From positions 77,659 through 141,658 of the forward strand of contig JBEKRZ010000002.1 in the NCBI GenBank assembly GCA_049517435.1: 64,000 nucleotides of DNA, written 5' to 3'. The stretch's first letter is position 1. Each line of letters begins with the position of its first letter. This DNA comes from Smithella sp. (GTDB lineage: Bacteria > Desulfobacterota > Syntrophia > Syntrophales > Smithellaceae). Of this stretch, positions 1 through 64,000 are shown piece by piece. The notes below the pieces were generated by a model. The model had not been told where the DNA came from. It did not search any database and saw only the letters and a program-made list of their open reading frames with translations. A program made the translations under genes and the position numbers.

Positions 1-360
1 TTCCAGTGAAAGCTGTTTAAAGCCTAAAAGAAGCGCCGCCCGATGCGTATCAAAAATATTTTTGAAATCAAATTTATAATCCCGCTTCATAAGACGGATA
101 TCGTTATCCGCGGCATGAAGAATCTTGACAATTTGCTGATTACCAAAATATTTACCTAAAAAAGAGAAATCAAGATTATTCAAAGGATCAAAAACATAGG
201 TTGTGATGTTAGCATGAATTTGGATGAGACAGAGTTTTTCCTTAAAATAGCGAAATGAATCGTATTCGGTATCGATGCTAAAAACTTTCGCCCGCTTAAA
301 ATCATCGATGGCGCGTTGTAATTTTTTAGGTGTATCTACCAGAAGCCATTTTGTATCCAT
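1..360 (-). CDS. rnd: ribonuclease D, N-terminal part (3'-5' exonuclease domain); the gene runs off the left edge
   Basis: The reverse complement of 360..1 reads MDTKWLLVDTPKKLQRAIDDFKRAKVFSIDTEYDSFRYFKEKLCLIQIHAN...KILHAADNDIRLMKRDY. It contains the DEDD exonuclease motifs (DTE, HAAxxD) in the usual RNase D N-terminal layout. The ORF track misses it because it is truncated. Confidence 0.8.
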   Translation of the reverse strand, partial: MDTKWLLVDTPKKLQRAIDDFKRAKVFSIDTEYDSFRYFKEKLCLIQIHANITTYVFDPLNNLDFSFLGKYFGNQQIVKILHAADNDIRLMKRDYKFDFKNIFDTHRAALLLGFKQLSLE

Positions 361-370
361 GCCGGATAAC

Positions 371-1171
371 TTAACCGAAATGCGAATTTAAAGCTACAAA
401 AATGACGAGAGAAAACACGAGAAAAATAAGGACAAGATAATCGGAAGAAGTAAGTTTCAATTCCACTAAAGATGTGCGCTCTCCCATCTTATAGCTCCTT
501 GCCTCCATAGCCATTGCCAGTTCATCCGCCCGCCGAAAAATACCAGTTAAAACAGTTAAGATTAAAGACAAGAACGCTTTGATTCTGATAATATATCCTG
601 ACTGGCTCAAATTGTAACCTCTGGCTTTTTGGGCAATTTCTACTCTTTCCTTTTCCGTCAGCAAGATAGGCATGAGCCTTAGAGCCAGCATAATCATTAC
701 AGCGATATCATCAACCGGCACACGCAGCAATTTTAATGGCCGTAAAAAATACTTCACTGCCGCGATCATCTGAGAGGGCGTAGTAGTCAGCGTCAGTAAA
801 ATCGCGGCCACAATCAAACACAAAAAACGCCACACTACAAAAAATCCCTGTTGTAATCCTGTATAAGAAATAGAAATTCCGATGTAAGGAATATTGAAAA
901 GAGCTTCCCCTTCATTAAACAGCAAATGAACTAAAAAAATCAGAACGATAAAGAACAGAAGCGGTTTAATGGCCTGCCCAATTGTCCGCAAAGTTATGCC
1001 GTTTGCCAGCGCCGCACAAAATAAGGCAATACCGACAATTACTACTATCAGCGGTTTCAACCAAAGAATAAAAATGCTTAAGCAGATAGTGGCGGCAAGT
1101 TTTATGCGGGGATCAAGATTATAGATGAGCGATTGGCCTTTTATAAAAGAGCCGGCATGATACATAATCAA
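371..1171 (-). CDS. ecfT: ECF transporter transmembrane (T) component, CbiQ/EcfT/BioN family
   Basis: The 266-aa product is polytopic and shows the conserved ARG/ARS motifs of T components (AQKARGY, MEARSY). Its start overlaps the stop of the upstream ATPase gene by 4 nt. Confidence 0.85.
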   Translation of the reverse strand: MIMYHAGSFIKGQSLIYNLDPRIKLAATICLSIFILWLKPLIVVIVGIALFCAALANGITLRTIGQAIKPLLFFIVLIFLVHLLFNEGEALFNIPYIGISISYTGLQQGFFVVWRFLCLIVAAILLTLTTTPSQMIAAVKYFLRPLKLLRVPVDDIAVMIMLALRLMPILLTEKERVEIAQKARGYNLSQSGYIIRIKAFLSLILTVLTGIFRRADELAMAMEARSYKMGERTSLVELKLTSSDYLVLIFLVFSLVIFVALNSHFG

Positions 1172-2088
1172 TCCTTATTTTTACGGATTAAGGAACGGAT
1201 TTCTTCTAAAGCGTCTGCCATGCTGACAATGTCGGTGCGCGCCGGGAAGCCTGATTCTTTTAGTTTAATTAACAGCTCGGTAATCTGAGGAAGCTGCATT
1301 CCTATTTTTTGCAGCAGCCCGATCTTCCCGAAAATTTCTTGCGGAGTACCGTCCAGGTAAATGCGGCCTTCACTCATAACTACAATTCTCTGCGTGAGAG
1401 ATGCTTCCGCCATGTTATGCGTAATATGAATTATCCCCACACCCTCAGAATGGAGTTTATCAACAATATCTAAAACGCGCTTAGCAGCTGCGGGATCAAG
1501 AAACGCAGTCGGTTCATCGAGCGCTATATAGCGCGGCTGCATGGCTAAGACACCGGCGATCGCCACCAGTCTTTTTTCACCGCCGGAGAGGTTTTCGATA
1601 TTGCGGCAGGCGAGCCCGGAAATGCCTACTCTAGCCAAAGCTCCGGCAACTCGCTTTTTAATTTCCACCGTCGGCAGACGTAAGTTTTCCGGACCGAAGG
1701 CGACATCTTCCTCCACCGTCATACCGACTATTTGATTATCGGGATTTTGAAAAACCATCCCCACCAGCGATCTGATGTCCGCTTGATGTCCTGCATCTTT
1801 CGTATCGAAGCCGCCTATCGTAACTTTGCCGCTTGTGGGCAAAAGCAAAGAATTCAAATGCCGGATAAGCGTGGTTTTGCCGCAGCCGTTTGGGCCGATC
1901 AAGGCAAGGTGTTCACTTTCTCTTATTTGCAGAGAAACACCCCGCAGGGCATCAATTCCTTCCGGCTCATATTTGTAATAGACATTTTCTAATGTAATCA
2001 ATTGATGAATCCTAACCCCAATAAACGGGATAAGCTCCGCCCATGCGGGATAAGTGCGTTTAAAAATTTGCTTTCTACTGGAAAGCAA
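1168..2088 (-). CDS. ecfA: ECF transporter ATPase (EcfA/CbiO/BioM family)
   Basis: Motifs present are Walker A GPNGCGKTT, signature LSGGEKRL, Walker B IALDEPTAFLD and the H-loop HITH. The first ~29 codons of the ORF run through an intergenic repeat (2017-2100). The real start is therefore probably the in-frame TTG at 2001, giving (M)ITLENVYYKY. Confidence 0.85.
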   Translation of the reverse strand: MLSSRKQIFKRTYPAWAELIPFIGVRIHQLITLENVYYKYEPEGIDALRGVSLQIRESEHLALIGPNGCGKTTLIRHLNSLLLPTSGKVTIGGFDTKDAGHQADIRSLVGMVFQNPDNQIVGMTVEEDVAFGPENLRLPTVEIKKRVAGALARVGISGLACRNIENLSGGEKRLVAIAGVLAMQPRYIALDEPTAFLDPAAAKRVLDIVDKLHSEGVGIIHITHNMAEASLTQRIVVMSEGRIYLDGTPQEIFGKIGLLQKIGMQLPQITELLIKLKESGFPARTDIVSMADALEEIRSLIRKNKD

Positions 2089-2157
2089 ATTCTAACTTAC
2101 GAATGCGTTAACGAAATTATTTTTTGCTAAAAAAACGCAGAAAATAATTTCTAACTT
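2017..2157. repeat. composite intergenic hairpin repeat, copy A (two tandem hairpin units plus a CCGC-N4-GCGG hairpin)
   Basis: 2017-2100 is about 90% identical to 10251-10335: ...aaacgggataagcYccgcccatgcgggataagtgcgtt...aatttgctttctacYRgaaagcaaattctaacttac. It holds an 11-bp stem at 2065-2075/2081-2091. A second related unit at 2101-2157 has the stem gaaattatttt/aaaataatttc. The repeat sits directly after the bioY stop codon. Confidence 0.75.
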
Positions 2158-2158
2158 G

Positions 2159-2695
2159 CTAAACTTTTACGCGACCCTTGAGCTGCGAACTGATAATGGC
2201 GGCAAGCAATATTTTTATTATATCGCCCGGAATAAACGGCACAACACCGACAGCTAGCGCCTTGTGAAAGCTCATCTTTGCCACTAAAGAAAGCTGAAGG
2301 CTTCCCAGAAAATAGATTATCAGCATTCCGATCAGCATGGAAAAGATATGCCAGAAAACGCCCGCGCTTTTCCTCATTCGATTAACCATCCCGATGACAA
2401 AAGCCGCGATGATAAAGCCCAGCAAATAACCGCCGGTAGGGCCTAAGATAACGCCCAGCCCTGCTTTGCCTCCGGCAAAAACCGGGATGCCCACAACTCC
2501 CAGCATGACATAAATTAATTGGCTCACAGCTCCCAGTTGGCCGCCCAGAAGCACAGCCGCAATATTTAAGAAAAATGTTTGCGCGGTGATCGGCACTGGC
2601 GGCAGAGGAATAACAATAAAAGCTCCCGCCGCGGTGAGCGCTCCGAAAAGCGCCGCGTAAACCAAACCTTTAATCGATGTTTTGTCAGCAGCCAT
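2159..2695 (-). CDS. bioY: biotin transporter S component BioY
   Basis: The 178-aa membrane protein carries the BioY family signature IPLPPVPITAQTFFLNIAAVLLG...GIPVFAGGKAGLGVILGPTGGYLLGF. Confidence 0.9.
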   Translation of the reverse strand: MAADKTSIKGLVYAALFGALTAAGAFIVIPLPPVPITAQTFFLNIAAVLLGGQLGAVSQLIYVMLGVVGIPVFAGGKAGLGVILGPTGGYLLGFIIAAFVIGMVNRMRKSAGVFWHIFSMLIGMLIIYFLGSLQLSLVAKMSFHKALAVGVVPFIPGDIIKILLAAIISSQLKGRVKV

Positions 2696-2728
2696 AAATT
2701 GAATTCCTATAATAATTATATATAATTT

Positions 2729-4783
2729 TTAAAATGTAAATGAAAGCCCTGTCTTAAATGTAATCCCGGGCATGGGATAATAAGTATTGGCACTCCAAGG
2801 AGCCCCATCCACGCCAAAAGAAGAATATTTCACGTTGGCCAGATTCTCCGCACCAAAGAAAGCTGTCACTTTAACTCTTTCAATAGGTGGCTTATAAGAA
2901 AGATAAATGTTGAGGAGAGTGTAGCTATCTAATTTTTCAGCAGTGTTATTGTAATCCTGAGATAAAAAGCAATCCCCCACATAGCGCATTTCAGGACGTA
3001 ACATCAGATTATAAGGAAGATAAATCTCCAAGCCTAGGGTTGCCATCCGGTTTGGTACGAGCCACAACTCCTTTTTATTATAAAGTCCATCCTCATAAGT
3101 GGCTTTATGATAGGTGAAGTTACCATACAGCAGAGCATATTTTTCCCACGAATAAGAAAGAGAAACTTCCACACCGTCATGGCGCGTACTTCCGGTATTT
3201 TGATTGTAACCCGTCGGGAAAATTCCCACATACTGGATTTCATCCTCCATATCAGTTCTAAACAGGGTCAGTCCTATCTTTAGATTATTCAGTGGATAGA
3301 ATTCAGTTCCTACCTCGGTACTGATACCTTTTTCTTTGTCCAGATTCGTTAAAAATCCTCCACCGGCACCATTGAAAGAGGCTACTTCATCGATAAAAGG
3401 AATGCGATAAACGGTCGCGTACTTAGCAAATACTTTTGATTTCTTCCCCCAAAGCCAGGTCAAACCTGCTTCATAAGCTTCGGCGTTGTAAGTATTTTTC
3501 ATATCCGTAAAATTGTTGCCAGGAGTATAGAAATCTACATTGGAACCTTTAATAGATGTCTGTTCAAACCGGTAACCGCCGCTCAAAATTAGATTTTTCA
3601 AAAGACTGAATTCATCGCGGATATAGCATCCCATACTCTCCCGCGTAAAATCCGCCGTGCTCGATTTTGCCGTTCTCTCCCGATCGCTGTAAAAATCCTT
3701 TTTGTAAGGTTCGTTATAATAATCAAAACCCATTATCACTTTGTTATCAAATCCGAATATTTCTTTGACCAGAATATATTTCGGTGTAATGCCGTACGTG
3801 TCGGCGTTTATGTCGGAATAGAGATACCATGACGCCATATTCATTTGCAGATCTTTTTTACCATATAGAAAATTGATTTCCAGTTGTCCCCATGATCCCC
3901 AGAAAGATTTAATGCCTAAATTGACGTTGGTATATTTATCCGAACCGTCATCGTCGGAATGGGCAGGAGACCAGGGACCGGCTGATGGCTGATACTGCCG
4001 TGGATCTTGATCAATCTGTTCCTTCGTCAGGGCGCCGGGCATTTGATAGTCCGTTTTATTAAACGAGACACCCAGCGAAACGTTCAGCAAGTCGCTGGCG
4101 GAATATCCCAAATCAAAGCCGCCGCCCTGCGCGGAATATTTCGAACGCTCCCGATAACCGAAGTTAAAATTATTTTCTCCGTTCACTGCGTATGTCCATT
4201 TACCTATAGCGCCTGTTACGACAGCCCGTTCATCGTTGAGGCCATAACTCCCCGCAAGAACAGATACGTTAAATTTTGGTTCACCCTTACCTTTCTTGGT
4301 GATGATGTTAATAACACCGCCGATGGCCGCGTCGCCGTAAAGGACACTGCTCGGTCCCCGGACAATCTCGATTCTTTCTATAGTATCGACCGGTATTTCC
4401 AGCCAATTTATTGAAGACATATCCGTCCGGTTTAAACGGCGGCCATCCAGCATAACCAGGGTTTTTCCGTAGGGATTATCACCGCCGCTGCCGCGCATAT
4501 CGATATATGCCTGCGAGGAATTACCGCTGGAAGTGCGAAATTGTATACTTTCAAGTTTATCCAACACTTCAACGACAGTTGTTGCTCCTGACTTTTCGAT
4601 TTCTTCGGCTGTGATGACACTAACGTTCGCCGGAGTCTTGCGGGTTTCCTGGGTGTCACGTGTTGCGGTAACAACAACTTCTCCCATCGTGACAATTGCG
4701 TCGCTATCTTTTTTATCTTGAGCTTGTACCGGTGAAAAAATAACTACGGAAAACAACAGAACTAAAAATAAGACTTTCTTCAT
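2729..4783 (-). CDS. btuB: TonB-dependent outer-membrane receptor, BtuB-like by context
   Basis: It has the signal peptide MKKVLFLVLLFSVVIFSPVQAQ, a TonB box-like IVTMGEVVVTAT, a plug domain (VEVLDKL...IEIVRGPSSVLYGDAAIGGVINIITK) and a C-terminal ...GLSFTF. The start was chosen at the ATG at 4783, which is preceded by AAAGGAGAAG. A cobalamin riboswitch lies directly upstream. Confidence 0.8.
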   Translation of the reverse strand: MKKVLFLVLLFSVVIFSPVQAQDKKDSDAIVTMGEVVVTATRDTQETRKTPANVSVITAEEIEKSGATTVVEVLDKLESIQFRTSSGNSSQAYIDMRGSGGDNPYGKTLVMLDGRRLNRTDMSSINWLEIPVDTIERIEIVRGPSSVLYGDAAIGGVINIITKKGKGEPKFNVSVLAGSYGLNDERAVVTGAIGKWTYAVNGENNFNFGYRERSKYSAQGGGFDLGYSASDLLNVSLGVSFNKTDYQMPGALTKEQIDQDPRQYQPSAGPWSPAHSDDDGSDKYTNVNLGIKSFWGSWGQLEINFLYGKKDLQMNMASWYLYSDINADTYGITPKYILVKEIFGFDNKVIMGFDYYNEPYKKDFYSDRERTAKSSTADFTRESMGCYIRDEFSLLKNLILSGGYRFEQTSIKGSNVDFYTPGNNFTDMKNTYNAEAYEAGLTWLWGKKSKVFAKYATVYRIPFIDEVASFNGAGGGFLTNLDKEKGISTEVGTEFYPLNNLKIGLTLFRTDMEDEIQYVGIFPTGYNQNTGSTRHDGVEVSLSYSWEKYALLYGNFTYHKATYEDGLYNKKELWLVPNRMATLGLEIYLPYNLMLRPEMRYVGDCFLSQDYNNTAEKLDSYTLLNIYLSYKPPIERVKVTAFFGAENLANVKYSSFGVDGAPWSANTYYPMPGITFKTGLSFTF

Positions 4784-4841
4784 GGAGCTTCTCCTTTCCC
4801 CCTCGGGATTAAAGTAAGTTAGACTCACCATAAAGTTTCCT

Positions 4842-4972
4842 GGCTTGCGGCGGCCTACTTTCCACTCCTTCCCAATGCCGGAGCATCAGTGGTTTGATGT
4901 GGATTTCGTTCCGCTTACAGTTGCGGGGCAGCGCCGGACTTTGACCGGCTTCCTTTATTGGCAGTCATCTAC
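4842..4972 (-). promoter_or_regulatory. cobalamin (B12) riboswitch
   Basis: The minus strand reads ...CAATAAAGGAAGCCGGTCAAAGTCCGGCGCTGCCCCGCAACTGTAAGCGG...AAACCACTGATGCTCCGGCATTGGGAAGGAGTGG.... This matches the conserved core (AAnAGGGAA-CCGGTnAAAnTCCGG-GCTGCCCCGCAACTGTAAG) and the CCACTG...GGGAAGG elements. It lies in the 5' leader of the TonB-dependent receptor gene. Confidence 0.85.
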
Positions 4973-5092
4973 TATTTCTCTTTCTTCGGCTAACTTTGTT
5001 GGCGTCGTTGTCGGCTTCCTCAACGTATGTGTACAATACGCCTCGTCGCCTCCTTCTTGCCGCCTCGTTATACTTTGAAAGCGAAATGGTAT
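4969..5092 (-). repeat. ~120-nt intergenic element with terminal inverted repeats, copy 1 (MITE-like)
   Basis: The minus-strand sequence ataccatttcgctttcaaagtataacgaggcggcaagaaggaggcgacgaggcgtat...acgttgaggaagccgacaacgacgccaacaaagttagccgaagaaagagaaatagtag aligns at about 80% with 8680-8800 on the plus strand. Its ends are inverted repeats (ataccatttcgctttc / gaaagMgaaatRgta). Confidence 0.7.
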
Positions 5093-5095
5093 TAT

Positions 5096-5872
5096 CTAGG
5101 TCAGTAACGTCATTCTGGGCAATCCACTTTGCGGATTTTGATCTATCAGAGAATCGACGTCGTAAACCTCTTTTATGTTCGCCACGGTAATAACTTCCGT
5201 GGGTTTCCCTATAGCATAAATTTTTCCGGAGTAAAGTAAAATTATCCGGTTGGCATGTTGCGCGGCCAGATTGATATCGTGCGTAACAAAAATTACCGTG
5301 AGTTGTTGCGCTGTTTTTAATTGCCGCAATAAAGTTAGAAACTGCACTTGATGTTTCAGGTCTAAAAAAACGGTGCTTTCATCCAGCAGCAATACTTTCG
5401 GCTCTTGAGCCAGGGCGCGGGCAATCAAGACACGTTGGCGTTCCCCGGCGCTGAGCTCGTCAAAACGCCGCGCGGCAAAAGAAAGTGTATCCGTTTTTTC
5501 CATAGCTTCACGGACTATCCGGTAATCTTTTTTATCCTCAAAACGGTAATTATTTAAATGCGGAAATCGTCCCATAAGCACAATTTCCTCCGCGTAAAAA
5601 GGAAAAATGACGGCGGTTTCCTGAGGCACGATGGCTACTTTTTGAGCAATATCCTTTCTCGACCATCGGCTCGTTTCTTTGCCGGCAATAAGCAGTTGCC
5701 CTTCATCGGGGAAAAGCGTGCCGTTAATAATTTTCAAAAGAGTTGTTTTGCCGGAGCCGTTCGGCCCTATAATTGCCACAATCTGCGCCTCATCGATAGC
5801 AAAAGAAACATCTTCCATCACCGGTTTTGCGGCGTAACTGAAATTTATATTTTCGGCGCTGATTATGGACAT
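5096..5872 (-). CDS. ABC transporter ATP-binding protein, iron-siderophore/cobalamin type (FepC/BtuD family)
   Basis: Motifs present are Walker A GPNGSGKTT, signature LSAGERQRV and Walker B LLLDESTVFLD. The start was set at the ATG at 5872 (MSIISAENINF), 2 nt after the permease stop codon. Confidence 0.85.
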   Translation of the reverse strand: MSIISAENINFSYAAKPVMEDVSFAIDEAQIVAIIGPNGSGKTTLLKIINGTLFPDEGQLLIAGKETSRWSRKDIAQKVAIVPQETAVIFPFYAEEIVLMGRFPHLNNYRFEDKKDYRIVREAMEKTDTLSFAARRFDELSAGERQRVLIARALAQEPKVLLLDESTVFLDLKHQVQFLTLLRQLKTAQQLTVIFVTHDINLAAQHANRIILLYSGKIYAIGKPTEVITVANIKEVYDVDSLIDQNPQSGLPRMTLLT

Positions 5873-5874
5873 GG

Positions 5875-6924
5875 TTAACGGGCCTTCCTTTTTAAAAGAA
5901 AGATGAAATACGGGGCACCGCAAAGCGCCGTGATAACTCCAACCGGCAATTCAGCCGGCGCGAAAACAACTCTGGCGATAGTATCAGCAACAATTAAAAA
6001 TGACGCGCCGAACAAAGCAGAAACAGGCAACAGCAAACGGTGATCGGAACCAAAAATAAGGCGCATAAAGTGCGGCACCATAATTCCGACAAAGCCGATG
6101 ATGCCGGCCAAAGATACCGCCACGGCTGTAATCAGCGAGGTTACAATCAGAAGCCATTGTTTTGTTCTCTCTACATTGACACCTAATTGCAGAGCTGTAT
6201 CTTCACCCTGCACGATCAAGTTCAGTTTTCGCGCCTGTGCGTAAAGCAACACAAAACCGGCGATAAGACAAAAAGCGGCCACGCAAATTTCTTTGATTGA
6301 TGCCCGCGAGAGGTCACCCATCAGCCAAAACGTGATGCTGTGCAACTCCATGCTATTGACAATAGATAAGAAAAAGAGAATCGCTGCGGAAAAAAAGGCA
6401 TTCACGACAACGCCGGAAAGTAGGAGCGAATTATCCAGGAGAGGCCCTCTGGTTCCTCCTGCAACAACAAATACCAGAAAAACTGTGGCCAGTGCTCCCC
6501 CAAAAGCCAGCAGCGGCACACCTAAATAAAAAGAACTTGCGCCGAGGAGGATGCCTATAATTGCGCCCAATGCCGAGCCGCCCGATATGCCCAGTACGTA
6601 AGGATCAGCCAACGGATTGCGCAGAATCGCTTGAAAAATAACTCCTCCCAAAGAAAGCGCGGCGCCGACAATTCCCGCAAAAATAATACGTGGCAGGCGC
6701 ACGGAAAATAAAATTAATTCTTCCTGGGAAGTTATGGAGAAATCTCCCGTAAGGGATTTTGCCAGATAGCGCAATACATGACTAAAATCGATATGGACAC
6801 TACCGGTCAAAAGGGAACCGGCGCTAATGACCAAAAAGATTAAAATCATAAGGGCGCTTATTTGCAGCACTCGCGATAAGGTAACACGACGGTAAATGGG
6901 CGTCTTCCTCCTAGTGAGTCCCAA
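5875..6924 (-). CDS. FecCD-family ABC permease (BtuC/FepD-like)
   Basis: The 349-aa polytopic protein has typical FecCD features (RLPRIIFAGIVGAALSLGGVIFQAILRNPLADPYVLGISGG...). The exact start is uncertain; the ORF opens with a TTG. Confidence 0.85.
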   Translation of the reverse strand: MGLTRRKTPIYRRVTLSRVLQISALMILIFLVISAGSLLTGSVHIDFSHVLRYLAKSLTGDFSITSQEELILFSVRLPRIIFAGIVGAALSLGGVIFQAILRNPLADPYVLGISGGSALGAIIGILLGASSFYLGVPLLAFGGALATVFLVFVVAGGTRGPLLDNSLLLSGVVVNAFFSAAILFFLSIVNSMELHSITFWLMGDLSRASIKEICVAAFCLIAGFVLLYAQARKLNLIVQGEDTALQLGVNVERTKQWLLIVTSLITAVAVSLAGIIGFVGIMVPHFMRLIFGSDHRLLLPVSALFGASFLIVADTIARVVFAPAELPVGVITALCGAPYFIFLLKRKAR

Positions 6925-7102
6925 ATTTCAGAAGCGTAGCGCACTGAAATTTGTTGGACGAACTATCCAATAGCCAAAGGCTATTGGAAATTATCCCAGC
7001 CGTTGTGGCGGGTGAGATATCTAGCAAAGCCGGGTTTATACCCATTAGGAACTTATATATTCTCTTTGATGTGTTTTCCACTACAAAAAGCGCCGGACTT
7101 GG

Positions 7103-7912
7103 CTATGGCTTATCAATCCTGACAAAATCGGTTATCTCTTTAAACAAAGAAGCATCCGTGTGTAACGGCCAATCGTTATGTCCAGCGCCTTTGATTATCC
7201 ACATGCGCTTTCTGCCTTCGGGAAGAGCGCTATACAAATTGACCGCGTGTTTAATCGGTAAAATTTCATCACGTTCCGCTCCGACGACGGATATTTTCTT
7301 TTGAAACGATTTAAGATTTTCGATGCTGTCATACTTGTCGGTCAAAACCAGTTTCACGGGAAGAAAAGGAAAAATCGACTTGGCGACGGAAGCCAGCGTA
7401 TCCCACGGCGTAATTAATATTACACCGGCGATAGGAGCCGAAGTTTGTTTGGCAACGGCAGCGGCAACGCCGCAGCCTAGCGACTCTCCCACAAGATAAA
7501 GCGGATCTTTATATTGCTCATAGGCAATGCGTACCGTTTCCAGACCGGCGGCGACAAATGGCTTTTCGCCGACTTTGCCCGAGCGGCCTCCATATTTAGG
7601 ATATTCGGCTAAGATTACCCGGAAACCCAGTTCCATAAAAGGCTTTAAATAAAATCCTCTGTCGAGTGCCGTGCCCCCGTTGCCGTGAAAAAGAACAATA
7701 GTTCCATTAGGCGCGGACGCATCACTCGCGGCGATCAAACCCTGATAATCAGCAGCCGTCGCTTGCCAGAGTTTCATGTTTTCATACTCAAGCATTCGTG
7801 CGGAAGGCCACTCCGCGCTGGGAAAATAAAGAAATCTATTTTGCATATTACAGCCTCCTAAAAATATTGCCGTGATAAGAAACAATAGAATGATTTTTAA
7901 TGTCTGTTTCAT
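7103..7912 (-). CDS. alpha/beta-fold hydrolase, probable lipoprotein
   Basis: It has a lipobox FLGGC after the signal sequence, a nucleophile elbow GESLGCG, and late Asp/His residues (GAERDE, GAGHND). Confidence 0.7.
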   Translation of the reverse strand: MKQTLKIILLFLITAIFLGGCNMQNRFLYFPSAEWPSARMLEYENMKLWQATAADYQGLIAASDASAPNGTIVLFHGNGGTALDRGFYLKPFMELGFRVILAEYPKYGGRSGKVGEKPFVAAGLETVRIAYEQYKDPLYLVGESLGCGVAAAVAKQTSAPIAGVILITPWDTLASVAKSIFPFLPVKLVLTDKYDSIENLKSFQKKISVVGAERDEILPIKHAVNLYSALPEGRKRMWIIKGAGHNDWPLHTDASLFKEITDFVRIDKP

Positions 7913-8067
7913 TTATATTGGAATTCATTTAGCTTCAAATTTATTTTGGATATTAGATTATTGTACCTGTCCCATTGATTTCTAACGCCCCGGTTCAGCG
8001 GCGCGGTGCGCTGTTTTGCTATGTCCGATGCAGATAATCTTTCGGCTCTTTCCTTATCATTTTCTCC

Positions 8068-8556
8068 TCATGGCTTTACGATGATTCGGCCAATTCCCAG
8101 CAAGCCGATCTTGTCGTATCGCTCTTCAGCGTTCTGTTGTTTTCCAGAGACCGTATCCAAATCCTTGAACATTTTACGCAATGCAACCTCAAGGTCGTCA
8201 ATGAAGTTCTCTAAATTGATAACTATCTTACTGTCGACTTTCTGCCCATGTAATGCGGGTTTTGCATCGACAAAAATGTATGAACCCCCTTCGGAATAGT
8301 TATGAACCACTTTGCATCGCAAGTCTTTGTATAGTTTTTCAGGGTCGTACAGACTTGGAAGATAATCCTTCACGATCTGCTTGTAATCCTTACCTGTGGT
8401 CTCTCGTCCTGCGATGAAACCTGCCATATAGTCAATGAAACAACTGGCAAGAATGAATGCACCCATCTTCGACTGACCAGCGGAGGCGCGCTTTATATCG
8501 AGAAACGCCATGTCATATAGAGCGAATTTAATGTGGTTAAGCTTTGTCTCAATCAT
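8068..8556 (-). CDS. hypothetical protein, 162 aa, with a possible HEPN-like Rx4H motif
   Basis: The ORF is clean and has no overlapping alternative. It contains LYKDLRCKVVHNYS (R-x4-H) after a helical N-terminal half. I do not recognise a family. It is flanked by an attC-like remnant (7980-8024) and the TIR element (8680-8800). Confidence 0.5.
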   Translation of the reverse strand: MIETKLNHIKFALYDMAFLDIKRASAGQSKMGAFILASCFIDYMAGFIAGRETTGKDYKQIVKDYLPSLYDPEKLYKDLRCKVVHNYSEGGSYIFVDAKPALHGQKVDSKIVINLENFIDDLEVALRKMFKDLDTVSGKQQNAEERYDKIGLLGIGRIIVKP

Positions 8557-8679
8557 TATTGTATCTCAGCCAATCAATTAATACACGAGGTTCTTTTTTT
8601 CTTTTATTTAAACAAAAGCGTAACACATCTAATTTTTTTGTAAAGTTTGTTTTAAATATTATGAGCTATTGTCTATATC

Positions 8680-8800
8680 ATACCGTTCCGATTTCAAAGG
8701 ATAACGAGGCGACAAGGAGGAGGCGCAGGCGTATATGAAAATACGTTGAGGACGCTGACGACGAAGTCAACAAAGTTAACCGAGGAAAGCGAAATGGTAT
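8680..8800 (+). repeat. ~120-nt intergenic element with terminal inverted repeats, copy 2 (MITE-like)
   Basis: The sequence is ataccgttccgatttcaaaggataacgaggcgacaaggaggaggcgcaggcgtatatgaaaatacgttgaggacgctgacgacgaagtcaacaaagttaaccgaggaaagcgaaatggtat. It is homologous to the minus strand of 4969-5092 and ends 5 nt from the purF stop codon. Confidence 0.7.
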
Positions 8801-8805
8801 GAAAG

Positions 8806-10233
8806 TTATTTCAGTTCCATACAAAACTTATCAATCTTCTCCGGCGGAGCTATGGGATAGTTGCCATTAAAGCAGGCCAGGCAAAAACAATCTTTGGTCA
8901 ATCCGGTTGCCTTGATCATGCCTTCTACTGTCAGGTAGTGTAAAGAATCCAAACCGATGAATTCGGCAATAGCTTTTTCGTTTTCTTTTTTTGCGGCGAT
9001 CAGTTCTCCCTTGGACGAAAAGTCAATGCCATAGGGACAGGGATAAATTGTCGGCGGACAACTGATGACCATATGAATTTCTTTCATTCCGATGCCGCGC
9101 AGATTTTGCACACGATTACGGCTGGTGGTGCCCCGGATAATTGAATCTTCCACAATCATCACTTTCTTGCCGGCTAATAACTCCCTCACCGGATTTAATT
9201 TTACTCTTACACCAAAATCGCGCATCAGCTGGGTCGGTTGGATAAAGGTTCTGCCGATGTAGTGATTACGAATCATGCCCATCTCAAAAGTAATGCCGCT
9301 TTCTTCCGCGTAACCCAGAGCGGCGTAAACGCCGGAGTCGGGAAAAGGCATGACGATGTCCACATCCGGACAGTATTCACGCGCCAGTTCATGACCCAGT
9401 CTTTTTCGGTACATATAGACATTCTGGCCGAAAATCTGGCTGTCGGGACGGGCAAAATAAATCAGCTCAAAAATGCAGTGACAATGTTTGATGGGCGGAA
9501 AAGGTTTGAGGCTCTTATAGCCTTTCGAATCGATGATGATGATTTCACCGGGTTCGACATCGCGAATATACGTAGCTCCAACCAGATCAAAGGCGCAGGT
9601 CTCGGAGGCGACAACCCAACTGCCGTTTAGTTTTCCCAGCGCGAGCGGTCTAAACCCTCGCGGATCACGGGCGGCAATAATTTTATCCCTGGTCAGCATG
9701 ATGAAGCTGTAAGCGCCTTCCACGCGGGAGAGGGCGGCAGTCAATGCCTTTTCCAAACCGTTTTTCAAATGCGGCGCCATGAGATGAATGATGACTTCGC
9801 TGTCCATCGTCGATTGAAAAATCGAACCGCTGCTTTCCAGTTCTTCACGCAATTTCTGCGCATTGATAATATTTCCGTTATGTCCCAGGGCATAATACTC
9901 TTCGCCAAAATGAACCAAAAAGGGCTGGGCATTGGAAAGAGTGGAAGAACCTGTTGTGGAATAACGGACATGCCCGATAGCCAATTTACCGGGGAGTTTT
10001 TGCAGAATTGCTTCTTTGAATACCTCGGAAACCAGCCCCATTCCCTTGTGCTCCGAAACGTTACAACCGTCGGAGCTGACAATGCCGGCGGATTCTTGAC
10101 CGCGATGCTGTAAGGCAAAAAGGCCGAAAAAGGTTATTCTGGCCGCGTCTTCGTGGCCGTATATGGCAAAAATGCCGCATTCTTCACGCGGATAGCCGGA
10201 TTCATCTGATTTTTCTTCGAATAAAGATGACAT
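8806..10233 (-). CDS. purF: amidophosphoribosyltransferase
   Basis: The 475-aa product has the N-terminal nucleophile context ECGIFAIYGH, the motifs HVRYSTTG and NGNIINA, the PRTase motif VMIVEDSIIRGTT, and a C-terminal Cys cluster. Confidence 0.95.
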   Translation of the reverse strand: MSSLFEEKSDESGYPREECGIFAIYGHEDAARITFFGLFALQHRGQESAGIVSSDGCNVSEHKGMGLVSEVFKEAILQKLPGKLAIGHVRYSTTGSSTLSNAQPFLVHFGEEYYALGHNGNIINAQKLREELESSGSIFQSTMDSEVIIHLMAPHLKNGLEKALTAALSRVEGAYSFIMLTRDKIIAARDPRGFRPLALGKLNGSWVVASETCAFDLVGATYIRDVEPGEIIIIDSKGYKSLKPFPPIKHCHCIFELIYFARPDSQIFGQNVYMYRKRLGHELAREYCPDVDIVMPFPDSGVYAALGYAEESGITFEMGMIRNHYIGRTFIQPTQLMRDFGVRVKLNPVRELLAGKKVMIVEDSIIRGTTSRNRVQNLRGIGMKEIHMVISCPPTIYPCPYGIDFSSKGELIAAKKENEKAIAEFIGLDSLHYLTVEGMIKATGLTKDCFCLACFNGNYPIAPPEKIDKFCMELK

Positions 10234-10250
10234 ATATTTTCGCTTTCTGG

Positions 10251-10335
10251 CCCCGATAAACGGGATAAGCCCCGCCCATGCGGGATAAGTGCGTTAACGA
10301 ATTTGCTTTCTACCAGAAAGCAAATTCTAACTTAC
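10251..10335. repeat. composite intergenic hairpin repeat, copy B
   Basis: It is about 90% identical to 2017-2100 and abuts the carB stop codon. It contains the gaatttgctttc/gaaagcaaattc stem and the cccgc-ccat-gcggg hairpin. Confidence 0.75.
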
Positions 10336-13300
10336 TAAATATTTTGATATTCCTGCAATGAACAAACCTGCCAACTCTCATTTCTTATTGCTGATACCGC
10401 TTCGCACAGGGCGCGCGCGCCCGCAATGGTCGTGGTGTAAAGAATGTTATAAATAAGTGCGCCCCTCCTGATATGATAAGCATCCCGCGAAGATTTATGC
10501 CCCAGACTGGTATTAATTACCATCTGGATATCGCCGTTTTTAATGTAATCTACAATATGCGGCCGTCCTTCACTGACTTTAAAAACCAAGCCTGCTTCAA
10601 TGCCGTGATCTTTTAAGTATTTGGCCGTGCCTTTCGTAGCCACTATCTTAAAACCCATGTTCTGAAAAGATTCCGCTACCGGTACAATCTTATCCTTATG
10701 ATAATCATTAACGCTGATAAAGATAGTGCCTTTTGTAGGCATTTTAAATCCGGCCGCCATTTGCGATTTGGCAAAAGCCAGACCGAAAGAGTGGTCAATT
10801 CCCATAACTTCGCCGGTGGATTTCATTTCCGGCCCCAGTAAAATATCCACATCAGGAAAACGGTTAAAGGGGAAAACAGCTTCTTTGACAGAGACATATT
10901 CAGGTTGCGGCGCGACGGTAAATCCCAACTCTTTTAAAGATTTGCCCAGCATAACTTTAGTGGCAAGCTTGGCCAGCGGCACGCCGATCGCTTTGCTGAC
11001 AAAAGGAATGGTGCGCGACGCTCGGGGATTGACTTCCAGCACATATAATTTGCCGTCTTTAATAGCATACTGAATATTCATGAGGCCAACAACATTTAAT
11101 TCCTTCGCCAGCATTTTTGTCTGCTTTTTAATCAGCTCCAAAAGAGGAACGGAAATGGTCATGGGTGGCAAAATACAGGCGCTGTCCCCCGAATGGATTC
11201 CCGCTTCTTCGATATGCTCCATGATGCCGGCCACAACTGTCATCTTTCCGTCGCTGATCGCGTCCACATCTATTTCTATGGCATCCTCTAAAAATTTATC
11301 AATTAGAATGGGGTGCTCGGGGGAAACAAGTAACGCTCTTTCCATGAAGGAGCTCAATGTTTCCGGATCATATACTATTTCCATGGAACGGCCGCCCAGA
11401 ACATATGATGGTCTCACCAGTACAGGATAGCCGATGCGCTCGGCGGCCTGCAGAGCTTTTTCCACATCTCTGGCCGTATCATTGTCGGGCTGATTCAGGT
11501 TCAATTTGCGGACAATTTCCTGAAAACGGTCTCGATCCTCCGCGAGATCAATAGAATCGGGAGATGTTCCCATTATTTTTATTCCGGCTGCCTCCAGTCC
11601 TCTGGCTAAGTTAAGAGGCGTCTGGCCGCCAAATTGAGCGATCACCCCCTCCGGTTTTTCCGTCTGCAGAATGTGCAAAACATCTTCCAGCGTTACCGGT
11701 TCAAAAAAAAGTTTGTCGGACGTGTCGTAATCGGTGCTGACCGTTTCGGGATTGGAATTGATCATAATGCTCTCTACGCCCTCTTCCCGCAAGGCAAACG
11801 AAGCATGGACGCAGCAGTAATCAAATTCAATTCCCTGACCGATGCGATTGGGGCCGCCGCCGATGATTGCCACTTTCCTCTTCGCGGATGGCCGGGTTTC
11901 GTTTTCCGTTTCATAAGTGGAATAGTAATAAGGCGTATAGGCTTCAAATTCCGCCGCGCAGGTATCGACAAGTTTATATACCGGGATAATTTTTTCCCGC
12001 TCGCGCCACTGACGAATTTCCAACTCCGTCATTTTCCAAAAAGACGCCAGTGCCCTGTCGGCAAATCCCATTTTCTTTGCTTCTCGCAGCAACTCCACGG
12101 ATGGCACAGAATTTTTCAATTCATCTTCGGCATCCACAATTTCTTGGACCTGATGCAAAAACCAGGGATCGATTTTTGTTAATTCGTAGAGTTCATCAAT
12201 TGTCATCCCGTTTTGCATGGCCGAGGCAATATAAAAAAGCCGTAGCGAATTGGGTTTGATCAGCTTGCCTTTAAGAAATTCTTTTTTATCTTTTAAATCT
12301 TCCGGCAGAACTTGGCTAAGGCTGAAACGCCCTATTTCCAGGGAACGAATTGCTTTTTGCAGGGATTCTTTGAACGTGCGGCCGATGGCCATAGTCTCGC
12401 CGACGGATTTCATAGAGGTAGTTAAAAAATCATCGGCTTGAGGAAATTTTTCAAATGTCCAGCGGGGAATTTTTACGACACAGTAATCTATCGTCGGCTC
12501 AAAGGAAGCCATTGTCTCGCGGGTAATGTCGTTGGGGATTTCATCCAGCGTGTAGCCGACAGCAAGTTTCGCTGCTATTTTGGCAATAGGAAAACCTGTG
12601 GCTTTCGAGGCCAGCGCAGATGAACGCGAAACACGGGGATTCATTTCGACAACAATCATTTCACCCGTTTGGGGATGGATGGCAAACTGAACGTTGGAAC
12701 CGCCGGTCTCCACGCCAATTTCCCGCATGATGGCGATGGCGGCGTCTCGCATGATTTGATATTCTTTGTCAGTCAGAGTTTGCGCTGGAGCGACGGTGAT
12801 AGATTCACCAGTATGCACCCCCATTGCGTCGAAATTTTCGATGGAACAAATGATGACAACGTTATCAGCTTTGTCGCGCATCACTTCCAGCTCATATTCC
12901 TTCCATCCCAGAACCGATTCTTCGATCATGATTTCTGAAATCATGCTGGCATCCAGGCCACCTTTGGCGATTTCCATCAGTTCTTCGCGGTTGTATGCCA
13001 CGCCGCTGCCAGTTCCACCGAGGGTAAAGGAAGGCCGGATAATAAGGGGGAATCCGGTTTCATCGGCAATTTTAAGAACATCACTCATGGAGCGGGCAAA
13101 GCCGCTCTTGGGTACGCGCAAACCGATGTTTTCCATCGCGTGACGGAATTTTTCCCGGTCCTCCGCTTTATGGATAACTTCCAGCGACGCTCCGATCATT
13201 TCCACTTTGTATTTTTTCAGCACGCCGCTTTCGGCCAAAGCAACGGCTGTGTTCAATCCTGTTTGGCCGCCTAAAGTGGGAAGCAGCGCGTCCGGCCGCT

Positions 13301-13541
13301 CGCGGGCAATAATTTTTTCCACCGCTTCCGGGGTAATGGGTTCGATGTAGGTTCTGTCGGCCATTTCCGGATCGGTCATAATTGTGGCCGGATTGCTGTT
13401 TATTAAAACTACTTCATACCCTTCTTCCCGCAAGGCTTTGCAGGCCTGAGTTCCCGAATAATCGAATTCACAGGCCTGACTGATAATGATAGGACCGGAC
13501 CCGATAAGCAATATTTTTTTTATGTCTGTTCGTTTTGGCAC
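10335..13541 (-). CDS. carB: carbamoyl-phosphate synthase large subunit
   Basis: The 1068-aa product has duplicated ATP-grasp halves, an MGS-like C-terminal domain and the canonical N-terminus [33 protein letters not shown]. Confidence 0.97.
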
Positions 13542-13564
13542 TAAATATTCTCTTCAGATTAATT

Positions 13565-15094
13565 TTATTCCCACTCGATCGTGCTGGGCGGTTTGGAACT
13601 TATATCGTAAACAACGCGGTTGATTCCGCGCACTTCATTAATGATACGGTTGGATATCCGCGCCAGAATGTCATGAGGCAGCGGCGCCCAGTCGGCGGTC
13701 ATGGCGTCGTCGCTGGTGACAGCCCGAATGGCCAGAATGTTTTCATAAGTGCGCTGATCGCCCATAATGCCGACGCTCTTTAGAGGCAGGAGCACAGTGA
13801 AAGATTGCCACAGTTTATAGTAAAGGTTTTTTGCGCGTATTTCTTCTATTAAAATGGTATCAGCTTTCCGCAACACGGACAATCTCTGCGCGGTCACTTC
13901 GCCGATAATACGAATGGCCAGACCGGGCCCGGGAAAAGGCTGCCGCCAGACCACGTCATCGGCCAATCCCAGTTCTTTTCCCAGTAGCCTCACTTCATCC
14001 TTAAATAAGTGTTTGAGCGGCTCGACCAGTTTCAGATTCATTTTCTTCGGCAGGCCGCCGACATTATGATGCGATTTGATCACCGCGCTGGGGCCGCCAA
14101 AGGCCGAGCGCGACTCGATCAGATCGGGATACAAAGTGCCCTGCGCTAAAAACTTTACGTTTTTAATTTTACGGGCTTCTTTATCAAAAATCTCGATAAA
14201 AGTGCGGCCAATGATTTTACGTTTCTTTTCAGGATCGGTCACATCTTTTAATTTCTTCAGAAAAAGCTTTCCTGACTGGGCAAACCGCAAATTAATTTGT
14301 AAATTTTTTTTAAACATTTCAATAACGCGTGGGGCCTCACCTTCTCGCAATACACCGTTATTGACAAAGACACAGGTTAATTGCTTGCCGATAGCCCTGT
14401 GCAGCAAAACGGCAGCGACAGAAGAATCAACACCGCCGGAAAGACCCAGGATTACTCTTTCGGAACCAACCTGCTGGCGGATTTCTTCGACGGCATGATT
14501 GACAAAAGATTTCATTGACCAGGATTTTTTGCATCGGCAAATATTAAAGAGGAAGTTAGCCAGCATCTTTTTGCCGGATTGTGTATGGACAACTTCCGGA
14601 TGAAATTGCAGACCGTAAAAATTGCGTTGGACATCTTCGGTTGCCGCAACCGTCGTATTGGCGGTGGATGCAGTAATTACAAATCCGGCAGGCAGAGAGC
14701 CTATGGAATCACCGTGACTCATCCAGCACTGCGTTTTTTTATTCACGCCGTTAAAAATACCTTTTTGCTTTTTGACTAGCAACTCGGCAAAGCCGTATTC
14801 GCGCTTGGTCGAACCGATCACTTTCCCGCCCAGAGAATCCACCATGTATTGCAGGCCGTAACAGATGCCCAGAATCGGGATACCCAGATCGAAGATCTTT
14901 TTATCAACGCGGGGCGCGCCTTTGCTATAAATGCTTGCCGGGCCACCCGATAAAATTATTCCTTCGGGTTTAAGAGCTTTGATGGCGGCAATGGAAATGT
15001 CAGGTGGTTCAATCTGGCAGTAAACATGATTTTCTCGTACACGCCGGGCGATCAACTGATTATACTGCGAGCCGAAATCAATGATGAGAATCAC
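13565..15094 (-). CDS. guaA: GMP synthase (glutamine-hydrolysing)
   Basis: The 509-aa product has a GATase1 domain (GICYGLQ, HPE), the ATP-PPase motif SGGVDSSV and the C-terminal end ...PPSTIEWE. Its GTG start overlaps the carA TGA stop (GTGA). Confidence 0.97.
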
Positions 15095-16233
15095 TTTGTT
15101 TTACCCTTTTCCTTTTTCATTATTTCGACAAACTGCAAAAATAAATATTCCGTATCGTGTGGCCCGGGGGCTGCTTCCGGATGATACTGCACGCTAAACG
15201 CTTGCGGCATCCGCATTCCTTCGGATGTGTTATCATTCAAATTATGATAGGTTTTTTTCGCTTTCTTATCCAATGATTCCGGAACAACAACAAAACCATG
15301 ATTTTGCGAAGTGATTTCAACTCTGCCTGTATCAACATTTTTAACCGGTTGATTAATGCCGTGATGGCCGAATTTTAACTTTTCCGTATGACCGCCGATT
15401 GCCTGACCGATAATCTGATGTCCGAGACAAATGCCAAAGACCGGTATCTTACCGATGATTGTTCGCGTAGTATCTACTATGTAAGGAAGAGCCGCCGGAT
15501 CACCGGGGCCATTGGAAAGCAAGACACCGTCCGGCTTCAGGGCAAGAATATCTTTACCGGAAGAAGATGCGGGCAGGACAAGCACTTCACAAGCGTTATT
15601 TTCCAGAAGACGCAGGATATTATATTTAACGCCGCAGTCGAGAACAACGACGCGCAATTTTTTAGCAGTTTTTCTGGAAGGAAGCTTTTCTATATGAGGC
15701 GCGCCTTCTTTCCATACATATGGCGTAGGACAGGTTACTTCGCGAACCAGGTCACGGCCAACAAGGCCGGGATACGCCTGTACTTTTACCAGTAAAGATT
15801 TTACATTTTTACTATCCGTGGAAATGATTCCCTTCATCGAACCGGAAAGTCTTAAGCGGCGGGTTAAAGCGCGGGTATCAATGCCTTCAATGCCGATTTT
15901 TCCATAATCTTCCAGAAAAGATTTCAAACTTTTCTTCATTCGCCAATTGCTCGGATTGGGCTGATATTCCTTTACAATAAAGCCTTCGAGATGAATGCCA
16001 GCCGATTCCATATCCTCGTCGTTTATTCCGTAATTGCCGACAAGAGGATAAGTCATGGTGACGATCTGGCCTTTATAGGAGGGGTCGGTAATAATTTCCT
16101 GATAGCCGGTCATACCCGTGTTGAAAACTACTTCGCCCATAGTTTCACCACTGCCAGCAAAGGCAGAACCTTCAAAAACACTGCCGTCTTCCAGGACAAG
16201 CAAAGCTCTACGTTCTTTTTTCAACAACGACAC
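15091..16233 (-). CDS. carA: carbamoyl-phosphate synthase small subunit
   Basis: The 380-aa product has the CPSase small-chain N-domain and a GATase1 domain (GICLGHQ, QYHPEA). Confidence 0.95.
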
Positions 16234-16350
16234 AGGAATTCATCCCCCGGCAGAACTAACATCTTGAAGCTTTTTCAGGTAAAAACCGAGCCTCACAGGT
16301 GGGAAGTGTCTATCTTTTTTTTGCGGTCTCGTCAATAAATAAAAGATCAA

Positions 16351-16372
16351 GGGAACGGCTTTGGCCGTTCCC
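16351..16372 (-). terminator. rho-independent terminator candidate
   Basis: A perfect 9-bp stem GGGAACGGC/GCCGTTCCC with a 4-nt loop is followed on the minus strand by TTGATCTTTTATTTATT. It lies just downstream of the glnN-like remnant. Confidence 0.6.
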
Positions 16373-16396
16373 TTCAGAATATTGTTACTAGTATTA

Positions 16397-16558
16397 TTAG
16401 CTTATAAACAACATTTCCCAGAACTTGGGCAATGGCCATAATTCGTCATCGACCAGATTTTCCAGCTCGTCAGCATATTCACGAAGTTCATCCATTTTGG
16501 GTTTGACTTTGCTGCAGAAAGCATCCGCTTTTATCGATTCATACCAGATTAAAGACGC
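16397..16558 (-). pseudogene. probable relic of the 3' end of a type III glutamine synthetase gene (glnN-like)
   Basis: The minus-strand frame, opening right after TAA TAG, reads ASLIWYESIKADAFCSKVKPKMDELREYADELENLVDDELWPLPKFWEMLFIS*. From memory, the ...DDELWPLPK(Y/F)xEMLF ending resembles the extreme C-terminus of GS type III. Only about 53 codons remain. Confidence 0.4.
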
Positions 16559-16592
16559 CTATTAATTTTGAAAATAATTTTTCATTTGACAC

Positions 16593-16622
16593 GCAAGCCA
16601 CCGGCTTTAGCCGATGGCTTGC
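16593..16622 (-). terminator. hairpin downstream of glnA (terminator candidate)
   Basis: The stem is GCAAGCCAYCGGC-(taaa)-GCCGRTGGCTTGC, about 13 bp including wobble pairs, 14 nt after the glnA stop. The T tract is not immediately adjacent. Confidence 0.45.
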
Positions 16623-16635
16623 GAAGGTTACTCTA

Positions 16636-18060
16636 TTAGATATCGTAATAAAGCATGAATTCATAAGGGTGCGGCCGTAAGTCCATCGCCTCAACCTCAT
16701 TCACCATCTTATAATCAATCCATGTATCAATGACATCTTGGGTGAATACATCTCCCTTAAGCAGGAATGCATGATCCTTTTTCAGGGCATTAAGAGCTTC
16801 ACGCAGAGAACCGGGCGTCTTCAATACTTTTTTTGCATCTTCCGGTGGAAGATCATAGATGTTCTTATCTAAAGGTTTACCTGGATCGATCTTATTCTGG
16901 ATGCCGTCCACCGCTGCCATCATAATCGCTGAAAATGCCAGGTAAGGATTACATGCCGGATCAGGACAGCGGAATTCCAGGCGTTTTGACTTAGGTGACG
17001 TGCTGTACATGGGTATACGCACTGCCGCGCTACGATTGCGCTTTGAATATGCCAAGTTGACCGGGGCTTCATAACCTGGTACCAAGCGTTTATAACTGTT
17101 GGTTGTCGGACTTGTCAACGCCAACAACGCGGGAGCATGTTTAAGGATTCCTCCGATAGCATACATGGCCATCTGAGAAAGCCCGGCATATCCGTCGCCG
17201 GCAAATAAATTTTTGTCTTTCTTCCATAAAGATATATGGACATGCATACCGCTACCATTATCGCCGAATAGCGGTTTAGGCATAAATGTCAATGTTTTAT
17301 TAAACTTTTTGGCAGTGTTCTTGAGTATATATTTATATTTCAGAAGATTATCCGCCATTTCTACCAGGGGTGAAAACTTCATATCAATCTCTGCCTGTCC
17401 GGCGGTAGCTACTTCATGATGCTGAGCCTCAACTTCAATTCCAATGCTTTCAAGTGTTAAAGCCATTTCACTGCGCAAGTCCATCTGGCTGTCGGTAGGC
17501 GGTACAGGAAAATACCCTTCTTTATGGCGAACTTTATAGCCCAGATTTGGATTTTCAACCCTACCACTATTCCAGATGCCTTCCACGCTGTCAATATGAT
17601 AATAGCCTTCATTAGTTTTCTGATCATAACGTATATCATCGAAGATAAAGAATTCTGCCTCTGGCCCAAAATATGCCGTATCGGCCAAGCCAAGCTTCTT
17701 AAGATAATTTTCTGCTTTTCTCGCTATGTTGCGGGGGTCTCTGGTGTAATCGGCACCGGTAATAGGATCCTGAATGTTGCATATCATAACCAAGGTCTTA
17801 ACGGCAGTAAAGGGGTCAATAAATGCAGTGGAAGGCACCGGCATTATAAGCATATCAGACTCATTAATTGCCTGCCAGCCGCGAATTGATGAACCGTCAA
17901 ATCCCAATCCTTCGGTAAACACATTTTCATCAATCTGACTTATAGGATAGCTGCAATGCTGCCAAATTCCGGGGAAATCCATGAATCGCAGATCAACTAT
18001 CCTCACCCTTTCCTTCTTAATTAATTCAAGAACATCTTTTGGTGTTTTTATTTCAGCCAT
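16636..18060 (-). CDS. glnA: glutamine synthetase type I
   Basis: The 474-aa product contains [44 protein letters not shown] and the adenylylation-loop-like [10 protein letters not shown]. Confidence 0.97.
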
Positions 18061-18189
18061 GATACTTTATCTCCTTTATGCTAAAATTTGTTATTCAATA
18101 ATTATATCTCTATAAATATTTTATGCGCTGATATGCCGGATCAAAATTCTATAACCATATCTTTTACTATAAAAAGACACCAATTTAAT

Positions 18190-18205
18190 AGCAACAGCTA
18201 TGCCA
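18190..18205 (-). promoter_or_regulatory. sigma-54 (-24/-12) promoter for glnA
   Basis: The minus strand reads TTGGCATAGCTGTTGCT, i.e. TGGCAT-N5-TTGCT with exact GG/GC spacing. It lies about 130 nt upstream of the glnA ATG. Confidence 0.7.
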
Positions 18206-18618
18206 ATTCATCAAATACTTTATTTAAGTTTTACGAGGAAGATGTTATTCATCCACATTAAAGAAAGTCAATATCTTTAAAAATATATTATCGTGAAGTA
18301 TATATTTGGTTTTGCAAGGATAATATGGACGATCAGAAAAAACATCAATAATGTAAGCGGCAATAGCGTTGAATTTGTTAATAAAAAATAGGTAGAAAAA
18401 AGCTAAAAACCACTTGATTTTGATTAATTTTTATTATAAAATTTAAAAGTTAAATATAAAAAAGAACAAATATGTATTATGAATGCAGACAAAACAACAA
18501 TATTGTAACATCATGGTTATTAATAGTTCACGGATTCTTCTTCCATGACTTAATTTTCCATAAAATAATTCACTTTGTTGTTTCATTATAAGTTACTCTT
18601 TCATTTATAATTAGTCGT

Positions 18619-18634
18619 TGGCATTTATTTTGCT
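18619..18634 (+). promoter_or_regulatory. sigma-54 (-24/-12) promoter for the glutamate-synthase-like operon
   Basis: The plus strand reads TGGCATTTATTTTGCT, i.e. TGGCAT-N5-TTGCT. It lies about 80 nt upstream of the ATG at 18716. Confidence 0.7.
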
Positions 18635-18715
18635 GTGAAAGAACGTTTGCTCTATCGATACATAGAGTCTTTATGATTTATCATTACTACGGAACTACGG
18701 AAGAGATATACAAAA

Positions 18716-20560
18716 ATGAAGCTGGTAGAAGAATTTAAAAAAATCTCGGGCGATATAAAAATTATCGACAAAGAAGAAGAAAAAGAAATGTACAGCCATG
18801 ATATCGGCGATGTTCCTGCCATCATGACTAAAACATTTTTTAATATACAACCTGATTTTGTCGTCCAACCCCAAAGCGCCGAAGAGATAAAAAAAGTACT
18901 GGAATTTGCTAATGGGAAAAAAGTGCCGGTTATTCCCAGGGGCGCCGCATCATGGGGATTCGGGGGTGTAATTCCGGCAAACGCTGGAATAGTAATTGAT
19001 TTATCACCTTTCCGAAAAATCCTCAATCTCAACAAAGCCGAAAAAACCATAACTGTGGAAGCGGGAGCAAGATGGAGCGATATTGATATTCTAGCTAAAA
19101 AAGAAGGTTTATGCCTGATGACATATCCATCGAGCAAGTTTTCCACCGTCGCCGGCTGGATTGCCACAGGCGGTTACGGCATCAACAGTTTCCGCTACGG
19201 ACACTTATCCAACCAGATTGTGTCCATGACAGTTATAACTCCTTCCGGTGAATCTAAGAAGATTACTCCTAATGATCCTGACTTTGCGTACTTCGTTTCC
19301 ACGGAAGGCGAGTTTGGAATAATTGTTGAAGTAACCCTTAAATTACGTGATGTTCCTCAAGCATCCTATTCGCATCTATTCTATTTTGAAAGTGACAAAG
19401 ACGCTTTTCTGTTCATTGAAAAATTCATCAAATTAGGAAAAGCGAATGAACTGAAGCCTAATGTAATACGTTTCCTTGATGAAAATAACTTAAATGACAT
19501 AAATGAAATCATGCATGCGAAGGTATTTAAAAAGAGTGCCGGAGTGCTGATGGAATTCAGCAGCTCTGAAGATGATAAGAAGTTTTCAACGGTTATAGAG
19601 CAAAGTGATTATGTCGAAGAAGCGCCTCGCTATGTTGCCAGCTATTTATGGAATGAGCGGCTTTTCGGCATGAAGACAAAGCGCCTCGGGCCAACCATTC
19701 TGGCAAGTGAAATTATCATTCCAATAAAAACTGCAGCAGCCTTCACTGAAAAAGCAAAAAAACTCGGGGAATATTACGGTGCGGAAATATGCATCGATTC
19801 CTATATTATAGATGAACATAAAGCACTCATCATGGCCACTTTCCTTTGCGATTCCAGGAAGAAAAAATATTTTATCAGTATGCCGCTCGTTTCCATGCTC
19901 ACGAAAGCTGCCGTTGGATTTGGCGCGGAACCCTATGGGCTCGGCCTCTGGAATGCCGCATTTATTAATTCCCTCTTCACCCGCGCAAAAAAACTTGACC
20001 TGTTGGCTTATAAGCAGCGTGTCGATCCTAACAACATTCTGAATCCGGGTAAATTCTTCAGTATTAATTCAAATGTAATAACTTCCCTTTTATTCAATCC
20101 GGTCTTTTTCAATGCATCTATCGGCATTGTTTCCTTTCTGTCACCGGTTATTGGAAAAGCCGTGACTCTGCTCTTTGGAAAGAATGAAAAGGTAGATACT
20201 CTTGATTATGAGCTGACTACTCATGCCTGTGCCAAATGCGGAAACTGCCTTGCGGTTTGTCCGGCATATCTTGTCACCGGAAATGAAGCAGTGACCGCAA
20301 AGGGAAAGATTGCTCTGGCTAAAAAGCTTATTGAGGGAAGACGAGTAACGAAAGAAGAATCTGAAAATGCGTTTATGTGCATGCATTGCAAAGCCTGTGA
20401 AGAAATATGTCAAACCAATCTCGAACTGATGACGCTTTGGGATTCGCTGGAAAAAAGAATAGAAGCTAACATTGGCCGGCCCGAAGAAAAGATTAATGAA
20501 TTTCTTAAGAAGGTTGATGACAGCAAAGATTACTGGGAAATGGTGGATCGGAATAATTGA
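18716..20560 (+). CDS. FAD-linked oxidoreductase (PCMH/GlcD-type FAD-binding domain) fused to a C-terminal 2x[4Fe-4S] ferredoxin-like domain
   Basis: The N-terminal part shows the FAD_binding_4 pattern (VVQPQSAEEIKKVLEFANGKKVPVIPRGAASWGFGG...AGWIATGGYG). The C-terminal part has two Cys motifs, CAKCGNCLAVCP and CMHCKACEEICQ. Confidence 0.75.
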   Translation: MKLVEEFKKISGDIKIIDKEEEKEMYSHDIGDVPAIMTKTFFNIQPDFVVQPQSAEEIKKVLEFANGKKVPVIPRGAASWGFGGVIPANAGIVIDLSPFRKILNLNKAEKTITVEAGARWSDIDILAKKEGLCLMTYPSSKFSTVAGWIATGGYGINSFRYGHLSNQIVSMTVITPSGESKKITPNDPDFAYFVSTEGEFGIIVEVTLKLRDVPQASYSHLFYFESDKDAFLFIEKFIKLGKANELKPNVIRFLDENNLNDINEIMHAKVFKKSAGVLMEFSSSEDDKKFSTVIEQSDYVEEAPRYVASYLWNERLFGMKTKRLGPTILASEIIIPIKTAAAFTEKAKKLGEYYGAEICIDSYIIDEHKALIMATFLCDSRKKKYFISMPLVSMLTKAAVGFGAEPYGLGLWNAAFINSLFTRAKKLDLLAYKQRVDPNNILNPGKFFSINSNVITSLLFNPVFFNASIGIVSFLSPVIGKAVTLLFGKNEKVDTLDYELTTHACAKCGNCLAVCPAYLVTGNEAVTAKGKIALAKKLIEGRRVTKEESENAFMCMHCKACEEICQTNLELMTLWDSLEKRIEANIGRPEEKINEFLKKVDDSKDYWEMVDRNN

Positions 20561-20603
20561 ATCACAAAAAATTAAATAATGTTGAAAAGATGAATTAAAG
20601 ACT

Positions 20604-22007
20604 ATGCCAAAGAAATATCACATTCACTCAAAAGTAACGCCGCTTGATCTGGATTATGTTTACAAATTTAAGATTGAGCGGGGAGAAAACTGCATCAATT
20701 GCGGTAAATGCACCAAAGTTTGCATTTATGAGGCGCATAAACGGGGAAAAGGTGATCCTCGTAAAATGGCGGACCCGAACACGGTAGTCTGCAGAAACTG
20801 CTTTCGATGCATTCAAGAATGCCCCCGGGGAGCGTTGGAGAAATCTCTGGATAAGGACTTTTTAAATATCGGCGGCTCCTACTGGAAGTCCGATATGTTT
20901 ATTACTTTATGGAAGCAGGCGGAGGATGGTAAAGTTCCTGTTACGGGCGCCGGGTATCGAGGCCCGTTTACCGGCCCGGGGTTTGACAGTATGTGGACCG
21001 ATATGTCGGAAATTGTGCGCCCGACACGCGACGGAATTCATGGACGGGAATACATCAGCACATCCGTTGAACTGGGCAGGAAGCTCAATCACCTGACCTT
21101 TGATGAAAATGGCAAATTATTGTCGAAAATTCATGATACAATTGATATTCCGATTCCCATCATCTTTGATTTTCCCCAAGATAATTTGAGTCCGAATGTA
21201 AAAGTTGCCCTGGTAAGAGCGGCCGCGGAACTAAACACCTGTATCGTATTGTCTGCGGATGATATTAAGATGGATATAAAAAAATATATAAAAAACATCA
21301 TTCCATTAATTTCCCATAAAGAAATTGATAAGCATCAGGGGTTAATCAAAAGTGTAAGATTTGTGGCCCTTGATTATAGCGAAGAAATATTAAGCGCTTT
21401 ACCTGCACTGCAGGATAAAATTAAAAAAATAAATAATGTACTTACTATAATTCGAGTTCCCGCAACGAAATCTGTGGAAGACATTGTTTCCAGGCTGGCA
21501 CATAGTGGCGCGGAGATCATCCATGTCGTGGCCGATTATCGAGGTCAGGAGAATAATGGTTCGGCAGATACTAACCGGCGTCTTGCCAAGGATATTATCC
21601 GTGCCGTTCATCTGAAGCTGGTTGAGGATAGAATCCGCGATGAAGTTACAATTATTTTCTCCGGCGGAATAGCAATGGCCGAGCATGTGCCGAAGGCAAT
21701 GCTTTGTGGCGCTGATTTAACGGCAATAGATTTGCCGCTGCTTATTGCGATTGGCACCAGGTTATATGAAGAACCGGAGAAGATATTAGTATTCCCCGAA
21801 GGACTGGAAAAAATTAAAGTGAAAACTGTAATGCAGAGGATCATTAACCTCATGGGCGCATGGCACTCGCAGCTCCTGGAGGTAATGGGCGCCATGGGTA
21901 TTCGTGAAGCACGCAGGTTGCGCGGTGAAACCGGAAGGGCTATCTTCTTTGAAGAAATCGATAATGATACTTTTGGAAAAATATTTAAAAAAAGAGAAAC
22001 GGTATAA
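20604..22007 (+). CDS. ferredoxin-domain protein with a divergent glutamate-synthase FMN-domain-like TIM barrel (GltB domain-2 paralog)
   Basis: The N-terminus has CINCGKCTKVC and CRNCFRCIQECP. The C-terminal IIFSGGIAMAEHVPKAMLCGADLTAIDL parallels ASGGIRTAHDLAKAICLGADGAVIG of the next gene. The canonical GGMSFGS and KPGxGG motifs are missing. Confidence 0.6.
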   Translation: MPKKYHIHSKVTPLDLDYVYKFKIERGENCINCGKCTKVCIYEAHKRGKGDPRKMADPNTVVCRNCFRCIQECPRGALEKSLDKDFLNIGGSYWKSDMFITLWKQAEDGKVPVTGAGYRGPFTGPGFDSMWTDMSEIVRPTRDGIHGREYISTSVELGRKLNHLTFDENGKLLSKIHDTIDIPIPIIFDFPQDNLSPNVKVALVRAAAELNTCIVLSADDIKMDIKKYIKNIIPLISHKEIDKHQGLIKSVRFVALDYSEEILSALPALQDKIKKINNVLTIIRVPATKSVEDIVSRLAHSGAEIIHVVADYRGQENNGSADTNRRLAKDIIRAVHLKLVEDRIRDEVTIIFSGGIAMAEHVPKAMLCGADLTAIDLPLLIAIGTRLYEEPEKILVFPEGLEKIKVKTVMQRIINLMGAWHSQLLEVMGAMGIREARRLRGETGRAIFFEEIDNDTFGKIFKKRETV

Positions 22008-22009
22008 TT

Positions 22010-23494
22010 ATGAAACCACCTTCGGCTGTCAAAATTAAAAAAATGCCTTCGCGCTTCAAGCATCAGGTGCCGAAATATAAGGTTACTCGATCCAGCGCCT
22101 GCATCAACTGCGGTACTTGCGCCAAATCATGCCCCTACGGAGTTCATGAAAAAAGGGAGGGGCAAAACAAGATGAGAGTCCCTATAAACTATAAATGTAT
22201 CGGGTTTGAATGCAAAAACAATGATTTTTATTGTGTGGCAAAATGTCCGCGCAAGGCTTTGAGTATTTCTCTTAATCCTATGTATGAAACACTCGGCGAT
22301 TACCGCTGGACGGCGGATATGATCACCGGAACCTGGATAATGGCGGAAACGGGATATCCACCCGAACGTAAGGATCTGGAATATAATACCGGTAATTCCG
22401 GCGGCGGCTTCGACAAGCTACGTCTCAAGTTTCCTGCCGGGCAGCCGAAAATTGATAAGTCTGAAATATCAACAGAGATTCCCTTAAACAAGAGAAATGA
22501 TGGCCGTGCCAATATTATCATTTCCACTCCTGTCTATGGCGGCGGCATGTCCTTCGGGTCGGTAAGTTTGCCAACCATGCTTGCAAAAGCGCACAACGCG
22601 ACAATATGGAATACCTTTACCTGCACAGGAGAAGGAGGATACCCGGAACTGCTTCAACCTTATGATGACCACGTGATTACTCAAGTGGCGACAGGTTTAT
22701 TTGGAGTGCGTGAAGAAACAATACAGCGGGTAAAGATAATTGAATTCAAATACGCGCAGGGCGCGAAACCCGGCCTTGGCGGTCATCTTCTGGGTGAAAA
22801 AAATACCGAAAGCGTTGCCCGGATGCGTGAAGCGGTCAAAGGCACTTCTTTGTTTTCACCTTTTCCATTTCATTCGGTGTATTCCATTGAAGATCACAAG
22901 AAGCATATTGACTGGATCAAAGAAATCAATCCTAACGCACTTGTTTCCGTTAAGGTTTCGACACCCAACGATGTAGATATGGTTGCTGTCGGTTCATACT
23001 ATGCCGGAGCTCATATAATTCATATCGATGGCGGATATGGCGGTACCGGTGCGGCGCCGGATATTGCCAAAAAGAACATTGCCATGCCTATTGAATATGC
23101 GATATCGAAAGTTCATAATTTTTTAAAAGACGAGGGCGCCCGCGACGCGATGACACTTATTGCCTCAGGTGGCATTCGAACTGCTCATGATTTGGCCAAA
23201 GCCATTTGTCTGGGCGCGGACGGAGCGGTTATCGGCACAGCGGAATTGGTTTCTCTGGAATGCGTCAGATGTGGAAACTGTGAATCGGGCCGTGGTTGTG
23301 CCCGGGGTATTGCCTCAACGGATTCGGAACTTGCCGATTTATTTAATGAGGAATGGGCTACACAACGCCTGACTAACATGTACCATGCATGGAATGTCCA
23401 GCTTGTGGAAATACTGCAGAAGTTCGGCATGAAGAGCGTAAGAGAACTTGTTGGCCGGACTGATTTGCTTGAGCATATAGATTACAGTAAATAA
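22010..23494 (+). CDS. glutamate synthase FMN-binding subunit (archaeal-type GltB domain 2) with an N-terminal 4Fe-4S ferredoxin domain
   Basis: Motifs present are CINCGTCAKSCP, GGMSFGSVS, KYAQGAKPGLGGHLLGEK, IHIDGGYGGTGAAP, ASGGIRTAHDLAKAICLGADGAV and the Cys cluster CVRCGNCESGRGC. Confidence 0.85.
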   Translation: MKPPSAVKIKKMPSRFKHQVPKYKVTRSSACINCGTCAKSCPYGVHEKREGQNKMRVPINYKCIGFECKNNDFYCVAKCPRKALSISLNPMYETLGDYRWTADMITGTWIMAETGYPPERKDLEYNTGNSGGGFDKLRLKFPAGQPKIDKSEISTEIPLNKRNDGRANIIISTPVYGGGMSFGSVSLPTMLAKAHNATIWNTFTCTGEGGYPELLQPYDDHVITQVATGLFGVREETIQRVKIIEFKYAQGAKPGLGGHLLGEKNTESVARMREAVKGTSLFSPFPFHSVYSIEDHKKHIDWIKEINPNALVSVKVSTPNDVDMVAVGSYYAGAHIIHIDGGYGGTGAAPDIAKKNIAMPIEYAISKVHNFLKDEGARDAMTLIASGGIRTAHDLAKAICLGADGAVIGTAELVSLECVRCGNCESGRGCARGIASTDSELADLFNEEWATQRLTNMYHAWNVQLVEILQKFGMKSVRELVGRTDLLEHIDYSK

Positions 23495-23511
23495 AGCGGA
23501 GTTTAGTAATA

Positions 23512-26136
23512 ATGGACAATGTTGAAAAAATAATAATATCACGAGATGAACTTTGCAGCCAGGTGCCGCCTTTGGCCATGAATACCGAAGAAGAGGGTGG
23601 CTGCGGTGTAACAGGCTTTATCTGTTCGATTCCCGTAACCGGGAAAAATATTTTTGAGCCATCCGTGCAGATGCACAACAGAGGCAATGGAAAAGGCGGC
23701 GGCATTGGCGCCGTAGGATTTATTCCCGAAGCAATGGGTGTATCCAAACAGGTGCTTCAGGACGATTATATGCTGCACATTGCTCTTCTCGACGCGAGTG
23801 TATGTACCGAAATTGAAAATACCTACATCAAACCGTACTTTAAAATCGATAAAGCGGAAAAGCTTGCCACCATTGACGATCATCGCAGTATCGGATTGGA
23901 TGTGCGGCCGCCGGATGTAATGCGTTATTTTGTGCGCGTTGAGGATGATGTCCTCGATAAATTCATTGCGGATAACAAATTTTCATCAATGGATCGGCGT
24001 GACGCTGAGGATGAATTTGTTTATCAGAACAGCTTTAAGATTAACACGCACTATTACGCGTCTCTTGGTGAAAAAAAGGCTTTTATCATGTCGCACGGCA
24101 GGAACATGATGATCCTGAAAATCGTGGGATATGCGGAAAACGTCGTTAAATACTATAAACTGGAAGACTTCAAAGCATATGCCTGGCTGGCCCACCAGCG
24201 TTATCCGACACGCGGACGTGTCTGGCATCCGGGTGGCTGCCATCCGTTTAGCGCACTCCATGAAGCTTTGGTGCATAACGGTGACTTTGCTAATTATCAG
24301 GCTGTGAGTGAATATCTAAAACAGCGCAACTATTACCCTCTGTTTCTGACAGATACTGAAGAAGCCGCGCTGCTTCTGGATTTGTGGAGCAGAGTATATA
24401 AATATCCTCTGGAACACCTGATTGAAGCCATGGCCCCGACTTCGGAAATGGACTTTGATATGTTGCCCGCTGAAAAGCAGGAACTGTATAAAGCTATTCA
24501 GACCCATCATGTAAACTCATCGCCGGATGGACCGTGGTTCTTTATCATTGCCAGGAATGATGTTAGAAATGATCAATTCCAGCTAATAGGCATTACCGAT
24601 ACTGCTATGTTACGCCCTCAAGTATTTGCCCTGCAGGAGGGGGAAGTCCAGATCGGTCTGATTTGTTCGGAGAAGCAGGCCATTGATGCGACGCTGATTT
24701 CCCTGGAAAGAGAAGATCCGCGTTTCGGGCCTATTGCCGATAAATATTGGAATGCCCGCGGTGGCAGTTATACTGATGGCGGTTCATTTATTTTCAGCCT
24801 TAAAGATACCGCAGATGGCATGAAGCTTATTTGTACCGACAAGTTTGGGAAGGTAATCAAAACTCCAAAGGGCAAAGTCACCTGTGATGTAGCAAAAAAG
24901 ATTTCAGTTACGGAAGACTACAGACCTATAGAAGGAAAGATTGCTGGTTTATTTACCGAAAGTGATTATTCAACCGTTGCTGATAAATTGTTCACATATG
25001 TAAAGGATAGCATGGGCAGCTTTAATCCGGACAAGCTCAGATTCTGCATTGAGACGATCAAGAGTTATGCCCTGAAAAGTGATAACGGCAAACAAGCAGT
25101 CGTCAGCGCGTTAACGCTTTTGAATGATCGTCGATTCAATACCGGCTCGATAAAAAGAAGCTCCCTGCTACATGTACTGAAAATAACTCTGGCTGATATT
25201 TTCGACGCAACGCCGATGATTACGGAAATGTCAAATTCAATCTTCAGCCGGATTAATTATAAAAGCCGTGATCAACTTCGTGCGCCGAAAAGCAATGAGA
25301 AAATTCTGGTTATTGACGCCGAACAGTTTGAGCCGGAAGGCGATCTTTGCGACGCGGTAATGATTGTGAAGGCCTTTAAGCTCGGCTGGAAACGGTTTAT
25401 TGTTTACAAATATCGTGGTCAGAGGTTTACGGGTTGTGGTTTTGGTCCGGCGACCAAAGATGTGAGAATCGATGTCTACGGGGCTTCCGGCGATTATCTG
25501 GCATCAGGCATTGACGGCATGGAAATTTATGTTCATGGCAATGCTCAGGATCAACTCTGCCAGATTATGAAGGAAGGGAAACTTGTTGTATTTGGCGATG
25601 TCGGCCAGACATTCATGTACGGAGCCAAGGGGGGCAGCGCGTATATAATGGGCAACGCGGCGGGTCGGCCTTTAATCAATGCTGTAGGCAAGCCGCGCGT
25701 GGTGATCAATGGCACCGCTCTGGATTACCTTGCTGAATCTTTTATGGCCGGCGATCCGCTCAATGGCGGCGGTTTTGTTATTCTCAACGGTATTGGTTTT
25801 AACGCTGAAGATGGTTCGGTTTATGAGTACGAATCACCTTATCCCGGTTCGAATATATTCTCTCTGGCTTCCGGTGGAGCGATTTATGTCCGAGATCCGC
25901 ATAAGAAACTTGTTGATGAGCAGTTAAATGGAGGAGAATTTGCTGAAATTACGGATGCGGACTGGCAACTGATTGAGCCTTATCTGAAAGAAAATGAAAA
26001 ACTATTCGGCATTACTATAGACAGGCTTTTAACAGTTGAAGATAGTAAAAAAGCTCCGCAAGCAGTCTACAGAAAGATCAGACCTCAAAAAATGACAGCT
26101 GTCCACAAAGACGATGATGATGGCTTGGAAGAATAA
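23512..26136 (+). CDS. fusion of a class-II glutamine amidotransferase (GltB domain 1-like) and a GXGXG domain (GltB domain 3-like)
   Basis: The N-terminal nucleophile context is EEGGCGVTGF, followed by HQRYPTRG and NGDFANY. The C-terminal third carries the repeated G-x-G pattern YGASGDYLASGIDGMEIYVHGNAQDQ...VFGDVGQTFMYGAKGGSAYIMGNAAGRP. About 250 aa in the middle are unassigned. Confidence 0.8.
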   Translation: MDNVEKIIISRDELCSQVPPLAMNTEEEGGCGVTGFICSIPVTGKNIFEPSVQMHNRGNGKGGGIGAVGFIPEAMGVSKQVLQDDYMLHIALLDASVCTEIENTYIKPYFKIDKAEKLATIDDHRSIGLDVRPPDVMRYFVRVEDDVLDKFIADNKFSSMDRRDAEDEFVYQNSFKINTHYYASLGEKKAFIMSHGRNMMILKIVGYAENVVKYYKLEDFKAYAWLAHQRYPTRGRVWHPGGCHPFSALHEALVHNGDFANYQAVSEYLKQRNYYPLFLTDTEEAALLLDLWSRVYKYPLEHLIEAMAPTSEMDFDMLPAEKQELYKAIQTHHVNSSPDGPWFFIIARNDVRNDQFQLIGITDTAMLRPQVFALQEGEVQIGLICSEKQAIDATLISLEREDPRFGPIADKYWNARGGSYTDGGSFIFSLKDTADGMKLICTDKFGKVIKTPKGKVTCDVAKKISVTEDYRPIEGKIAGLFTESDYSTVADKLFTYVKDSMGSFNPDKLRFCIETIKSYALKSDNGKQAVVSALTLLNDRRFNTGSIKRSSLLHVLKITLADIFDATPMITEMSNSIFSRINYKSRDQLRAPKSNEKILVIDAEQFEPEGDLCDAVMIVKAFKLGWKRFIVYKYRGQRFTGCGFGPATKDVRIDVYGASGDYLASGIDGMEIYVHGNAQDQLCQIMKEGKLVVFGDVGQTFMYGAKGGSAYIMGNAAGRPLINAVGKPRVVINGTALDYLAESFMAGDPLNGGGFVILNGIGFNAEDGSVYEYESPYPGSNIFSLASGGAIYVRDPHKKLVDEQLNGGEFAEITDADWQLIEPYLKENEKLFGITIDRLLTVEDSKKAPQAVYRKIRPQKMTAVHKDDDDGLEE

Positions 26137-26138
26137 AT

Positions 26139-27722
26139 CTAATCCGTATCATCGGAATTTTTATTGTTTTTGCGGAAAAGCTTGGGATTGATTCCTAATT
26201 TTGTAATTTTATATTGAATAATACGTTTTGTTGTCCCCAAAACTTTGGCGGCCTTTGTTTGATTCCCACCGGTTGCTTCCAACGTATCAATAATTAAAGA
26301 TCTTTCCTGCGCTTCGACAACAGAAGATAGTTTGCTGTGTTCTTTCTTTTCCACTTTAGTTTCTTTTACATGCAAAGACGGCGGCAAATGAAAAGAATCG
26401 ATAGTATCAGTATTTGATAAAAGAACAGCCCTCTCAATACAATTTTCCAGTTCACGCACATTACCGGGCCATTTGTGAGATAGAAATACTTCTATTGCTG
26501 CGGTGGAAATTTTTTTAACATTTTTTCCCATTTCCTTACTGTATTTCAAAATAAAATGATCCGCCAGAAGTATAATATCACTGCCTCTTTCGCGAAGTGA
26601 AGGTAAATATATTGGAAAAACATTTAAACGATAAAACAAATCGGCACGAAAACGTTCAGCCACAATGTCTTGTTCTAAATTTCTGTTGGTTGCCGCGATA
26701 ATACGGACATTAACATTTATAATCCGCGAAGAACCCAACGGCTGAAACCTTTTTTCCTGCAAAACGCGCAAAAGTTTTACCTGAGCGGCGGCAGAAAGCT
26801 CTCCTACTTCATCCAGGAAAATTGTGCCGCCGTTAGCCTCTTCAAAACGTCCCCGGCGTTGATGCAGCGCTCCAGTAAAAGATCCTCTTTCATGACCAAA
26901 GAGCTCGCTTTCAATCAACGTATCCGGAATAGCCGCACAATTAACCTGCACCATCGGCCCTTTGTGCCGCGGAGAGTTCATATGTATAGCTCTGGCGATC
27001 AGTTCCTTACCGGTTCCTGTTTCGCCGGTGATTAAGACTGTCGTATTGGAATCGGCTACCTGGGCTACCAAACCGAATACTTCCTGCATCGGCTTGGAAT
27101 GGCCGATAATATCTATAGAAGGCGCGCGCCCACTGCCGACAATTTTTCTAAGACGTTCGTTTTCTTCCTCCAGTGCCCTGATATGCACAGCCTTGGCCAT
27201 AAGCTCAGCTACGGCGGAGAGCATGGCCAGTTCGCAATCCAGATCTTCCACTTCGAGAGCTACTTTATCGGCTGAAAGAACGCCGACGACATTTGCATCA
27301 TAAATAATGGGAACGCAAAGAAAAGCCAGTTCCGATCTGTTTAAATGACGTCGGGCGCCGGTGCGGTCTAAAAAGTGAGTAGCCTGACCAAGATTAGCCA
27401 CGGCCATAGGGCGGCCTGTTTCCGCCACTTTGCCGGTAATACCCTCGCCGGGTTTGTAAGTTACGTCCATTCCTTCGATATTTATATCATGAGCAATATC
27501 GAGCCATGCCTCTTTTTTTTCCCTATCCAGAAGCGAAATCATGCCCCGCTTCATGCCTAGACGGGAACTCATTTCCTGCAGGACCAGATCCAATTGATCG
27601 CGGAGGTCTTGAGGCTGAGCTAAAATTTTAGCTATCGCGTGCAATGTGGCCAGCTCTTCATAACTATGAATACTCAAATTACGCTCTTTCTCAGAAAAAG
27701 ATTTTTTTGTAGCTTTGCTCAT
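26139..27722 (-). CDS. sigma-54-dependent transcriptional activator (GAF sensor, AAA+ domain, Fis-type HTH; NifA-like architecture)
   Basis: It contains a GAF-like N-terminus, Walker A GETGTGKE, the GAFTGA variant [24 protein letters not shown] and the C-terminal [24 protein letters not shown]. The start was set at the MSKATKK ATG at 27722. Confidence 0.9.
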
Positions 27723-27951
27723 AGACGGTTCGGCAAACCTAAAAGTATTTTGTAACAAAATTGTACTAATAGCAATCGTTTTTTAGCTTCTTAGAAGAAA
27801 TTTGCAAAGAGTAAGCCAATTATGAGTTTTTTTGATAATTTCCCCTCCCAATGGTAAGTTTGATTGTATTTTAAAAAAACAAATCAATAAAAGTTAGTTG
27901 AAAAAAAAGACAATCGCAATAGATCTAATTTATCAAATATGAGGGTTATCT

Positions 27952-29096
27952 ATGATTTCGAAAAGAGCGTCCAGATTCACATCTTTCATTGTCATGGATG
28001 TAATGGCGAAAGCCGAAGAGTTGGAGCGTAAAGGGGAACACGTTATCCATCTGGAAGTAGGCGATCCCGATTTCCCACACCCAAAGTTATAACGAAGGCG
28101 GCCAGCGACGCTTTGCACAATAACAAAACCCGCTATACCCACGCCTTAGATTTGTTGGAACTGCGTCAGGCTATATGTGATTTTTATTTTAAGGAATACA
28201 GTGTCAATATAACGCCAGATCAGGTGCTGGTCTCCACAGGCACTTCTCCCGCACTGTTATTCGCGATGCTCGCGATTTTAGATCATGGCAACGAAGTGAT
28301 TATCTCCAATCCGCGCTACCCCTGTTACCAGAACTTTATCCTCGCGACCGGAGGCAAGACTAAAGAGGTTAAAACTTACCCGGAAGAGGGATTTCAATAC
28401 CGTCCTGATGACATCAAAAAGAAGCTCTCGCCACGGACAAAGGCGATTCTGATTAACTCGCCTTCCAATCCCACAGGCATTGTCATGAGCAAAGACCAAT
28501 TACAGAACATTGCGCAATTTGATCGCCAGTATATTATCTCGGATGAAATTTATCAAGGCTTGGTCTATCAAGATCGGGCTCACTCTATTTTGGGATTCAC
28601 GGATAAGGCTTTTGTCATCAATGGTTTTTCTAAATTATACGCGATGACCGGCTGGCGCTTGGGTTACTGCATCTTCCCCAAACAGTTTTCAAAAGTTATG
28701 CAGAGAATTCATCAGAATTTTATGATTTCCGCTAACGGCTTTATTCAATGGGCGGGCATCGCCGCTCTTACCAAAGCTAAAAAAGATGTGGCCAAAATGA
28801 TAAGGATTTACAATGAACGCCGCCAATACATGCTGGCGCGCTTGAAAAACATGGGTTTTGTAATTCATGTCGAGCCGACTGGCGCGTTTTATGTGTTTGC
28901 CGATGCGCGGCGCTTTTGCACGGATTCTTACAAGGAAGCTTTTCGTATTACTGAAGAGATAAAGGTTGGAGTTACACCCGGCATGGATTTCGGTAGTGCA
29001 GGCGAAGGATTTTTACGTTTTTCTTACGCCAATTCGATAGAAAACATTAAAGAAGGCTTAAACCGGCTTGAGCGTTATCTTCGCAAATATGATTAA
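27952..29096 (+). pseudogene. class I/II (aspartate-type) aminotransferase interrupted by a 1-nt frameshift
   Basis: Frame 1 from the ATG at 27952 reads MISKRASRFTSFIVMDVMAKAEELERKGEHVIHLEVGDPDFPHPKL*. Another frame continues FPTPKVITKAASDALHNNKTRYTHA... to 29096. The two join into the canonical GDPDFPTP motif if one T is added to the T3 run at 28071-28073. The pyridoxal-phosphate Lys region SKLYAMTGWRLGY is present. Confidence 0.8.
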
Positions 29097-29317
29097 TGAA
29101 TTTTTTCATTCAGCTCAAACAATTGTCAATAATTAAAAATACTATCCAGAAACGTAAAATAGATGCCAACTAAAAAAAGCTATTAATGTTTGTACCCTTA
29201 AGTCTGCTGTTCTCATCATTACTACTCAATTATTTTTTTATAAGTGGTAAGTAGCATAAATATTCACCTCATCCGTTGTTAAGGCTGAAAAAGTGTAGTA
29301 TGCGTCGGAGAAGCAGG

Positions 29318-29731
29318 TTAAAATGGAACATCATCTACAGGAACGCTGCCATTATTGAAGCTTTCGGGCGAAGAGTCGGGAGATGATTCACTTGTTTTGT
29401 TCTGACCTTTAGAATCCAGCATTTGCATGTTGGAAGCTATAATTTCAGTAGTGTAGCGCTTAACGCCATCCTTATCTTCCCACGAACGGGTTTGAATCCG
29501 CCCTTCCACGAAAATAAGTTTGCCTTTAACAAGATAGTTGCCGCATATCTCGGCTAATTTTCCAAAAGTAACTATTCTATGCCACTCCGTTTTTTGAACT
29601 TTTTCTCCGTTTTTATCTTTCCATTGTTCGTCTGTGGCTAAATTAAAATTTGTGATCATTGTTCCATCGGGCGTATAACGAACTTCCGGATCTTTACCCA
29701 GCCTGCCAATCAATATTGCTTTATTTACCAT
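29318..29731 (-). CDS. ssb: single-stranded DNA-binding protein
   Basis: The product begins [23 protein letters not shown]...[11 protein letters not shown] and ends with the acidic tip DDVPF. The start was set at the internal ATG at 29731. Confidence 0.93.
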
Positions 29732-29917
29732 TTTACCCACCCCCTGTTGATAAATCTTTACTATAATACATAACATCATCATTTGTGGCAAACTAATTTT
29801 GTGTAGAAAAATTTAAAAAAAACATTATTTGCCCTATAACGTCATACAATCACAATCATGCTTGACTATTTGGCAAAAAAAATATATTCAAACAAGCTTT
29901 ATAAAAATGGAGAAATT

Positions 29918-31399
29918 ATGGAAGATAATGATCTTTTAAACATACGTCGAGAAAAAATCTTGGCCTTAAAAGAAGCCGGTGTTGATTTATATCCCAACGA
30001 TGTACAACCCCAAAATACAACAGCAGAAATATTTGCCCAGTTTGGCCATTCCGACGGTGAAGCTCTAGCGCAGATAACAAATAGGTTCTCCATCGCCGGG
30101 CGTTTAATGGCCGTACGTAATTTCGGTAAAGCTGCGTTTATCAAAATTCAAGATAATAAGGGCCAAATTCAAAGTTACATAGCCAAAAGTATTCTAAGTG
30201 ATGATGCTTATTTTATTTTTAAAAAACTAGATATCGGCGATATCATTTATGTTTCAGGGAAACTCTTTCGCACTAAGACAGGAGAATTGACTATTGAGGC
30301 GGAGAATTTGATCCTGCTTTCTAAATCCATACGTCCTCTGCCGGAAAAGTGGCATGGCCTTACTGATATCGAAACAAGATATCGCCAGAGATATCTTGAT
30401 TTGATTACAAGTCCCAAGGTTAAAGAAATTTTTTACCGGCGCAGCCGCATTATCCAGCTTATTCGGCAATTTATGGACAAGCATGATTTTTTGGAAGTGG
30501 AAACACCGATGATGCAGCCACGCGCAGGAGGAGCTATCGCCCGGCCTTTTAAAACTCATCATAACGCTCTGGATATGGATTTTTACCTGCGGATTGCTCC
30601 CGAACTTTATTTAAAACGGCTTGTTACCGGTGGCTTGGAGAGAATCTACGAAATTAATCGTAACTTTCGTAATGAAGGTATTTCTACTTTTCATAATCCC
30701 GAATTTACCATGATGGAATTTTACCAGGCGTACAGTACTTATGAAAAATTGATGACCTTTACTGAAGACCTGTTTGCCTTTGTCGCTACCAATATATTTG
30801 GCGGGTTAAGATTTAATTATCAGAATACGGAAATCGATTTGACCCCGCCTTGGCGGCGCATATCCGTAAAAGAAGCTCTCGTACAAATAGCAGGCATGGA
30901 ACCAGCCGAATTGGAAAATCAAAACCAATCTTTAGCCTTTGCTCGAAGGGCTGGCTGCAAGGTGAAAGAAACCGATCATTTAGGGAAAATTTTAATGGCC
31001 ATTTTCGATGAGGTTGTCGAAAAGAAACTTGTTCAGCCAACATTTGTGACCAATTATCCAGTGGTCATATCTCCCCTTTCCAGGAGGTCAAACACTGATG
31101 CAGACCTTACCGATCGCTTTGAACTGTATATTTACGGCAGGGAAATTGCCAACGCCTTTTCGGAGTTAAACGATCCTGCCGAGCAGAGAGAAAGATTTCT
31201 GCAGCAATTACAAGAAAGAGAAGCTGGTGATGACGAAGCTCACGAAATGGACGAAGATTACATTCGAACATTGGAATATGCTATGCCGCCTACAGCCGGT
31301 GAAGGTATCGGCATTGACCGCCTGGTTATGCTTTTTACCGACTCAGCTTCTATCAGAGATGTCATTTTGTTTCCGCTACTGAGAACTAAACAGGAATAA
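29918..31399 (+). CDS. lysS: lysine--tRNA ligase (class II)
   Basis: The OB-fold N-domain is followed by class II motifs (FLEVETPMMQ, YLRIAPELYLKRL, FRNEG, GEGIGIDRLVML). The start is the ATG at 29918, preceded by GGAG. Confidence 0.95.
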   Translation: MEDNDLLNIRREKILALKEAGVDLYPNDVQPQNTTAEIFAQFGHSDGEALAQITNRFSIAGRLMAVRNFGKAAFIKIQDNKGQIQSYIAKSILSDDAYFIFKKLDIGDIIYVSGKLFRTKTGELTIEAENLILLSKSIRPLPEKWHGLTDIETRYRQRYLDLITSPKVKEIFYRRSRIIQLIRQFMDKHDFLEVETPMMQPRAGGAIARPFKTHHNALDMDFYLRIAPELYLKRLVTGGLERIYEINRNFRNEGISTFHNPEFTMMEFYQAYSTYEKLMTFTEDLFAFVATNIFGGLRFNYQNTEIDLTPPWRRISVKEALVQIAGMEPAELENQNQSLAFARRAGCKVKETDHLGKILMAIFDEVVEKKLVQPTFVTNYPVVISPLSRRSNTDADLTDRFELYIYGREIANAFSELNDPAEQRERFLQQLQEREAGDDEAHEMDEDYIRTLEYAMPPTAGEGIGIDRLVMLFTDSASIRDVILFPLLRTKQE

Positions 31400-31464
31400 A
31401 ATTAGGATATTAACTAATGTTTTCTAAGAAATAATATTGGTCTCGAATAATAGGATATAATATT

Positions 31465-32751
31465 TTGATACCTTATGAGCTTTTTATAAGTAAACGTTAT
31501 TTAAGTGCAAAGCGTAAACAAATATTTGTTTCGATCATTACGTTTATATCGATCTTTGGTATTTTTTTAGGTGTCGCGGCCTTGATCATCGTGCTGGCGG
31601 TGATGAATGGATTTGAAGAGGACTTACGCACAAAAATTTTAGGTATTAAATCCCATATTGAGCTGACAACTGATATGACCGGTCCCATGAAAGATTATCA
31701 GAAAGTTCGCGAACGAATTGCTGATATTGAAGGAGTTATTGCTTCCACACCGTTTATTTACAGCCAGGCAATGATCCGCAACGGTAATGGCGCTACAGGT
31801 GTAATCATTCGTGGTTTGGATACTCAAAGCGCTTTTAAAGTGATTAATTTGGGAAAAGTCAAGGAAGGAAACATTGAATATCTCAACAAAATTCCTCAAG
31901 AACTTTCTCTGAATAATAGAAATGAAAGTGTGCCGCTAGATGGAATTGTCATCGGTAAAGAAATGGCTCGAAATCTGGGGATTTTTCTTTATGATCCTAT
32001 CACTATTATTTCGCCGGTGAGTATTTCTACGCCAATGGGAATGGTGCCCCGCATGAAAAAATTTATTGTCGTTGGTATCTTCGAATCCGGGTTTTATGAA
32101 TATGATTCGACGCTGGCCTATTTATCTTTGCACAGCTGTCAGGATTTTTTACAAATTGGTGATACCGTTACAGGAATTGATATCAAAGTCGATGATATTT
32201 ACAAAGCAGATAGTATTGCCCGGAAAATTCAAAGTAAATTGGGCTTTCCCTTCTGGGCGCAAAACTGGATGCAGATGAACAAGAATTTTTTTTCCGCTTT
32301 AAAAATGGAGAAACGCGTCATGTTTATTATTCTGAGCTTAATTGTCCTTGTTGCCGCGTTTAATATAATCAGTGCATTGATAATGATCGTCATGGAAAAA
32401 AGTAAGGATATTGCCATTCTGAAATCAATGGGGGCAACTTCCCGCAGCATTATGAAAATATTTATTTATCAAGGTCTGATTATTGGTGTTATCGGCACGG
32501 CCCTGGGATGCGTTGCCGGCGTGACCGTAGCTTTAAATGTTCAGAAAGTATCGCTTTTTGTGGAGAAAATTTTCCATTTCAAGATTTTGCCAGGTGATGT
32601 TTATTACTTAAGTGAACTTCCATCCAAGGTTAACTATGTTGATGTTGTTATCATTGTTATCGGTACGCTGCTTATTTGCTTCTTATCAACAATTTATCCT
32701 TCTTTAAAGGCTTCAAAGTCGGATCCGGCCGAAGCATTGAGATACGAATAA
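31465..32751 (+). CDS. lolC: lipoprotein-releasing system permease (LolC/LolE family)
   Basis: The 428-aa product has MacB-like/FtsX architecture, starts FISKRYLSAKRKQIFVS, and has a periplasmic domain between TM1 and TM2. It is followed by lolD. Confidence 0.85.
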   Translation: MIPYELFISKRYLSAKRKQIFVSIITFISIFGIFLGVAALIIVLAVMNGFEEDLRTKILGIKSHIELTTDMTGPMKDYQKVRERIADIEGVIASTPFIYSQAMIRNGNGATGVIIRGLDTQSAFKVINLGKVKEGNIEYLNKIPQELSLNNRNESVPLDGIVIGKEMARNLGIFLYDPITIISPVSISTPMGMVPRMKKFIVVGIFESGFYEYDSTLAYLSLHSCQDFLQIGDTVTGIDIKVDDIYKADSIARKIQSKLGFPFWAQNWMQMNKNFFSALKMEKRVMFIILSLIVLVAAFNIISALIMIVMEKSKDIAILKSMGATSRSIMKIFIYQGLIIGVIGTALGCVAGVTVALNVQKVSLFVEKIFHFKILPGDVYYLSELPSKVNYVDVVIIVIGTLLICFLSTIYPSLKASKSDPAEALRYE

Positions 32752-32775
32752 ATTAAGATAGCCAATTTATATAAT

Positions 32776-33447
32776 ATGATTATACTAAAAAATTTGTCAA
32801 AAACATTTATTAAAGATGGAAATAAAATAGAAGTTTTGCGCGATCTGAACCTGCAAATAAAAAAAGGTGAATCATTGGCAATCCTTGGTGTGTCCGGTGC
32901 TGGCAAGAGCACACTCATTCATATTCTGGGTATGTTAGATCACCCTACCGAAGGTTGTCTTTCCATTGACGGCATGAACGTTTTTGAATGGGAAGAAGAA
33001 AAAATGGCTCGTTTCCGCAACTCGGCGATTGGGTTCGTTTTTCAATTTAATAATTTGCTTCCGGAATTCAACGCTATGGAAAATACCATGATGCCGGCTT
33101 TAATCAGCGGGATGTCCAAGAAACAAGCGACAGAAAAAGCTTGCAAATTGTTGAGTGAAGTTGGATTAGAACATAGAAAAAAGCACAAACCGGGAGAACT
33201 ATCCGGCGGCGAACAACAGCGCGTGGCAATTGCCCGTGCCTTGGTGATGGAGCCGGAAATATTGCTTGCCGACGAACCTACGGGAAATCTTGACACAGAG
33301 ACAGGAAAAAAGATAGAAGACATTTTAGTCAATTTAAATGCAACAAAAAGAATTACCCTCGTCACGGTGACTCATAACAAATTGCTTGCAGAAAGAATGT
33401 CCGACAGGATTTCCCTGCGCGATGGGAAGATATATGACTATAAATAA
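32776..33447 (+). CDS. lolD: lipoprotein-releasing system ATP-binding protein
   Basis: Motifs present are Walker [10 protein letters not shown], signature [14 protein letters not shown] and Walker [12 protein letters not shown]. Confidence 0.88.
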
Positions 33448-36082
33448 AATAGTTTGTCAAACATGTTTAATCATTTTACTTTTAATCATTTTTTTTATTC
33501 CTCACGCGTATTCTCAGGAATTAAAAAAAATCAGCGTACTGCCTTTTGAAGTTTACAGTAGTGGCAATAGCGCGACAATCAAGGAATCTCTATATAAAAA
33601 TTTGGTCGAAGAATTAAAAAAGGAAAAACTTGTTCAAATAATTCCTACGGATGCCTTTCTTCAGAGCAATCTCAAAATGGATGAAAAACAGGCAATCAAA
33701 AATGGGAAATCCTTGGGTGCTGATTTTGTGATTATCGGCAGCTTAACCCAATTAGGTGAAACTTTAAGTATTGATGCCCAAATAATTGATGTAACCATGG
33801 CGAGTATTTTATCCACAGCTTCCGTTCAAGGCAAAGGGTTGGCCAATATGGGTGCGATAGCAGCGCAATTAAAAACAGAAATTCTTATTCGTACTGGGTT
33901 AGTTCAAAAAATATCCAGGGTTGAAATTAAAGGGAACCGGAAGATAGAATCTTCCGCGATCATCGCGCAAATCAAAAGCAAAGCAGGCAATCATTTTTTC
34001 GAAGCAGAAATTGCAGCTGATATTAAAACAATTTTCAAAATGGGCTTTTTTCTGGATGTAACTGCGGAGGCTACGTCAACACCAGAAGGGAAAGTCATCA
34101 CTTTTATTGTGCAGGAAAAAGGACTAATTTCAGAAATTCAGATCAACGGAAATAAAGCCTTAAGTAAAGATGATATTCAAGAAGTTCTGACAATTAAGAC
34201 TAAGCAAATTGTTGATCAGGAAAAAATTAAAGCGGATATAGAAAAAGTAAAAACACTTTATGACAATAAAGGTTATTACAATGCTGAGATAAACGATAAA
34301 GTCGAACGGGACGGAGAAAAAGATTTTCGCGTAATTTTTAACATTAAAGAAAATGACAGACTCTACGTTAAGTCGATCACTTTTGAAGGTAACGAAGCCT
34401 ACAGCTCAAAAGAATTGAAAAATATGATGAGCACTTCTGAGCACGGCATTTTTTCTTTTATCACCGATTCCGGTTTGCTCAAGCGCGATCAACTGAAACA
34501 AGACATTGGTAAATTAACTGCTTATTATTTCAATAATGGATTTATCAATTCTCAAGTTGGCGAACCGGAAATGACTATCGATAAAAAAGGGATTTACATA
34601 AAAATTAAAATTAAAGAAGGAAAAAGGTTTAAAGTTGACAAAGTGGAAATTTCCGGTGATTTACTGGAAAAATCCAGAGCGGAGTTATTGCAGTCCCTGA
34701 AAATAAAAAAAAGTGATAATTATAACCGCGAAGCAATCATAAAGGACATCGATTTTTTAACTCAAGCCTGCAATGATGAAGGTTATGCCAATGCCGATGT
34801 TAATCCCAAAATTAATCCCAAGGAAAATGAACAATTAGTTGATGTGGATTTTCATATAACTAAAGGAGAATTGGTTTATATTAATCGTATTAGCATTGCC
34901 GGCAATACTATTACCCGTGACAAAGTTATCCGGCGCCAGTTGGAAGTAACGGAAGGGGACTTGTATTCCAGCAGCAAATTAAAAAACGGTTATAGTAATC
35001 TTAATCGGCTCCGGTATTTTGAAGAGGTGGATTTTCAAACAGAAAAAGGACCGGATAAAAGTAAAGCAGACATCAATATCCGGGTCAAAGAAAAAAGTAC
35101 TGGTATGTTTATGGTGGGTGCCGGTTATAGCGCCGTTGATCAGGCCGTTATCATGGCGCAAATTACCCAACAGAATTTTCTAGGTTATGGTCAAATTTTA
35201 AGCCTGAAAGCATCTTTAGGTTCAACTACCAATAATATTGATTTATCTTTTACGGAACCATGGCTTTTTGACCTGCCCCTTTGGTCTCAAGTGAACATCT
35301 GGAAATACAAAAAAGACTATAACACTTACACCTTGGATACACGCGGTGTGGGGCTAACTTTAGGTCACCCTCTTTGGGAAAAAGTTGTCGGATACGTCGG
35401 CTATAAACTCACCTCCGATGATATTTCTGATGTTTTAGCTTCAGCTCCTTGGCAAATTATAGAGCAAAAAGGCCAATTAATCACTAGCGCCGTAACATTA
35501 TCTTTAGTTCGCGATACGAGGGATGATTATATTTTCCCCTCTAAAGGAACAAAGGCCAATATTTCAGTTACGCAAGCGGGAGGACTATTACAAGGCGACG
35601 CCAGTTATACCCAATATTCAGCCAGTCTTTTTGCTTATTATCCCCTGCCCTTAGATGTTGTTTTTGGAGCAAAGGGCCAAATCGGCTATATCCAAAGTAA
35701 CGATGGAGACGAAAATATCCCCATTTTCAATAGATTTGTTTTAGGTGGAATTAATTCTCTGCGCGGTTTTCGCTACATTGGTCCGATCAATCCGGGAACG
35801 GAAGATGTAATTGGTGGTACAACTATGTTACTCTTTAACTTCGAGCTAGTTTTTCCTTTAGTTAAGAATGCAGGTATGAAAGGCGTTATTTTTTACGACG
35901 CTGGCAACGCTTGGAACGACAGGTATTACCTTGATGATTTACGGCAGTCTGTGGGATTAGGTCTTCGCTGGTATTCACCTATCGGTCCTTTAAGGCTTGA
36001 ATATGGCTACATAGTTAACCACAAAGGATTAAGCGATGACTCAACCGGTCGCTGGGAATTTACCATCGGCGCAGCTATGTAA
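33434..36082 (+). CDS. bamA: outer membrane protein assembly factor BamA with an extra N-terminal domain
   Basis: POTRA repeats (VSRVEIKGNRKIESSAI..., ISEIQINGNKAL..., VKSITFEGNEAYS..., VDKVEISGD..., INRISIAGNTITRDKVIRRQL) are followed by an Omp85 barrel ending WEFTIGAAM. About 130 aa between the signal peptide and POTRA1 are extra. The start was set at the MTINK ATG at 33434. Confidence 0.9.
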   Translation: MTINKIVCQTCLIILLLIIFFIPHAYSQELKKISVLPFEVYSSGNSATIKESLYKNLVEELKKEKLVQIIPTDAFLQSNLKMDEKQAIKNGKSLGADFVIIGSLTQLGETLSIDAQIIDVTMASILSTASVQGKGLANMGAIAAQLKTEILIRTGLVQKISRVEIKGNRKIESSAIIAQIKSKAGNHFFEAEIAADIKTIFKMGFFLDVTAEATSTPEGKVITFIVQEKGLISEIQINGNKALSKDDIQEVLTIKTKQIVDQEKIKADIEKVKTLYDNKGYYNAEINDKVERDGEKDFRVIFNIKENDRLYVKSITFEGNEAYSSKELKNMMSTSEHGIFSFITDSGLLKRDQLKQDIGKLTAYYFNNGFINSQVGEPEMTIDKKGIYIKIKIKEGKRFKVDKVEISGDLLEKSRAELLQSLKIKKSDNYNREAIIKDIDFLTQACNDEGYANADVNPKINPKENEQLVDVDFHITKGELVYINRISIAGNTITRDKVIRRQLEVTEGDLYSSSKLKNGYSNLNRLRYFEEVDFQTEKGPDKSKADINIRVKEKSTGMFMVGAGYSAVDQAVIMAQITQQNFLGYGQILSLKASLGSTTNNIDLSFTEPWLFDLPLWSQVNIWKYKKDYNTYTLDTRGVGLTLGHPLWEKVVGYVGYKLTSDDISDVLASAPWQIIEQKGQLITSAVTLSLVRDTRDDYIFPSKGTKANISVTQAGGLLQGDASYTQYSASLFAYYPLPLDVVFGAKGQIGYIQSNDGDENIPIFNRFVLGGINSLRGFRYIGPINPGTEDVIGGTTMLLFNFELVFPLVKNAGMKGVIFYDAGNAWNDRYYLDDLRQSVGLGLRWYSPIGPLRLEYGYIVNHKGLSDDSTGRWEFTIGAAM

Positions 36083-36149
36083 ATAAGAAATGGAAGAAAC
36101 AAAATTAAAATTTGTTTTAGCCACAATAAATTAAGAGAGGAGATTTTAT

Positions 36150-36668
36150 ATGAAAAGAAGTTTTTACCTAATGGCAGGCATTATCTTGTTTGTTTTTATC
36201 TGGAGCACGAGCTCTTTTGCGGTGGATAAAATTGGTTTTATTAACTTGCAGGAAATAATGCAAAATTCCAATGCCGGCAAAAAGGCTGCAGAAGATTTTA
36301 AAAAATTCTACGAAAAAGAAACCCAGGAAATCAAATCATCAGAAAAAGAATTAAAGAAAATGAAGGATGAACTGGAAAAACAAAGTTCAATTATGACGCA
36401 AAGCTCACAAAAAGAAAAGGAAACTGCTTACCAGAAGAAATTGCGTGATTATCAATTGCAGGTCAATGATACGAATGAAGAGCTAAAAAAACGCGATCAA
36501 GAGATGACTCAAAAGCTTATGCCGGGAATAATGAAAATTGTCCGTGCTATCGCTGAAAAAGAAAAATATACTTTGGTTATTGATGTCGCAACTATGCCTA
36601 TACCTTATTATGCCAAGGAAAATGATTTTAGCAAAAAAGTTATAGAAGATTTTAATAAATTAAAATAA
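36150..36668 (+). CDS. skp: periplasmic chaperone OmpH/Skp
   Basis: The 172-aa product has a signal peptide and a coiled-coil K/E-rich body, and the gene occupies the canonical position between bamA and lpxD. Confidence 0.85.
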   Translation: MKRSFYLMAGIILFVFIWSTSSFAVDKIGFINLQEIMQNSNAGKKAAEDFKKFYEKETQEIKSSEKELKKMKDELEKQSSIMTQSSQKEKETAYQKKLRDYQLQVNDTNEELKKRDQEMTQKLMPGIMKIVRAIAEKEKYTLVIDVATMPIPYYAKENDFSKKVIEDFNKLK

Positions 36669-36687
36669 TTAAGGAAATTTTCATTAA

Positions 36688-37713
36688 ATGAAAATGACGC
36701 TTGCGGAAATAGCCTTGTTTCTTGGCGGTGCTGTCATTGGCGCTGATGATACAATTATCAACAATATCCGCTCTATTGATGAAGCAAATGAAGGCGACCT
36801 CACCTTTATAGCCAATAAGAAGTATTTTCAAAAACTAAAGCTTACTAAAGCGTCGGCTATTCTTGCACCACAGCAAACAGTGGCGGAAGGCAGGAATCTG
36901 GTTATTGTAGATGACCCTTACGTTGCTTTGGGAAAACTATTAACACTTTTTTATCCGTTAGAACATGGTCGCAGTGGTGTAAGTCCGGACGCTTATATTG
37001 AAGATGGTGCTATTGTGTCTCCGGAAGCAACAATTTTTCCCCGGGCTTTTATCAGCAAGGGGGCAAAGATCGGTAAGGGGGCTGTTATTTACCCCGGTGT
37101 TTTTGTAGGCTGTGATTCTTTCATTGGTGAAAATTCAATACTCTATGCCAATGTCACTGTTTATCACTCTTCCATCATTGGTAAACGGGTAATTTTGCAT
37201 TCTGGAGTTGTGGTCGGCGCTGACGGATTTGGTTTTGCATCTCCCGGCGGGGACAATACCAAAATTCCGCAAGTTGGTTTTGTGCAAATTGATGATGATG
37301 TGGAAATCGGAGCCAATACCACTATTGATCGCGCCGCGCTGGGAAGAACTTGGATTCAGCGCAATGTTAAAATTGATAATCTTGTCCAGATTGCCCATAA
37401 TGTTGTTATTGGTGAAAACTCAGCGATTGCCGCTCAAGTCGGTATTTCGGGAAGCACTAAACTGGGCAGAAGTGTAATGGTTGGCGGACAGACGGGGATG
37501 GTCGGACATATTAGTATTGGTGACAATGTAATGATCGCGGCAGCATCATCAATCCATAAGAATATTAAGTCCGGACAAATTGTTGGCGGAAGTCCGCAAT
37601 TGCCGCATAAACAATGGTTGAAAGTTCTGGCCTGCTGGGTAAAACTTCCGGAGATGAGAGCAACGCTTGAGGAGCTAGTAAAGAAAGTGGAAGATCTCCA
37701 ATCGAAAAAATAG
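36688..37713 (+). CDS. lpxD: UDP-3-O-acylglucosamine N-acyltransferase
   Basis: The 341-aa product has the LpxD N-terminal domain and hexapeptide-repeat left-handed beta-helix (IGENSILYANVTVYHSSIIGKRVILHSGVVVGADGFGF). Confidence 0.92.
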   Translation: MKMTLAEIALFLGGAVIGADDTIINNIRSIDEANEGDLTFIANKKYFQKLKLTKASAILAPQQTVAEGRNLVIVDDPYVALGKLLTLFYPLEHGRSGVSPDAYIEDGAIVSPEATIFPRAFISKGAKIGKGAVIYPGVFVGCDSFIGENSILYANVTVYHSSIIGKRVILHSGVVVGADGFGFASPGGDNTKIPQVGFVQIDDDVEIGANTTIDRAALGRTWIQRNVKIDNLVQIAHNVVIGENSAIAAQVGISGSTKLGRSVMVGGQTGMVGHISIGDNVMIAAASSIHKNIKSGQIVGGSPQLPHKQWLKVLACWVKLPEMRATLEELVKKVEDLQSKK

Positions 37714-37741
37714 ATTTTCAATAAATATAAAGGTTAGATAA

Positions 37742-38515
37742 ATGAAAATTCATCCTACGGCAATTATTGCTCCGGACGCTGAACTGGAAGAAGGAGTGGA
37801 GATTGGTCCTTATTCGATAATTAGAGCCGATGTTAAAATCGGGAAAAACACAATCATCGGCCCCCACACGGTAATTGACAACTATACCCATATTGGCGAA
37901 GGTTGTAACATCTTTCATTTCTGTTCCATAGGTGCTCCTCCTCAGGATTTGAAATTCGGCGGAGAAAAAACCAGAGTAGTTATTGGAAATTTTAATACAA
38001 TCAGAGAATATGTCAGTATTCATCGAGGCACAAGTGCCGATATTGGGATGACCATTGTTGGTGATAACAACCTGCTGATGGCCTATGTCCATATTGCTCA
38101 CAATTGTAAATTAGGTAATAACATTATCATATCCAATTCGACAGGACTGGCCGGACATGTCCATGTGGAAGATCATGCGATCATCAGCCCTCTGAGCGGT
38201 GTTCATCAATTCTGCCGCATCGGCGCACACTGCATGATTGGCGGGGCATCCGCAGTCGTCAAAGATGTTCCCCCCTATACTCTGGCTCAAGGCAATCATG
38301 CCAAACTTTTCGGGTTGAACATAATAGGCTTAAAAAGAAGAAACTTTTCCGAAAAAAGCATCAAAGCGATAACCGATGCTTATCGTATTGTTTTTCGTTC
38401 TTCGCTGCTATTGGATGCGGCCATAAAAAAAGTGGAATCCGAAGTGGATAATTTACCTGAGGTACGTAATTTTATCAAATTTATCAAAGAATCCGAAAGA
38501 GGCATTTGCCGTTGA
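37742..38515 (+). CDS. lpxA: acyl-ACP--UDP-N-acetylglucosamine O-acyltransferase
   Basis: The 257-aa product begins [27 protein letters not shown], has hexapeptide repeats and the C-terminal helical domain. Confidence 0.92.
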
Positions 38516-38519
38516 TGTT

Positions 38520-39473
38520 ATGAATGTAAAGAGAAAGAAAATAAAGGTCGGCGTTATCGGGATCGGCCATCTAGGCAATTATCATCTGCAAAAATATCAG
38601 AAATTAGAAATTTGTGAGATCACAGCTGTATCTGACATGATTACTGATCGTGCCCAAAAAGCAGCCGGGATTTATAAATGTGCCACATTCTCTGATTATC
38701 GCGCAATGCTGGATAAAGTTGATGCTGTGAGCATTGCCGTTCCTACCAGTGAACATTACAAGGTCGCCAGGGATTTTTTGGCGGCAGGCGTGGATGTATT
38801 GATAGAAAAACCTATCTGCGCAACTTTGGAAGAAGCAGATGAATTAATAGGATTAGCAAAGAAGAAGAATTTGATTCTTCAGGTTGGCTTTGTCGAAAGA
38901 TTCAATCCCGCAATAATGGCTCTGGAAAATGTTATAGAGAAGCCGATGTTCATTGAATCACATCGATTGCATCCTTTCTTTGAGCGCGGTACTGATGTTG
39001 ACGTTATCCTGGATTTGATGATTCACGACCTCGACATTATTTTAAAATTTGTGAATTCTCCGATTATAGGGGTGGAGGCTGTCGGTGTTCCTATTCTTTC
39101 CGATAAAATTGATATTTCCAATGTGCGGATTTCCTTTGCCACCGGCTGTATCGCCAATATTACAGCCAGCCGCATAAGCGCTAAAACCATGCAAAAGATC
39201 CGTTTTTTCGGCCCCGGAGGATATCACTCGGTCGATTGTCAGAAGCGGGAAATTTTATCTTTGAGCAAAAGAAAAAATGAGGCTGGTCAACAGCAGATTG
39301 TTCAAAATAATATCGAAGTGGGTAACCATGATTCCTTAGAGGAAGAAATTCGTTCTTTTATCAATGCTGTCGTCAACCGTTCCATGCCGTTTATTTCCGG
39401 TGAAGATGCTCGCAAATCTCTGGAATTGGCCCTTGATATAATTAAAAAAATGAGAGTTGCCGAGGTAATATAA
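38520..39473 (+). CDS. gnnA: Gfo/Idh/MocA-family oxidoreductase, GnnA-like (UDP-GlcNAc 3-dehydrogenase) by context
   Basis: It has a Rossmann N-terminus IKVGVIGIGHLGNYH and an EKP motif (LIEKPICAT). It is embedded between lpxA and lpxB and paired with a DegT-type aminotransferase. Confidence 0.65.
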   Translation: MNVKRKKIKVGVIGIGHLGNYHLQKYQKLEICEITAVSDMITDRAQKAAGIYKCATFSDYRAMLDKVDAVSIAVPTSEHYKVARDFLAAGVDVLIEKPICATLEEADELIGLAKKKNLILQVGFVERFNPAIMALENVIEKPMFIESHRLHPFFERGTDVDVILDLMIHDLDIILKFVNSPIIGVEAVGVPILSDKIDISNVRISFATGCIANITASRISAKTMQKIRFFGPGGYHSVDCQKREILSLSKRKNEAGQQQIVQNNIEVGNHDSLEEEIRSFINAVVNRSMPFISGEDARKSLELALDIIKKMRVAEVI

Positions 39474-39474
39474 A

Positions 39475-40569
39475 ATGATTCCAATGGTGGATTTAAAAAG
39501 GCAGTACTATAATCTGAAAAATGAAATTGATGCCGCGGTTAGCGACGTTTTAGAACAAACACATTTTATTCTCGGGCCTAATGTCAGCGCCTTGGAAGAA
39601 GAAGTTGCCGCCTACCACGGTTTACCGTATGCTATCGGAGTTGCCAACGGTACGGACGCTTTGCTGTTAGCGTTGCGTGCTTGTGGTATTCAGGCTGGCG
39701 ATGAGGTGATCACTACTTCTTTTACCTTTATTGCCACGGCGGAAGTAATCGCCCTTTTAAAGGCAACTCCCGTTTTTGTGGATATTTCTCCCGATACTTT
39801 TAACCTCGATTGCAACCAAATTGCCGATAAAATAACGGTTAAAACAAAGGCAATTATTCCGGTGCATTTATTCGGCCATCCTGCCGACATGACGCCTATT
39901 ATGGAAATAGCTCGAAAGCACAATTTAAAAGTGATTGAGGATTGCGCGCAGGCTTTTGGCGCGAGATACAATGGCAGGAAAGTGGGCACAATTGGCGATG
40001 TCGGCTGTTTCAGTTTTTTCCCGAGTAAAAATCTTGCTGGTTATGGCGACGGCGGAATGGTCATCACGAAAAGCGAAGAAATAGCCCGGCAAGTAAAAAT
40101 GTTGCGTAATCATGGCAGCTCGAAGCGTTACTATCATCAGGAAGTCGGCTACAACAGCCGCCTTGATGAAATTCAGGCATCCATTATTCGCGTTAAACTT
40201 AAAAAAATAGATCAGTTTAACGCGGCACGCCGTCAGAATGCGGCGGCTTATTGTTCAGCCATTAAAAATAAAGATATAGTATTGCCTGCCGTAACTTCCG
40301 GTTGTGAACATGCTTATCATCAATTTACTATTCGCGCGAAAAATCGTGATGTTCTGGCCGACGCTCTTCAAAAAAAAGATATCGCTTCCGCTGTTTATTA
40401 TCCGGTTCCTCTGCACCAGCAGGAAGTTTTTCTTAAGTTGTATAATATTTCAGTAAAACTGCCACAAAGCGAAAAATGCGCACGGGAAGTCCTTTCCCTG
40501 CCGATGTTTCCGGAATTGAACCAGGAAGAAATCAGGCTCATTGCCGACGTGATTAATCATGCCTCTTGA
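39475..40569 (+). CDS. gnnB: DegT/DnrJ/EryC1-family aminotransferase, GnnB-like by context
   Basis: The 364-aa product contains FILGPNVSALEEEVAAYHG, GTDALLLAL and FSFFPSKNLAGYGDGG (PLP-Lys region). Placement in the lpx cluster suggests UDP-3-keto-GlcNAc transamination. Confidence 0.65.
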   Translation: MIPMVDLKRQYYNLKNEIDAAVSDVLEQTHFILGPNVSALEEEVAAYHGLPYAIGVANGTDALLLALRACGIQAGDEVITTSFTFIATAEVIALLKATPVFVDISPDTFNLDCNQIADKITVKTKAIIPVHLFGHPADMTPIMEIARKHNLKVIEDCAQAFGARYNGRKVGTIGDVGCFSFFPSKNLAGYGDGGMVITKSEEIARQVKMLRNHGSSKRYYHQEVGYNSRLDEIQASIIRVKLKKIDQFNAARRQNAAAYCSAIKNKDIVLPAVTSGCEHAYHQFTIRAKNRDVLADALQKKDIASAVYYPVPLHQQEVFLKLYNISVKLPQSEKCAREVLSLPMFPELNQEEIRLIADVINHAS

Positions 40570-41740
40570 TGAAAAAAATCCAATCCCGTTAATAAACGCT
40601 GTGCATAAAAAAAACAAAACAATAATGATCGTTGCCGGTGAGGCTTCCGGTGATATGCACGGTGCCAATCTCGTCAGGGAAATGTTAAAAATAAACCCGG
40701 CACTGAATTTTTACGGCATCGGCGGTAACAAGTTGCGGGAAGAAAGAGTTGAACTTCTTGCCAATGCTTCCGACATGGCTGTTGTCGGTTTGACCGAAGT
40801 TATTTCCAAATTAGGAAGTATTTTAAAAATAATGAAGATGATGAAAAGATCATTAGATGATCGCCGGCCGGATCTTGTAATTTTAATTGATTATCCCGAT
40901 TTCAATATCCCTTTAGCTAAAGCCGCTAAAAAAAGAGGAATAAAAGTTTTCTACTATATAAGCCCGCAGGTTTGGGCTTGGCGCAAAGGCAGAATCGGAC
41001 AAATTAAAAAAACAGTGAACAAAATGGCGGTAATACTGCCTTTTGAAGTAGATACTTACGGCCGGGAGGGTTTTGTGGTAAATTATGTAGGTCATCCTTT
41101 GCTGGATATGGTGAAACTGAATTATTCAAAACAGGAATCGAGAAAAAAATTCGGTCTTGCCGAAAATAAAATCACTGTTGGGATTTTGCCCGGCAGCAGG
41201 CTTTCGGAAGTAGAAAAACTAATGCCGGAACTGCTGCAGGCGTCGGAAATCTTGGCGCAAAGAATGCCGGATATACAATTTATTTTACCGCTGGCCGATA
41301 CGCTCGAAGAAAAAATAATAACTGAAATTATTTCCAGATTTACAGTAAAAGTACAAGTAATTGCCGGTCATACATACGATGTTATATCCTGTGCTGATCT
41401 GGCTTTGGTTGCTTCGGGAACAGCGACACTCGAAACTGCTCTTTTGGGAATTCCCATGATTATCGTCTATAAAATTTCTCTCCTTTCTTACATTATTGGC
41501 AGATTAATCGTTGACGTAAAAAACATCGGGCTTGTAAATATTGTTGCCGGAAAAACCATTGTTCCGGAACTGATTCAAAGTAACGCCAGCAGTAAACGTA
41601 TTGCTGAAGAGGCTTTGGCGATTTTAACAAATGGAGAAAAGAAACAGGAAATTATAAAAGAATTGGAAGCAATTCGGGCCAAACTGGGCGAACCCGGCGC
41701 AGCAATAAGAGCTGCGCAAATTGCTTGTGATATGGTATAG
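40559..41740 (+). CDS. lpxB: lipid-A-disaccharide synthase
   Basis: Motifs present are IMIVAGEASGDMHGANL, DYPDFNIPLAK, YYISPQVWAWRKGR, LPGSR and ASGTATLE. The true start may be the internal ATG near 40625. Confidence 0.9.
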   Translation: MPLDEKNPIPLINAVHKKNKTIMIVAGEASGDMHGANLVREMLKINPALNFYGIGGNKLREERVELLANASDMAVVGLTEVISKLGSILKIMKMMKRSLDDRRPDLVILIDYPDFNIPLAKAAKKRGIKVFYYISPQVWAWRKGRIGQIKKTVNKMAVILPFEVDTYGREGFVVNYVGHPLLDMVKLNYSKQESRKKFGLAENKITVGILPGSRLSEVEKLMPELLQASEILAQRMPDIQFILPLADTLEEKIITEIISRFTVKVQVIAGHTYDVISCADLALVASGTATLETALLGIPMIIVYKISLLSYIIGRLIVDVKNIGLVNIVAGKTIVPELIQSNASSKRIAEEALAILTNGEKKQEIIKELEAIRAKLGEPGAAIRAAQIACDMV

Positions 41741-41748
41741 GAACCACT

Positions 41749-43512
41749 ATGGAAACTTTTAAAAGATTGTTGCTTATGGCCAAGCAATATTATGTGCGCT
41801 TTATCTTTGCTGCGATTTGCATGATAATTGCTGGAGGTTTGCAATCCGCTCTGCCGCTGATTTCCAAACCGGCCATTGACGAAATATTTGTAAGTAAAAA
41901 TATTGCCGCGCTGAAATGGATTCCCTTTGCGGTAATAGCAATTTTCCTGTTTAAAGGATTGTGCAATTATGGACAGGCCATTTTGATGAGTTCCATAGGA
42001 TTGCGCATTGTTACGGATTTACGCAATAAACTCTACGAACAAATTCAGAAACAATCTCTATCTTTTTTTGCCGAACATCCCACCGGATTGCTGATGTCAC
42101 GGATTACCAATGATGTTCAGTCCGTTCAAACCGCTTCAGCGGAGGCAATAACAGCATTAGTCAAAGACAGCTTTATGCTAATATCATTAGTGGGGGTTAT
42201 TTTCTATACCGACTGGAAACTGGCGCTTATCGCGATAGTCGTCTTTCCGCTGACTATTTATCCGATTGCCATGTTTGGCAGAAAAATGCGCAAGGTGACA
42301 ACCTCCACGCAAATCACCATGGGAACATTGAATTCCCTTTTGCAGGAAACCATTTCCGGAACACGCATTGTCAAAGCATTCGGCATGGAAAAATACGAAA
42401 GTAAAAGATTCGCCGCGGAAAACGAGAGGCTGTTTAAATATTACATGAAATCTGTTTCTGTAAACGCCATTTCTAGCCCCTTAATGGATTTTCTGGGCGG
42501 ATTGGGGATTGCCGCCGTCATTTTTTACGGCGGCTATAATGTTGTTCATGGCCATTCCACCCCTGGCACTTTCTTTTCTTTTATTGCTGCGCTATTGATG
42601 CTTTATGAACCGGTTAAACGGCTTACCAATATCAATAACACCATCAATCAAGGCATTGCCGGTGCGGACCGTATTTTCAGCATCATTGACCTAACTCCAG
42701 ATATTGAAGATAAGCCCGGTGCCATAAATCTTCCACCCATTAATCGCGGTATCGATATCGATAATGTTACGTTCTGCTATGAAAAAATACCAGTATTGAA
42801 AAATATAAATCTTTCCATTAAAGCCGGCGAGGTTATCGCGTTTGTAGGAATGAGCGGAGGAGGAAAAACATCGTTGGTTAATCTGATACCAAGATTTTAT
42901 GATGTCAACGAAGGCCGTATATTGATTGACGGCCATGATATCAGGAACGTCTCTCTGCAATCACTGCGCAAGCAGATCGCCATAGTGACGCAGCAAACGA
43001 TACTTTTTAATGATACGGTAAGAAATAATATTGCCTATGGTGATATCGAAAGAACTGAAGATGATATCATTAACGCGGCTGAAGCAGCCAACGCTCATGA
43101 TTTCATCGTGAAACTGCCTAAAGGATATGACAGCAATATCGGTGAATTGGGCACCAAACTCTCCGGAGGAGAAAAACAACGCATTTCCATTGCCCGGGCA
43201 CTGCTAAAAAACGCACCCATTTTAATTCTTGATGAAGCAACTTCATCGCTGGATACGGAAGCGGAAATTGAAGTGCAGGATGCTTTGGATAATCTCATGA
43301 AAGGCCGCACCACTCTGGTTATAGCGCACAGGCTTTCCACGATTCGCAATGCCGATAGAATTATTGCGTTAGTTAATGGAGAAATTGTTGAAGAAGGCGA
43401 CCACGAAACGTTGCTTAAGAAAAAGGGCGAATATTTCCGTCTCTATAATTTGCAGTTCAAAGATGAAGAAAGTGATGGGAAAAATGATCGATTGGCAAAG
43501 GATATGGGATGA
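41749..43512 (+). CDS. msbA: lipid A export ABC transporter (fused permease and ATPase)
   Basis: The 587-aa product has a six-TM exporter domain and an NBD (GMSGGGKTS, LSGGEKQRISIARA, ILILDEATSSLD). It lies in the lpx cluster. Confidence 0.85.
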   Translation: METFKRLLLMAKQYYVRFIFAAICMIIAGGLQSALPLISKPAIDEIFVSKNIAALKWIPFAVIAIFLFKGLCNYGQAILMSSIGLRIVTDLRNKLYEQIQKQSLSFFAEHPTGLLMSRITNDVQSVQTASAEAITALVKDSFMLISLVGVIFYTDWKLALIAIVVFPLTIYPIAMFGRKMRKVTTSTQITMGTLNSLLQETISGTRIVKAFGMEKYESKRFAAENERLFKYYMKSVSVNAISSPLMDFLGGLGIAAVIFYGGYNVVHGHSTPGTFFSFIAALLMLYEPVKRLTNINNTINQGIAGADRIFSIIDLTPDIEDKPGAINLPPINRGIDIDNVTFCYEKIPVLKNINLSIKAGEVIAFVGMSGGGKTSLVNLIPRFYDVNEGRILIDGHDIRNVSLQSLRKQIAIVTQQTILFNDTVRNNIAYGDIERTEDDIINAAEAANAHDFIVKLPKGYDSNIGELGTKLSGGEKQRISIARALLKNAPILILDEATSSLDTEAEIEVQDALDNLMKGRTTLVIAHRLSTIRNADRIIALVNGEIVEEGDHETLLKKKGEYFRLYNLQFKDEESDGKNDRLAKDMG

Positions 43513-44575
43513 TGACGGAATAACCGGTTGTTACAGCCCTGTCAAAATAATCGCATATGCCCCCTCTTTTTTTTATTGCCTTATTATCAATTTTCGCAAT
43601 TGGCTGTACGATCACAAGATATTTAAAGAGATAAAACTTCCTTGTCCTGTAATTAGCGTCGGCAATATCACCGTAGGAGGCACAGGCAAGACTCCCTGCG
43701 TAATTATGCTGGCTCAAATGCTGCAGGAAAACGGTTTTAAGCCGGCAATTCTCAGCCGGGGATATGGCGGCGAGAGAGTCAATTCAGTTAATATTGTATC
43801 GGATGGCTGCGAAATTTTACTCGACAGTAAAATTGCCGGAGATGAACCTTATTTGATTGCTAAAGAACTAAAAAATGTTCCCGTGATTACCGGAGCCAAA
43901 AGAATTGTTACTGGAAAAACAGCCATTCGTCAATTCGGAGCAAATGTGCTCATTTGTGACGATGCCATGCAACACCGGCAAATTTTCAGAGGTATTAATT
44001 TAGTTTTATTAGATAGCCAAAGCTTACAGGGAAACAATCAGATTCTTCCGCGGGGAAGATTGCGAGAACCAATATCGGAACTAAAACGTGCCAGCGCTAT
44101 TGTGCTCACGCGTGCCAATGAAGCACGACAGACAAACGACCAGATCGAAAAATTAGTCCAGACTGAAAATATTCCCATTTTCAGGAGTATTCATAAACCG
44201 AAGGATATCGTAAAGGGAGATTACAGCGCGCAAAATTCGATTTCCATTATTGCGGGGAAAAGGGTTTGCGCGTTTTGCGGAATTGCTAATCCTGATTCAT
44301 TTAGAAAAACTTTATCGGATGCCCAAGCGCAAGTCTTGTCATTCGATATTTTCCCCGATCACCACCGCTACAATAAAAACGAATTGGAAAAAATCAAAGC
44401 CAGATTTATTGATTGCCACGCTGATTTTCTGATTTCAACTCAAAAAGATGGCACGCGCCTCCAGGAATTCCCCGAATTTTTATACATAATTTACATGTTG
44501 CGTATTGAGCTGGAAATTGTTCCATCCAGAGAATCATTCAAAAAATTTATATTGGACCGGCTCGCGGCAGCGTGA
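43475..44575 (+). CDS. lpxK: tetraacyldisaccharide 4'-kinase
   Basis: It has the P-loop VISVGNITVGGTGKTP and the motifs ILSRGYGG and DDAMQH. The ORF extends to 43376 but overlaps the msbA 3' end, so the start is probably one of the ATGs at 43463-43484. Confidence 0.88.
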   Translation: MGKMIDWQRIWDDDGITGCYSPVKIIAYAPSFFYCLIINFRNWLYDHKIFKEIKLPCPVISVGNITVGGTGKTPCVIMLAQMLQENGFKPAILSRGYGGERVNSVNIVSDGCEILLDSKIAGDEPYLIAKELKNVPVITGAKRIVTGKTAIRQFGANVLICDDAMQHRQIFRGINLVLLDSQSLQGNNQILPRGRLREPISELKRASAIVLTRANEARQTNDQIEKLVQTENIPIFRSIHKPKDIVKGDYSAQNSISIIAGKRVCAFCGIANPDSFRKTLSDAQAQVLSFDIFPDHHRYNKNELEKIKARFIDCHADFLISTQKDGTRLQEFPEFLYIIYMLRIELEIVPSRESFKKFILDRLAAA

Positions 44576-44603
44576 AAAATAAGCTGAATACAAGGATGTA
44601 CGC

Positions 44604-45479
44604 GTGAAAGAAAGATTAATAATGAATTTATTAAGACACATCCCCTTGGGCATAAGAAGGATATTTGCCATTTTTATTGCCAAGCTGTCTTACCATCTTT
44701 CTCTGAAACATCGGCTTATCGCCATTCATAATTTAATGCGTTCCTTTCCCGATAAGCCGCTAAAGGAAATTATCAGGCTGGCGAAAAAGTCATATATAAG
44801 CGCTACCCTTGTTGTCGTCGAATTTTTGGATATTCCATATTTGAACAAAGATAATTTGCACCAATGGATTAGCATTGAGGGCCTGGAAAATTACAAAGAG
44901 GCCGAGCAGGAAGGAAAAGGAGTGTTGATTTTCAGTGCTCATTTCGGCAATTGGGAAATAGGTAATGCGGCTTTGGCGATAATGACGCAGCCATTTGTTT
45001 TTATTTACCGTGTTTTTGATAGCCCTCTGTTAGAAAGGACCATTACCGGTGTCCGCGCCTCTTATGGCAACGTTTCGCTTTCTAAATATAATGCCATGCG
45101 ACCGATGATTCGCTTGTTGAAAAATGGTGCCACAATTAATCTTCTCATTGATCAAAACGTCACTTGGTATGAGGGTGTGTTTGTTGTCTTTTTTGGCCGA
45201 AAAGCTTGTACAACGCCTGGTCTGGCTCTGCTGACCCTGTATACAAAAGCGCCGGTGCTGCCCGTTTTTACCCGTCGCCTACCTAATGGTAAATATTTGC
45301 TGGAGATTGGTAAAAAAGTTGAAATTGTAAGTTCCGGAAATCGTGATGCTGATGTATTAATCAATACGCAGAATTTCACTAAGATTATTGAAGAAAAAAT
45401 TCGTCAATATCCCGAACAATGGCTATGGTTTCATCAACGCTGGAAGACAAATATATGTCAGATAAAACAAAAAGGATAA
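44604..45479 (+). CDS. lipid A biosynthesis (lauroyl/myristoyl) acyltransferase family protein, LpxL/HtrB-like
   Basis: The 291-aa product has an N-terminal TM segment, the HX4(D/E) motif in FSAHFGNWE, and C-terminal YPEQWLWFHQRWK. Confidence 0.8.
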   Translation: MKERLIMNLLRHIPLGIRRIFAIFIAKLSYHLSLKHRLIAIHNLMRSFPDKPLKEIIRLAKKSYISATLVVVEFLDIPYLNKDNLHQWISIEGLENYKEAEQEGKGVLIFSAHFGNWEIGNAALAIMTQPFVFIYRVFDSPLLERTITGVRASYGNVSLSKYNAMRPMIRLLKNGATINLLIDQNVTWYEGVFVVFFGRKACTTPGLALLTLYTKAPVLPVFTRRLPNGKYLLEIGKKVEIVSSGNRDADVLINTQNFTKIIEEKIRQYPEQWLWFHQRWKTNICQIKQKG

Positions 45480-45483
45480 CCAA

Positions 45484-46527
45484 TTGAAACCTGGAAATAT
45501 CAAAAAAATGCCGCGTGAAGGTATGAATAAAATTTTGATTCGCGGCACCAACTGGATTGGCGATGCCATCTTAACATTGCCGGCAGTGGCCTCTATCCGC
45601 GCCACTTACCAGCAAGCACACATTGCCATGCTCGTGAAACCATGGGTGTCTGATATTTACAAAATTTTCTCCGACGTAGATGAAATAATCATCTATGAAA
45701 ATAAATTTGATACTCCTGCCGGAGTCTTTCGCCTTGCCCGAATGCTCAAGGAAAAAAAATTTGACGCGGCGATACTTTTACAAAACGCCATAGAAGCTGC
45801 GATTATCGCCCTTGCGGCAGGAATTCCCCTGCGCGCCGGATATGACTCAGATGCCCGCGGTCTTCTGCTAACCCATCGCGTGCGCCGCACTGAAGAAATA
45901 CGAAAAGTTCACCAAATTGATTATTATCTGGAAATGGTCAAGACTTTGGGTTGTGTTTCCGTTGATCGTGAAATGTATCTGGAAGCAAAATTAAATCCTT
46001 TAGACGCCCGGGATATTTTGAGGAAATTTGTACCCGAAACAAAGAAGACTATAATCGGCATCGCTCCCGGAGCCACTTATGGTCCGGCTAAAAGATGGTT
46101 TCCCGATAGATTTGCCGCGGTAGCTGATAAACTAGATGAAAAATTTTCTACGCAGGGAATTTTGCTGGGCGGTAAATCCGATTGGGAAGTGGCGCAGAAA
46201 GTCCAAAAGCTGGCGCATACCGAATTAATTAATCTCGCCGGGAAAACAACTTTGCGGGAAGCAATTTATTTAATTTTCCAATGCCGTTTATTTATCAGCA
46301 ATGATTCCGGGTTAATGCATATAGCCGGCGCGTTGAACATTCCGACCATTGCGCTTTTTGGCTCAACTAATCCTGTTACCACCGCGCCGGCGGGAAACAA
46401 ATCCATCATCGTTCGCCGGGAAGTATCCTGCAGCCCTTGCTTGAAGGAAACATGCCCGACGGATTTTCGTTGCATGAAGCTGATTTCTGTGGAAGATGTT
46501 TTTGCGGCAGCTCAGAATTTATTGTGA
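45484..46527 (+). CDS. waaF: ADP-heptose--LPS heptosyltransferase (GT9), WaaF-like
   Basis: GT9 hallmarks are ILIRGTNWIGDAILTLPA, GATYGPAKRW and NDSGLMHIAGALNIPTIALFGSTNP. Assignment as WaaF rather than WaaC is tentative. Confidence 0.75.
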   Translation: MKPGNIKKMPREGMNKILIRGTNWIGDAILTLPAVASIRATYQQAHIAMLVKPWVSDIYKIFSDVDEIIIYENKFDTPAGVFRLARMLKEKKFDAAILLQNAIEAAIIALAAGIPLRAGYDSDARGLLLTHRVRRTEEIRKVHQIDYYLEMVKTLGCVSVDREMYLEAKLNPLDARDILRKFVPETKKTIIGIAPGATYGPAKRWFPDRFAAVADKLDEKFSTQGILLGGKSDWEVAQKVQKLAHTELINLAGKTTLREAIYLIFQCRLFISNDSGLMHIAGALNIPTIALFGSTNPVTTAPAGNKSIIVRREVSCSPCLKETCPTDFRCMKLISVEDVFAAAQNLL

Positions 46528-46547
46528 AATGGCCGGAGTAAAAATCA

Positions 46548-47135
46548 ATGAAGAAAAATACGGCTGTTTTTCTGGACAGAGACGGAACAATTAATGAAGA
46601 AGTCGGTTATCTGGATAGTTTAGATAAATTCAAGATAATCCCCGGCGCTTATGAAGCTATTAGATTGATTAATGAAAGTGGAATGAAAGTGGTGGTCATT
46701 TCCAATCAGGCCGGGGTGGCCAGAGGATTATTTACAGAAGACTTTGTAAAAATAACCCATGAGTATCTGCAAAACGCTCTGCGTAAAAGAGGAGCATACA
46801 TAGATAATTTCTATTACTGTCCGCATCATCCCACGGAAGGAATAGAGCTTTACAGGCAAGTTTGTAACTGTCGTAAACCGGCTCCTGGTATGTTGCTGCA
46901 GGCGGCTCAAGATTTGAATATCGATTTTAAAAGATCTTATCTGGTGGGCGATAGATTTAACGATATGGAAGCGGGCAAAAAAATTGGAGTCCGGGGGATT
47001 TTAGTAAAAACAGGATTCGGTCAAAGTTTGTTACAGGATGATGGTCCTGATGAGGCAACACCGGAGAATAAACCGGATTTTATTGCCGCAGATATTCTGG
47101 AAGCTGTAAAATTGATATTAAAGGACAAAGAGTGA
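46548..47135 (+). CDS. gmhB: D-glycero-beta-D-manno-heptose-1,7-bisphosphate 7-phosphatase
   Basis: It has the HAD-IIIA motifs FLDRDGTIN and SNQAGVARG, the Zn-finger-like CPHHP...CNCRKP, and GDRFNDMEAG. Confidence 0.88.
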   Translation: MKKNTAVFLDRDGTINEEVGYLDSLDKFKIIPGAYEAIRLINESGMKVVVISNQAGVARGLFTEDFVKITHEYLQNALRKRGAYIDNFYYCPHHPTEGIELYRQVCNCRKPAPGMLLQAAQDLNIDFKRSYLVGDRFNDMEAGKKIGVRGILVKTGFGQSLLQDDGPDEATPENKPDFIAADILEAVKLILKDKE

Positions 47136-48172
47136 ATATACTAATCGTAAAACTCAGCGCGATAGGTGATGTGATTCATACCCTGCCTTCTTTGGCAGCG
47201 TTAAGAAAAGCTTATCCCGATGCTAATATATCATGGGTTGTTGAAGAGACAGCAGCTCCAATTGTCAAAGGAAATCCTTATATTGATACTCTGATCATTT
47301 CTCGCAGGAAAACATGGTCTGAAAACCTAAAAAAAAGAAAGCATATGGGTGAAACGCTCAAAGAAATAAAAATGTTCATCAAAAAATTAAGACAACGGCC
47401 TTATGATATTGTTATAGACTTCAATGGTCTTTTAAAAAGTGCCATTCTTGTTTTTATCAGCGGTTCACAAAGAAAGATAGGCTATAATAGTTTTCAGGAA
47501 TTAAGCGGTTTGTTTTACAATGAAAAAATATATGAAAACATGAATATACATGCCGTAGATCGCTACCTTGATTTCGTTCGCTATCTTGGCATAGCGTGTG
47601 ACAATCCGGAATTTTATTTACCTGTTTCTCCCGCAGACGTAGAAGCTGTTGATACATTGCTTTCAAATTCAGATATTTCCAGGGATAAGAAATTCATCGC
47701 TATTAGTCCCATGTCTTTTGCTGGCGAAACCAGGCTTTGGTATGAAGACAGATTTGCTGCTCTGGCCGATAGGATCATTAGCGAATTAAAGACGGAGGTT
47801 GTTTTTACCGGTAACGGAAGCGGCGGCATGATTGATCGAATCCAATCAATGATGACAAATAAGGCTCTTAATCTGGAAGGAAAGACATCTCTGCTTGAAC
47901 TTGCTCATCTATATAAACGAGCAGAGCTTTTGATTACACCTGATTCCGGACCTATGCATATTGCTGCTGCGGTAGGAACACCAGTAATTGCTTTATTCGG
48001 TCCTTCTGCATACTGGCGAACAGGGCCTTATGGACAGGGTCACACTATAATCAGAACAAATCTTCCCTGTAGTCCGTGCTTTTTAAAAAAATGCTCGACA
48101 AGAAAATGCATGGCGGATATTTTACCCCAGCAGGTTTTTACCGCAGTGGAAGAAAAACTAACAAAGGAGTGA
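47132..48172 (+). CDS. glycosyltransferase family 9 (heptosyltransferase, WaaC-like)
   Basis: Motifs are ILIVKLSAIGDVIHTLPS and PDSGPMHIAAAVGTPVIALFGPS. Its start overlaps the gmhB stop by 4 nt. Confidence 0.75.
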   Translation: MNILIVKLSAIGDVIHTLPSLAALRKAYPDANISWVVEETAAPIVKGNPYIDTLIISRRKTWSENLKKRKHMGETLKEIKMFIKKLRQRPYDIVIDFNGLLKSAILVFISGSQRKIGYNSFQELSGLFYNEKIYENMNIHAVDRYLDFVRYLGIACDNPEFYLPVSPADVEAVDTLLSNSDISRDKKFIAISPMSFAGETRLWYEDRFAALADRIISELKTEVVFTGNGSGGMIDRIQSMMTNKALNLEGKTSLLELAHLYKRAELLITPDSGPMHIAAAVGTPVIALFGPSAYWRTGPYGQGHTIIRTNLPCSPCFLKKCSTRKCMADILPQQVFTAVEEKLTKE

Positions 48173-48175
48173 AGA

Positions 48176-48346
48176 ATGCCTTTAAATAAACAACTATTGG
48201 AAATTTTAATCTGTCCGCAATGTCATGGGAAAGTTCACTTCGACGAAAAACTGAGCGGTATTATTTGCGATCAGTGTAAATTACTCTACGAAGTAAAAGA
48301 TGATATTCCCGTCATGTTGGTGGAAGAGGCCAAAAAGCTTTCGTGA
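48176..48346 (+). CDS. Trm112/YcaR-family small zinc-ribbon protein (UPF0434)
   Basis: This 56-aa ORF is absent from the ORF track. It reads MPLNKQLLEILICPQCHGKVHFDEKLSGIICDQCKLLYEVKDDIPVMLVEEAKKLS, the typical LLxILxCPxC...LxCxxCxxxYPIxDGIPVML pattern. An RBS AAGGAG lies upstream. Confidence 0.8.
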   Translation: MPLNKQLLEILICPQCHGKVHFDEKLSGIICDQCKLLYEVKDDIPVMLVEEAKKLS

Positions 48347-48423
48347 TATGCAAACATGATAGCTCTGTCTATGGTAGATAAACCATATAGATTATGCGCT
48401 TCTAACAGAGATAATAAAATTGC

Positions 48424-48452
48424 TTGACAGTCGCTATGGATTAATATAGAAT
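48424..48452 (+). promoter_or_regulatory. sigma-70-type promoter candidate for rho, implying a leader of about 200 nt
   Basis: TTGACA (48424-48429), a 17-nt spacer and TAGAAT (48447-48452). Confidence 0.5.
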
Positions 48453-48661
48453 TTTACCAAATCAGTAAAAGGCTTTTTAGCCCTACCCTTTGGAGCGTTT
48501 CAAGTATTCAAATATACAAACCGAGATTTAATCCGTAACTACTAAAAAATCGTGACTACCTTTTTTTGTTTCTAAAATAATGCGGTAAAAAACGACGGTA
48601 AATATAATATTCGGATAACGTTTTACGTTACCCGGTTAGAATTTAAAGCAAGGAAATATTT

Positions 48662-49909
48662 ATGAACATTGAAGATATTAAACGATTGCCTATCAGCGAA
48701 CTCAATGACTTAGCCAAGAAATTAGAAGTTCCGGGCGCCAGTGGGATGCGCCGTCAGGATTTGATTTTCGCTATTTTGCAGACGCAGGCGGAGCAAAATG
48801 GCGTGATTTCCGGCTCGGGAGTATTGGAAATTTTGCCAGACGGTTTTGGATTTTTACGCGCCGTGGATTACAACTACCTGCCCAGCCCGGATGACATTTA
48901 CATTTCACCATCGCAGATCAGAAGATTTAATTTAAAAACCGGTGACACAATTTCCGGTGAGGTTCGCCCCCCCAAAGAAGGGGAAAAATATTTTGCCCTT
49001 TTGAAAGTTGACACCGTAAATCTGGAAAGTCCCGAACAAGCCCGCGACAAAATCCTTTTTGATAACCTGACTCCTCTTTATCCTTTGGAAAAATTAAATC
49101 TGGAACATGATCCTAAAAATTATTCCACCAGAACTTTGGATTTGTTCGCGCCGATTGGCAAAGGACAGCGTGGATTGATTGTTTCTCCGCCGCGTGCCGG
49201 TAAAACAGTTCTTTTGCAGGACATTGCTCACAGTATTTCAGCAAATCATCCCGAAGTGGTTTTGATGGTGCTTTTGATTGACGAACGGCCGGAAGAAGTA
49301 ACCGATATGCAGCGTAGCGTTGCCGGTGAAGTAATTGCTTCTACATTTGACGAACCGGCTTCCTTTCATGTGCAGGTGGCGGAAATGGTTATTGAAAAGG
49401 CCAAGCGCCTAGTTGAACATAAAAAAGACGTGGTCATTTTACTCGACAGTATCACTCGTTTGGCGCGAGCATACAACACTGTTGTTCCGCCCAGCGGAAA
49501 AGTTCTTTCCGGTGGTGTCGATTCCAACGCTCTGCACAAGCCGAAACGTTTCTTCGGTGCGGCCAGAAATATTGAGAATGGCGGCAGCTTGACGATAATT
49601 TCCACCGCTTTGATTGATACCGGAAGCAGAATGGATGAAGTCATTTTTGAAGAATTCAAGGGAACTGGCAATATGGAACTGCATTTAGACCGCCGCATCG
49701 CTGATCGCAGGGTATTTCCCGCTTTCGACTTAATCCGTTCCGGAACCAGAAAGGAAGAATTGCTGATTCCTAAAAACAATCTTAATCGAGTATGGATATT
49801 GCGCCGGTTGCTCCAGGAAATGAATCCCGTTGACGCCATGGAATTTATCATCGGCAAAATTAAAAAGACAGAAACTAATCAGGAATTTTTGGATTCAATG
49901 AACGCATAA
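48662..49909 (+). CDS. rho: transcription termination factor Rho
   Basis: The 415-aa product has the N-terminal insertion/RNA-binding domain ([14 protein letters not shown]), Walker A PPRAGKT and LIDERPEEV. Confidence 0.97.
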
Positions 49910-50084
49910 ACGTAGAGGGGCTGGATTTGCATTTTAAATGCTTATAATTACCCAACCAGAAATTCTACACTAATTTTCTTGAATTTTTGTCGCATATATT
50001 GTAAGGCATGCGAACACTTTAAATAAAGTAAAAAACATCAATAATTAATTGTAGATAAACACCAGGGAGGAAAAGAAAGAAGAC

Positions 50085-50348
50085 ATGAAAGAAGGAATTC
50101 ATCCGGAATATAAAGAAACAACTATCACTTGTGTTTGCGGAAACGTCATTGAAACAAGGTCGACCAAAAAAGATATTAAGACGGAAATTTGTTCAAACTG
50201 CCATCCTTTTATGACAGGTAAGCAAAGACTTGTAGATACGGCGGGCCGCGTCGAGAAATTCAAGAAAAAGTACGAACCTAAAGCGGAAAAGCCGCAGGTT
50301 AAAAAGAAACAACCCACGGTAATTGTAAAGAAAGCAAAGACAGAATAA
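50085..50348 (+). CDS. rpmE: 50S ribosomal protein L31 with a Lys-rich C-terminal tail
   Basis: The product begins [26 protein letters not shown]...[12 protein letters not shown] and is followed by about 20 extra basic residues. Confidence 0.93.
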
Positions 50349-50646
50349 TTATATAAATTTTCTTAATGAAAAAACAAAGTACTGGATTATGTTTTTATGA
50401 TGAAAACTGCTCATCTTTCTTCTGCCAAGTTGCCTTCACCCGGCTATTTTTGTTGCCTTGATTCACTGGCTTCTCAAAGCATGGCGCTATACGCCTCAAG
50501 TTGCCCTCTTCCTTGCTTCCTTGACATTCTTTTGAATGCAAACAGGCATTACCATTTGTAGGTGCCCTTTCCAGTTGGAAGGAACTTATAGATGTGCCTT
50601 TTTTAAACTAACCTCAAAACTACAATATTTACTTTAAAGAAATAAC

Positions 50647-51714
50647 ATGGATATTATATTAGATAAACTTCGCGACATTGAAATACGCTACCGGGAACTG
50701 GAAGGGCTGCTTAGCGACCCTAAAATTGTTTCGAAGCAGGGCCTTTATCAAAAGTATGCCAAAGAGCATGCCGATTTAAGAGAATTAGTCGAAACTATAC
50801 GTCAATATGAAAAAATAAGGGATCAAATAGAAGAATATCAGGGAGTTTTAGCGGAAGGCGATGAGGAATTAAAAGCAATCGTTAGGGAAGAAATGCCGCT
50901 ATTAAAGCAGAAGCAAATTGATTTGGAAGAGAAGTTAAATATTTTGCTCCTGCCCAAGGATCCCAATGATGATAAAAATGTCTTTCTGGAAATCAGAGCG
51001 GGCACGGGAGGCGACGAAGCGGGCCTTTTCGCCGGCGACTTGTTTCGCATGTACGCTCGGTATGCGGAAGCTCAGGGCTGGCGTGTGGAGGTAGTGAGCA
51101 GTTCTTCGACAGGTGGCACCGGCGGGTTTAAAGAAATTATTGCCCTGATTGAAGGCAACGGAGCCTACAGCCGCCTGAAGTACGAAAGCGGCGTTCATCG
51201 TGTCCAGCGTGTTCCGGTTACAGAAGCGCAGGGACGCATTCACACCTCGGCAGTCACCGTGGCCATTATGCCCGAAGCGGAAGAAGTGGAACTCAATATT
51301 GATCAAAATGAACTGCGGGTTGACGTATATCGTTCCACCGGTCACGGCGGCCAGAGCGTCAACACAACCGATTCGGCTGTGCGCATCACTCACTTGCCTA
51401 CAGGGCTTGTTGTTACCTGTCAGGATGAAAAATCCCAGCTTAAAAACAAAATCAAGGCAATGAAAGTATTGCGCGCGCGCCTGCTCGATGCCATGGTACA
51501 AAAACAAAATGCGGAACAGGCGCAGACGCGCAAAAGTCAGGTAGGCAGCGGCGACCGCAGCGAACGTATCCGCACATACAATTTTCCTCAAGGCCGCATC
51601 ACCGATCATCGCATCAACATGACCCGCTATGATCTCGATAATTTTCTCAATGGCAACATCGGCGCAATGATTGACGCCTTGGCTACTCATTATCAGGCGG
51701 AATCGCTGAAATAA
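50647..51714 (+). CDS. prfA: peptide chain release factor 1
   Basis: The 355-aa product has the PxT-type tripeptide region ([14 protein letters not shown]) and the GGQ motif in [17 protein letters not shown]. Confidence 0.96.
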
Positions 51715-51724
51715 GCTAATACGG

Positions 51725-51753
51725 GTATGAATCCCGCTTGTGCGGGATAATAC
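51725..51753. repeat. REP-like hairpin (ATCCCGC-N4-GCGGGAT core)
   Basis: gtatgaATCCCGCttgtGCGGGATaatac lies immediately after the prfA stop. It belongs to the same hairpin family as 54018-54097, 57552-57578 and the CCGC-ccat-GCGG hairpins in repeats A and B. Confidence 0.6.
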
Positions 51754-51781
51754 TAACGCTTCAAACTTCACTTCGTTTGTT

Positions 51782-51810
51782 TTACCACGGCGCTACACGC
51801 CTGGTATAAT
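51782..51810 (+). promoter_or_regulatory. sigma-70-type promoter candidate for the C1 peptidase gene
   Basis: TTACCA, a 17-nt spacer and TGgTATAAT (extended -10, TATAAT at 51805-51810). A 9-bp-stem hairpin AAGCTTCAG...CTGAAGCTT (51820-51849) follows in the leader. Confidence 0.5.
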
Positions 51811-51900
51811 TCATCCAGCAAGCTTCAGTGCACTTTGTTTCTGAAGCTTGGTAATCATTATCAGCGAGTCTCATTAAATTTTTTAAAGGAGGTCTCATGT

Positions 51901-52707
51901 ATGCCAGTAAAAAAAGTTGTTGCTTCAAAAAAAAGTAAGCTTAAAAGTTCCGGCTATGGGTGGGTGCCCGATGTGCCCGATCAACGTGATTATTTGCTTA
52001 GCGCCGTACTTCGTATACCGGCCAAGTTGCCTCCGCTGGTAGATTTGCATCCGCTCTGTTCGAAGGTCGAGGATCAGGGACAATTGGGCAGCTGCACCGC
52101 CAACGCTCTGGCCGGCGCGCTGGAGTTTCTGGAAAGGAAGGATAAAGTTTCTTTTGAGGATTTCAGCCGGCTGTTTATTTACTATGACGAAAGAGCCGTT
52201 GAACACACTATCCAATCCGACTCCGGCGCCATGATCCGTGATGGTATAAAGACACTGGCCAAACAAGGTGTCTGTTCGGAAAATAAATGGCCTTATATTA
52301 TCTCAAAATTCCGGGTTAAACCAACTCCAGCTTGTTACAAGGATGCGGCGAAACATAAAATTACTTCTTATCACCGCATCATCACGCTGGATGAAATGCG
52401 CGCGTGCCTGGCTGAAGGCTTTCCGTTTGTATTTGGTTTTACTGTGTATGAAAGCTTTGAATCTCAGGCAGTAGCGAAAACCGGTGTCGTGAACATGCCG
52501 CAGCAAGGTGAAAAGTCATTAGGTGGACATGCTGTTCTTGCCGTAGGTTACGATGACGCCAAGGAAAGATTTATTGTGCGTAATTCCTGGGGAGAGAACT
52601 GGGGAATGAAAGGATATTTCACCATGCCCTATAAATACGTCGCGGACAGAAATCTATCCGACGATTTTTGGACAGTTCGCCGCGGCGAAAATATGATTTC
52701 GAAATAA
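51901..52707 (+). CDS. papain-family (C1) cysteine peptidase with no signal peptide or pro-domain
   Basis: The catalytic Cys context is DQGQLGSCTANA, the His is in GGHAVLAVGYD, and the Asn/Trp are in VRNSWGENWG. The start is the ATG at 51901, preceded by AAGGAGG. Confidence 0.85.
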   Translation: MPVKKVVASKKSKLKSSGYGWVPDVPDQRDYLLSAVLRIPAKLPPLVDLHPLCSKVEDQGQLGSCTANALAGALEFLERKDKVSFEDFSRLFIYYDERAVEHTIQSDSGAMIRDGIKTLAKQGVCSENKWPYIISKFRVKPTPACYKDAAKHKITSYHRIITLDEMRACLAEGFPFVFGFTVYESFESQAVAKTGVVNMPQQGEKSLGGHAVLAVGYDDAKERFIVRNSWGENWGMKGYFTMPYKYVADRNLSDDFWTVRRGENMISK

Positions 52708-52757
52708 TAAGAAACGTAGATAAAGCATGGATCGGAGTTGATTTGATTAATCTGACG

Positions 52758-52805
52758 GTAAGAGATGGACATTGATGTGTACTGTCAATGCCCCTATCTC
52801 TTATC
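52758..52805. terminator. long imperfect hairpin between convergent genes (bidirectional terminator candidate)
   Basis: GGTAAGAGATGGACATTGA-(tgtgtac)-TCAATGCCCCTATCTCTTATC. It lies between the peptidase stop (52707) and the GNAT stop (52831). Confidence 0.4.
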
Positions 52806-52830
52806 TGAACCGGTATTCACTATATAGTTG

Positions 52831-53328
52831 TCATTCTTTATCTAATACATATGACATGAAAGTAACCTGAAAAGGTAAATGGGAAAATTCCTTGGTTTCT
52901 CCCTCAATAAACCCAATTCCCCTGTACCAGTTCTTGAGTTCAGTTTGCTCTGCAATAATTCCTATATTGACGCGATGAGCTCCAAGACTTTTTGCCTTTG
53001 ACAATACTTGAGTCACCAAAGCTTTCCCGAAACCTCGCCGCTGCTGATCGGGAAGAACCGCGAGGCGCTCCAGATAACAAACGCCGGGTTTTGCCTGTTC
53101 TAAAGCAACACATCCCACGACAACATTTTCATTTTCCGCAACGGAATACGTAACGCCGCGTTCCATATCTTTTTGAATCCATTCCTTTGTGCAATTGGAC
53201 GGATGGCGCGGCGCGTTCTCTTGATTCAAGCTAAAGCGCAAAGCTACATCCTGAAATGATCTGTGTATAGTTTCAACTATGACCTCGATATCTTTTTGTG
53301 TACAAACACGAATTTTAGGACTCAACAT
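52831..53328 (-). CDS. GNAT-family N-acetyltransferase
   Basis: The 165-aa product has the acetyl-CoA motif A LAVLPDQQRRGFGKALV and a typical GNAT layout. Confidence 0.85.
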   Translation of the reverse strand: MLSPKIRVCTQKDIEVIVETIHRSFQDVALRFSLNQENAPRHPSNCTKEWIQKDMERGVTYSVAENENVVVGCVALEQAKPGVCYLERLAVLPDQQRRGFGKALVTQVLSKAKSLGAHRVNIGIIAEQTELKNWYRGIGFIEGETKEFSHLPFQVTFMSYVLDKE

Positions 53329-53408
53329 TGGATATTACTTTTCTACTGCTAATGAAAAGCTCATAGGGAGAAGCACGTGCCGATCCCGTGCAGCGGCTTA
53401 TTACCAGT

Positions 53409-53810
53409 TTATTTCATCTGCATTCCAGGTGCATCATCTGGGCGAATTTCGAAACCATTACTCAAATAGAATCTAGCCCGGCCCGTTGCTGCAAACAACC
53501 ACACTCTTCGAAATGAATGTTTCTTACACTTTTCTTTTAGCATCTCAAGTATTGAGGTGCCAATACCTTGATTCTGATATTTGGGATCAACGATCATGTC
53601 ACAGACAAACGCGTAAAGAGCCCCATCTGATACTAGACGACCAATGCCAATCAGTGATTGATCATCATAGGCTGAAATCCAATACCAAGAATTATCAATT
53701 GCTGCTTGTAATACTTCATCGGATACTGAAGCAGAGGGTGCCCATCCTGTGCTTTCATACAGCTTCTTATATCCAGAAAGGGTTGGCTTAGAATTATCGT
53801 ATTTGATCAT
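53409..53810 (-). CDS. GNAT-family N-acetyltransferase
   Basis: The 133-aa product has motif A MIVDPKYQNQGIGTSIL and C-terminal FYLSNGF. Confidence 0.85.
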   Translation of the reverse strand: MIKYDNSKPTLSGYKKLYESTGWAPSASVSDEVLQAAIDNSWYWISAYDDQSLIGIGRLVSDGALYAFVCDMIVDPKYQNQGIGTSILEMLKEKCKKHSFRRVWLFAATGRARFYLSNGFEIRPDDAPGMQMK

Positions 53811-53977
53811 TATCTATTTCCTGGTAACAAATTATTCTCAGGTTTCTGTCTATCCCCACAAATTAATGTTTTTAAAAAACACCCTTTCAATAGCAACTTA
53901 CGATTTTTCTATTTGTGGTTTAATCTAACGAATTATGGAAATCTATTAAAATATTAACGATTTGGATTTATAAACAC

Positions 53978-54006
53978 TTGACATTTTTTTTGCAACAATT
54001 TATTTT
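53978..54006 (+). promoter_or_regulatory. sigma-70-type promoter candidate upstream of prmC
   Basis: TTGACA (53978-53983), a 17-nt spacer and TATTTT (54001-54006). Confidence 0.4.
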
Positions 54007-54017
54007 CATTAACATTT

Positions 54018-54097
54018 GTCATACCGGACTTGATCCGGTATCCAGAAATCATTAATAATACTGGATTCCGTGTCGCGCTTTGCTTGCACGGAATGAC
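54018..54097. repeat. inverted pair of REP-like hairpins
   Basis: GTCATaccggacttgatccggtaTCCAG (54018-54045) and CTGGAttccgtg...cacggaATGAC (54061-54097) face each other. The GTCAT...TCCAG frame is the same as at 57552-57578. Confidence 0.6.
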
Positions 54098-54146
54098 AAA
54101 ATGGTGTCTTAATTATTATTAGACCATACGTCCTGTAGGGGATACC

Positions 54147-55007
54147 ATGACCGTTCACGACATTCTCAATGAGGCAACTCATGATTTCGAAGCAGTGGAA
54201 ATTCCTTCCGCACGGCTCGACGCGGAAGTTTTGCTTTCTTTTTGCCTGGGTTGCGACCGTCTGGAGTTTTACAAAAATCCGGATATGACCATCAGCGAAA
54301 CACAGCTTGCTGCATTTAGAAATCTCATCGCCCGAAGATTGCAATGGGAGCCGGTGGCTTATATTACCGGCCGCAAAGAATTCTGGACATTCGTGCTGGA
54401 AGTAAATAGTACTGTGCTCATTCCACGCCCTGATACAGAAGTCATTGTCGAAGAAGCCATCAACATTTACCGTAAAATAGATTCTCCAGAAATAAAGATT
54501 TTAGATATTGGCACAGGCAGTGGTGCGATAGCCATAGCTTTAGCCTTGGAAATTACCGGCGCAAAAGTTGTTGCCACTGATATTTCGGAAGCGGCTGTTA
54601 ATCTGGCAAAAAAAAATGCGGCAGCTTTGGGACTCAAAGAAAAAATCGATTTCCGGCAGGGCAATTTATTTGAACCGGTTGACGGTATTTTTGATATAAT
54701 CGTTTGCAATCCGCCTTACATTTCGGCCCGAGAATATGAAAAACTTCCCGCGGGGGTGAAAAATTACGAACCGCGAGAAGCCCTTTGGGCCGGAAAAAGC
54801 GGACTGGAATTTTACGAAAAATTGATATATCAGGCGGCAGGTTTCCTGCAAAAAAATGGTTGGCTTTTGTTGGAAATTGGAGCTAAACAGGAAGCAGGTG
54901 TCCGCGGGATCATGGAAGCCGCAGGTTTTTATGACAGCATCGAGATGCGCAGAGATTATGCCGGACTGCCGCGCGTGATTAAAGCAAGGAGAAAAATTAG
55001 TGGATAA
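54147..55007 (+). CDS. prmC: release factor glutamine N5-methyltransferase
   Basis: The 286-aa product has the SAM motif [13 protein letters not shown] and the catalytic CNPPYI, with HemK-like N-terminal helices. Confidence 0.92.
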
Positions 55008-56247
55008 AATAGTTATTCAAGGCGGAAAACCTCTATTCGGAGATGTTCAAATCAGCGGGGCAAAAAATGCCGCCCTGCCGATATTGGCCTCGGCCCTCTT
55101 GACCTCGGGCGAAAATACATTTCATAATATCCCCGATCTTGTGGATATCAAAACGATTAAAAAACTCTTAAAAAGTATGGGTGTGCAAATTGATGGAAAT
55201 GAAACTTGCAAGGTAAGCGCTGAAAAGATTACCAGCTGTGACGCGCCTTATGATTTGGTTAGAACCATGCGTGCATCGGTGCTTGTGTTGGGGCCGCTGG
55301 TTGCCCGTATGGGCGTCGCGCGCGTTTCTCTTCCCGGCGGCTGCGCGATCGGCGCAAGGCCGGTTAATCTGCACATCAAAGCCTTGCAGGATATGGGGGC
55401 GCACGTAGAATTAAACAACGGCTATATTGAAGCGAAGGCCAAAAAATTAAAAGGGGCGGATATTTATTTTGATCTATCGACTGTAACCGGAACAGAAAAT
55501 GTCATGATGGCGGCAACGCTGGCGGAAGGCACTACTGTTTTGAACAACTCCGCGCGCGAACCCGAGGTTGTCAATCTGGCGGATGTTTTAAAGGGCATGG
55601 GAGCGAAAATCAGCGGAGCAGGCACCGATACAATAATAATTGAAGGAGTTACTTCGCTAAAGCCTACGGAAGCAGCGATTATTCCCGATCGGATCGAAGC
55701 GGGAACTTTTATGATTGCCGCCGGGATGACGGGCGGTGAGATAAATGTTATCGGCTGCAATCCTCATCATCTGGAAGCATTGATCAACAAACTGCGGGAT
55801 ACTGGCATGAAGATTTCGCCCATTAAAGACGGCCTGAAAGTATCTTCCGGGGAAAAGATTAACAGTGTTGATATTAAAACTCTTCCTTATCCTGGATTCC
55901 CCACCGATTTGCAGGCGCAGATGATGGCTTACATGTCCATCGGCAGCGGCTTGAGCGTGATTTCCGAAACTGTTTTTGAAAACCGTTTTATGCATGTCAG
56001 TGAATTGCTGCGGATGGGAGCAGATATTGTTATCCAAGGCGGCAACGCGATTGTCCGGGGTGTGCCGATGCTGCGCGGCGCACAAACGATGGCTACGGAT
56101 TTGCGGGCTTCCGCTTCTCTGATTTTAGCGGCGCTGGTGGCTGAAGGAACGACGGAAATTTCCCGCGTTTATCATATTGATCGCGGTTATCAGGCAATAG
56201 AGAAGAAATTTTCCGCGTTGGGCGCGGACATAAAAAGGACGAAATAA
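55000..56247 (+). CDS. murA: UDP-N-acetylglucosamine 1-carboxyvinyltransferase
   Basis: The 415-aa product begins (GTG)[28 protein letters not shown], has the active-site [15 protein letters not shown] and the motif FPTDLQAQ. Confidence 0.96.
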
Positions 56248-56251
56248 TAAC

Positions 56252-57538
56252 ATGAAAATTATTAAAGCCGACGCTGTTGAGTTTAAAGATTTTTTCCGTG
56301 AATTGCGCCAAAGGGGAGCTGCCTACTCTCCGAAGCTTTTATCAGACGTGACGGAAATTGTGCATGATGTCGCTGCCAGAGGCGATGAAGCTCTGTTTCA
56401 ATATACAGAAAAATTCGACAAATATAAATTAACCGCGGCAACAGTAGAGGTAACACCCACGGAAAGAAAAGATGCGCTGTCTTTAGTCCGGCCGGAAGAT
56501 TTGGAAGTTATTAAATCGGCAGCCCGGCGTATCGAAAAATATCATCTCAATCAGATTGTCGAGGGATGGTCTGCTAAGGCTGAAGAAGGCGTAGAAATGG
56601 GACAGATGGTTTTGCCCCTGCGGCGTGTGGGTGTTTACGCTCCCGGTGGTAAAGCTTTTTATCCTTCGACATTGCTTATGGCGGCGATTCCGGCGCGCAT
56701 AGCCGGAGTGGAAGAAATTATTTTAGTCAGTCCGGCCAGAGACGGAAAATTAAATCCGCTGATTGCCGCGGCAGCCGAGGTAAGCGGAGTGAAGCGCATA
56801 TTCAAGGTTGGCGGCGCGCAGGCAATAGCGGCGCTGGCTTACGGTACAAAAACTATTCCACAGGTTGATAAAATAGTGGGGCCGGGAAATGCTTATGTTG
56901 CCGCGGCGAAAAAACTCGTTTTTGGCCAGGTTGATATAGATATGATTGCGGGCCCAAGCGAGATCGTTGTTATTGCCGACAACACGGCAAACGTTTCTTT
57001 TGTGGCGGCTGATATGCTGGCACAAGCCGAACATGATGAAATGGCGGCGGCTGTTCTTTTGACGCCGTCTGAAAGTTTAGCCCGCAATGTATTGCAGGAA
57101 ATTGATCAGCAGCTAAAAGCTTTATCGCGAAAAACAATAATGGAAAATTCTCTCGCCAAATACGGAGCGATTATTATTACGGCCAGTGTTGATGAAGCGG
57201 TGGATCTCGCCAATCTCTTCGCGCCCGAACATTTGGAGTTGATGGTGGAAAATCCCGCCGGAATCTTGGGTAAAGTAAGAAATGCCGGGTCCGTTTTTCT
57301 GGGCTCATTTACGCCGGAGGCATTGGGTGATTATCTGGCCGGCTCCAACCATATTCTGCCGACAGAAGGTACGGCGCGTTTTTCTTCTCCGCTGGGAGTT
57401 TATGACTTCTACAAACGAATGAATGTTATTTCTTTTTCGCGGGAAGCTTTGAAAAAGCTCGGCGGCCCAACAGCTCACTTTGCCCAGATGGAAGGCCTCG
57501 ATGCTCATGCTAATTCAGTCCTTGTGCGCGGCAAATAA
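56252..57538 (+). CDS. hisD: histidinol dehydrogenase
   Basis: Motifs in the 428-aa product are YAPGGKAFYPSTLLM, AGPSEI, AQAEHD and EHLEL. Confidence 0.95.
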   Translation: MKIIKADAVEFKDFFRELRQRGAAYSPKLLSDVTEIVHDVAARGDEALFQYTEKFDKYKLTAATVEVTPTERKDALSLVRPEDLEVIKSAARRIEKYHLNQIVEGWSAKAEEGVEMGQMVLPLRRVGVYAPGGKAFYPSTLLMAAIPARIAGVEEIILVSPARDGKLNPLIAAAAEVSGVKRIFKVGGAQAIAALAYGTKTIPQVDKIVGPGNAYVAAAKKLVFGQVDIDMIAGPSEIVVIADNTANVSFVAADMLAQAEHDEMAAAVLLTPSESLARNVLQEIDQQLKALSRKTIMENSLAKYGAIIITASVDEAVDLANLFAPEHLELMVENPAGILGKVRNAGSVFLGSFTPEALGDYLAGSNHILPTEGTARFSSPLGVYDFYKRMNVISFSREALKKLGGPTAHFAQMEGLDAHANSVLVRGK

Positions 57539-57551
57539 ATACTTGAATAGT

Positions 57552-57578
57552 GTCATTCCCGCGAAGGCGGGAATCCAG
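57552..57578. repeat. REP-like hairpin GTCATTCCCGCGAAGGCGGGAATCCAG
   Basis: The stem ATTCCCGC/GCGGGAAT with a GAAG loop lies 14 nt after the hisD stop. Read antisense it produces the spurious peptide WIPAFAGMT seen in ORF 57515..57973. Confidence 0.7.
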
Positions 57579-57638
57579 TATTTAAACTTTGAATTGTCCG
57601 AGAAATTGTGTACGCCGCCGCTAAAGAAAACTTTGTAA

Positions 57639-58412
57639 ATGCAAAAATCAAAAATCAACAAATATCCTTCGGTAAAAACCATCAGCGACGCGCAGCGCGT
57701 CGGCATGGTCAAAGAAATCTTTTCGACCATTACCGGCAAGTATGATTTTTTAAACCATTTGTTGAGCTTGCGCCGCGATATTGCCTGGCGGCGTTTCGCG
57801 ATTAAAAAAATGGTTTTCTTTAAGACCAACAGATTCCTTGATGTTGCCTGCGGCACCGGAGATTTATCGATTAACGCCTGCCTGAAGCATCGGCAGATAA
57901 AAGCTGTCGGCGTTGATTTTGTCTTTCCAATGGTGGAGGTGGGAAAAAATAAGATAGAGAAAAAAGGTCTCACCGGTCAGTTGAATTTTATGCAAGGCAA
58001 TGCCTTGAGACTTCCCTTTCACGACAATACTTTTGACGTTACCGGCATAGCTTTCGGAATTAGAAATATTCCCGATAGAACGAAAGCGCTCCGAGAAATG
58101 TTGCGTGTTACCGTGCCGGGAGGACAAATAATGGTGCTGGAAATGACTTTTATTGAGAACCGCTTTTTCAAATTATTTTATTATATTTATTTGAACTACC
58201 TGCTTCCCCTGATGGCCAAGGTATTTTCCAAAAACTCCGCCGCGTATTACTACCTTGCCGATTCCATCATGCACTTTCCGTCACCGGATGCATTCGCAAA
58301 AATCATGCAGGATACCGGCATGTCCGGAGTTGAAATATATCCCCGCACTTTCGGCATTACCTGCCTGTATGTCGGGAAGAAGCCGGCAGAAGCTAATTTA
58401 AAAGCAAGTTGA
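57639..58412 (+). CDS. ubiE: demethylmenaquinone / ubiquinone C-methyltransferase
   Basis: The 257-aa product contains VKEIFSTITGKYDFLNHLLSLRRDIAWRR, the SAM motif LDVACGTGDL, and GIAFGIRNIPD. Confidence 0.9.
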   Translation: MQKSKINKYPSVKTISDAQRVGMVKEIFSTITGKYDFLNHLLSLRRDIAWRRFAIKKMVFFKTNRFLDVACGTGDLSINACLKHRQIKAVGVDFVFPMVEVGKNKIEKKGLTGQLNFMQGNALRLPFHDNTFDVTGIAFGIRNIPDRTKALREMLRVTVPGGQIMVLEMTFIENRFFKLFYYIYLNYLLPLMAKVFSKNSAAYYYLADSIMHFPSPDAFAKIMQDTGMSGVEIYPRTFGITCLYVGKKPAEANLKAS

Positions 58413-58666
58413 AAATCAAGCAATAGTTCGCGTTTTTCCTGCGAACGGCGGAACTAAGCGGTGACATGAACATGCAGAAAGCGAAGCTTCCAGTGCATGT
58501 GAAATGCCAACCGACTTCAGTGATTTGTTGGCGCCGCGCGGATCAGCGCGCAAGGCCTAATTATATTTATATTTATTAACTACAATATCAGAACTCATTT
58601 AAATTGTCAGACGCCAATAAGGAGCTCAAAAACGGTAGATTAGCTTTTTAGGCATCTCTAAATTTA

Positions 58667-59917
58667 TCAATTCGACTTCTCAGAAGTAAGGACATTAACG
58701 TCTCGTGACATAGTATCTATTAGTTTTTCAACTATTTCCCAATTCTTCATTGAATAATTTCCAAGCATACCCATAGTAACAGTATCCTTGAAAGTGGAAA
58801 AACTTAACTGTATAGCTGGTTGATTCTTTATAGATGTTAGCATGTACGCATCAATAATCTTATGACCGCTGAAACATAGTTTTTTATCGTCAATAATACC
58901 AAGGTTTGATATTGATATACCTAAAGATTGAATCTCTCTGGAAAGTATTCTATCAAACATATTTCGTGGGAGTAATTCAAATAATGAGTTCATGATTAAT
59001 ACATTCTTAATGCCAGGGAAGTGCGATTTTATTTTTCTCATATACTTACTTATTTCTTGAGATAAATCAAAAAAACTTTGGTTTTTATTGACTATTGTCA
59101 TACTTTCCATTGAAGAAAAATTACCGAATTGTGAAACAGGGTATTTGTTTATATATCTTCTTAGATCGAACATTATTTGTATCGTAACCCTGTCTATTTT
59201 TTCATGTTCCAGACAAAATATTGCGTGAAAGAAAAGTGTAAGAATAAAATCATTAATAGTAATCCCAGATTTTTTGCAAATACCTTTTATGATCTGGAAT
59301 TCTACTACATCGATCTTGAATAGTCCCAGTCGGGTTTCTATATCATCATTTTTATCGCTCAATATTTCTATTTTTGTTCTATTATATGTCTTCCTGAATA
59401 GAGAAAGAAACTTCTGTTTTGCTGATATATTTTTGAACAAGGTATTCATCCGACGATCCAGATTTATCTTGTCAATAGAATCATTTGAGTAGATTTTCGA
59501 CAACAAGTAGAGATACAATTTTAATCCAGAACCATCAAATACCATATGATTTACGGTAATAATAGCGACATCATTAGCATCTTGACATATTATTTGAACA
59601 AATATCTGTGGTCCATTATTTCCAGGTATTTTTTTCAGATACTCAACGATATTTTCCTTTGATATGTTATTAGTATTACGAACACAAAAGAAATCATCAT
59701 CTGTGTAATCACTCTCTTCCCAAAGCACTTTACTTCCTGTCTGCGAATACTTGCACCTAAGAACAGGGACATAGTCAAAGGAAATATTTACAGATTTTTT
59801 GAACCTATCTGTATCTATATGTTCCTTAAATATAATAATTCCCCTTACCTGATGATCGTTCACTACGTCCTGGAGTTTGATATATTCATCCAATAATTCT
59901 ACTGGATATTTATTCAT
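58667..59917 (-). CDS. cassette ORF: condensation/HxxxDG-type acyltransferase-like protein
   Basis: The 416-aa, very AT-rich ORF carries the motif ITVNHMVFDGSG, which resembles the HHxxxDG catalytic motif of the condensation/WS-DGAT/PapA5-type acyltransferase superfamily. No closer assignment is possible. Confidence 0.5.
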   Translation of the reverse strand: MNKYPVELLDEYIKLQDVVNDHQVRGIIIFKEHIDTDRFKKSVNISFDYVPVLRCKYSQTGSKVLWEESDYTDDDFFCVRNTNNISKENIVEYLKKIPGNNGPQIFVQIICQDANDVAIITVNHMVFDGSGLKLYLYLLSKIYSNDSIDKINLDRRMNTLFKNISAKQKFLSLFRKTYNRTKIEILSDKNDDIETRLGLFKIDVVEFQIIKGICKKSGITINDFILTLFFHAIFCLEHEKIDRVTIQIMFDLRRYINKYPVSQFGNFSSMESMTIVNKNQSFFDLSQEISKYMRKIKSHFPGIKNVLIMNSLFELLPRNMFDRILSREIQSLGISISNLGIIDDKKLCFSGHKIIDAYMLTSIKNQPAIQLSFSTFKDTVTMGMLGNYSMKNWEIVEKLIDTMSRDVNVLTSEKSN

Positions 59918-59936
59918 AACTTATTTCCTTTTGGAT

Positions 59937-59995
59937 GCCTAACGCCAGAACTGTGCGGCGCAGTTTTTTTCGTCCGCACCAGTGATAGGTTATGT
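59937..59995 (-). repeat. attC site of the hydrolase cassette
   Basis: The minus strand reads ACATAAC-ctatcactggtgcggacgaaaaaaactgcgccgcacagttctggc-GTTAGGC. The inner arms CTGTGCGG/CCGCAC(C)AG pair with one extra base. Confidence 0.75.
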
Positions 59996-60035
59996 AACTT
60001 CAATATGTTGATTTAATATCTTATATTTGTTTACA

Positions 60036-60923
60036 TTAAATGTTGATTTGCACAGCATGCTTAGAAATGGCGTCTACTATTTCTGCCCAAACCCCTTTTG
60101 GCATGTCATGTCCCATTCCATCAATTATCAATAATTTTGCTCCCGGTATTACTCGAGCTGTATCTTTTCCTCCTTCGACCGGTATCAGCGGATCATCAGC
60201 CCCATGAATTACAAGTGTTGGAACCTTAATAGATGAAAGCAACGGTCTTCGATCGCCATTGGCAATAAGAGCTATGTTTTGACGTGCCATTCCCTGTGGG
60301 TAGTATGAACGATCATAGCTCTTCTCTAGGAAAGTTCGAGCTCTCTTTTCCTCAAATGGAAATCCGGGACTCCAAATCTTCCGCCATACATTCATATTGT
60401 GTTCAATATATGCTTCGCGTTCCTCTGGTGCAGGCGCGAGAACAGCAGCTATTGTTTCCGGTTTCGCCTGCGGAAGATCAGGATTTCCTGTGGTCGACAT
60501 TATTGAAGTGAGACTCAGGACATGTTTTGGATGTCGATAGGAGATAACCTGGGCTATCATACCGCCCATTGAAGCGCCGCAAATATGTGCCTTCTCAATG
60601 CCTAAAGCATTAAGTAAACCAACGGCGTCATCCGCCATATCATCAAGAGAATATGCTGATTCCACAGGCTTACCTTCCATTGCAGCTTTGATTGCAGCCG
60701 GAAAGTCAGGAATTCCTGCTTCTTCAAATTTTGTCGAAAGACCTGCATCCCGGTTGTCAAACCGAATCACAAAGTAACCTTTTTTTGCTAATAACTCGCA
60801 GAATTCGACATCCCAAAAATAAATCTGAGCACCATTACCTGCAACTAATAATAATGCAGAGAATGAACTATCACCGAAAGTATCATATTCAATTTGGATT
60901 CCATTAGCTGTCACATTAGGCAT
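60036..60923 (-). CDS. cassette ORF: alpha/beta-fold hydrolase
   Basis: The 295-aa product has HG-type LLVAGNG, the nucleophile elbow GASMGG, and late Asp/His residues (HGADDPLIP, GMGHD). Confidence 0.85.
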   Translation of the reverse strand: MPNVTANGIQIEYDTFGDSSFSALLLVAGNGAQIYFWDVEFCELLAKKGYFVIRFDNRDAGLSTKFEEAGIPDFPAAIKAAMEGKPVESAYSLDDMADDAVGLLNALGIEKAHICGASMGGMIAQVISYRHPKHVLSLTSIMSTTGNPDLPQAKPETIAAVLAPAPEEREAYIEHNMNVWRKIWSPGFPFEEKRARTFLEKSYDRSYYPQGMARQNIALIANGDRRPLLSSIKVPTLVIHGADDPLIPVEGGKDTARVIPGAKLLIIDGMGHDMPKGVWAEIVDAISKHAVQINI

Positions 60924-60974
60924 TGCTTACACCTTTTCTAAGTTAATATCATGAATTACTATATTTATCTTGAC

Positions 60975-61042
60975 CCACAACTTTCGAGTTAATGTGCGGG
61001 ACCCGGCGTGCCGGGACACGTCCCTTGAGCGATGCGTTAGTT
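60975..61042 (-). repeat. divergent, GC-rich attC-like site of the DUF1353 cassette
   Basis: The minus strand reads AACTAAC-gcatcgctcaagggacgtgtcccggcacgccgggtcccgcacattaactcgaaa-GTTGTGG. It has internal GGGAC/GTCCC and CCGG/CCGG stems. The R boxes match the consensus poorly and pair only over AAC/GTT. Confidence 0.45.
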
Positions 61043-61043
61043 C

Positions 61044-61697
61044 TCACCGCCCCCACACCAAAGAGCTAATTCCTGACTTGACGGCAATTTCCTTATCAAG
61101 CGCCTTGCATGCTAGCCCGATCTGGTCGCTGTCCGCAGGAGTTTGTTCCGAGACATTTAATTCCCGAAGTGAAGTACGCAGATCAGGCCAAAGTGTGGTG
61201 GGCTTGAGCAAACCGGCATTAGGTGACATGTATCTTGACGGGATAACTCGCACCAGGCCATTCTGCTTGTCCGCCTTGTTGTCGGCCCACGCCTTATCTC
61301 CTGCCAGTTTCACCGCGACGTAGAAACGTGACTGCGTGGCTTGATCAACTCCAGCATCTCGCATAGTTTGGTAGATGATCTTGTCAGCTTCTTTCCGCTC
61401 ACACACCTGCCGCCAATAGAGGTAATCATGAAGAATCGCCGCGGATAGATATTTGCCGAAAGGTGGATACACAGCCCATATCTCACGGGGAGTGCTGGCC
61501 AGGTCGGTGACGAATCCACGCGGCACGACTATCGATACGTGTGTATGGTCGTCTAACTCAGCCACGAACTCAATGTCTTCCCAGACGATCCACTGTGTGC
61601 CATCCCCAAATGGACTTAGTAGCGGGGCGTGGGTAGGCGCAATTGTTGTACACGCGGAAAGACAGACAAACATGATAAACACAAAAAGTCGTTTCAT
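61044..61697 (-). CDS. cassette ORF: DUF1353-like lipoprotein
   Basis: It has a signal/lipobox MKRLFVFIMFVCLSAC and the core VVPRGFVTDLASTPREIWAVYPPFGKYLSAAILHDYLY, typical of DUF1353. GC is about 50%, higher than the neighbours. The start is the ATG at 61697, preceded by GAAGGAG. Confidence 0.7.
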   Translation of the reverse strand: MKRLFVFIMFVCLSACTTIAPTHAPLLSPFGDGTQWIVWEDIEFVAELDDHTHVSIVVPRGFVTDLASTPREIWAVYPPFGKYLSAAILHDYLYWRQVCERKEADKIIYQTMRDAGVDQATQSRFYVAVKLAGDKAWADNKADKQNGLVRVIPSRYMSPNAGLLKPTTLWPDLRTSLRELNVSEQTPADSDQIGLACKALDKEIAVKSGISSLVWGR

Positions 61698-61726
61698 ATG
61701 AGACTCCTTCAACTGTTACACATAAG

Positions 61727-61782
61727 ACTTAACGAAAAAATTAGCCGGAGCGTCGCGATCGACTGTATTGCCTTTGTTATGT
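61727..61782 (-). repeat. attC site of the thioesterase cassette
   Basis: The minus strand reads ACATAAC-aaaggcaatacagtcgatcgcgacgctccggctaattttttc-GTTAAGT. It is closely related to the attCs at 62259-62322 and 62786-62841. Confidence 0.8.
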
Positions 61783-61803
61783 AAAATTTTCGCCTGTGTT
61801 CCT

Positions 61804-62238
61804 TTATTCTCTATTCAAAACAAAAAGACTGGTAGATCCTTTTGCAACAATCTGTTTTTTTTCGTTAAGTATTGTTCCAGACATATAAATTAAACTACCA
61901 CCTTTATTTACTATCTCAGCGATAACTTGTACTTTTTCACCAACAAATGCTTTACCAATAAAGTCTATATTCAAGCTTGTCGTAATAGCTGAGACTTCAC
62001 TTCCCGGATGATTAGCTAATATTCCAAGAATATCACATAACATTGCTGCTCTAATACTGCCATGAAGAATACCAAGCGGATCTGCCATCTCCGGCCGCAC
62101 CTCAAATTCGCATTCCATTCTGTTATCATCTATAAAAATCAATTTTGGGTTAAGCCATGTCGTTACCGGGTTTATGATCTTGCCGCCCACTGATGATAAA
62201 TATTTGCCTTCAAAAGTTTTTAATTCAAGGATATCCAT
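61804..62238 (-). CDS. cassette ORF: PaaI/4HBT-type hotdog-fold thioesterase
   Basis: The 144-aa product has GILHGSIRAAMLCD (the GxxHGG-like motif) and a long central helix plus sheet pattern. Confidence 0.75.
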   Translation of the reverse strand: MDILELKTFEGKYLSSVGGKIINPVTTWLNPKLIFIDDNRMECEFEVRPEMADPLGILHGSIRAAMLCDILGILANHPGSEVSAITTSLNIDFIGKAFVGEKVQVIAEIVNKGGSLIYMSGTILNEKKQIVAKGSTSLFVLNRE

Positions 62239-62258
62239 CTTTTCCTTTCTCTTGATCT

Positions 62259-62322
62259 ACATAACGAAAAAATCAGCGGGAGGCGGGCGTAGCCTGCCTC
62301 CCGCTGTATTGCTTTGTTAGGT
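62259..62322 (-). repeat. attC site of the HEPN-like cassette
   Basis: The minus strand reads ACCTAAC-aaagcaatacagcgggaggcaggctacgcccgcctcccgctgattttttc-GTTATGT. It has a 10-bp GC stem, CAGCGGGAGG/CCTCCCGCTG. The upstream ORF's TAA stop lies inside ACC-TAA-C. Confidence 0.8.
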
Positions 62323-62772
62323 GTCTTTGTCTAAGTATCTTTCCCTCACAAATTTGGAAAGGATTTCCGCTGTCTGGAGTAATTCCTGCTGTCTGAAGGA
62401 AAATCCATTATTCTCGTGATGATATCTTGCATCTACAAAGTGACTGTTGTTACGTTCAAGAATATCGAGAATGTCTGGCTTGCGACTACTGAGTGAGGTC
62501 TGCACTTCCGCACTACATTTCTGGAATAGATCAAGAAGTTTGTGTCCAGCGTCGGCTTCGCCATTCTCCGCAAGGAGAATGTACTTGAGGAAAAGCTCGC
62601 ATGAGAATGATGCGCAGACTGTTCCCGGAACAGTCTGCATCTCGACACCTGCTTCAACCTTGCAACTGTTGAGACAACGGTCTGCAGCCTTGAGGAAGCT
62701 TCCGGCAAAATCAAAGGAGCCAAGATGGATAATCTTCCGGGGTTCGTTCTGTTTTTTGTTGTTATCAGTCAT
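62317..62772 (-). CDS. cassette ORF: HEPN-like helical protein
   Basis: In the 151-aa product, FSCELFLKYILLAENGEADAGHKLLDLFQK...HFVDARYHHEN follows the E-x-x-LK...H-x-L-x-x-L...RY layout of HEPN domains. No partner (MNT-like) gene lies in the same cassette. Confidence 0.45.
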   Translation of the reverse strand: MTDNNKKQNEPRKIIHLGSFDFAGSFLKAADRCLNSCKVEAGVEMQTVPGTVCASFSCELFLKYILLAENGEADAGHKLLDLFQKCSAEVQTSLSSRKPDILDILERNNSHFVDARYHHENNGFSFRQQELLQTAEILSKFVRERYLDKDT

Positions 62773-62785
62773 CTGTCTGATTGTC

Positions 62786-62841
62786 GCCTAACGAAAAAAT
62801 CAGCCGGAGCGTAGCGATCGGCTGGAGTGACTTTGTTAGGC
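62786..62841 (-). repeat. attC site of the nuclease-like cassette
   Basis: The minus strand reads GCCTAAC-aaagtcactccagccgatcgctacgctccggctgattttttc-GTTAGGC. The 7-bp R boxes are perfectly complementary, the inner stem is CAGCCG/CGGCTG, and the bulges are asymmetric. Confidence 0.85.
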
Positions 62842-62909
62842 TTTCATATAAAAGTGTTACGCATATACCCAGAACAATCTGTTACCTATCTTCCCGTTCG
62901 TTCATACGT

Positions 62910-63911
62910 CTATTCTTTATTTTTTGGTTTTGCCTTATTTATTTTAAATTCATTCAATTTTTTTGTTAACTCTTCCATTCTTTTTTTGTTTTTTCTTTCT
63001 CTGTTAAATGTTTTTTCGGTAGGCTCGACAATCTCATTCAAATATTCGAACAGTGATTTGAAACCTACGTTTCCCTTTGAAAAGTGAATTACCGCGAAAG
63101 CTCCCGGACAATAATTTTTGGCTATTACAGATAATACAAATCCGATATCTTCGTTAAATGACTTTAATTTCTTGTTCAAATAGTCTTTACTGTATTTATC
63201 AATAAACCGGTAAAATATTTCTATGTTATATTTTTCTAAATCTTTACCAATAGGAGATTTAAGAATTAAACATTCAGCTTCCGTTGATACATCGGATAAA
63301 TCATTTGATTGTTTAATTTGCTCAATTGTAACGTTTTCATTCAGTCTAAATAAATTTGCGGTGGTAACAATAATTGGAATATGATAAAAGATTATTTCTG
63401 ACGAACCAAGTAACCTTTCTATTTGATGTTCCATCCCATCCAATATTTTTTCAGCCATTGCATAGCTTAATTGATTCATTGCTTGAGAAATAGATTTAGG
63501 ATTTTGCCCTTCTGAATTGATCTCTATCCCTTTCCCACATAATGGTGCTAAAGGTTCATAATCCAATTCAAAGAATTTCTTTTTCTGGGTAAAATGGTCG
63601 TTTGGATTTATAAATGAATATGAATTAATTTCACTGATTCCACCATACGATTCAGGGGTAAAAACCCAATTGGTTGATTGGTCCCTGTATTTACATTCAA
63701 TCATTAGATCAAAGAAATGACCACCTTTAATAAATGAAGCGTCAATATCGTATGAAAACTCATTTACAATTTCACTCTCGTCTCTTCTCAAATAAGTGTA
63801 TTCATAATTTCCAACACAACCATATTTATCAAGCAATGTTTTAACTTCATATTCCAAGGGAATACTTGACTTAAGTAAAAAGTCTTTCCATTTGTTTAAT
63901 TTATTGCTCAT
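62910..63911 (-). CDS. cassette ORF: PD-(D/E)xK nuclease-like N-terminal domain plus an unknown C-terminal domain
   Basis: The 333-aa, AT-rich ORF has SYDIDASFIKGGHFFDLMIECKYRD, which gives a D...(D/E)xK arrangement (D-x13-E-C-K). The C-terminal ~200 aa are unassigned and end in a Lys-rich tail. Confidence 0.5.
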   Translation of the reverse strand: MSNKLNKWKDFLLKSSIPLEYEVKTLLDKYGCVGNYEYTYLRRDESEIVNEFSYDIDASFIKGGHFFDLMIECKYRDQSTNWVFTPESYGGISEINSYSFINPNDHFTQKKKFFELDYEPLAPLCGKGIEINSEGQNPKSISQAMNQLSYAMAEKILDGMEHQIERLLGSSEIIFYHIPIIVTTANLFRLNENVTIEQIKQSNDLSDVSTEAECLILKSPIGKDLEKYNIEIFYRFIDKYSKDYLNKKLKSFNEDIGFVLSVIAKNYCPGAFAVIHFSKGNVGFKSLFEYLNEIVEPTEKTFNRERKNKKRMEELTKKLNEFKINKAKPKNKE

Positions 63912-63923
63912 AGTATTTCATGT

Positions 63924-64000
63924 GTCCTAACAATTAATATACGTATTCGTTTATATACCGGTTTGAAACAAAATCTGTTTTTGGAATGATGTATTTCTAC
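63924..64000 (-). repeat. next attC (R' box GTTAGGA), incomplete or unresolved at the window edge
   Basis: The minus strand reads ...ttcaaaccggtatataaacgaatacgtatattaatt-GTTAGGA, 12 nt upstream of the ATG at 63911. The left boundary (R'' box) could not be placed with confidence. Confidence 0.4.

What the first reader, a model, noticed from the sequence alone, without database searches (positions are those of the whole stretch)
18716..26136. Split and rearranged glutamate-synthase-like operon with an FAD/Fe-S oxidoreductase in place of a GltD-type subunit
Four co-directional, tightly spaced genes make up the operon:
- A GlcD-type FAD-binding oxidoreductase fused to a 2x[4Fe-4S] domain.
- A ferredoxin plus a degenerate GltB FMN-domain paralog that lacks the GGMSFGS and KPGxGG motifs.
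- A ferredoxin plus a canonical FMN domain.
- A GATase-II/GXGXG fusion with about 250 unassigned residues between the two domains.

No NAD(P)H-binding GltD-like subunit is present in the window. The domain order differs from bacterial GltB (GATase, central, FMN, GXGXG). The electron-input route, possibly the FAD/Fe-S protein, and the role of the degenerate paralog are not evident. Archaeal-type split GOGATs are known but poorly characterised biochemically.
Basis: partly seen in the sequence, partly recalled or inferred. Interest (0 to 1): 0.6.

Follow-up and report, generated by a model that had tools for sequence, protein, structure and literature searches.

The report
Four-subunit glutamate synthase with flavoprotein partner
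This is a real, sigma-54-driven four-gene operon that appears to be this anaerobe's only way to make glutamate: a split glutamate synthase whose usual NADPH-binding subunit is replaced by a dedicated FAD/iron-sulfur protein of unknown electron donor, a form widespread in syntrophic anaerobes for which I found no published study.

Summary
Four co-directional ORFs (18716-26136; gaps of 43, 2 and 17 nt) encode:
- P1: a VAO/GlcD-fold FAD protein with 2x[4Fe-4S].
- P2: a ferredoxin-fused, catalytically dead full-length paralog of P3.
- P3: a ferredoxin-fused canonical glutamate-synthase FMN barrel.
- P4: a glutaminase, a five-helix module and a GXGXG beta-helix in one chain.

The genome (Smithella-like, 98% complete) has no other catalytic GOGAT domain, no other GXGXG domain and no glutamate dehydrogenase. 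Its best GltD homolog lies on another contig beside an NfnA-like gene. The operon is divergent from glnA. A near-consensus sigma-54 promoter precedes P1 and recurs upstream of P1 in 29 of 50 related loci.

P1-P2-P3-P4 keeps its order in 47 of 48 "type I" loci with enough upstream DNA. These come from Thermodesulfobacteriota, Chloroflexota, Verrucomicrobiota and Bacillota; an ANME-1 archaeon carries the same order.

P1 lacks the metal triad and catalytic His of GlcD/LctD-type 2-hydroxyacid dehydrogenases, so its donor is unknown. Sister species carry, beside the orthologous sigma-54 activator, a P1-less variant embedded in MvhD/MetF/Hdr-like genes.

Best reading: a functional GS-coupled glutamate synthase with a lineage-specific electron-input module. 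This is a new variant of a known kind. No transcript or biochemical data were available.

The parts
18619..18634 (+). Sigma-54 (-24/-12) promoter-like site TGGCATTTATTTTGCT, about 80 nt upstream of the P1 start
   Evidence: One mismatch to TGGCAC-N5-TTGCW. Only 3 such one-mismatch sites occur in the 64 kb window, and 2 of them lie in this intergenic region. The same motif lies upstream of the P1 ORF in 28 of 50 related loci and just inside the called ORF start in one more (L067); background is 0.015 per 520 nt.
18190..18205 (-). Sigma-54 promoter-like site facing the divergent glnA
   Evidence: TGGCATAGCTGTTGCT, one mismatch. It lies upstream of glnA (16636-18060, minus strand).
16636..18060 (-). 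glnA, glutamine synthetase type I, divergent neighbour
   Evidence: Gln-synt_C 2.1e-134 and Gln-synt_N 1.4e-32.
18716..20560 (+). P1: VAO/PCMH-fold FAD protein fused to a 2x[4Fe-4S] domain, with no CCG domain. Proposed electron-input subunit.
   Evidence: Pfam. Best PDB sequence match is LctD 7qh2_C, 1e-23. Present directly upstream of P2 in 47 of 48 type I loci, plus 1 partial copy.
18851..19261 (+). P1 FAD-binding domain (aa 46-182)
   Evidence: FAD_binding_4, 4.9e-34, profile positions 1-137 of 139.
19442..20053 (+). P1 cap (substrate) domain (aa 243-446). The GlcD/LctD metal triad and catalytic His are replaced by Y363, A370, P406 and Y407. The family has its own conserved motifs: WNERLFG.K.KRLGP, LCDSR and PYGLG.WN.
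   Evidence: Alignment to LctD. Conservation across 51 aligned sequences (query plus 50 homologs). The own-genome 1026-aa paralog shows the same loss.
20078..20185 (+). P1 conserved hydrophobic segment (aa ~455-490) between the cap and Fe-S domains
   Evidence: Kyte-Doolittle 19-residue maxima of 1.7-2.1 in the bacterial family members sampled; the ANME-1 homolog reaches only 1.33. Its role is unknown (buried linker or membrane association).
20222..20419 (+). P1 2x[4Fe-4S] domain (C505/508/511/515 and C555/558/561/565)
   Evidence: Fer4_8 3.7e-10. Matches GlcF N-terminal positions 19-112 at 2.5e-16. All 8 Cys are invariant.
20604..22007 (+). P2: ferredoxin domain plus a complete but catalytically stripped TIM barrel. 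It is a full-length paralog of P3.
   Evidence: hhalign of the P2 family against the P3 family: probability 100%, E 1.4e-58, 424 columns. AlphaFold pLDDT 81.5. Top Foldseek hits are GMP reductase, IMPDH and glycolate/lactate oxidases.
20682..20834 (+). P2 2x[4Fe-4S] ferredoxin domain (C30/33/36/40 and C63/66/69/73)
   Evidence: Fer4 families. All 8 Cys are invariant in 43 sequences.
22010..23494 (+). P3: ferredoxin domain plus a canonical glutamate-synthase FMN/synthase barrel. This is the catalytic synthase subunit.
   Evidence: Glu_synthase 7.5e-87. Matches E. coli-type GltB positions 865-1176 at 3.4e-60. GGMSFGS and AKPGLGGHLLG are present.
23261..23299 (+). P3 Cys cluster C418-x2-C421-x2-C424-x5-C430, at the position of the GltS [3Fe-4S] site
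   Evidence: All four Cys are invariant in 61 sequences. This is four ligands instead of the three that I recall for canonical GltS.
23512..26136 (+). P4: propeptide, Ntn glutaminase, five-helix module and GXGXG beta-helix in one chain
   Evidence: Pfam. AlphaFold pLDDT 71.5. Best structural matches are glutamate synthases 7mfm_G, 6s6s_A and 1ofd_A at probability 1.0. The beta-helix aligns to the GltB C-terminus.
23602..23604 (+). Codon of Cys31, the predicted N-terminal nucleophile after removal of a 30-residue propeptide
   Evidence: E28-G29-G30-C31-G32-V33 are invariant in 43 sequences, as are R57, H228-Q229-R230, N256-G257 and D281.
24904..25206 (+). P4 five-helix insert (aa ~465-565) between the glutaminase and the beta-helix
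   Evidence: Helices 468-480, 489-503, 506-520, 524-539 and 549-565, with pLDDT about 80-95. No counterpart in GltB by hhalign.
26139..27758 (-). GAF - sigma-54 AAA+ - HTH_8 enhancer-binding protein, convergent with P4 (2 nt apart)
   Evidence: Sigma54_activat 1.9e-72, GAF 2.4e-14, HTH_8 3.5e-9. Orthologs (81-94% identity) lie within a few kb of the cassette in many deltaproteobacterial loci. They also lie next to the type II cluster of sister species.

Best explanation
The operon encodes a four-subunit iron-sulfur flavoprotein glutamate synthase (GOGAT). It works with the adjacent glutamine synthetase as this organism's only route to glutamate.

Proposed roles:
- P4 is the glutaminase. Cys31 is exposed after propeptide removal, and the domain is fused through a helical module to the structural GXGXG beta-helix.
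- P3 is the synthase. It carries FMN and a four-Cys Fe-S cluster, reduces 2-iminoglutarate, and has an N-terminal 2x[4Fe-4S] ferredoxin domain.
- P2 is a dead tandem duplicate of P3 that has lost the 2-oxoglutarate site and the cluster next to the flavin. It keeps its own 2x[4Fe-4S] domain and the barrel's phosphate-binding end. I infer that it pairs with P3, as the central domain pairs with the FMN domain in one-piece GltB, and that it extends the electron wire.
- P1 takes the place of GltD. Its FAD oxidises a still unknown two-electron donor and passes single electrons through its two [4Fe-4S] clusters to the ferredoxin domains of P2 and P3, and on to the FMN.

Expression is probably sigma-54 dependent and nitrogen regulated.

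Shown here: gene content, motifs, uniqueness in the genome, synteny and the promoter motif.

Inferred: complex formation, the electron path, the donor and the regulation.
For: - Domains and motifs.
- Uniqueness: P3 is the only catalytic Glu_synthase domain, P4 the only GXGXG domain, and no GDH was found in a 98%-complete genome.
- The strongest GltD homolog (C5, 486 aa) overlaps the next gene, a 279-aa FAD_binding_6/DHODB_Fe-S protein. That is an NfnAB-like pair, not a GOGAT partner.
- The order P1-P2-P3-P4 is kept in 47 (+1 partial) of 48 type I loci with enough upstream DNA. These span four bacterial phyla, and an ANME-1 archaeon shows the same order. Median gaps are 43, -4 and 8 nt.
- A sigma-54 -24/-12 motif lies upstream of P1 here and in 29 of 50 loci, against 0.015 expected. 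glnA is divergent and carries its own sigma-54 site, and a sigma-54 activator lies adjacent.
- No terminator-like hairpin lies in the three intergenic gaps.
- P1 has 8 invariant cluster Cys but no CCG acceptor domain, unlike its 1026-aa paralog, so it needs a partner to unload electrons.
- P4's best structural matches are glutamate synthases.
- Within the genus, genomes carry either this cassette or a 57%-identical P1-less one, never both.
Against: - There are no transcript, protein or activity data.
- P1's donor is unknown. The catalytic His and metal triad of its nearest characterised relatives are missing, so P1 could have a non-dehydrogenase role.
- The more distant P2'-P3'-P4' clusters have no P1. 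The core may therefore run on ferredoxin alone.
- The P4 glutaminase core is modelled with low confidence (pLDDT below 50 for residues 230-345) and matches Pfam only weakly.
- Whether P2 binds FMN could not be decided.
- Most type I sister genomes also have a GDH, so the cassette is not indispensable everywhere.
Confidence: 0.65

Rival explanations
1. The core enzyme P2-P3-P4 is a self-sufficient ferredoxin-dependent GOGAT that receives electrons at its own ferredoxin domains. P1 is an accessory module that links the enzyme to an additional or alternative donor, or to a membrane site, but is not required.
For: P1-less clusters with the same P2-P3-P4 order exist in several lineages and in sister species. 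Both P2 and P3 carry solvent-type 2x[4Fe-4S] domains. P1 has a conserved hydrophobic segment.
Against: In the type I clade, P1 is never missing when the upstream DNA is available, and it is the promoter-proximal gene. The P1-less clusters are themselves flanked by other redox modules (MvhD, MetF/MetV, HdrC/B-like, an HdrA/GltD-like fusion), which suggests the core usually needs a partner.
Confidence: 0.2
2. P1 is a functionally unrelated dehydrogenase that merely sits upstream of a three-gene GOGAT.
For: Its family is annotated only as 'FAD-binding protein' or 'FAD/FMN-containing dehydrogenase'. A 43-nt gap separates it from P2.
Against: Linkage and order are strict across four bacterial phyla and one archaeon, despite horizontal transfer. 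The sigma-54 promoter lies upstream of P1, and the P1-P2 gap shows no sigma-54 or strong sigma-70 site and no terminator. P1 has no acceptor domain of its own.
Confidence: 0.07
3. The complex is not a glutamate synthase. It is a related amidotransferase-reductase acting on another substrate, for example an N-methylglutamate-synthase-like or other 2-oxoacid/amide enzyme.
For: The P4 glutaminase is divergent (GATase_6 rather than GATase_2). P3 has KPGLGGH instead of KPGEGGQ, the canonical motif as I recall it, and a four-Cys cluster. GOGAT-like modules are known to be reused in the N-methylglutamate pathway (established knowledge).
Against: The genome would then have no route to glutamate at all. 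The operon pairs with glnA under sigma-54 promoters. P3 matches the GltB synthase region at 203.6 bits over 312 residues. P4's best fold matches are glutamate synthases.
Confidence: 0.06

Closest known systems
Bacterial NADPH-glutamate synthase GltB/GltD (Azospirillum brasilense, PDB 6s6s; B. subtilis GltAB, PDB 7mfm)
   Same: It has the same catalytic parts: an Ntn glutaminase with Cys1 behind a propeptide, an FMN/synthase barrel with GGMSFGS and KPGxGG motifs plus an adjacent Fe-S cluster, and a C-terminal GXGXG beta-helix. It is also paired with glutamine synthetase.
   Different: - The domains are spread over three proteins in a different order. The glutaminase and beta-helix are fused, with a helical insert between them.
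- There is no central domain. A full, ferredoxin-fused dead copy of the synthase subunit is present instead.
- Both barrels carry extra 2x[4Fe-4S] domains.
- The cluster next to the FMN has four Cys, not three.
- There is no GltD. A VAO-fold FAD/2x[4Fe-4S] protein stands in its place.
Split ('archaeal-type') glutamate synthases, and the C. thermocellum cluster Clo1313_2030-2036 (PMC4676874)
   Same: The glutaminase and a ferredoxin-fused FMN subunit are separate genes in one operon, and no GltD is present. [quoted passage not shown] Open reading frames for individual GltS domains are noted in Archaea (PMC8097209).
   Different: Here the glutaminase and GXGXG parts are one 874-aa chain. A dead paralog (P2) is added. 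The partner is a GlcD-fold FAD/Fe-S protein rather than a polyferredoxin or an NADH-type flavoprotein.
GlcD / LctD / D-2-hydroxyglutarate dehydrogenase family of FAD-dependent 2-hydroxyacid dehydrogenases; GlcDEF and YdiJ-type fusions
   Same: P1 has the FAD_binding_4 and cap-domain fold. LctD (7qh2_C) is its best solved relative (1e-23). Its C-terminal Fe-S domain matches the N-terminal third of GlcF.
   Different: - The two metal-binding His, the Glu and the catalytic His are replaced by Y363, A370, P406 and Y407 throughout the P1 family.
- The CCG domains that pass electrons on in GlcF/YdiJ-type proteins are absent.
- P1 scores 117.7 bits against a 567.9-bit cut-off for glcD.
P1-less sister clusters: MvhD-(MetV)-MetF-P2'-P3'-P4' followed by HdrC-like, HdrB-like and an HdrA/GltD-like fusion
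   Same: The P2-P3-P4 core has the same order and domain content (57% identity for P4, 64% for P3, 41% for P2). In sister species the cluster sits next to the orthologous sigma-54 activator and aminotransferase.
   Different: The electron-input side is entirely different (Hdr/MvhD/MetF-type proteins with a GltD-like NAD(P)H module), and there is no P1. I know this form only from genome context and from earlier notes of this scan.

Membership tests
Glutamate synthase (GltS/GOGAT) catalytic core | Ntn-type (class II) glutaminase with an N-terminal Cys nucleophile and oxyanion Asn-Gly | tested here: met
   C31 in the invariant EGGCGV motif follows a 30-residue leader. R57, H228-Q229-R230, N256-G257 and D281 are invariant in 43 sequences. 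Fold matches to GltS, GlmS and PurF. Pfam support is weak (GATase_6, 5.3e-6).
Glutamate synthase (GltS/GOGAT) catalytic core | FMN/synthase (beta/alpha)8 barrel with the GGMSFGS and KPGxGG substrate/flavin motifs | tested here: met
   P3: Glu_synthase 7.5e-87 and GltB large subunit 3.4e-60. The motifs are present in P3 and absent from P2.
Glutamate synthase (GltS/GOGAT) catalytic core | Fe-S cluster adjacent to the FMN (three-Cys [3Fe-4S] in characterised enzymes) | tested here: inconclusive
   P3 has four invariant Cys (C418, C421, C424, C430) at the homologous position. The cluster type ([3Fe-4S] or [4Fe-4S]) cannot be told from sequence.
Glutamate synthase (GltS/GOGAT) catalytic core | C-terminal GXGXG beta-helix | tested here: met
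   GXGXG 1.7e-13. hhalign to GltB residues 1331-1511.
Glutamate synthase (GltS/GOGAT) catalytic core | Central domain (truncated alpha/beta barrel) between the glutaminase and the FMN domain | tested here: not met
   No region of P4 or P2 aligns significantly to the GltB central domain (hhalign probability 0.5% or less). The P4 insert is all-helical. P2 is a complete barrel paralogous to P3 and might play the same role, but that is inference.
Glutamate synthase (GltS/GOGAT) catalytic core | Catalyses glutamine + 2-oxoglutarate + 2 e- -> 2 glutamate | not testable with these tools
   Support is indirect only: this is the sole candidate route to glutamate in the genome.
NAD(P)H-dependent GltS (GltB/GltD type) | GltD small subunit (Fer4_20 + Pyr_redox_2, NAD(P)H site) encoded with the large subunit | tested here: not met
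   No Fer4_20 hit lies on the window's contig. The best hit elsewhere is paired with an NfnA-like gene.
GlcD/LctD/D2HGDH-type FAD-dependent 2-hydroxyacid dehydrogenases (for P1) | FAD_binding_4 (PCMH) domain plus FAD-oxidase_C cap | tested here: met
   4.9e-34 and 1.3e-7. LctD 1e-23 over residues 43-447.
GlcD/LctD/D2HGDH-type FAD-dependent 2-hydroxyacid dehydrogenases (for P1) | His-x6-His ... Glu-His set (metal ligands and catalytic base), as in HxGDGNxH and GEHG. The residue roles come from my knowledge of the D-LDH and D2HGDH structures. | tested here: not met
   LctD 'GHAGDGNLH' aligns to P1 'SYIIDEHKA', and 'GEHGIG' aligns to 'EPYGLG'. Y363 and A370 are kept in at least 85% of the aligned family, and P406 and Y407 in at least 98%.
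Flavin-based electron-bifurcating enzymes (Nfn, Hdr or Bfu type) | A recognised bifurcating flavin module (NfnB/GltD-like FAD, HdrA, EtfAB or HydB/NuoF-like) in the complex | tested here: not met
   None of these domains occurs in P1-P4. They do occur beside the type II sister clusters.

The most novel reading that the evidence does not exclude
The P1-P2-P3-P4 complex would be a new class of glutamate synthase driven by a non-pyridine-nucleotide, non-ferredoxin donor. That donor would be oxidised at a re-purposed VAO-fold flavin, possibly at the membrane through P1's hydrophobic segment. Alternatively, it would be a multi-flavin enzyme (FAD in P1, FMN in P3 and perhaps a second FMN in P2) that uses the strongly exergonic reduction of 2-iminoglutarate to drive a second, uphill electron transfer. 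Energy-starved syntrophs would then recover energy from nitrogen assimilation. In this reading P2 is a living intermediate of the duplication proposed to have produced the GltB central domain.
Probability: 0.12. Interest if true: 0.85.

Novelty: new variant of a known kind. Interest (0 to 1): 0.6.

Why it matters
Glutamate synthase is the entry point of nitrogen into biomass. As I recall the textbook view, there are NADPH-, NADH- and ferredoxin-dependent classes plus poorly studied split archaeal forms.

This cassette would be a further form with a different electron-input protein. It is the only visible glutamate route in this Smithella-like genome. It is shared, at 82-96% identity for the catalytic subunit within the type I clade, by syntrophic fatty-acid and alkane degraders, Dehalococcoidia and anaerobic Verrucomicrobia; an ANME-1 archaeon carries a more distant copy (68%).

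Knowing its donor would show how nitrogen assimilation draws on the very tight redox budget of these organisms. The dead paralog P2 bears on the old question of where the GltB central domain came from (duplication of the FMN barrel; PMC8097209).

A cultured carrier, Syntrophus buswellii DM-2 (L074), makes the question testable.

Tried and rejected
- **P2 as a direct homolog of the GltB central domain: rejected at sequence level.** hhalign places P2 on the FMN domain of a canonical GltB (92% probability, residues 1032-1218). The central-domain alignment has 0.5% probability. Foldseek's top 50 for the P2 model are other FMN/IMPDH-type barrels, and GltS is not among them.
- **P4's unassigned stretch as a truncated central domain: rejected.** It is a five-helix module with no GltB counterpart.
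- **A hidden GltD partner: rejected.** Fer4_20 hits exist only on other contigs. The best one is NfnAB-like, and the others are 1018-aa and 1525-aa ORFs; the 1524-aa one lies in an Hdr-like cluster.
- **P1 as a D-lactate, glycolate or D-2-hydroxyglutarate dehydrogenase that could even supply 2-oxoglutarate: disfavoured.** The metal and His set is missing.
- **Upstream genes of P1-less loci as simple P1 substitutes: not simple.** They are MvhD-MetV-MetF in four of the more distant loci and unrelated genes (UbiD/UbiX/UbiA) in one. Downstream genes in L093 are unrelated.
- **The own-genome P1 paralog's neighbour as a substrate hint:** it is a FadL-type porin and not informative.
- **Literature:** seven full-text searches found no paper on this four-gene form.

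Full report
**What is there**

The four ORFs are exactly as reported: P1 18716-20560 (614 aa), P2 20604-22007 (467 aa), P3 22010-23494 (494 aa) and P4 23512-26136 (874 aa). All lie on the + strand, with gaps of 43, 2 and 17 nt. None of the three gaps holds a terminator-like hairpin. The few weak hits in the region are intragenic and occur at chance frequency (16 found against 12.1 +/- 3.4 expected).

Pfam and NCBIfam give:
- P1: FAD_binding_4 (4.9e-34), a weak FAD-oxidase_C cap (1.3e-7) and a 2x[4Fe-4S] domain that matches the N-terminal third of GlcF (2.5e-16). There is no CCG domain.
- P2: a 2x[4Fe-4S] domain and only the C-terminal half of Glu_synthase (6.2e-8).
- P3: a 2x[4Fe-4S] domain and a full Glu_synthase domain (7.5e-87; 203.6 bits to the E. 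coli-type GltB model).
- P4: a weak class II glutaminase match (GATase_6, 5.3e-6) and GXGXG (1.7e-13).

**Surroundings and organism**

The genes upstream are a divergent glnA, then carA, guaA, carB and a purF-like gene. Downstream, and convergent with P4, lies a GAF - sigma-54 AAA+ - HTH enhancer-binding protein, followed by an aminotransferase.

The 655-nt AT-rich glnA-P1 spacer holds two of the window's three one-mismatch matches to the sigma-54 consensus, and they face outward. TGGCATTTATTTTGCT lies about 80 nt before the P1 start, and TGGCATAGCTGTTGCT faces glnA.

Related loci identify the organism as a Smithella/Syntrophales-type bacterium.

**Is it the cell's GOGAT?**

The assembly is 98% complete. 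In it, P3 is the only catalytic Glu_synthase domain and P4 is the only GXGXG domain. No glutamate dehydrogenase was found.

GltD-like Fer4_20 domains exist only on other contigs. The best one (486 aa) overlaps the next gene, a 279-aa FAD_binding_6/DHODB_Fe-S protein. This is an NfnAB-like pair.

This operon together with glnA is the only recognisable route to glutamate.

**Conservation**

A scan of species-representative genomes found 427 stretches encoding relatives of P4. I examined the 80 best loci. In 47 of the 48 "type I" loci (P4 at least 68% identical) with more than 2 kb of DNA upstream of P2, an intact P1 lies directly upstream of P2. The 48th (L062) has a partial copy. Median gaps are 43, -4 and 8 nt.

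The carriers are Smithellaceae, Syntrophaceae (including the cultured Syntrophus buswellii DM-2), Syntrophorhabdaceae, Desulfomonilia, Dehalococcoidia and other Chloroflexota, Opitutae, and Syntrophomonadaceae. An ANME-1 archaeon has the same order, with P1 at 43% identity.

The sigma-54 motif TGG[CT]A[CT]-N5-T[TC]GC[ATC] (nearly always TGGCA[CT]-N5-TTGCT) recurs in the searched window around the P1 start in 29 of 50 loci, against 0.015 expected. Nearly all of these are deltaproteobacterial.

A P3 tree puts all type I sequences in one clade (SH-aLRT 100) with very short inter-phylum branches. The Syntrophomonadaceae sit next to Syntrophus. P3 is 82-96% identical across phyla, whereas CarA in the few flanking regions where it was found is 45-57% identical in the distant loci. 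The cassette has therefore moved between phyla as a unit, with P1 attached.

**P4**

The invariant EGGC31GV motif follows a 30-residue leader. R57, H228-Q229-R230, N256-G257 and D281 are also invariant. From my knowledge of GltB, PurF and GlmS, this is the pattern of an Ntn glutaminase that is activated by propeptide removal.

The AlphaFold model has a mean pLDDT of 71.5, and parts of the glutaminase core score below 50. It shows the glutaminase fold up to about residue 445, a confident five-helix module at 465-565, and then the beta-helix. Its best PDB matches are glutamate synthases 7mfm_G, 6s6s_A and 1ofd_A at probability 1.0, followed by GlmS, PurF and FwdC.

The helical module has no counterpart in GltB. 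The 'unassigned 250 residues' therefore shrink to about 100-150.

**P3 and P2**

P3 keeps GGMSFGS and AKPGLGGHLLG. It has four invariant Cys (C418, C421, C424, C430) where, as I recall, GltS binds its [3Fe-4S] cluster.

P2 is a full-length paralog of P3, ferredoxin domain included (hhalign probability 100%, E 1.4e-58, 424 columns). It has lost:
- GGMSFGS;
- a roughly 40-residue stretch holding the KPGxGG region;
- the Cys cluster.

It keeps all eight ferredoxin Cys, the SGGI...GAD phosphate-binding end of the barrel and the C-terminal helix. Its model (pLDDT 81.5) is a complete TIM barrel. The closest solved relatives are GMP reductase, IMPDH and glycolate/lactate oxidases.

P2 evolves faster than P3 (39-94% against 63-96% identity across the same loci), as expected for a non-catalytic partner.

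By sequence, P2 is not the GltB central domain (probability 0.5%). [quoted passage not shown] The Pfam central-domain model hits the same C-terminal barrel segment in both P2 and P3. I therefore infer, but have not shown, that P2 plays the central domain's scaffolding role and adds two clusters to the electron path. Whether it still binds FMN is open.

**P1**

The best solved relative is LctD of the Ldh-EtfAB complex (7qh2_C, 1e-23, residues 43-447), followed by alkyl-DHAP synthase and D-lactate and glycolate dehydrogenases.

In the alignment, the two His of HxGDGNxH and the Glu-His of GEHG fall on Y363, A370, P406 and Y407. From my knowledge of the D-LDH and D2HGDH structures, these four residues are the metal ligands and the catalytic base. 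The four replacements are conserved through the P1 family, which has its own invariant motifs: WNERLFG.K.KRLGP, LCDSR and PYGLG.WN.

A 1026-aa paralog in the same genome shows the same loss but retains two CCG domains.

P1 is thus GlcD-like in fold only. Eight invariant Cys give it two [4Fe-4S] clusters, and it has nowhere of its own to send electrons. A conserved hydrophobic stretch at about residues 455-490 separates the cap from the Fe-S domain. Its meaning is unknown.

**Mechanism proposed**

P1's FAD oxidises an unidentified two-electron donor. Electrons then pass one at a time through P1's clusters and the ferredoxin domains of P2 and P3 to the P3 cluster and FMN. P4 hydrolyses glutamine, and the ammonia reaches 2-oxoglutarate on P3. 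The iminoglutarate formed there is reduced to glutamate.

- Shown: gene content, motifs, uniqueness in the genome, synteny and the promoter motif.
- Inferred: complex formation, the order of the clusters, the donor and nitrogen control.

Candidate donors are NAD(P)H (MurB, a member of the same fold family, uses NADPH), an organic acid, or something lipid-soluble. I cannot rank them with confidence.

**A sister variant**

Within the same genus, six genomes carry this full cassette (P4 86-100% identical). Seven carry a 56-60%-identical P1-less version. None has both. Others have a different roughly 550-aa GltB-like gene plus GDH.

In two sister genomes the P1-less version sits beside the orthologous sigma-54 activator and aminotransferase. 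Its gene order is MvhD-like, MetF, P2', P3', P4', HdrC-like, HdrB-like and then a fusion of more than 1245 aa with GltD-like and HdrA-like parts. MvhD-MetV-MetF also precedes P2' in four of the more distant loci.

This shows that the P2-P3-P4 core is combined with different redox modules in different lineages. That fits P1 being one such input module. It also keeps open the rival that the core can run on ferredoxin alone.

**Comparison with what is known**

The catalytic parts qualify as glutamate synthase. The GltD-dependent class is excluded.

The nearest published relatives are the split forms noted in Archaea (PMC8097209) and the C. thermocellum cluster Clo1313_2030-2036, whose donor was never assayed (PMC4676874). 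Seven full-text searches found no paper on the four-gene form.

Earlier notes of this scan describe the same kind of operon in an Aminicenantes genome and the Hdr-linked form elsewhere. These are unreviewed AI notes, and I treat them as leads, not as evidence.

**Verdict**

This is a real, conserved, horizontally mobile operon. It is most likely a functional glutamate synthase with a novel electron-input flavoprotein and a dead-paralog subunit. It is a new variant of a known kind.

Noticed in passing
L114 (G024:C2:150000-169000) and L115 (G010:C16:13000-32000): Sister species of the same genus carry, next to the orthologous sigma-54 activator and aminotransferase (87-89% identity), a different cluster. 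Its order is MvhD-like (143 aa), MetF (296 aa), P2' (474 aa), P3' (543 aa), P4' (871 aa), an HdrC-like Fer4_8 protein (189 aa), an HdrB-like CCG protein (289 aa) and a fusion of more than 1245 aa holding Fer4_20, Pyr_redox_2 and a second FAD domain. This is a P1-less GOGAT core embedded in Hdr/MetF-type genes.
   Followed up: partly
window 27952-29096: The class I/II aminotransferase is split over two frames. Residues 1-46 of the sister-species protein match frame 1 (27952-28089), and residues 41-380 match frame 3 (28071-29090). This points to a frameshift or an assembly error near 28071-28089. The intact gene in sister genomes is 381 aa.
   Followed up: partly
window 20078-20185 (P1 aa ~455-490): A conserved hydrophobic stretch of 35-40 residues (Kyte-Doolittle 19-residue maxima of 1.7-2.1 in the bacterial members sampled) lies between P1's cap and its Fe-S domain. 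It could be a buried linker or a monotopic membrane anchor.
   Followed up: partly
L120 (G000:C7:68500-74500), ORF 1044-4124 minus strand: The genome has a 1026-aa P1 paralog (26% identity in the BLASTP alignment) with FAD_binding_4, cap, 2x[4Fe-4S], two CCG domains and a Met/Pro-rich hydrophobic tail. It lies downstream of a FadL/TodX-type outer-membrane transporter gene. It shares P1's loss of the His/Glu catalytic set, so this is an uncharacterised subfamily.
   Followed up: partly
L116 (G000:C5:70000-84000), ORFs 5658-7118 and 7063-7902 minus strand: This is an NfnAB-like pair: a GltD-like 486-aa protein (Fer4_20 8.6e-43, Pyr_redox_2) overlapping a 279-aa FAD_binding_6/DHODB_Fe-S protein. 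A second 286-aa protein with FAD_binding_6, NAD_binding_1 and DHODB_Fe-S domains lies next to them.
   Followed up: no
L118 (G000:C5:84000-101000): The own genome has an Hdr-like cluster without GOGAT genes. On the minus strand it encodes a 1524-aa protein matching the HdrA/GltD-like fusion of L114, an MvhD-like 146-aa protein, a 336-aa ORF, an HdrC-like 175-aa protein and an HdrB-like 295-aa protein. These are only 34-47% identical to the proteins flanking the type II GOGAT in sister species, so they are paralogous rather than orthologous.
   Followed up: partly
genomes G005, G008, G009, G014, G019, G023 (same genus): A third group of genus members has neither cassette. Instead it has a 549-557-aa Glu_synthase-domain protein (E about 1e-55) plus a glutamate dehydrogenase. 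Nitrogen-assimilation gene content therefore varies strongly within one genus.
   Followed up: no
L103 (ANME-1 'Methanophagaceae' G37ANME1), 7986-10580: Here a P4 homolog (60% identity) stands without P2 or P3 next to it. It lies between a tRNA-splicing endonuclease gene and a class V aminotransferase gene.
   Followed up: no

Follow-up and report, generated by a model that had tools for sequence, protein, structure and literature searches.

The region between ubiE and the right-hand edge of the window (the whole 64,000-nucleotide stretch of DNA analysed) is a genuine integron gene-cassette array from a Smithella-like bacterium, in which the insertion site has been kept and the integrase gene lost. 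It very probably represents the integrase-less remnant of a sedentary chromosomal integron at a fixed locus of a Smithella-like (Syntrophales) lineage, intI having been lost while attI and the cassettes were retained. Since the integrase gene is gone and attI and cassettes remain, the array is a CALIN, an already known kind of element, here with unusually clear evidence of its origin. The original prediction of an integron-type cassette array adjoining ubiE, with the integrase out of view, was borne out by the layout of ORFs and sites and by comparison with other contigs and loci, which are designated by L-numbers (L005 and L001 are the window's own contig). Its alternative reading, an attC cluster lacking an integrase, proved correct: at least two clustered attC sites are present with no intI within 4 kb, as a CALIN is defined, nor even within 10 kb.

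Cassettes and attC sites of the window

Six minus-strand ORFs lie between ubiE and the edge, with attC-type sites between them. Rfam contains no attC family, and the sites were scored with two covariance models, R1 and R2, built from the attC family described below, from IntI-linked arrays, as a surrogate for the IntegronFinder attC model. The features are listed from the attI end to the distal end; bracketed bases are bulged.

63932..64000, continuing to ~64089 outside the window, no strand: putative attI and former intI upstream spacer, from alignment with L064
63925..63931, minus: R' box TCCTAAC (top strand GTTAGGA), junction of the first cassette with attI
62910..63911, minus: ORF of cassette A, the array's first; 333 aa, GC 0.30
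62786..62841, minus: attC of cassette A, near family consensus; R1/R2 76.6/79.4 bits (plus strand) vs 15 (minus strand); fold z -2.5
62317..62772, minus: cassette B ORF, 151 aa, HEPN domain, PF05168
62259..62322, minus: attC of cassette B, family member; R1/R2 56.5/52.7 bits; -23 kcal/mol, z -7.4
61804..62238, minus: cassette C ORF, 144 aa, 4HBT thioesterase, PF03061
61727..61782, minus: attC of cassette C, family member; R1/R2 68/65 bits (plus strand); fold z +1.0, -0.5
61044..61712, minus: cassette D ORF, DUF1353, 217-222 aa, PF07087, 83 bits, GC 0.52
60975..61042, minus: attC of cassette D, CCACAAC-6-GTTAA...TT[G]AGC-5-GTTAGTT; weak hairpin
60036..60923, minus: cassette E ORF, 295-aa alpha/beta hydrolase, PF00561, 98 bits
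59937..59995, minus: attC of cassette E, GCCTAAC-6-ACTGTGCGG...CCGCAC[C]AGT-5-GTTATGT (bottom strand)
58667..59917, minus: cassette F ORF, 416 aa, weakly Condensation/WS_DGAT_C acyltransferase-like, GC 0.31
58647..58653, minus: TTTAGGC, 13 nt past the stop of the cassette F ORF; R''-like remnant of that cassette's attC
58534..58646, minus: non-coding body homologous to an ORF-less cassette; junction with cassette F degenerate
58440..58533, minus: attC-like hairpin, last site of the array, 94 nt, TGCGAAC...GTTGGCG (bottom strand), 28 nt after the ubiE stop
57639..58412, plus: ubiE/menG methyltransferase, Pfam PF01209, 212 bits; core gene bounding the distal end of the array

All five sites were found where the original prediction had placed them (59937-59995, 60975-61042, 61727-61782, 62259-62322 and 62786-62841), each in a gap 3' of one minus-strand ORF; five of the six gaps in the window conform to one co-oriented site 3' of each ORF. 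Other details noted earlier also agreed with our measurements: each ORF begins 14-52 nt from the box before it, the stop codon (TAA) of the HEPN ORF (62317-62319) falls inside the R'' box of the 62259-62322 site, and GC content jumps between cassettes (0.308 for 58667-59917, 0.298 for 62910-63911 and 0.52 for 61044-61697). The cargo, comprising a HEPN protein, a thioesterase, a DUF1353 protein, a hydrolase, an acyltransferase-like protein and a 333-aa orphan, is typical uncharacterised cassette content; searches of Pfam and PADLOC gave no match to the cassette A product. In strain variants L006 and L007, which carry a G to A change at 63680, gene calls split the cassette A ORF into 218 and 77 aa, and the change is read as a putative premature stop.

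The plus strand is the recombinogenic bottom strand of the sites. Their proposed bounds, RYYYAAC and GTTRRRY, are both exact at 62786 alone; elsewhere the fit is loose, and AAC...GTT alone never varies. TAAC...GTTA is present at four of the five sites, and inverse core boxes R' and R'' with AAC...GTT ends are found at all five as well as at 58440-58533. The R boxes alone are not beyond chance, TAAC-N41-61-GTTA occurring 17 times in the window vs 14.2 +/- 3.8 in simulated sequence. The sites are significant because of the family-core count, the covariance scores, the presence of one site per intergenic gap and the comparative evidence. A 21-nt family core occurs three times in the window vs zero expected, and the three sites that had been thought akin to each other are members of one attC family, with R2 scores on the plus strand of 79, 65 and 53 bits for 62786, 61727 and 62259, respectively. 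Across both models, the family sites score 53-79 bits on the plus strand vs 10-23 bits on the minus strand.

Bottom-strand folding set 62259 and 62786 clearly apart from shuffled sequences (z -7.4 and -2.5), but 61727, 60975 and 59937 did not beat their shuffles. The expected extrahelical bases were seen: the 62259 site, whose variable stem is long and GC-rich, has a bulged T in the plus strand's 3' arm, and the 59937 site a bulged C in the 3' arm of its L-box stem. Two non-pairs occur in the L stem at 61727, and this site, with two broken stem pairs, is probably decaying. The 60975 site has, on inspection of its sequence, the classical box layout and a bulged G, with a fold z of about 0 to -1.1; it received no score from R1 or R2, which are family-built. 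With the same family-built models, the 59937 site scored 16.9 bits (R2, E 0.13) on the plus strand with exact ends.

The hairpin at 58440-58533 is a sixth site that the original prediction had missed. It scored 12 bits with R2 (E 2.4, plus strand), its MFE fold closes the R box, and it shares its L-box type with the 59937 site (ACT.../...[C]AGT GAT). A homologue with 84% identity is found within an array in L089, 12 nt from the start codon of the next cassette. Together with the adjoining body at 58534-58646, the hairpin is 75% identical to an ORF-less unit of ~203 nt in L089, bounded by CGCTAA↓C (the arrow marks the crossover point) and GTTGGCG. The neighboring TTTAGGC matches six of the seven bases of GTTAGGC, the complement expected from the 5' end of cassette F, GCCTAA↓C (59937-59943); no foldable partner was found for this remnant.

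The attC family and the crossover point

More than 120 metagenome contigs, together with 34 GTDB genomes, contain the motif of the three similar sites; most of them belong to Smithella/Syntrophaceae, syntrophic bacteria of peat, sediments and digesters. Over 100 contigs conserve the family consensus, TAACGAAAAAATCAGCCGGAGCGTAGCGATCGGCTGKATTG..TTTGTTA. Arrays of the family adjoin integron integrases in L064, L119, L130/L164 and L158, where the NCBIfam model TIGR02249 ('integron integrase', cut-off 265 bits) gave 420-436 bits, and full-length IntI1 homologues were found by tblastn only beside family sites in L073, L041, L068 and L135. The family appears to be linked to integron integrases by association, that is, by adjacency in arrays. 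The end of a co-oriented ORF lies no more than 150 nt from R'' at 87 of 94 independent family sites (median gap 3 nt). Of the two arms, the 3' arm of the plus strand is the longer by 2 nt; T bulges in 41 sites, G in 28, C in 5 and A in 2. Our comparisons document in Smithella/Syntrophaceae two classes of integrase and an attC family that is both abundant and highly conserved; no description of integrons in these bacteria was found in the literature searched.

The boundaries of the cassettes could be placed by comparison between loci. The alpha/beta hydrolase cassette E is also present in L114, at 96% nucleotide identity but there behind a different attC, and the homology of the two loci breaks off precisely after CCACAAC (60981), the canonical crossover point. 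In 40 pairs of neighbouring sites, base pairing of the R' triplet with R'' of the cassette to which it belongs averaged 2.62 of 3 bases, pairing being complete in 29, vs 1.55 for the R' triplet with its own site, 1.55 for the reciprocal comparison and 1.49 for random pairs (permutation p<1e-4). Moreover, ten different cassettes are joined at ..AAC↓AATTAATATACG across loci. These comparisons show the canonical AA↓C crossover to be the point at which cassette units are joined, the distal bases of R' being part of the cassette that follows.

The attI end and the same locus in relatives

An R' box predicted near the right end, at 63924, was located as TCCTAAC at 63925-63931. The junction TCCTAAC↓AATTAATATACG (63925-63931↓63932) and the spacer that follows are homologous to the attI-to-intI spacer of L064 (over its whole length, by alignment) and of L173 (by eye). 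The same YYAAC↓AATTAATATACG, each time with a different left side, was found in the window and in L024, L037, L114, L131, L133, L150, L165, L169 and L170; in L064 and L173 it adjoins intI. From this homology, attI appears to be present at the integrase-proximal end of the array. Promoter searches gave no persuasive candidate for Pc, which would read into the cassettes; the spacer has one weak minus-strand match (TAAACA-18-AATAAT), the total number of matches being below the shuffle expectation.

It had been proposed that attI and intI lie beyond 64000. A putative attI does lie at the right-hand end (63931↓63932), but intI does not follow: the 206-kb contig, followed for a further 10 kb, continues instead with a PIF1/WYL helicase gene after a 160-nt spacer, and then with tRNA-Gly(CCC) and rimP-nusA-infB. 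The helicase ATG after the spacer (~64089) occupies the place of the intI ATG. A tblastn search with five IntI proteins (E<=10) detected no IntI in the window or in 10 kb on either side; at the same threshold, neither the window nor L001 or L005 showed any coding remnant resembling IntI.

Both flanks of this locus, hisD-ubiE on one side and PIF1-rimP-nusA on the other, are shared by the window, L165 and L170; the PIF1-rimP flank is also present in L164, L131 and L133. The ubiE genes of the window and L165 are 88% identical in nucleotide sequence, and in L165 ubiE is followed by a different array. In L164, whose PIF1 has 86% amino acid identity, the order is cassettes, intI, PIF1, rimP-nusA-infB. 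In L158 intI ends 8 nt before the start of PIF1, and L167 has a 109-aa intI remnant with an internal deletion. L165 and L170 have hisD-ubiE, other cassettes and then PIF1, with no intI. The cassette turnover anticipated for related genomes is thus complete at this locus, with different cassettes in each relative. The three loci with intI beside PIF1 (L164, L158 and L167) have a different attI type, AAC↓AGTGTAATA, and their IntI is only 49% identical to the L064-type IntI that accompanies the attI of the window. Since the window's attI type, intI and PIF1 were never seen together among the loci compared, deletion in situ is inferred and was not directly observed.

Origin of the array and comparison with known integrons

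We suggest the following history. Cassettes would have been captured singly by IntI-mediated attI x attC recombination of the folded bottom strand, the newest coming to lie next to attI. The intI ORF would next have been lost by deletion, so that what was the upstream region of intI is now followed by the helicase gene. With no IntI in cis, the array would be static unless an integrase were supplied in trans. Early decay may be seen in the broken stem pairs at 61727, in cassette F without a foldable attC and in the apparent nonsense allele of cassette A in the strain variants. We also consider, tentatively, that the platform might still be active as a split integron, the 435-aa L064-type IntI from other Syntrophales loci acting in trans. 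At least ten related lineages have the same attI junction beside the PIF1/WYL helicase gene, with no intI there and a different first cassette. The same intI-less junction with differing first cassettes would mean, on the split-integron reading, that cassettes were inserted or excised at attI after the loss of the integrase. Should an integrase still act on this attI in trans, the locus would offer a natural test of integrase reach over remote arrays.

Three other explanations were weighed. In favour of a complete integron with intI and attI just beyond the window edge, the orientation of the genes points rightward and an R' box is present at 63925-63931; yet the contig holds only the helicase gene, tRNA-Gly and rimP-nusA-infB there, and the five IntI queries match nothing at E<=10. 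An intI just past 64000 is refuted by the contig sequence, and rescue by misassembly is opposed by five other assemblies, in which the join at 64.0-64.1 kb is identical; this explanation is extremely improbable. Equally hard to credit are generic REP-like or terminator palindromes in an ordinary genomic island with no integron link. On the coding strand, family sites do resemble intrinsic terminators (a stem followed by ATTTTTTCG), bare TAAC...GTTA pairs occur at chance frequency, and a different REP-like hairpin family is found in core spacers at 54018 and 57552. However, the attC family is missing from 58 kb of core sequence bar one degenerate copy; the check for scattered copies that had been proposed yielded, in 1-58400, this copy alone, at 53347 between two small GNAT genes. 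Elsewhere the family occurs in arrays adjoining TIGR02249 integrases, and AA↓C breakpoints and the within-cassette pairing of R-box triplets are not expected of a REP element.

A CALIN formed by a route other than loss of intI in place is unlikely, if less so than the preceding two. Rearrangement or homologous replacement could have brought in a block of attI and cassettes, or the native helicase promoter could have served as a secondary IntI site; rearrangement, IS activity and secondary-site insertion are all listed among CALIN origins (Cury et al. 2016, PMC4889954). Of some ten loci at which the window's attI type lies beside PIF1, none has intI, and the intI-bearing loci at this position have the other attI type and the other IntI class. 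Against this, homology to the attI-intI spacer of L064/L173, which are sited at other loci, extends over the entire spacer, so that the native helicase promoter reading is hard to sustain, and intI lies directly upstream of PIF1 in three relatives, in one of them in mid-decay.

The attC of aadA1, the classical 59-base element of class 1 integrons, has the L boxes GTTAAGC/GCTT[G]AAC. The window sites at 59937 and 60975 resemble it in their bottom-strand layout, R'(..AAC)-6 nt-L'...L'' with one extra base-5 nt-R''(GTT..), and GTTAA/TT[G]AGC at 60975 comes close to the aadA1 boxes, by inspection rather than by model score. In contrast, the window sites have no sequence homology to the 59-base element and their cargo is different. 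Within a lineage, sedentary chromosomal integrons have highly similar attC sites, the VCR repeats of the Vibrio cholerae superintegron being an example. These integrons are classified by the presence of more than 19 attC sites (PMC4889954). The array described here shares with them a conserved attC family and the same chromosomal locus across a lineage, but it has only six cassettes, with three of its five to six sites in the family, and no integrase.

The integron downstream of ilvD in Xanthomonas occupies a fixed locus following ancestral acquisition; its intI has been inactivated repeatedly, in a lineage-specific manner, and its arrays differ from strain to strain, most of their cassettes being uncharacterised (Colombi et al. 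2025, bioRxiv 10.1101/2025.06.18.660453). The Smithella-type integron is likewise at a fixed chromosomal locus, but in Desulfobacterota/Syntrophales, between hisD-ubiE and PIF1-tRNA-Gly-rimP, and with another attC family. Here, moreover, the intI ORF is wholly gone rather than inactivated, and two IntI classes and two attI types occur at the same locus among relatives. Among CALIN, 83% contain under six attC sites, and a recognisable intI pseudogene was found near only 15 of 279, the origin of most being unclear (Cury et al. 2016, PMC4889954). The array in the window is a typical CALIN in size, in its two or more attC sites, in its single-ORF cassettes of mostly unknown function and in having no intI. 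It differs in having a readable origin: both the attI junction and the spacer formerly upstream of intI persist, and relatives at the same locus show intI intact, internally deleted or absent. Integrase-less cassette arrays are common and their origin is usually unclear; here the steps, from a complete integron through an internally deleted intI to an array with intI gone and attI kept, can be read from related genomes.

Cassettes and the attC family

Six minus-strand ORFs come after ubiE at the right-hand end of the window and are designated cassettes F to A from left to right.

Genes of the array region (window coordinates, strand, product)
57639-58412, plus strand, ubiE
58667-59917, minus strand, cassette F, 416 aa, weak Condensation/WS_DGAT_C match
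60036-60923, minus strand, cassette E, 295 aa alpha/beta hydrolase
61044-61712, minus strand, cassette D, 217-222 aa DUF1353 protein
61804-62238, minus strand, cassette C, 144 aa 4HBT thioesterase
62317-62772, minus strand, cassette B, 151 aa HEPN protein
62910-63911, minus strand, cassette A, 333 aa, no family match

The original prediction had described an integron-type array with palindromes at 59937-59995, 60975-61042, 61727-61782, 62259-62322 and 62786-62841, and all five were found, one in each gap between the ORFs. The predicted jumps in GC content between cassettes (0.30-0.31 in A and F, 0.52 in D; window 0.43), the 14-52 nt from the preceding box to the ORF start, and the stop codon within an R'' box, which belongs to the HEPN ORF, were likewise borne out. 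The proposed RYYYAAC and GTTRRRY bounds fit exactly at 62786, but not at the other sites. Bare TAAC...GTTA pairs at attC spacing occurred at chance level (17 observed, 14.2 +/- 3.8 expected), and folding energy favoured only two of the five sites. A hand-written structural scan for AAC/GTT boxes with a bulged stem was rejected as unspecific; it gave 37 matches window-wide and missed three real sites. No cassette protein matched the PADLOC defence models, and Rfam gave no match in the array region; elsewhere in the window, it identified a cobalamin riboswitch (RF00174, 87 bits) at 4833-4955 on the minus strand. In strain variants the HEPN gene seemed truncated, but this was a difference in gene calling, without nucleotide change.

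The sites at 61727, 62259 and 62786 are members of one attC family, with the consensus RYYTAACGAAAAAATCAGCCGGAGCGTAGCGATCGGCTG[K]ATTG..TTTGTTARRY. The motif common to the three was found in at least 120 stretches in metagenome contigs and had 34 matches among GTDB genomes (one genome per species scanned), mostly in MAGs named Syntrophaceae, Smithella, Smithellaceae or 'delta proteobacterium'. On the window plus strand, the family fold runs from an R box through unpaired spacer bases to an L box, whose 3' arm carries a bulged base, and ends in a variable terminal loop, into which an extra stem is inserted in some copies. In bottom-strand attC sites, the extrahelical bases lie on the R''-L'' arm, and the family fold, as modelled, has this anatomy. 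Since it appears on the plus strand, the minus strand, on which the ORFs lie, is the top strand. With covariance models derived from the family, the three sites scored 53-79 bits on the plus strand versus 10-23 bits on the minus strand. The same polarity was seen at 94 independent family sites, all sufficiently distant from contig ends: a co-oriented ORF of at least 60 aa ended within 150 nt of R'' in 87, and solely an opposite-strand ORF was found at three. The median ORF-to-R'' gap was 3 nt.

When IntI1 was used as a tblastn query, full-length homologues with 44-50% identity were found in eight of the compared loci (L064, L068, L073, L119, L041, L130, L135 and L158), and all four homologues tested passed the NCBIfam model TIGR02249 'integron integrase' (420-436 bits; curated cut-off 265). 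Family sites in integrase-bearing loci are spaced about 400-1300 nt apart, and a divergently oriented intI adjoins the array start in L064, L119, L073, L041, L130 and L158. Read on the coding strand, family sites have a stem with ATTTTTTCG behind it and look like intrinsic terminators; one may speculate that they insulate cassettes from each other.

Crossover point and weaker sites

The abhydrolase cassette (E) is also present in a relative's locus, L114, at 96% nucleotide identity. Identity between the two ends after ...TTGACCCACAAC (window 60981), where the window continues with TTTCGAGTTAATG... and L114 with a family-type attC. Crossover at AA|C makes the three distal R' bases part of the next cassette, so that they should pair with that cassette's own R''. 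Across 40 adjacent site pairs, with three positions each, pairing within a cassette was 2.62 of 3 (29 of the 40 fully paired), compared with 1.55 within the same site, 1.55 in the reciprocal control and 1.49 in random pairs (permutation p < 1e-4). Neither REP elements nor terminators would predict this pattern.

The two remaining sites of the original prediction had no homologues when searched by BLAST against all compared loci. The covariance model of the family (R2) matched 59937-59995 on the correct strand with exact ends, but weakly (16.9 bits, E 0.13); as a bottom strand this site reads GCCTAAC, 6 nt, ACTGTGCGG...CCGCAC[C]AGT, 5 nt, GTTATGT, and a C is bulged out on its 3' arm. The site at 60975-61042 received no family-model score and folded poorly. 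We accept it as an attC, if probably a weak one, because it has a classical layout (CCACAAC, 6 nt, GTTAA...TT[G]AGC, 5 nt, GTTAGTT) and holds the L114 breakpoint.

A 94-nt hairpin at 58440-58533, TGCGAAC...GTTGGCG (R2 12 bits, E 2.4), had escaped the original prediction. A homologue with 84% identity lies within an array in another locus, L089, and the start codon of the following cassette is 12 nt away from it; together with about 110 nt, the hairpin there makes up a unit that has no ORF and is bounded by CGCTAA|C and GTTGGCG. The window has this unit directly against cassette F, with no proper site between the two and only TTTAGGC (58647-58653) left in place of cassette F's R'', so the array is degenerate at its distal end. 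A GC-rich hairpin (GCGCCGCGCGGATCAGCGCGC...) at 58529-58557 overlaps the R'' end of the 58440-58533 site and is conserved in L089.

Further to the left, a degenerate family-type attC at 53347-53406 (R2 27 bits, E 3e-4), with its R box mutated to TAAT...ATTA, sits precisely in the gap between two small GNAT acetyltransferase genes of the minus strand (52831-53328 and 53409-53810). The sequence GGTAAC|AAATTATT (53811-53830) is found 12 nt upstream of the start of the second gene. These features have the look of another, older remnant of two cassettes, next to prmC. Small REP-like hairpins of a separate family (GTCATNCC...GGNATCC), not related to the attC sites, are present at 54018-54043 and 57552-57576 in core intergenic spacers (two copies; none expected).

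The attI junction and the PIF1 locus

From gene orientation, attI and intI had been expected beyond 64000. On the same 206-kb contig (read as L005 and L001), the sequence past that point consists of a 160-nt spacer, a helicase gene (plus strand, 536 aa, PIF1/AAA_30/WYL), tRNA-Gly(CCC) and rimP-nusA-infB, which contradicts an integrase gene just beyond the window edge. Five IntI queries, even at E<=10, found no IntI-like sequence in the window or within 10 kb on either side. The alternative also offered originally, a cluster of attC sites lacking an integron-integrase (CALIN), is thus the one that applies, in the sense of Cury et al. 2016 (PMC4889954).

The attI end was found as predicted at the right of the array. 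At the junction TCCTAAC|AATTAATATACG (63925-63931|63932), the right side is conserved across loci and the left side is different in each (window, L024, L037, L114, L131, L133, L150, L165, L169 and L170, each of them adjoining PIF1 or the region upstream of it). L064 and L173 also have this junction and spacer, there followed by an intI gene. In alignment A3, homology to the L064 spacer between attI and intI covers the entire spacer, junction to helicase ATG; the window therefore retains attI and the former intI upstream region, and the helicase gene has the position held by intI in L064. No convincing Pc promoter was found, and scanning for promoters and terminators gave no more matches than shuffled sequence did.

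The PIF1 helicase gene is conserved among Smithella, Smithellaceae and Syntrophaceae MAGs, and its surroundings were compared.

Arrangement at the PIF1 locus in relatives (locus, PIF1 amino acid identity, gene content)
L164, 86%, cassettes, intI (344 aa), IS200-like gene, PIF1, rimP-nusA-infB
L158, 76%, intI end 8 nt before PIF1
L167, 83%, 109-aa intI remnant immediately before PIF1, N-terminus fused to C-terminus, catalytic core deleted
L165, 88%, prmC-murA-hisD-ubiE, seven other cassettes, PIF1, rimP, no intI
L170, 79%, hisD-ubiE, six other cassettes, PIF1, no intI

The flanks of L165 are 84-91% identical in nucleotide sequence to those of the window, with no shared sequence between them. 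In L114 (PIF1 96% identical), four different cassettes separate attI from the shared abhydrolase cassette, so that the difference lies at the attI-proximal end, as an integron predicts. In the more distant complete genome CP113000 (PIF1 78%), the helicase gene is elsewhere, with no array beside it. In L059 (reverse complement 2977-3371; hisD 77% nucleotide identity), the array starts directly after hisD and a 114-aa ORF, without ubiE in between; the distal boundary of the locus thus varies. L150 has an attI-type spacer inside its array (1472-1680), followed after about 130 nt by a family attC and further cassettes where intI or the helicase gene would be expected, which suggests a fusion of two arrays.

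The three loci with intI beside PIF1 (L164, L158, L167) have another attI type, AAC|AGTGTAATA with TTTTCCACTTATTA repeats. Among themselves, their IntI proteins share 85-87% identity, but they share only 49% with the L064-type IntI. With two attI types and two IntI classes, two integron platforms have occupied the locus. The class accompanying the window's attI type (L064 7924-9279, L173 about 1310-2497, P0121-P0240) is usually about 430-445 aa, with about 100 extra N-terminal residues ahead of the region aligning with the 337-aa IntI1; the other is 322-345 aa. In L164, where the integron is complete, a minus-strand ORF at 6435-7000, between intI and the helicase gene, resembles by eye an IS200-type transposase.

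The helicase itself (L005 16452-18062; window-equivalent about 64090-65700) has a C-terminal WYL fusion, conserved across Smithella-like genomes, matches PADLOC RecD-like and WYL models, and is encoded immediately downstream of intI in three relatives. A general PIF1-integrase link was rejected: the two adjoin in this lineage only, and PIF1 is absent beside intI in L064, L119, L073, L041, L068, L135 and L171-L173. A tRNA-targeted genomic island was also rejected, the tRNA-Gly lying 2 kb off, beyond the helicase gene, and oriented away from the array.

Origin and present state of the array

The proposed history builds on the observed unit structure, polarity, crossover point, attI homology, intI absence and turnover among relatives. 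Cassettes would have entered singly, with IntI catalysing attI x attC recombination on the folded bottom strand; intI would have been deleted afterwards, and the array would now be static unless IntI acts in trans. There are signs of decay: the 61727 site has two broken stem pairs, and cassette F is without a foldable attC. Two strain variants (L006 and L007) have a G->A change at 63680, and their gene calls divide cassette A into pieces of 218 and 77 aa; we read this as a premature stop and a further sign of decay.

An explanation of the palindromes as REP elements or plain terminators is contradicted by the family distribution, the integrase linkage and the pairing test. The array could also have become a CALIN through rearrangement or replacement rather than by loss of intI in place; we regard such an origin as improbable. 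The exact predecessor arrangement (window-type attI, intI, PIF1) was not seen among the compared loci. A split integron, in which the window-type attI is kept in use by an integrase encoded elsewhere, is a further reading that is less likely than not. Ten lineages have an integrase-less attI beside PIF1 with different first cassettes joined at the same base, which suggests continued use of attI.

The element is a CALIN or decayed sedentary chromosomal integron, and as such of a known kind. Our literature search found no paper connecting integrons with Smithella. The closest parallel is the ilvD-linked integron of Xanthomonas, which shows repeated inactivation of intI (10.1101/2025.06.18.660453).

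Follow-up and report, generated by a model that had tools for sequence, protein, structure and literature searches.

What does a lone, AT-rich gene in an integron cassette encode, and could its product defend the cell against foreign DNA? The gene comes from the chromosome of a Smithella MAG and lies within a window (the whole stretch of DNA that was analyzed) of 64,000 nt. A preliminary description had read it as a nuclease-like defense candidate, pointing to its AT richness and to two restriction-endonuclease-like motifs, YDIDAS and FDLMIECKYR. Both motifs are present in an intact open reading frame (residues 54 to 59 and 67 to 76 of the 333-aa protein, respectively), and the AT richness was borne out, with 29.8% GC in positions 62910 to 63911 versus 43.0% across positions 1 to 58400 of the window. 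Promoter and terminator scans around the gene found sites that were no more common than in shuffled sequences. The gene and the parts of its product are as follows.

62910..63911, minus strand: complete open reading frame (ORF), 333 aa plus stop, ATG start; member of an unannotated family of ~300- to 350-aa proteins
63342..63911, minus strand: conserved PD-(D/E)xK-like module, residues 1 to 190, delimited by conservation, AF2, and hhalign
62913..63341, minus strand: variable C-terminal alpha/beta and helical region, residues 191 to 333; no invariant residues, no detectable relatives
63852..63854, minus strand: codon of E20, the glutamate of helix 1; aligned counterpart of Hjc E9
63747..63749, minus strand: codon of D55, the aspartate of strand 2, which does not vary among 113 diverse members; aligned counterpart of Hjc D33
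63690..63698, minus strand: codons of E72-C73-K74, the (D/E)xK motif of strand 3; aligns with Hjc E46-V-K48
63471..63473, minus strand: codon of Q147, invariant, in the long helix 139 to 165; possible additional active-site residue

Scans of the single protein against Pfam, PADLOC, NCBIfam, and the PDB (by sequence) gave no match, and PADLOC-DB v2 returned 0 families at an E value of ≤10. A profile search of a database of 5.8 billion proteins retrieved family members alone, all of them unnamed, and cluster look-ups gave “hypothetical protein” as the sole label. The family comprises at least 569 clusters at 50% identity. When the PDB, Pfam, and PHROGs were scanned with the profile or with all 113 members, no consistent family emerged; the isolated weak matches among the 113 members were to TnsA-like N, EcoP15I_C, and TIR_3, and one member carried an HTH_19 fusion. 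The family merits a Pfam or DUF entry regardless of its function.

Conservation is concentrated at the N-terminal side of the protein. All 37 strongly conserved positions fall within residues 8 to 187, so that the nuclease-like part, which had been put at the N-terminal ~100 aa, stands as a call but extends over ~190 aa. Among 113 members, with identities as low as ~25%, D55 and E72 never vary, and at least 90% retain E20 and K74; these residues supply the strand 2 acid (D55), the strand 3 (D/E)xK (E72/K74), and the helix 1 glutamate (E20) by which PD-(D/E)xK nucleases are recognized. Q147 and T183 are also invariant, K127 and E130 occur in most members, and two cysteines, C73 and C125, are conserved.

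Profile alignment and structure prediction converge on the same residues. When hhalign compared the family with a profile built from four solved Hjc/Hje sequences, it gave a score of 25.5 (P = 0.0025) and placed E20, D55, E72, and K74 on Hjc E9, D33, E46, and K48; a separate N-terminal profile reproduced the alignment (score, 24.6; P = 0.0018). All 42 controls scored lower, including the reversed controls (11) and 40 column shuffles (≤16.5), as did a benchmark of a true distant pair, Hjc versus Mrr (21.6). The family did not align significantly with a single Mrr sequence, and alignment with the FokI cleavage domain did not bring the motifs together. The AF2 models (pLDDT, 94; pTM, 0.88 to 0.90) predict an a-b-b-b...a-b order, namely helix 17-29, strands 33-43, 49-62, 65-74, and 81-86, a variable insert at 87-123, strand 124-137, helix 139-165, and strand 174-183. 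This predicted topology fits the PD-(D/E)xK alpha-beta-beta-beta-alpha-beta core.

Foldseek searches with the full model (PDB and BFVD) and with the N-terminal domain model (PDB) returned nothing with an E value of ≤1e−3. The best E value was 0.03, with TM-scores of ≤0.25, and the top weak matches were PD-(D/E)xK nucleases: R2 endonuclease three times (E = 0.03), RecU (0.37), AddB, Cas4 (0.6 to 1), FokI (1.9), and phage PD-(D/E)xK proteins. The best matches of the N-terminal model, all PD-(D/E)xK proteins, were the R2 retrotransposon RLE (PDB 9dou, 9nl2, and 8iby), the FokI cleavage domain (1fok), and RecU (1zp7), with a resemblance confined to the fold core (E = 0.03 to 1.9; TM ≤ 0.25). Of the structural check that the preliminary description had proposed, the AF2 fold order and the alignable tetrad came out as expected, but a significant Foldseek match did not (E ≥ 0.03). 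The PD-(D/E)xK-like assignment itself holds, on the strength of the conserved tetrad aligned with Hjc and the predicted topology, and the family is very probably one of PD-(D/E)xK, restriction-enzyme-type DNA nucleases.

The closest comparison is with the archaeal, minimal PD-(D/E)xK enzymes Hjc and Hje (PDB 1gef, 2wcw, 1ob8, and 4tkd), which share the E...D...E-x-K order with similar spacing and in register; the order of core secondary-structure elements, taken for our family from AF2, is identical. However, Hjc is a housekeeping homodimer of ~120 to 145 aa, whereas the family proteins are ~330 aa long, sporadic, and horizontally mobile, and unlike Hjc they carry an insertion of ~50 residues after strand 3 and a variable C-terminal extension of ~140 residues. 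We do not place the family within the Hjc family, because the similarity is at the detection limit (hhalign probability of just 12 to 15%). The family does not fit the RecB/Cas4 type, having two conserved cysteines instead of a four-Cys Fe-S site and a Q147-L-S-Y150 spacing that differs from QhxxY. The gene represents a new family but of a known kind; it does not amount to a novel type of system.

Conservation is lowest in the C-terminal ~140 aa of the protein. The preliminary description had assigned ~230 aa here to a novel domain with a sensor or effector role; the remainder beyond the core is shorter, is variable, has no invariant polar residue, and is modeled together with the core as one rigid body (pTM, 0.90), and that view is not supported. 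The accompanying remark that this part resembles nothing recognizable was correct, as no relatives of residues 191 to 333 were detectable. The region is closed by a Lys-rich helix (residues 299 to 333), and the protein ends in ERKNKKRMEELTKKLNEFKINKAKPKNKE. This Lys-rich tail, noted earlier, does exist in the window protein, but it is held by fewer than half of the members and is a local peculiarity instead of a family trait. We also considered a degenerate second nuclease domain and rejected it: hhalign of the N-terminal half against the C-terminal half scored 8.7, and the C-terminal half against Hjc or Mrr gave nothing.

The gene is the first cassette of an array of six co-oriented, minus-strand ORFs, with the following features.

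63932..63942, minus strand: GTATATTAATT, 11 nt, conserved alongside the gene in three unrelated settings
63925..63931, minus strand: GTTAGGA core (TCCTAAC on the plus strand), preceding the ATG by 14 nt; putative 5' boundary of the cassette
62786..62841, minus strand: attC of the nuclease-like gene's cassette, 56 nt, R'' GCCTAAC ... R' GTTAGGC, which reads on either strand
58440..62841, minus strand: remainder of the integrase-less cassette array, five further ORFs separated by attC-like sites
62317-62772, minus strand: HEPN ORF, the next cassette after the nuclease-like gene
62259-62322: attC-like site of the array
61804-62238, minus strand: 4HBT thioesterase ORF
61727-61782: attC-like site, degenerate
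61044-61712, minus strand: DUF1353 ORF
about 60975-61042: attC-like site, doubtful
60036-60923, minus strand: alpha/beta hydrolase ORF
59937-59995: attC-like site
58667-59917, minus strand: acyltransferase-like ORF

The gene had been described as the sole gene of a cassette that carries an attC, and this was upheld: a single ORF is followed by a hairpin-forming site whose R'' and R' are perfectly complementary over 7 bp. The pattern GCCTAAC...GTTAGGC occurs once in the window and in 0 of 100 shuffles, and as single-stranded DNA the site adopts a fold whose terminal stem is 7 bp long (z = −2.5). It is related in sequence to the sites at 62259-62322 and 61727-61782, the three forming one family. 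The cassette would extend from about 62792 to 63930. Upstream of the gene no attC-like hairpin was found, and homology to other copies begins 11 nt farther upstream than the GTTAGGA core; these 11 nt, GTATATTAATT, are possibly a −10-like promoter element. The array is CALIN-like, since neither the window nor the 10 kb past its right end encodes an integron integrase (nor was a tyrosine recombinase found there). Where intI and attI would be expected, there are a PIF1/WYL helicase gene and a tRNA-Gly gene. The helicase gene, which lies upstream of the nuclease-like gene, was rejected as its partner: it is divergently oriented, belongs to a 91-member cluster at 90% identity found on many contigs, and is absent from all other family loci.

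Relatives of the gene occupy comparable positions elsewhere. The attC status of other loci was judged by reading the flanks and testing for flank repetition within the locus; custom attC scanners were dropped, as they either were too strict, detecting one of five sites, or gave ~1 background hit per kb. A family member is present in at least five unrelated attC arrays, namely, the array in the window and those of loci L005 (with an adjoining tyrosine recombinase and 130-nt attC repeats), L028 (a Geothrix homolog), L090, and L117, which agrees with the single-gene cassette pattern proposed at the outset. Only about 5 to 7 of the 62 loci of at least 4 kb lie in obvious homogeneous attC arrays. 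The arrays that carry the gene are chromosomal and are found in Desulfobacterota, Acidobacteriota, and Bacteroidota. When 185,579 species representatives were searched with close-family patterns, 25 hits were obtained, and the distribution is sporadic. The family gene moves horizontally as a one-gene unit, partly as an integron cassette, among Bacteroidota, Desulfobacterota, Acidobacteriota, and others. It provides a concrete case of cassette transfer among integrons of different phyla, involving at least five unrelated attC families.

No conserved neighbor gene was found in 27 and then in 92 loci, and the gene needs no dedicated partner. Many homologs stand as single insertions amid housekeeping genes with no defense genes nearby (for example, adjoining mraZ/dcw in Balneola or between serA and tyrS). 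The preliminary description had named conserved housekeeping contexts as what would speak against a defense gene; the contexts are not conserved. In some loci the neighbors are defense genes, including DRT UG10, a PtuA/GajA-like ATPase, and an NB-ARC/TPR STAND gene; a Type IIG/ISP restriction-modification (R-M) gene occurs in three loci, always at position −1, and an Mrr gene is the cassette that follows a homolog with 87% identity. Other neighbors were an AAA+/subtilase pair, a DEAD/MZB helicase, TIR and HEPN/MNT genes, integrases, and IS elements. A substantial minority of the loci thus have defense genes close by, and an anti-phage role of the family is plausible but circumstantial, a matter of guilt by association.

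We propose that the gene product is a stand-alone, metal-dependent PD-(D/E)xK endonuclease of an unannotated family that most likely restricts invading DNA, a reading to which we give about an even chance. As predicted from the alignment and the models, the active site would be an Hjc-type tetrad of E20 (helix 1), D55 (strand 2), and E72-x-K74 (strand 3), and Q147, T183, and K127/E130 probably contribute to the site of the ~190-residue core. The variable C-terminal part would pack on the core and most likely serve in substrate binding or specificity, or in oligomerization. Such a nuclease must spare ordinary host DNA, because it has no cognate methyltransferase yet is tolerated in very different hosts. 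We speculate that it recognizes a feature of foreign DNA, for which modified bases (as in Type IV-like restriction) or branched replication or recombination intermediates (as for Hjc and RecU) are candidates; alternatively, it may become active only upon infection. Pfam scans detected no known modified-base reader domain in the family (SRA, EVE/ASCH/YTH, Mrr_N, DUF262, and others). A bolder version, which we put forward tentatively and regard as rather doubtful, is an unrecognized single-protein anti-phage system in which a solitary Hjc-like nuclease, lacking a methyltransferase or other partner and spreading across phyla as an integron cassette, would discriminate foreign from host DNA through its fast-evolving C-terminal region, which might, for instance, sense modified bases or the branched intermediates of phage replication.

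Two known systems resemble what we propose. Mrr-type enzymes (Mrr_cat, PF04471) are likewise stand-alone PD-(D/E)xK nucleases without a methyltransferase in defense islands, but the family has neither an Mrr_cat sequence match nor an Mrr_N domain. Brc142, a putative dimeric restriction endonuclease encoded by a single-gene integron cassette, is among reported phage-defense cassettes (bioRxiv 10.1101/2024.07.02.601719). Compared by description only, it shares with the family the form of a restriction-endonuclease-like single-gene cassette; its source is class 1-type mobile integrons in Gammaproteobacteria, and that of the family gene is chromosomal arrays in Desulfobacterota, Acidobacteriota, and Bacteroidota.

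An alternative hypothesis is that the protein is a structure-specific repair or recombination nuclease (an Hjc/RecU-like resolvase or a flap or fork enzyme) serving the host or a mobile element, with no role in defense. Holliday junction resolvases are the sole significant remote similarity found by hhalign, RecU is among the top weak Foldseek matches, and several copies stand singly amid housekeeping genes. We nonetheless consider this unlikely, as the gene is sporadic and horizontally transferred, has far lower GC than its genome, is pseudogenized in L014 and L104, resides in cassette arrays and defense islands without conserved contexts, and encodes a protein far bigger than Hjc or RecU. 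The same catalytic residues could also belong to a nuclease that is selfish or toxic (part of an addiction module, an abortive-infection effector whose regulator is unlinked, or a factor in interbacterial competition) and that is kept because its loss or expression kills. Toxin genes are abundant in integron arrays, a HEPN cassette adjoins the gene in the window, and the catalytic residues are invariant, but none of the 92 loci shows a conserved, adjoining antitoxin-like small ORF, neither a secretion signal nor a toxin-delivery domain was found, and several lineages stably carry the gene on its own; this reading seems improbable to us. Least credible, and in our judgment very improbable, is a nonenzymatic protein that uses the nuclease fold for nucleic acid binding or as a scaffold. 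Inactive PD-(D/E)xK domains do exist and Foldseek gave no significant structural match, but inactive derivatives lose their catalytic residues, and here E20, D55, E72, and K74 are retained family-wide to 25% identity while the remainder drifts.

The R-M neighbors raise the further hypothesis that the protein serves Type IIG/ISP-like R-M enzymes as a nuclease subunit, accessory or alternative, acting with the methyltransferase-specificity protein encoded upstream. In each of the three loci concerned, a Type ISP/IIG-like MTase-TRD gene occupies exactly position −1 in the same orientation, separated by 2 nt in L022, 100 nt in L119, and 39 nt in L120. The family members there share only ~28% identity and the R-M proteins only 24 to 43%, and in L022 a copy of the R-M gene's 3' end stands on each side of the family gene. 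Against this, the arrangement is found in only 3 of the 53 loci with more than 1.5 kb of upstream sequence, and neither the window copy nor the five clean cassette copies have a methyltransferase. The L022 R-M protein fits a 1,024-residue Type IIG model end to end and may be self-sufficient, and we assign this hypothesis little probability. The gene does not fit an ordinary Type II R-M system, as the window cassette lacks a cognate methyltransferase and the 92 loci lack a conserved neighbor.

Solitary PD-(D/E)xK nucleases and integron-cassette defense genes are already documented; our preferred reading, restriction by a stand-alone nuclease, is conceptually expected. If both its nuclease and its defense parts are true, the gene would be a compact, 1-kb, one-gene immunity module that current annotation and defense-finder resources do not recognize, in anaerobes and Bacteroidota, whose integron cargo is almost unexplored. 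No phage copy was found in 50,697 phage records or 2.9 million viral contigs, and the plasmid search turned up one distant copy, in Leptospira, amid hypothetical genes.

The gene at the window's right end is an intact ORF with an ATG start, and the motifs quoted in the preliminary description are present: YDIDAS occupies residues 54 to 59, FDLMIECKYR occupies residues 67 to 76, and the C terminus is Lys rich. The gene is AT rich, as had been stated: its GC content is 29.8%, compared with 43.0% in the window's chromosomal part. Across the six cassette ORFs at this end GC ranges from 29.8 to 51.7%, a wide spread of the kind expected for cargo of mixed origin. Local dips in GC were also seen at 18001-19000 (30%) and 29001-30000 (35%) in the chromosomal part, which otherwise lies at 41 to 50%.

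In Pfam, NCBIfam, PADLOC, and the PDB, no sequence model matched the encoded protein, even at an E value of ≤10. A word-indexed search retrieved 193 proteins, and 1.84 billion cluster representatives, searched exhaustively, yielded 569 clusters at E ≤ 1e-3 (360 at ≤1e-10), nearly all of them 300 to 350 aa long and aligning end to end or over residues 1 to 240. Every source names the members “hypothetical protein.” When 113 diverse members were each compared with Pfam and PHROGs, no consistent family emerged; a single N-terminal HTH_19 fusion was found among them. Close relatives in named genomes are mostly from Bacteroidota (Pontibacter, Niastella, Kordia, Pedobacter, Mucilaginibacter, Salegentibacter, and others), with further hosts among Desulfobacterota MAGs, Geothrix terrae (Acidobacteriota), Balneola, and an Elusimicrobia MAG. 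Low GC, together with relatives concentrated in Bacteroidota, indicates horizontal acquisition of the gene by Smithella. No copies were detected in 50,697 phage records or 2.9 million viral contigs, and one plasmid copy was found (Leptospira, 30% identity). Two copies are split, one in a metagenomic locus (L104) and one, 85% identical, in a delta-proteobacterial MAG (L014, 10001-11004; ORFs of 114 and 220 aa), which suggests decay into pseudogenes or else assembly errors.

Evidence for a PD-(D/E)xK nuclease came from conservation, modeling, and profile comparison. In the 113-member alignment, which extends down to ~25% identity, D55, E72, W82, F84, Q147, and T183 never vary, conservation of at least 90% is seen at E20, C73, K74, and other positions, and all 37 positions with at least 3.2 bits fall within residues 8 to 187. 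AlphaFold2 modeled the full-length protein with a pLDDT of 94.0 and a pTM of 0.90 (pLDDT of 94.2 for residues 1 to 195). The predicted elements are a helix at 17-29 (E20), strands at 33-43, 49-62 (D55), 65-74 (E72 and K74), and 81-86, a poorly conserved insert, a strand at 124-137, a long helix at 139-165 (Q147), and a strand at 174-183 (T183); in the model this order is the superfamily's alpha-beta-beta-beta...alpha-beta, and a single hairpin carries D55 on one arm and E72/K74 on the other.

We compared the family with a profile of the archaeal Holliday junction resolvases Hjc and Hje, built from four solved sequences (Pyrococcus furiosus Hjc was checked to be identical to 1gef; the others were taken from alignments). 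The hhalign alignment spanned 54 columns (score 25.5, pairwise P of 0.0025) and placed E20, D55, E72, and K74 onto Hjc E9, D33, E46, and K48. An independently trimmed N-terminal profile scored 24.6 (P of 0.0018), while reversed profiles scored 11, 40 column-shuffled Hjc profiles scored at most 16.5, and a genuine distant pair, Hjc and an Mrr enzyme, scored 21.6; the FokI cleavage domain, used as a single sequence, gave no match. The Foldseek search proposed in the preliminary description returned nothing significant against PDB and BFVD (best E of 0.03, TM of ≤0.25), but the weak matches were strongly enriched in PD-(D/E)xK nucleases: three R2 retrotransposon endonucleases, RecU, FokI, AddB, and Cas4 SSO0001, together with phage PD-(D/E)xK, Vsr/DUF559, DUF1064, and endonuclease I proteins. 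Structure search by itself does not place the fold, a very divergent variant. We conclude that the catalytic tetrad can be aligned and that the nuclease assignment is well supported, and we consider it highly probable.

The preliminary description was thus borne out in its observations (ORF, motifs, and cassette) and in its nuclease reading, but its division into a 100-aa nuclease and a 230-aa unknown domain was not: the conserved module is ~190 aa long and contains a ~50-residue elaboration after strand 3, within which residues 87 to 123 are variable. Mean information is 1.1 to 1.3 bits over residues 191 to 333, compared with 1.9 in the core, and the former region has no invariant polar residue in the family alignment. 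Distant members align only to about residue 240, and fewer than half of the sequences have residues at the Lys-rich helix (299-333). The pTM suggests that the C-terminal region packs rigidly on the core. Foldseek with the full-length model gave no significant PDB or BFVD match and hence none for residues 191 to 333. A second nuclease domain there was considered and rejected, as hhalign found likeness to neither Hjc nor Mrr. By analogy, a fast-evolving appendage on a conserved catalytic core may resemble the specificity elements of restriction enzymes.

The gene lies in an array whose features are as follows; L001 is a 206-kb JGI contig that carries the same protein and covers ground past the window's edge.

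Array features
62910-63911, minus strand: candidate nuclease ORF, 333 aa (ORF reading)
62786-62841, minus strand: attC 3' of its stop codon, GCCTAAC...GTTAGGC, 56 nt (pattern and fold)
62317-62772, minus strand: HEPN-domain protein, 151 aa, adjoining cassette (domain match)
58667-59917, minus strand: acyltransferase-like protein, 416 aa, last cassette (weak Condensation and WS/DGAT C-terminal matches)
63932-63942, minus strand (L045, ~300-330; L014, ~9960-9985): start of shared nucleotide homology
L001 8001-8075, minus strand: tRNA-Gly(CCC), just past the window's right end
L001 8212-9822, minus strand: divergent PIF1-type helicase with a C-terminal WYL domain, 536 aa, abutting the array where an integrase is expected

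The single-gene cassette with its attC, as first described, was recovered: the site's pattern occurs once in the window and in none of 100 shuffles, and as single-stranded DNA it forms a 7-bp terminal stem (z = -2.5). Folding is stronger (z = -5.5) at the next site, 62259-62322, which has sequence in common with the first (TAACAAAG...TTTTTTCGTTA). A third (61727-61782) keeps the attC family sequence and has lost the fold (z = +0.6), and an attC-like site at about 60975-61042 has poorly complementary cores (z = -0.4); these two degenerate sites suggest decaying, immobilized cassettes. After the ORF, the sites run R''-L''...L'-R' on the gene strand, the orientation canonical for cassettes. A GTTAGGA core (63925-63931) lies 14 nt 5' of the ATG, and folding revealed no attC-like hairpin upstream of it. 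IntI junctions are expected at G/TT. Nucleotide homology sets in abruptly at GTATATTAATT, 11 nt upstream of the presumed junction, and the block from there to the stop codon is common to three unrelated contexts (Smithella, L045, and L014); possible explanations of GTATATTAATT are a -10-like promoter element that travels with the gene and similarity of the recipient sites.

No integrase lies beyond the gene on L001, where the PIF1/WYL helicase and tRNA-Gly(CCC) are followed by rimP-nusA-infB, and tblastn queries with three tyrosine recombinases taken from related loci found nothing in the window or L001. We therefore class the array as CALIN-like: six cassettes without an integrase, the nuclease gene being the first. 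The others encode HEPN, 4HBT thioesterase, DUF1353, alpha/beta hydrolase, and acyltransferase-like products. The helicase cluster has 91 members at 90% identity, no MNT or antitoxin gene accompanies the HEPN cassette, and the acyltransferase-like cassette is also very AT rich (30.8% GC).

We examined neighbors at 27 loci and later at 92 with a family gene called. Homologs mainly in conserved housekeeping contexts had been named as evidence against a defense gene; repeat samplings of the same genomes aside, no conserved neighbor was found, and the family gene stands as a unit of its own. At least five arrays with unrelated attC families (the window, L005, L028, L090, and L117) carry it as an unmistakable single-gene cassette. 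In L005, it comes second among the cassettes that follow a divergent tyrosine recombinase, and the attC repeats are 130 nt long (z = -10.7); in L028 (G. terrae), 120-nt repeats, eleven copies in the locus, flank it on both sides; in L090, the R'' box contains its stop codon. Several Bacteroidota loci have single candidate attC-like hairpins, and by a strict repeat criterion only about 5 to 7 of 62 loci of at least 4 kb are arrays. Further copies stand alone, inserted between housekeeping genes.

Features at other loci
L045 1328-1383: half attC TCGTTGCGCTCCGGCTGATTTTTTCGTTATGCC, left half missing, directly 3' of the stop codon
L045 1384-2253: Mrr_N/Mrr_cat Type IV restriction gene, after TCGTTGCGCTCCGGCTGATTTTTTCGTTATGCC
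L067 6266-9780: AAA+ ATPase (nSTAND3-like match) and subtilase (Peptidase_S8) pair, directly downstream of a family member
L022 9880-9973 and 11012-11105, L119 56-2527, L120 914-4426: restriction-modification (R-M)-linked coordinates

After the L045 copy (87% identical) come a right-half attC of the window's family and then the Mrr cassette. L045 and the window are related arrays with one attC family and a different cassette order, and the L045 homolog and Mrr possibly form a fused two-gene cassette. Defense and mobile-element neighbors elsewhere include DRT UG10 (L021), a PtuA/GajA-like ATPase (L020), an NB-ARC/TPR STAND protein (L023), and a DEAD/MZB giant helicase adjoining the gene at L097, along with PDC-S60-like, TIR and SAVED-TIR, and HEPN/DUF6036 genes, integrases, and IS elements. 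The L067 pair looks like a conflict-system module.

Sequence comparison and modeling show an Hjc-type E-D-ExK site in a ~190-residue core with a variable C-terminal region, encoded by a gene that has no partner and moves horizontally, partly via integrons. We postulate that the protein cleaves nucleic acid in a metal-dependent manner. Ordinary host DNA would have to be spared, because the gene lacks a cognate methyltransferase yet is tolerated in several phyla; the protein could recognize some trait of foreign DNA (modified bases, or branched intermediates of replication or recombination), or infection could switch it on. The role that fits best is restriction of invading DNA, given the neighbor genes and the defense genes documented in integron cassettes, which include a putative dimeric restriction endonuclease (bioRxiv 10.1101/2024.07.02.601719; see also 10.64898/2026.03.17.712381). 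The reading as a whole, an Hjc-type nuclease encoded by a lone mobile gene and restricting invading DNA, is one that we hold with moderate confidence.

Likeness to Holliday junction resolvases would also suit a repair or recombination nuclease, an alternative that we set beside the gene's mobility and defense neighbors and judge rather unlikely. An accessory nuclease of Type IIG/ISP systems would match three loci (L022, L119, and L120) in which a Type ISP/IIG-like MTase-TRD gene lies exactly at -1 on the same strand; the adjacency is a notable yet minority pattern, identity among the family members at these loci is only ~28%, and we regard this role as improbable. We give similarly little weight to a toxin or selfish nuclease. 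A noncatalytic protein would have to be squared with the conserved tetrad and seems very improbable, even with a fold that structure search fails to place. The family is new, sizeable, and unannotated; its superfamily is known, its setting is already known for defense genes, and the kind of system is not new. The gene is a good candidate for a bench test.

At L022, two 86%-identical copies of the R-M gene's 3' end bracket the family gene, an arrangement that would fit its insertion by recombination between R-M alleles. The nuclease genes of L119 and L120 are 88% identical, and their R-M proteins are only 43% identical. Elsewhere in the window, one further feature was recorded.

4833-4955, minus strand: cobalamin riboswitch (Rfam RF00174, 87 bits), upstream of a 700-aa ORF (2729-4831)
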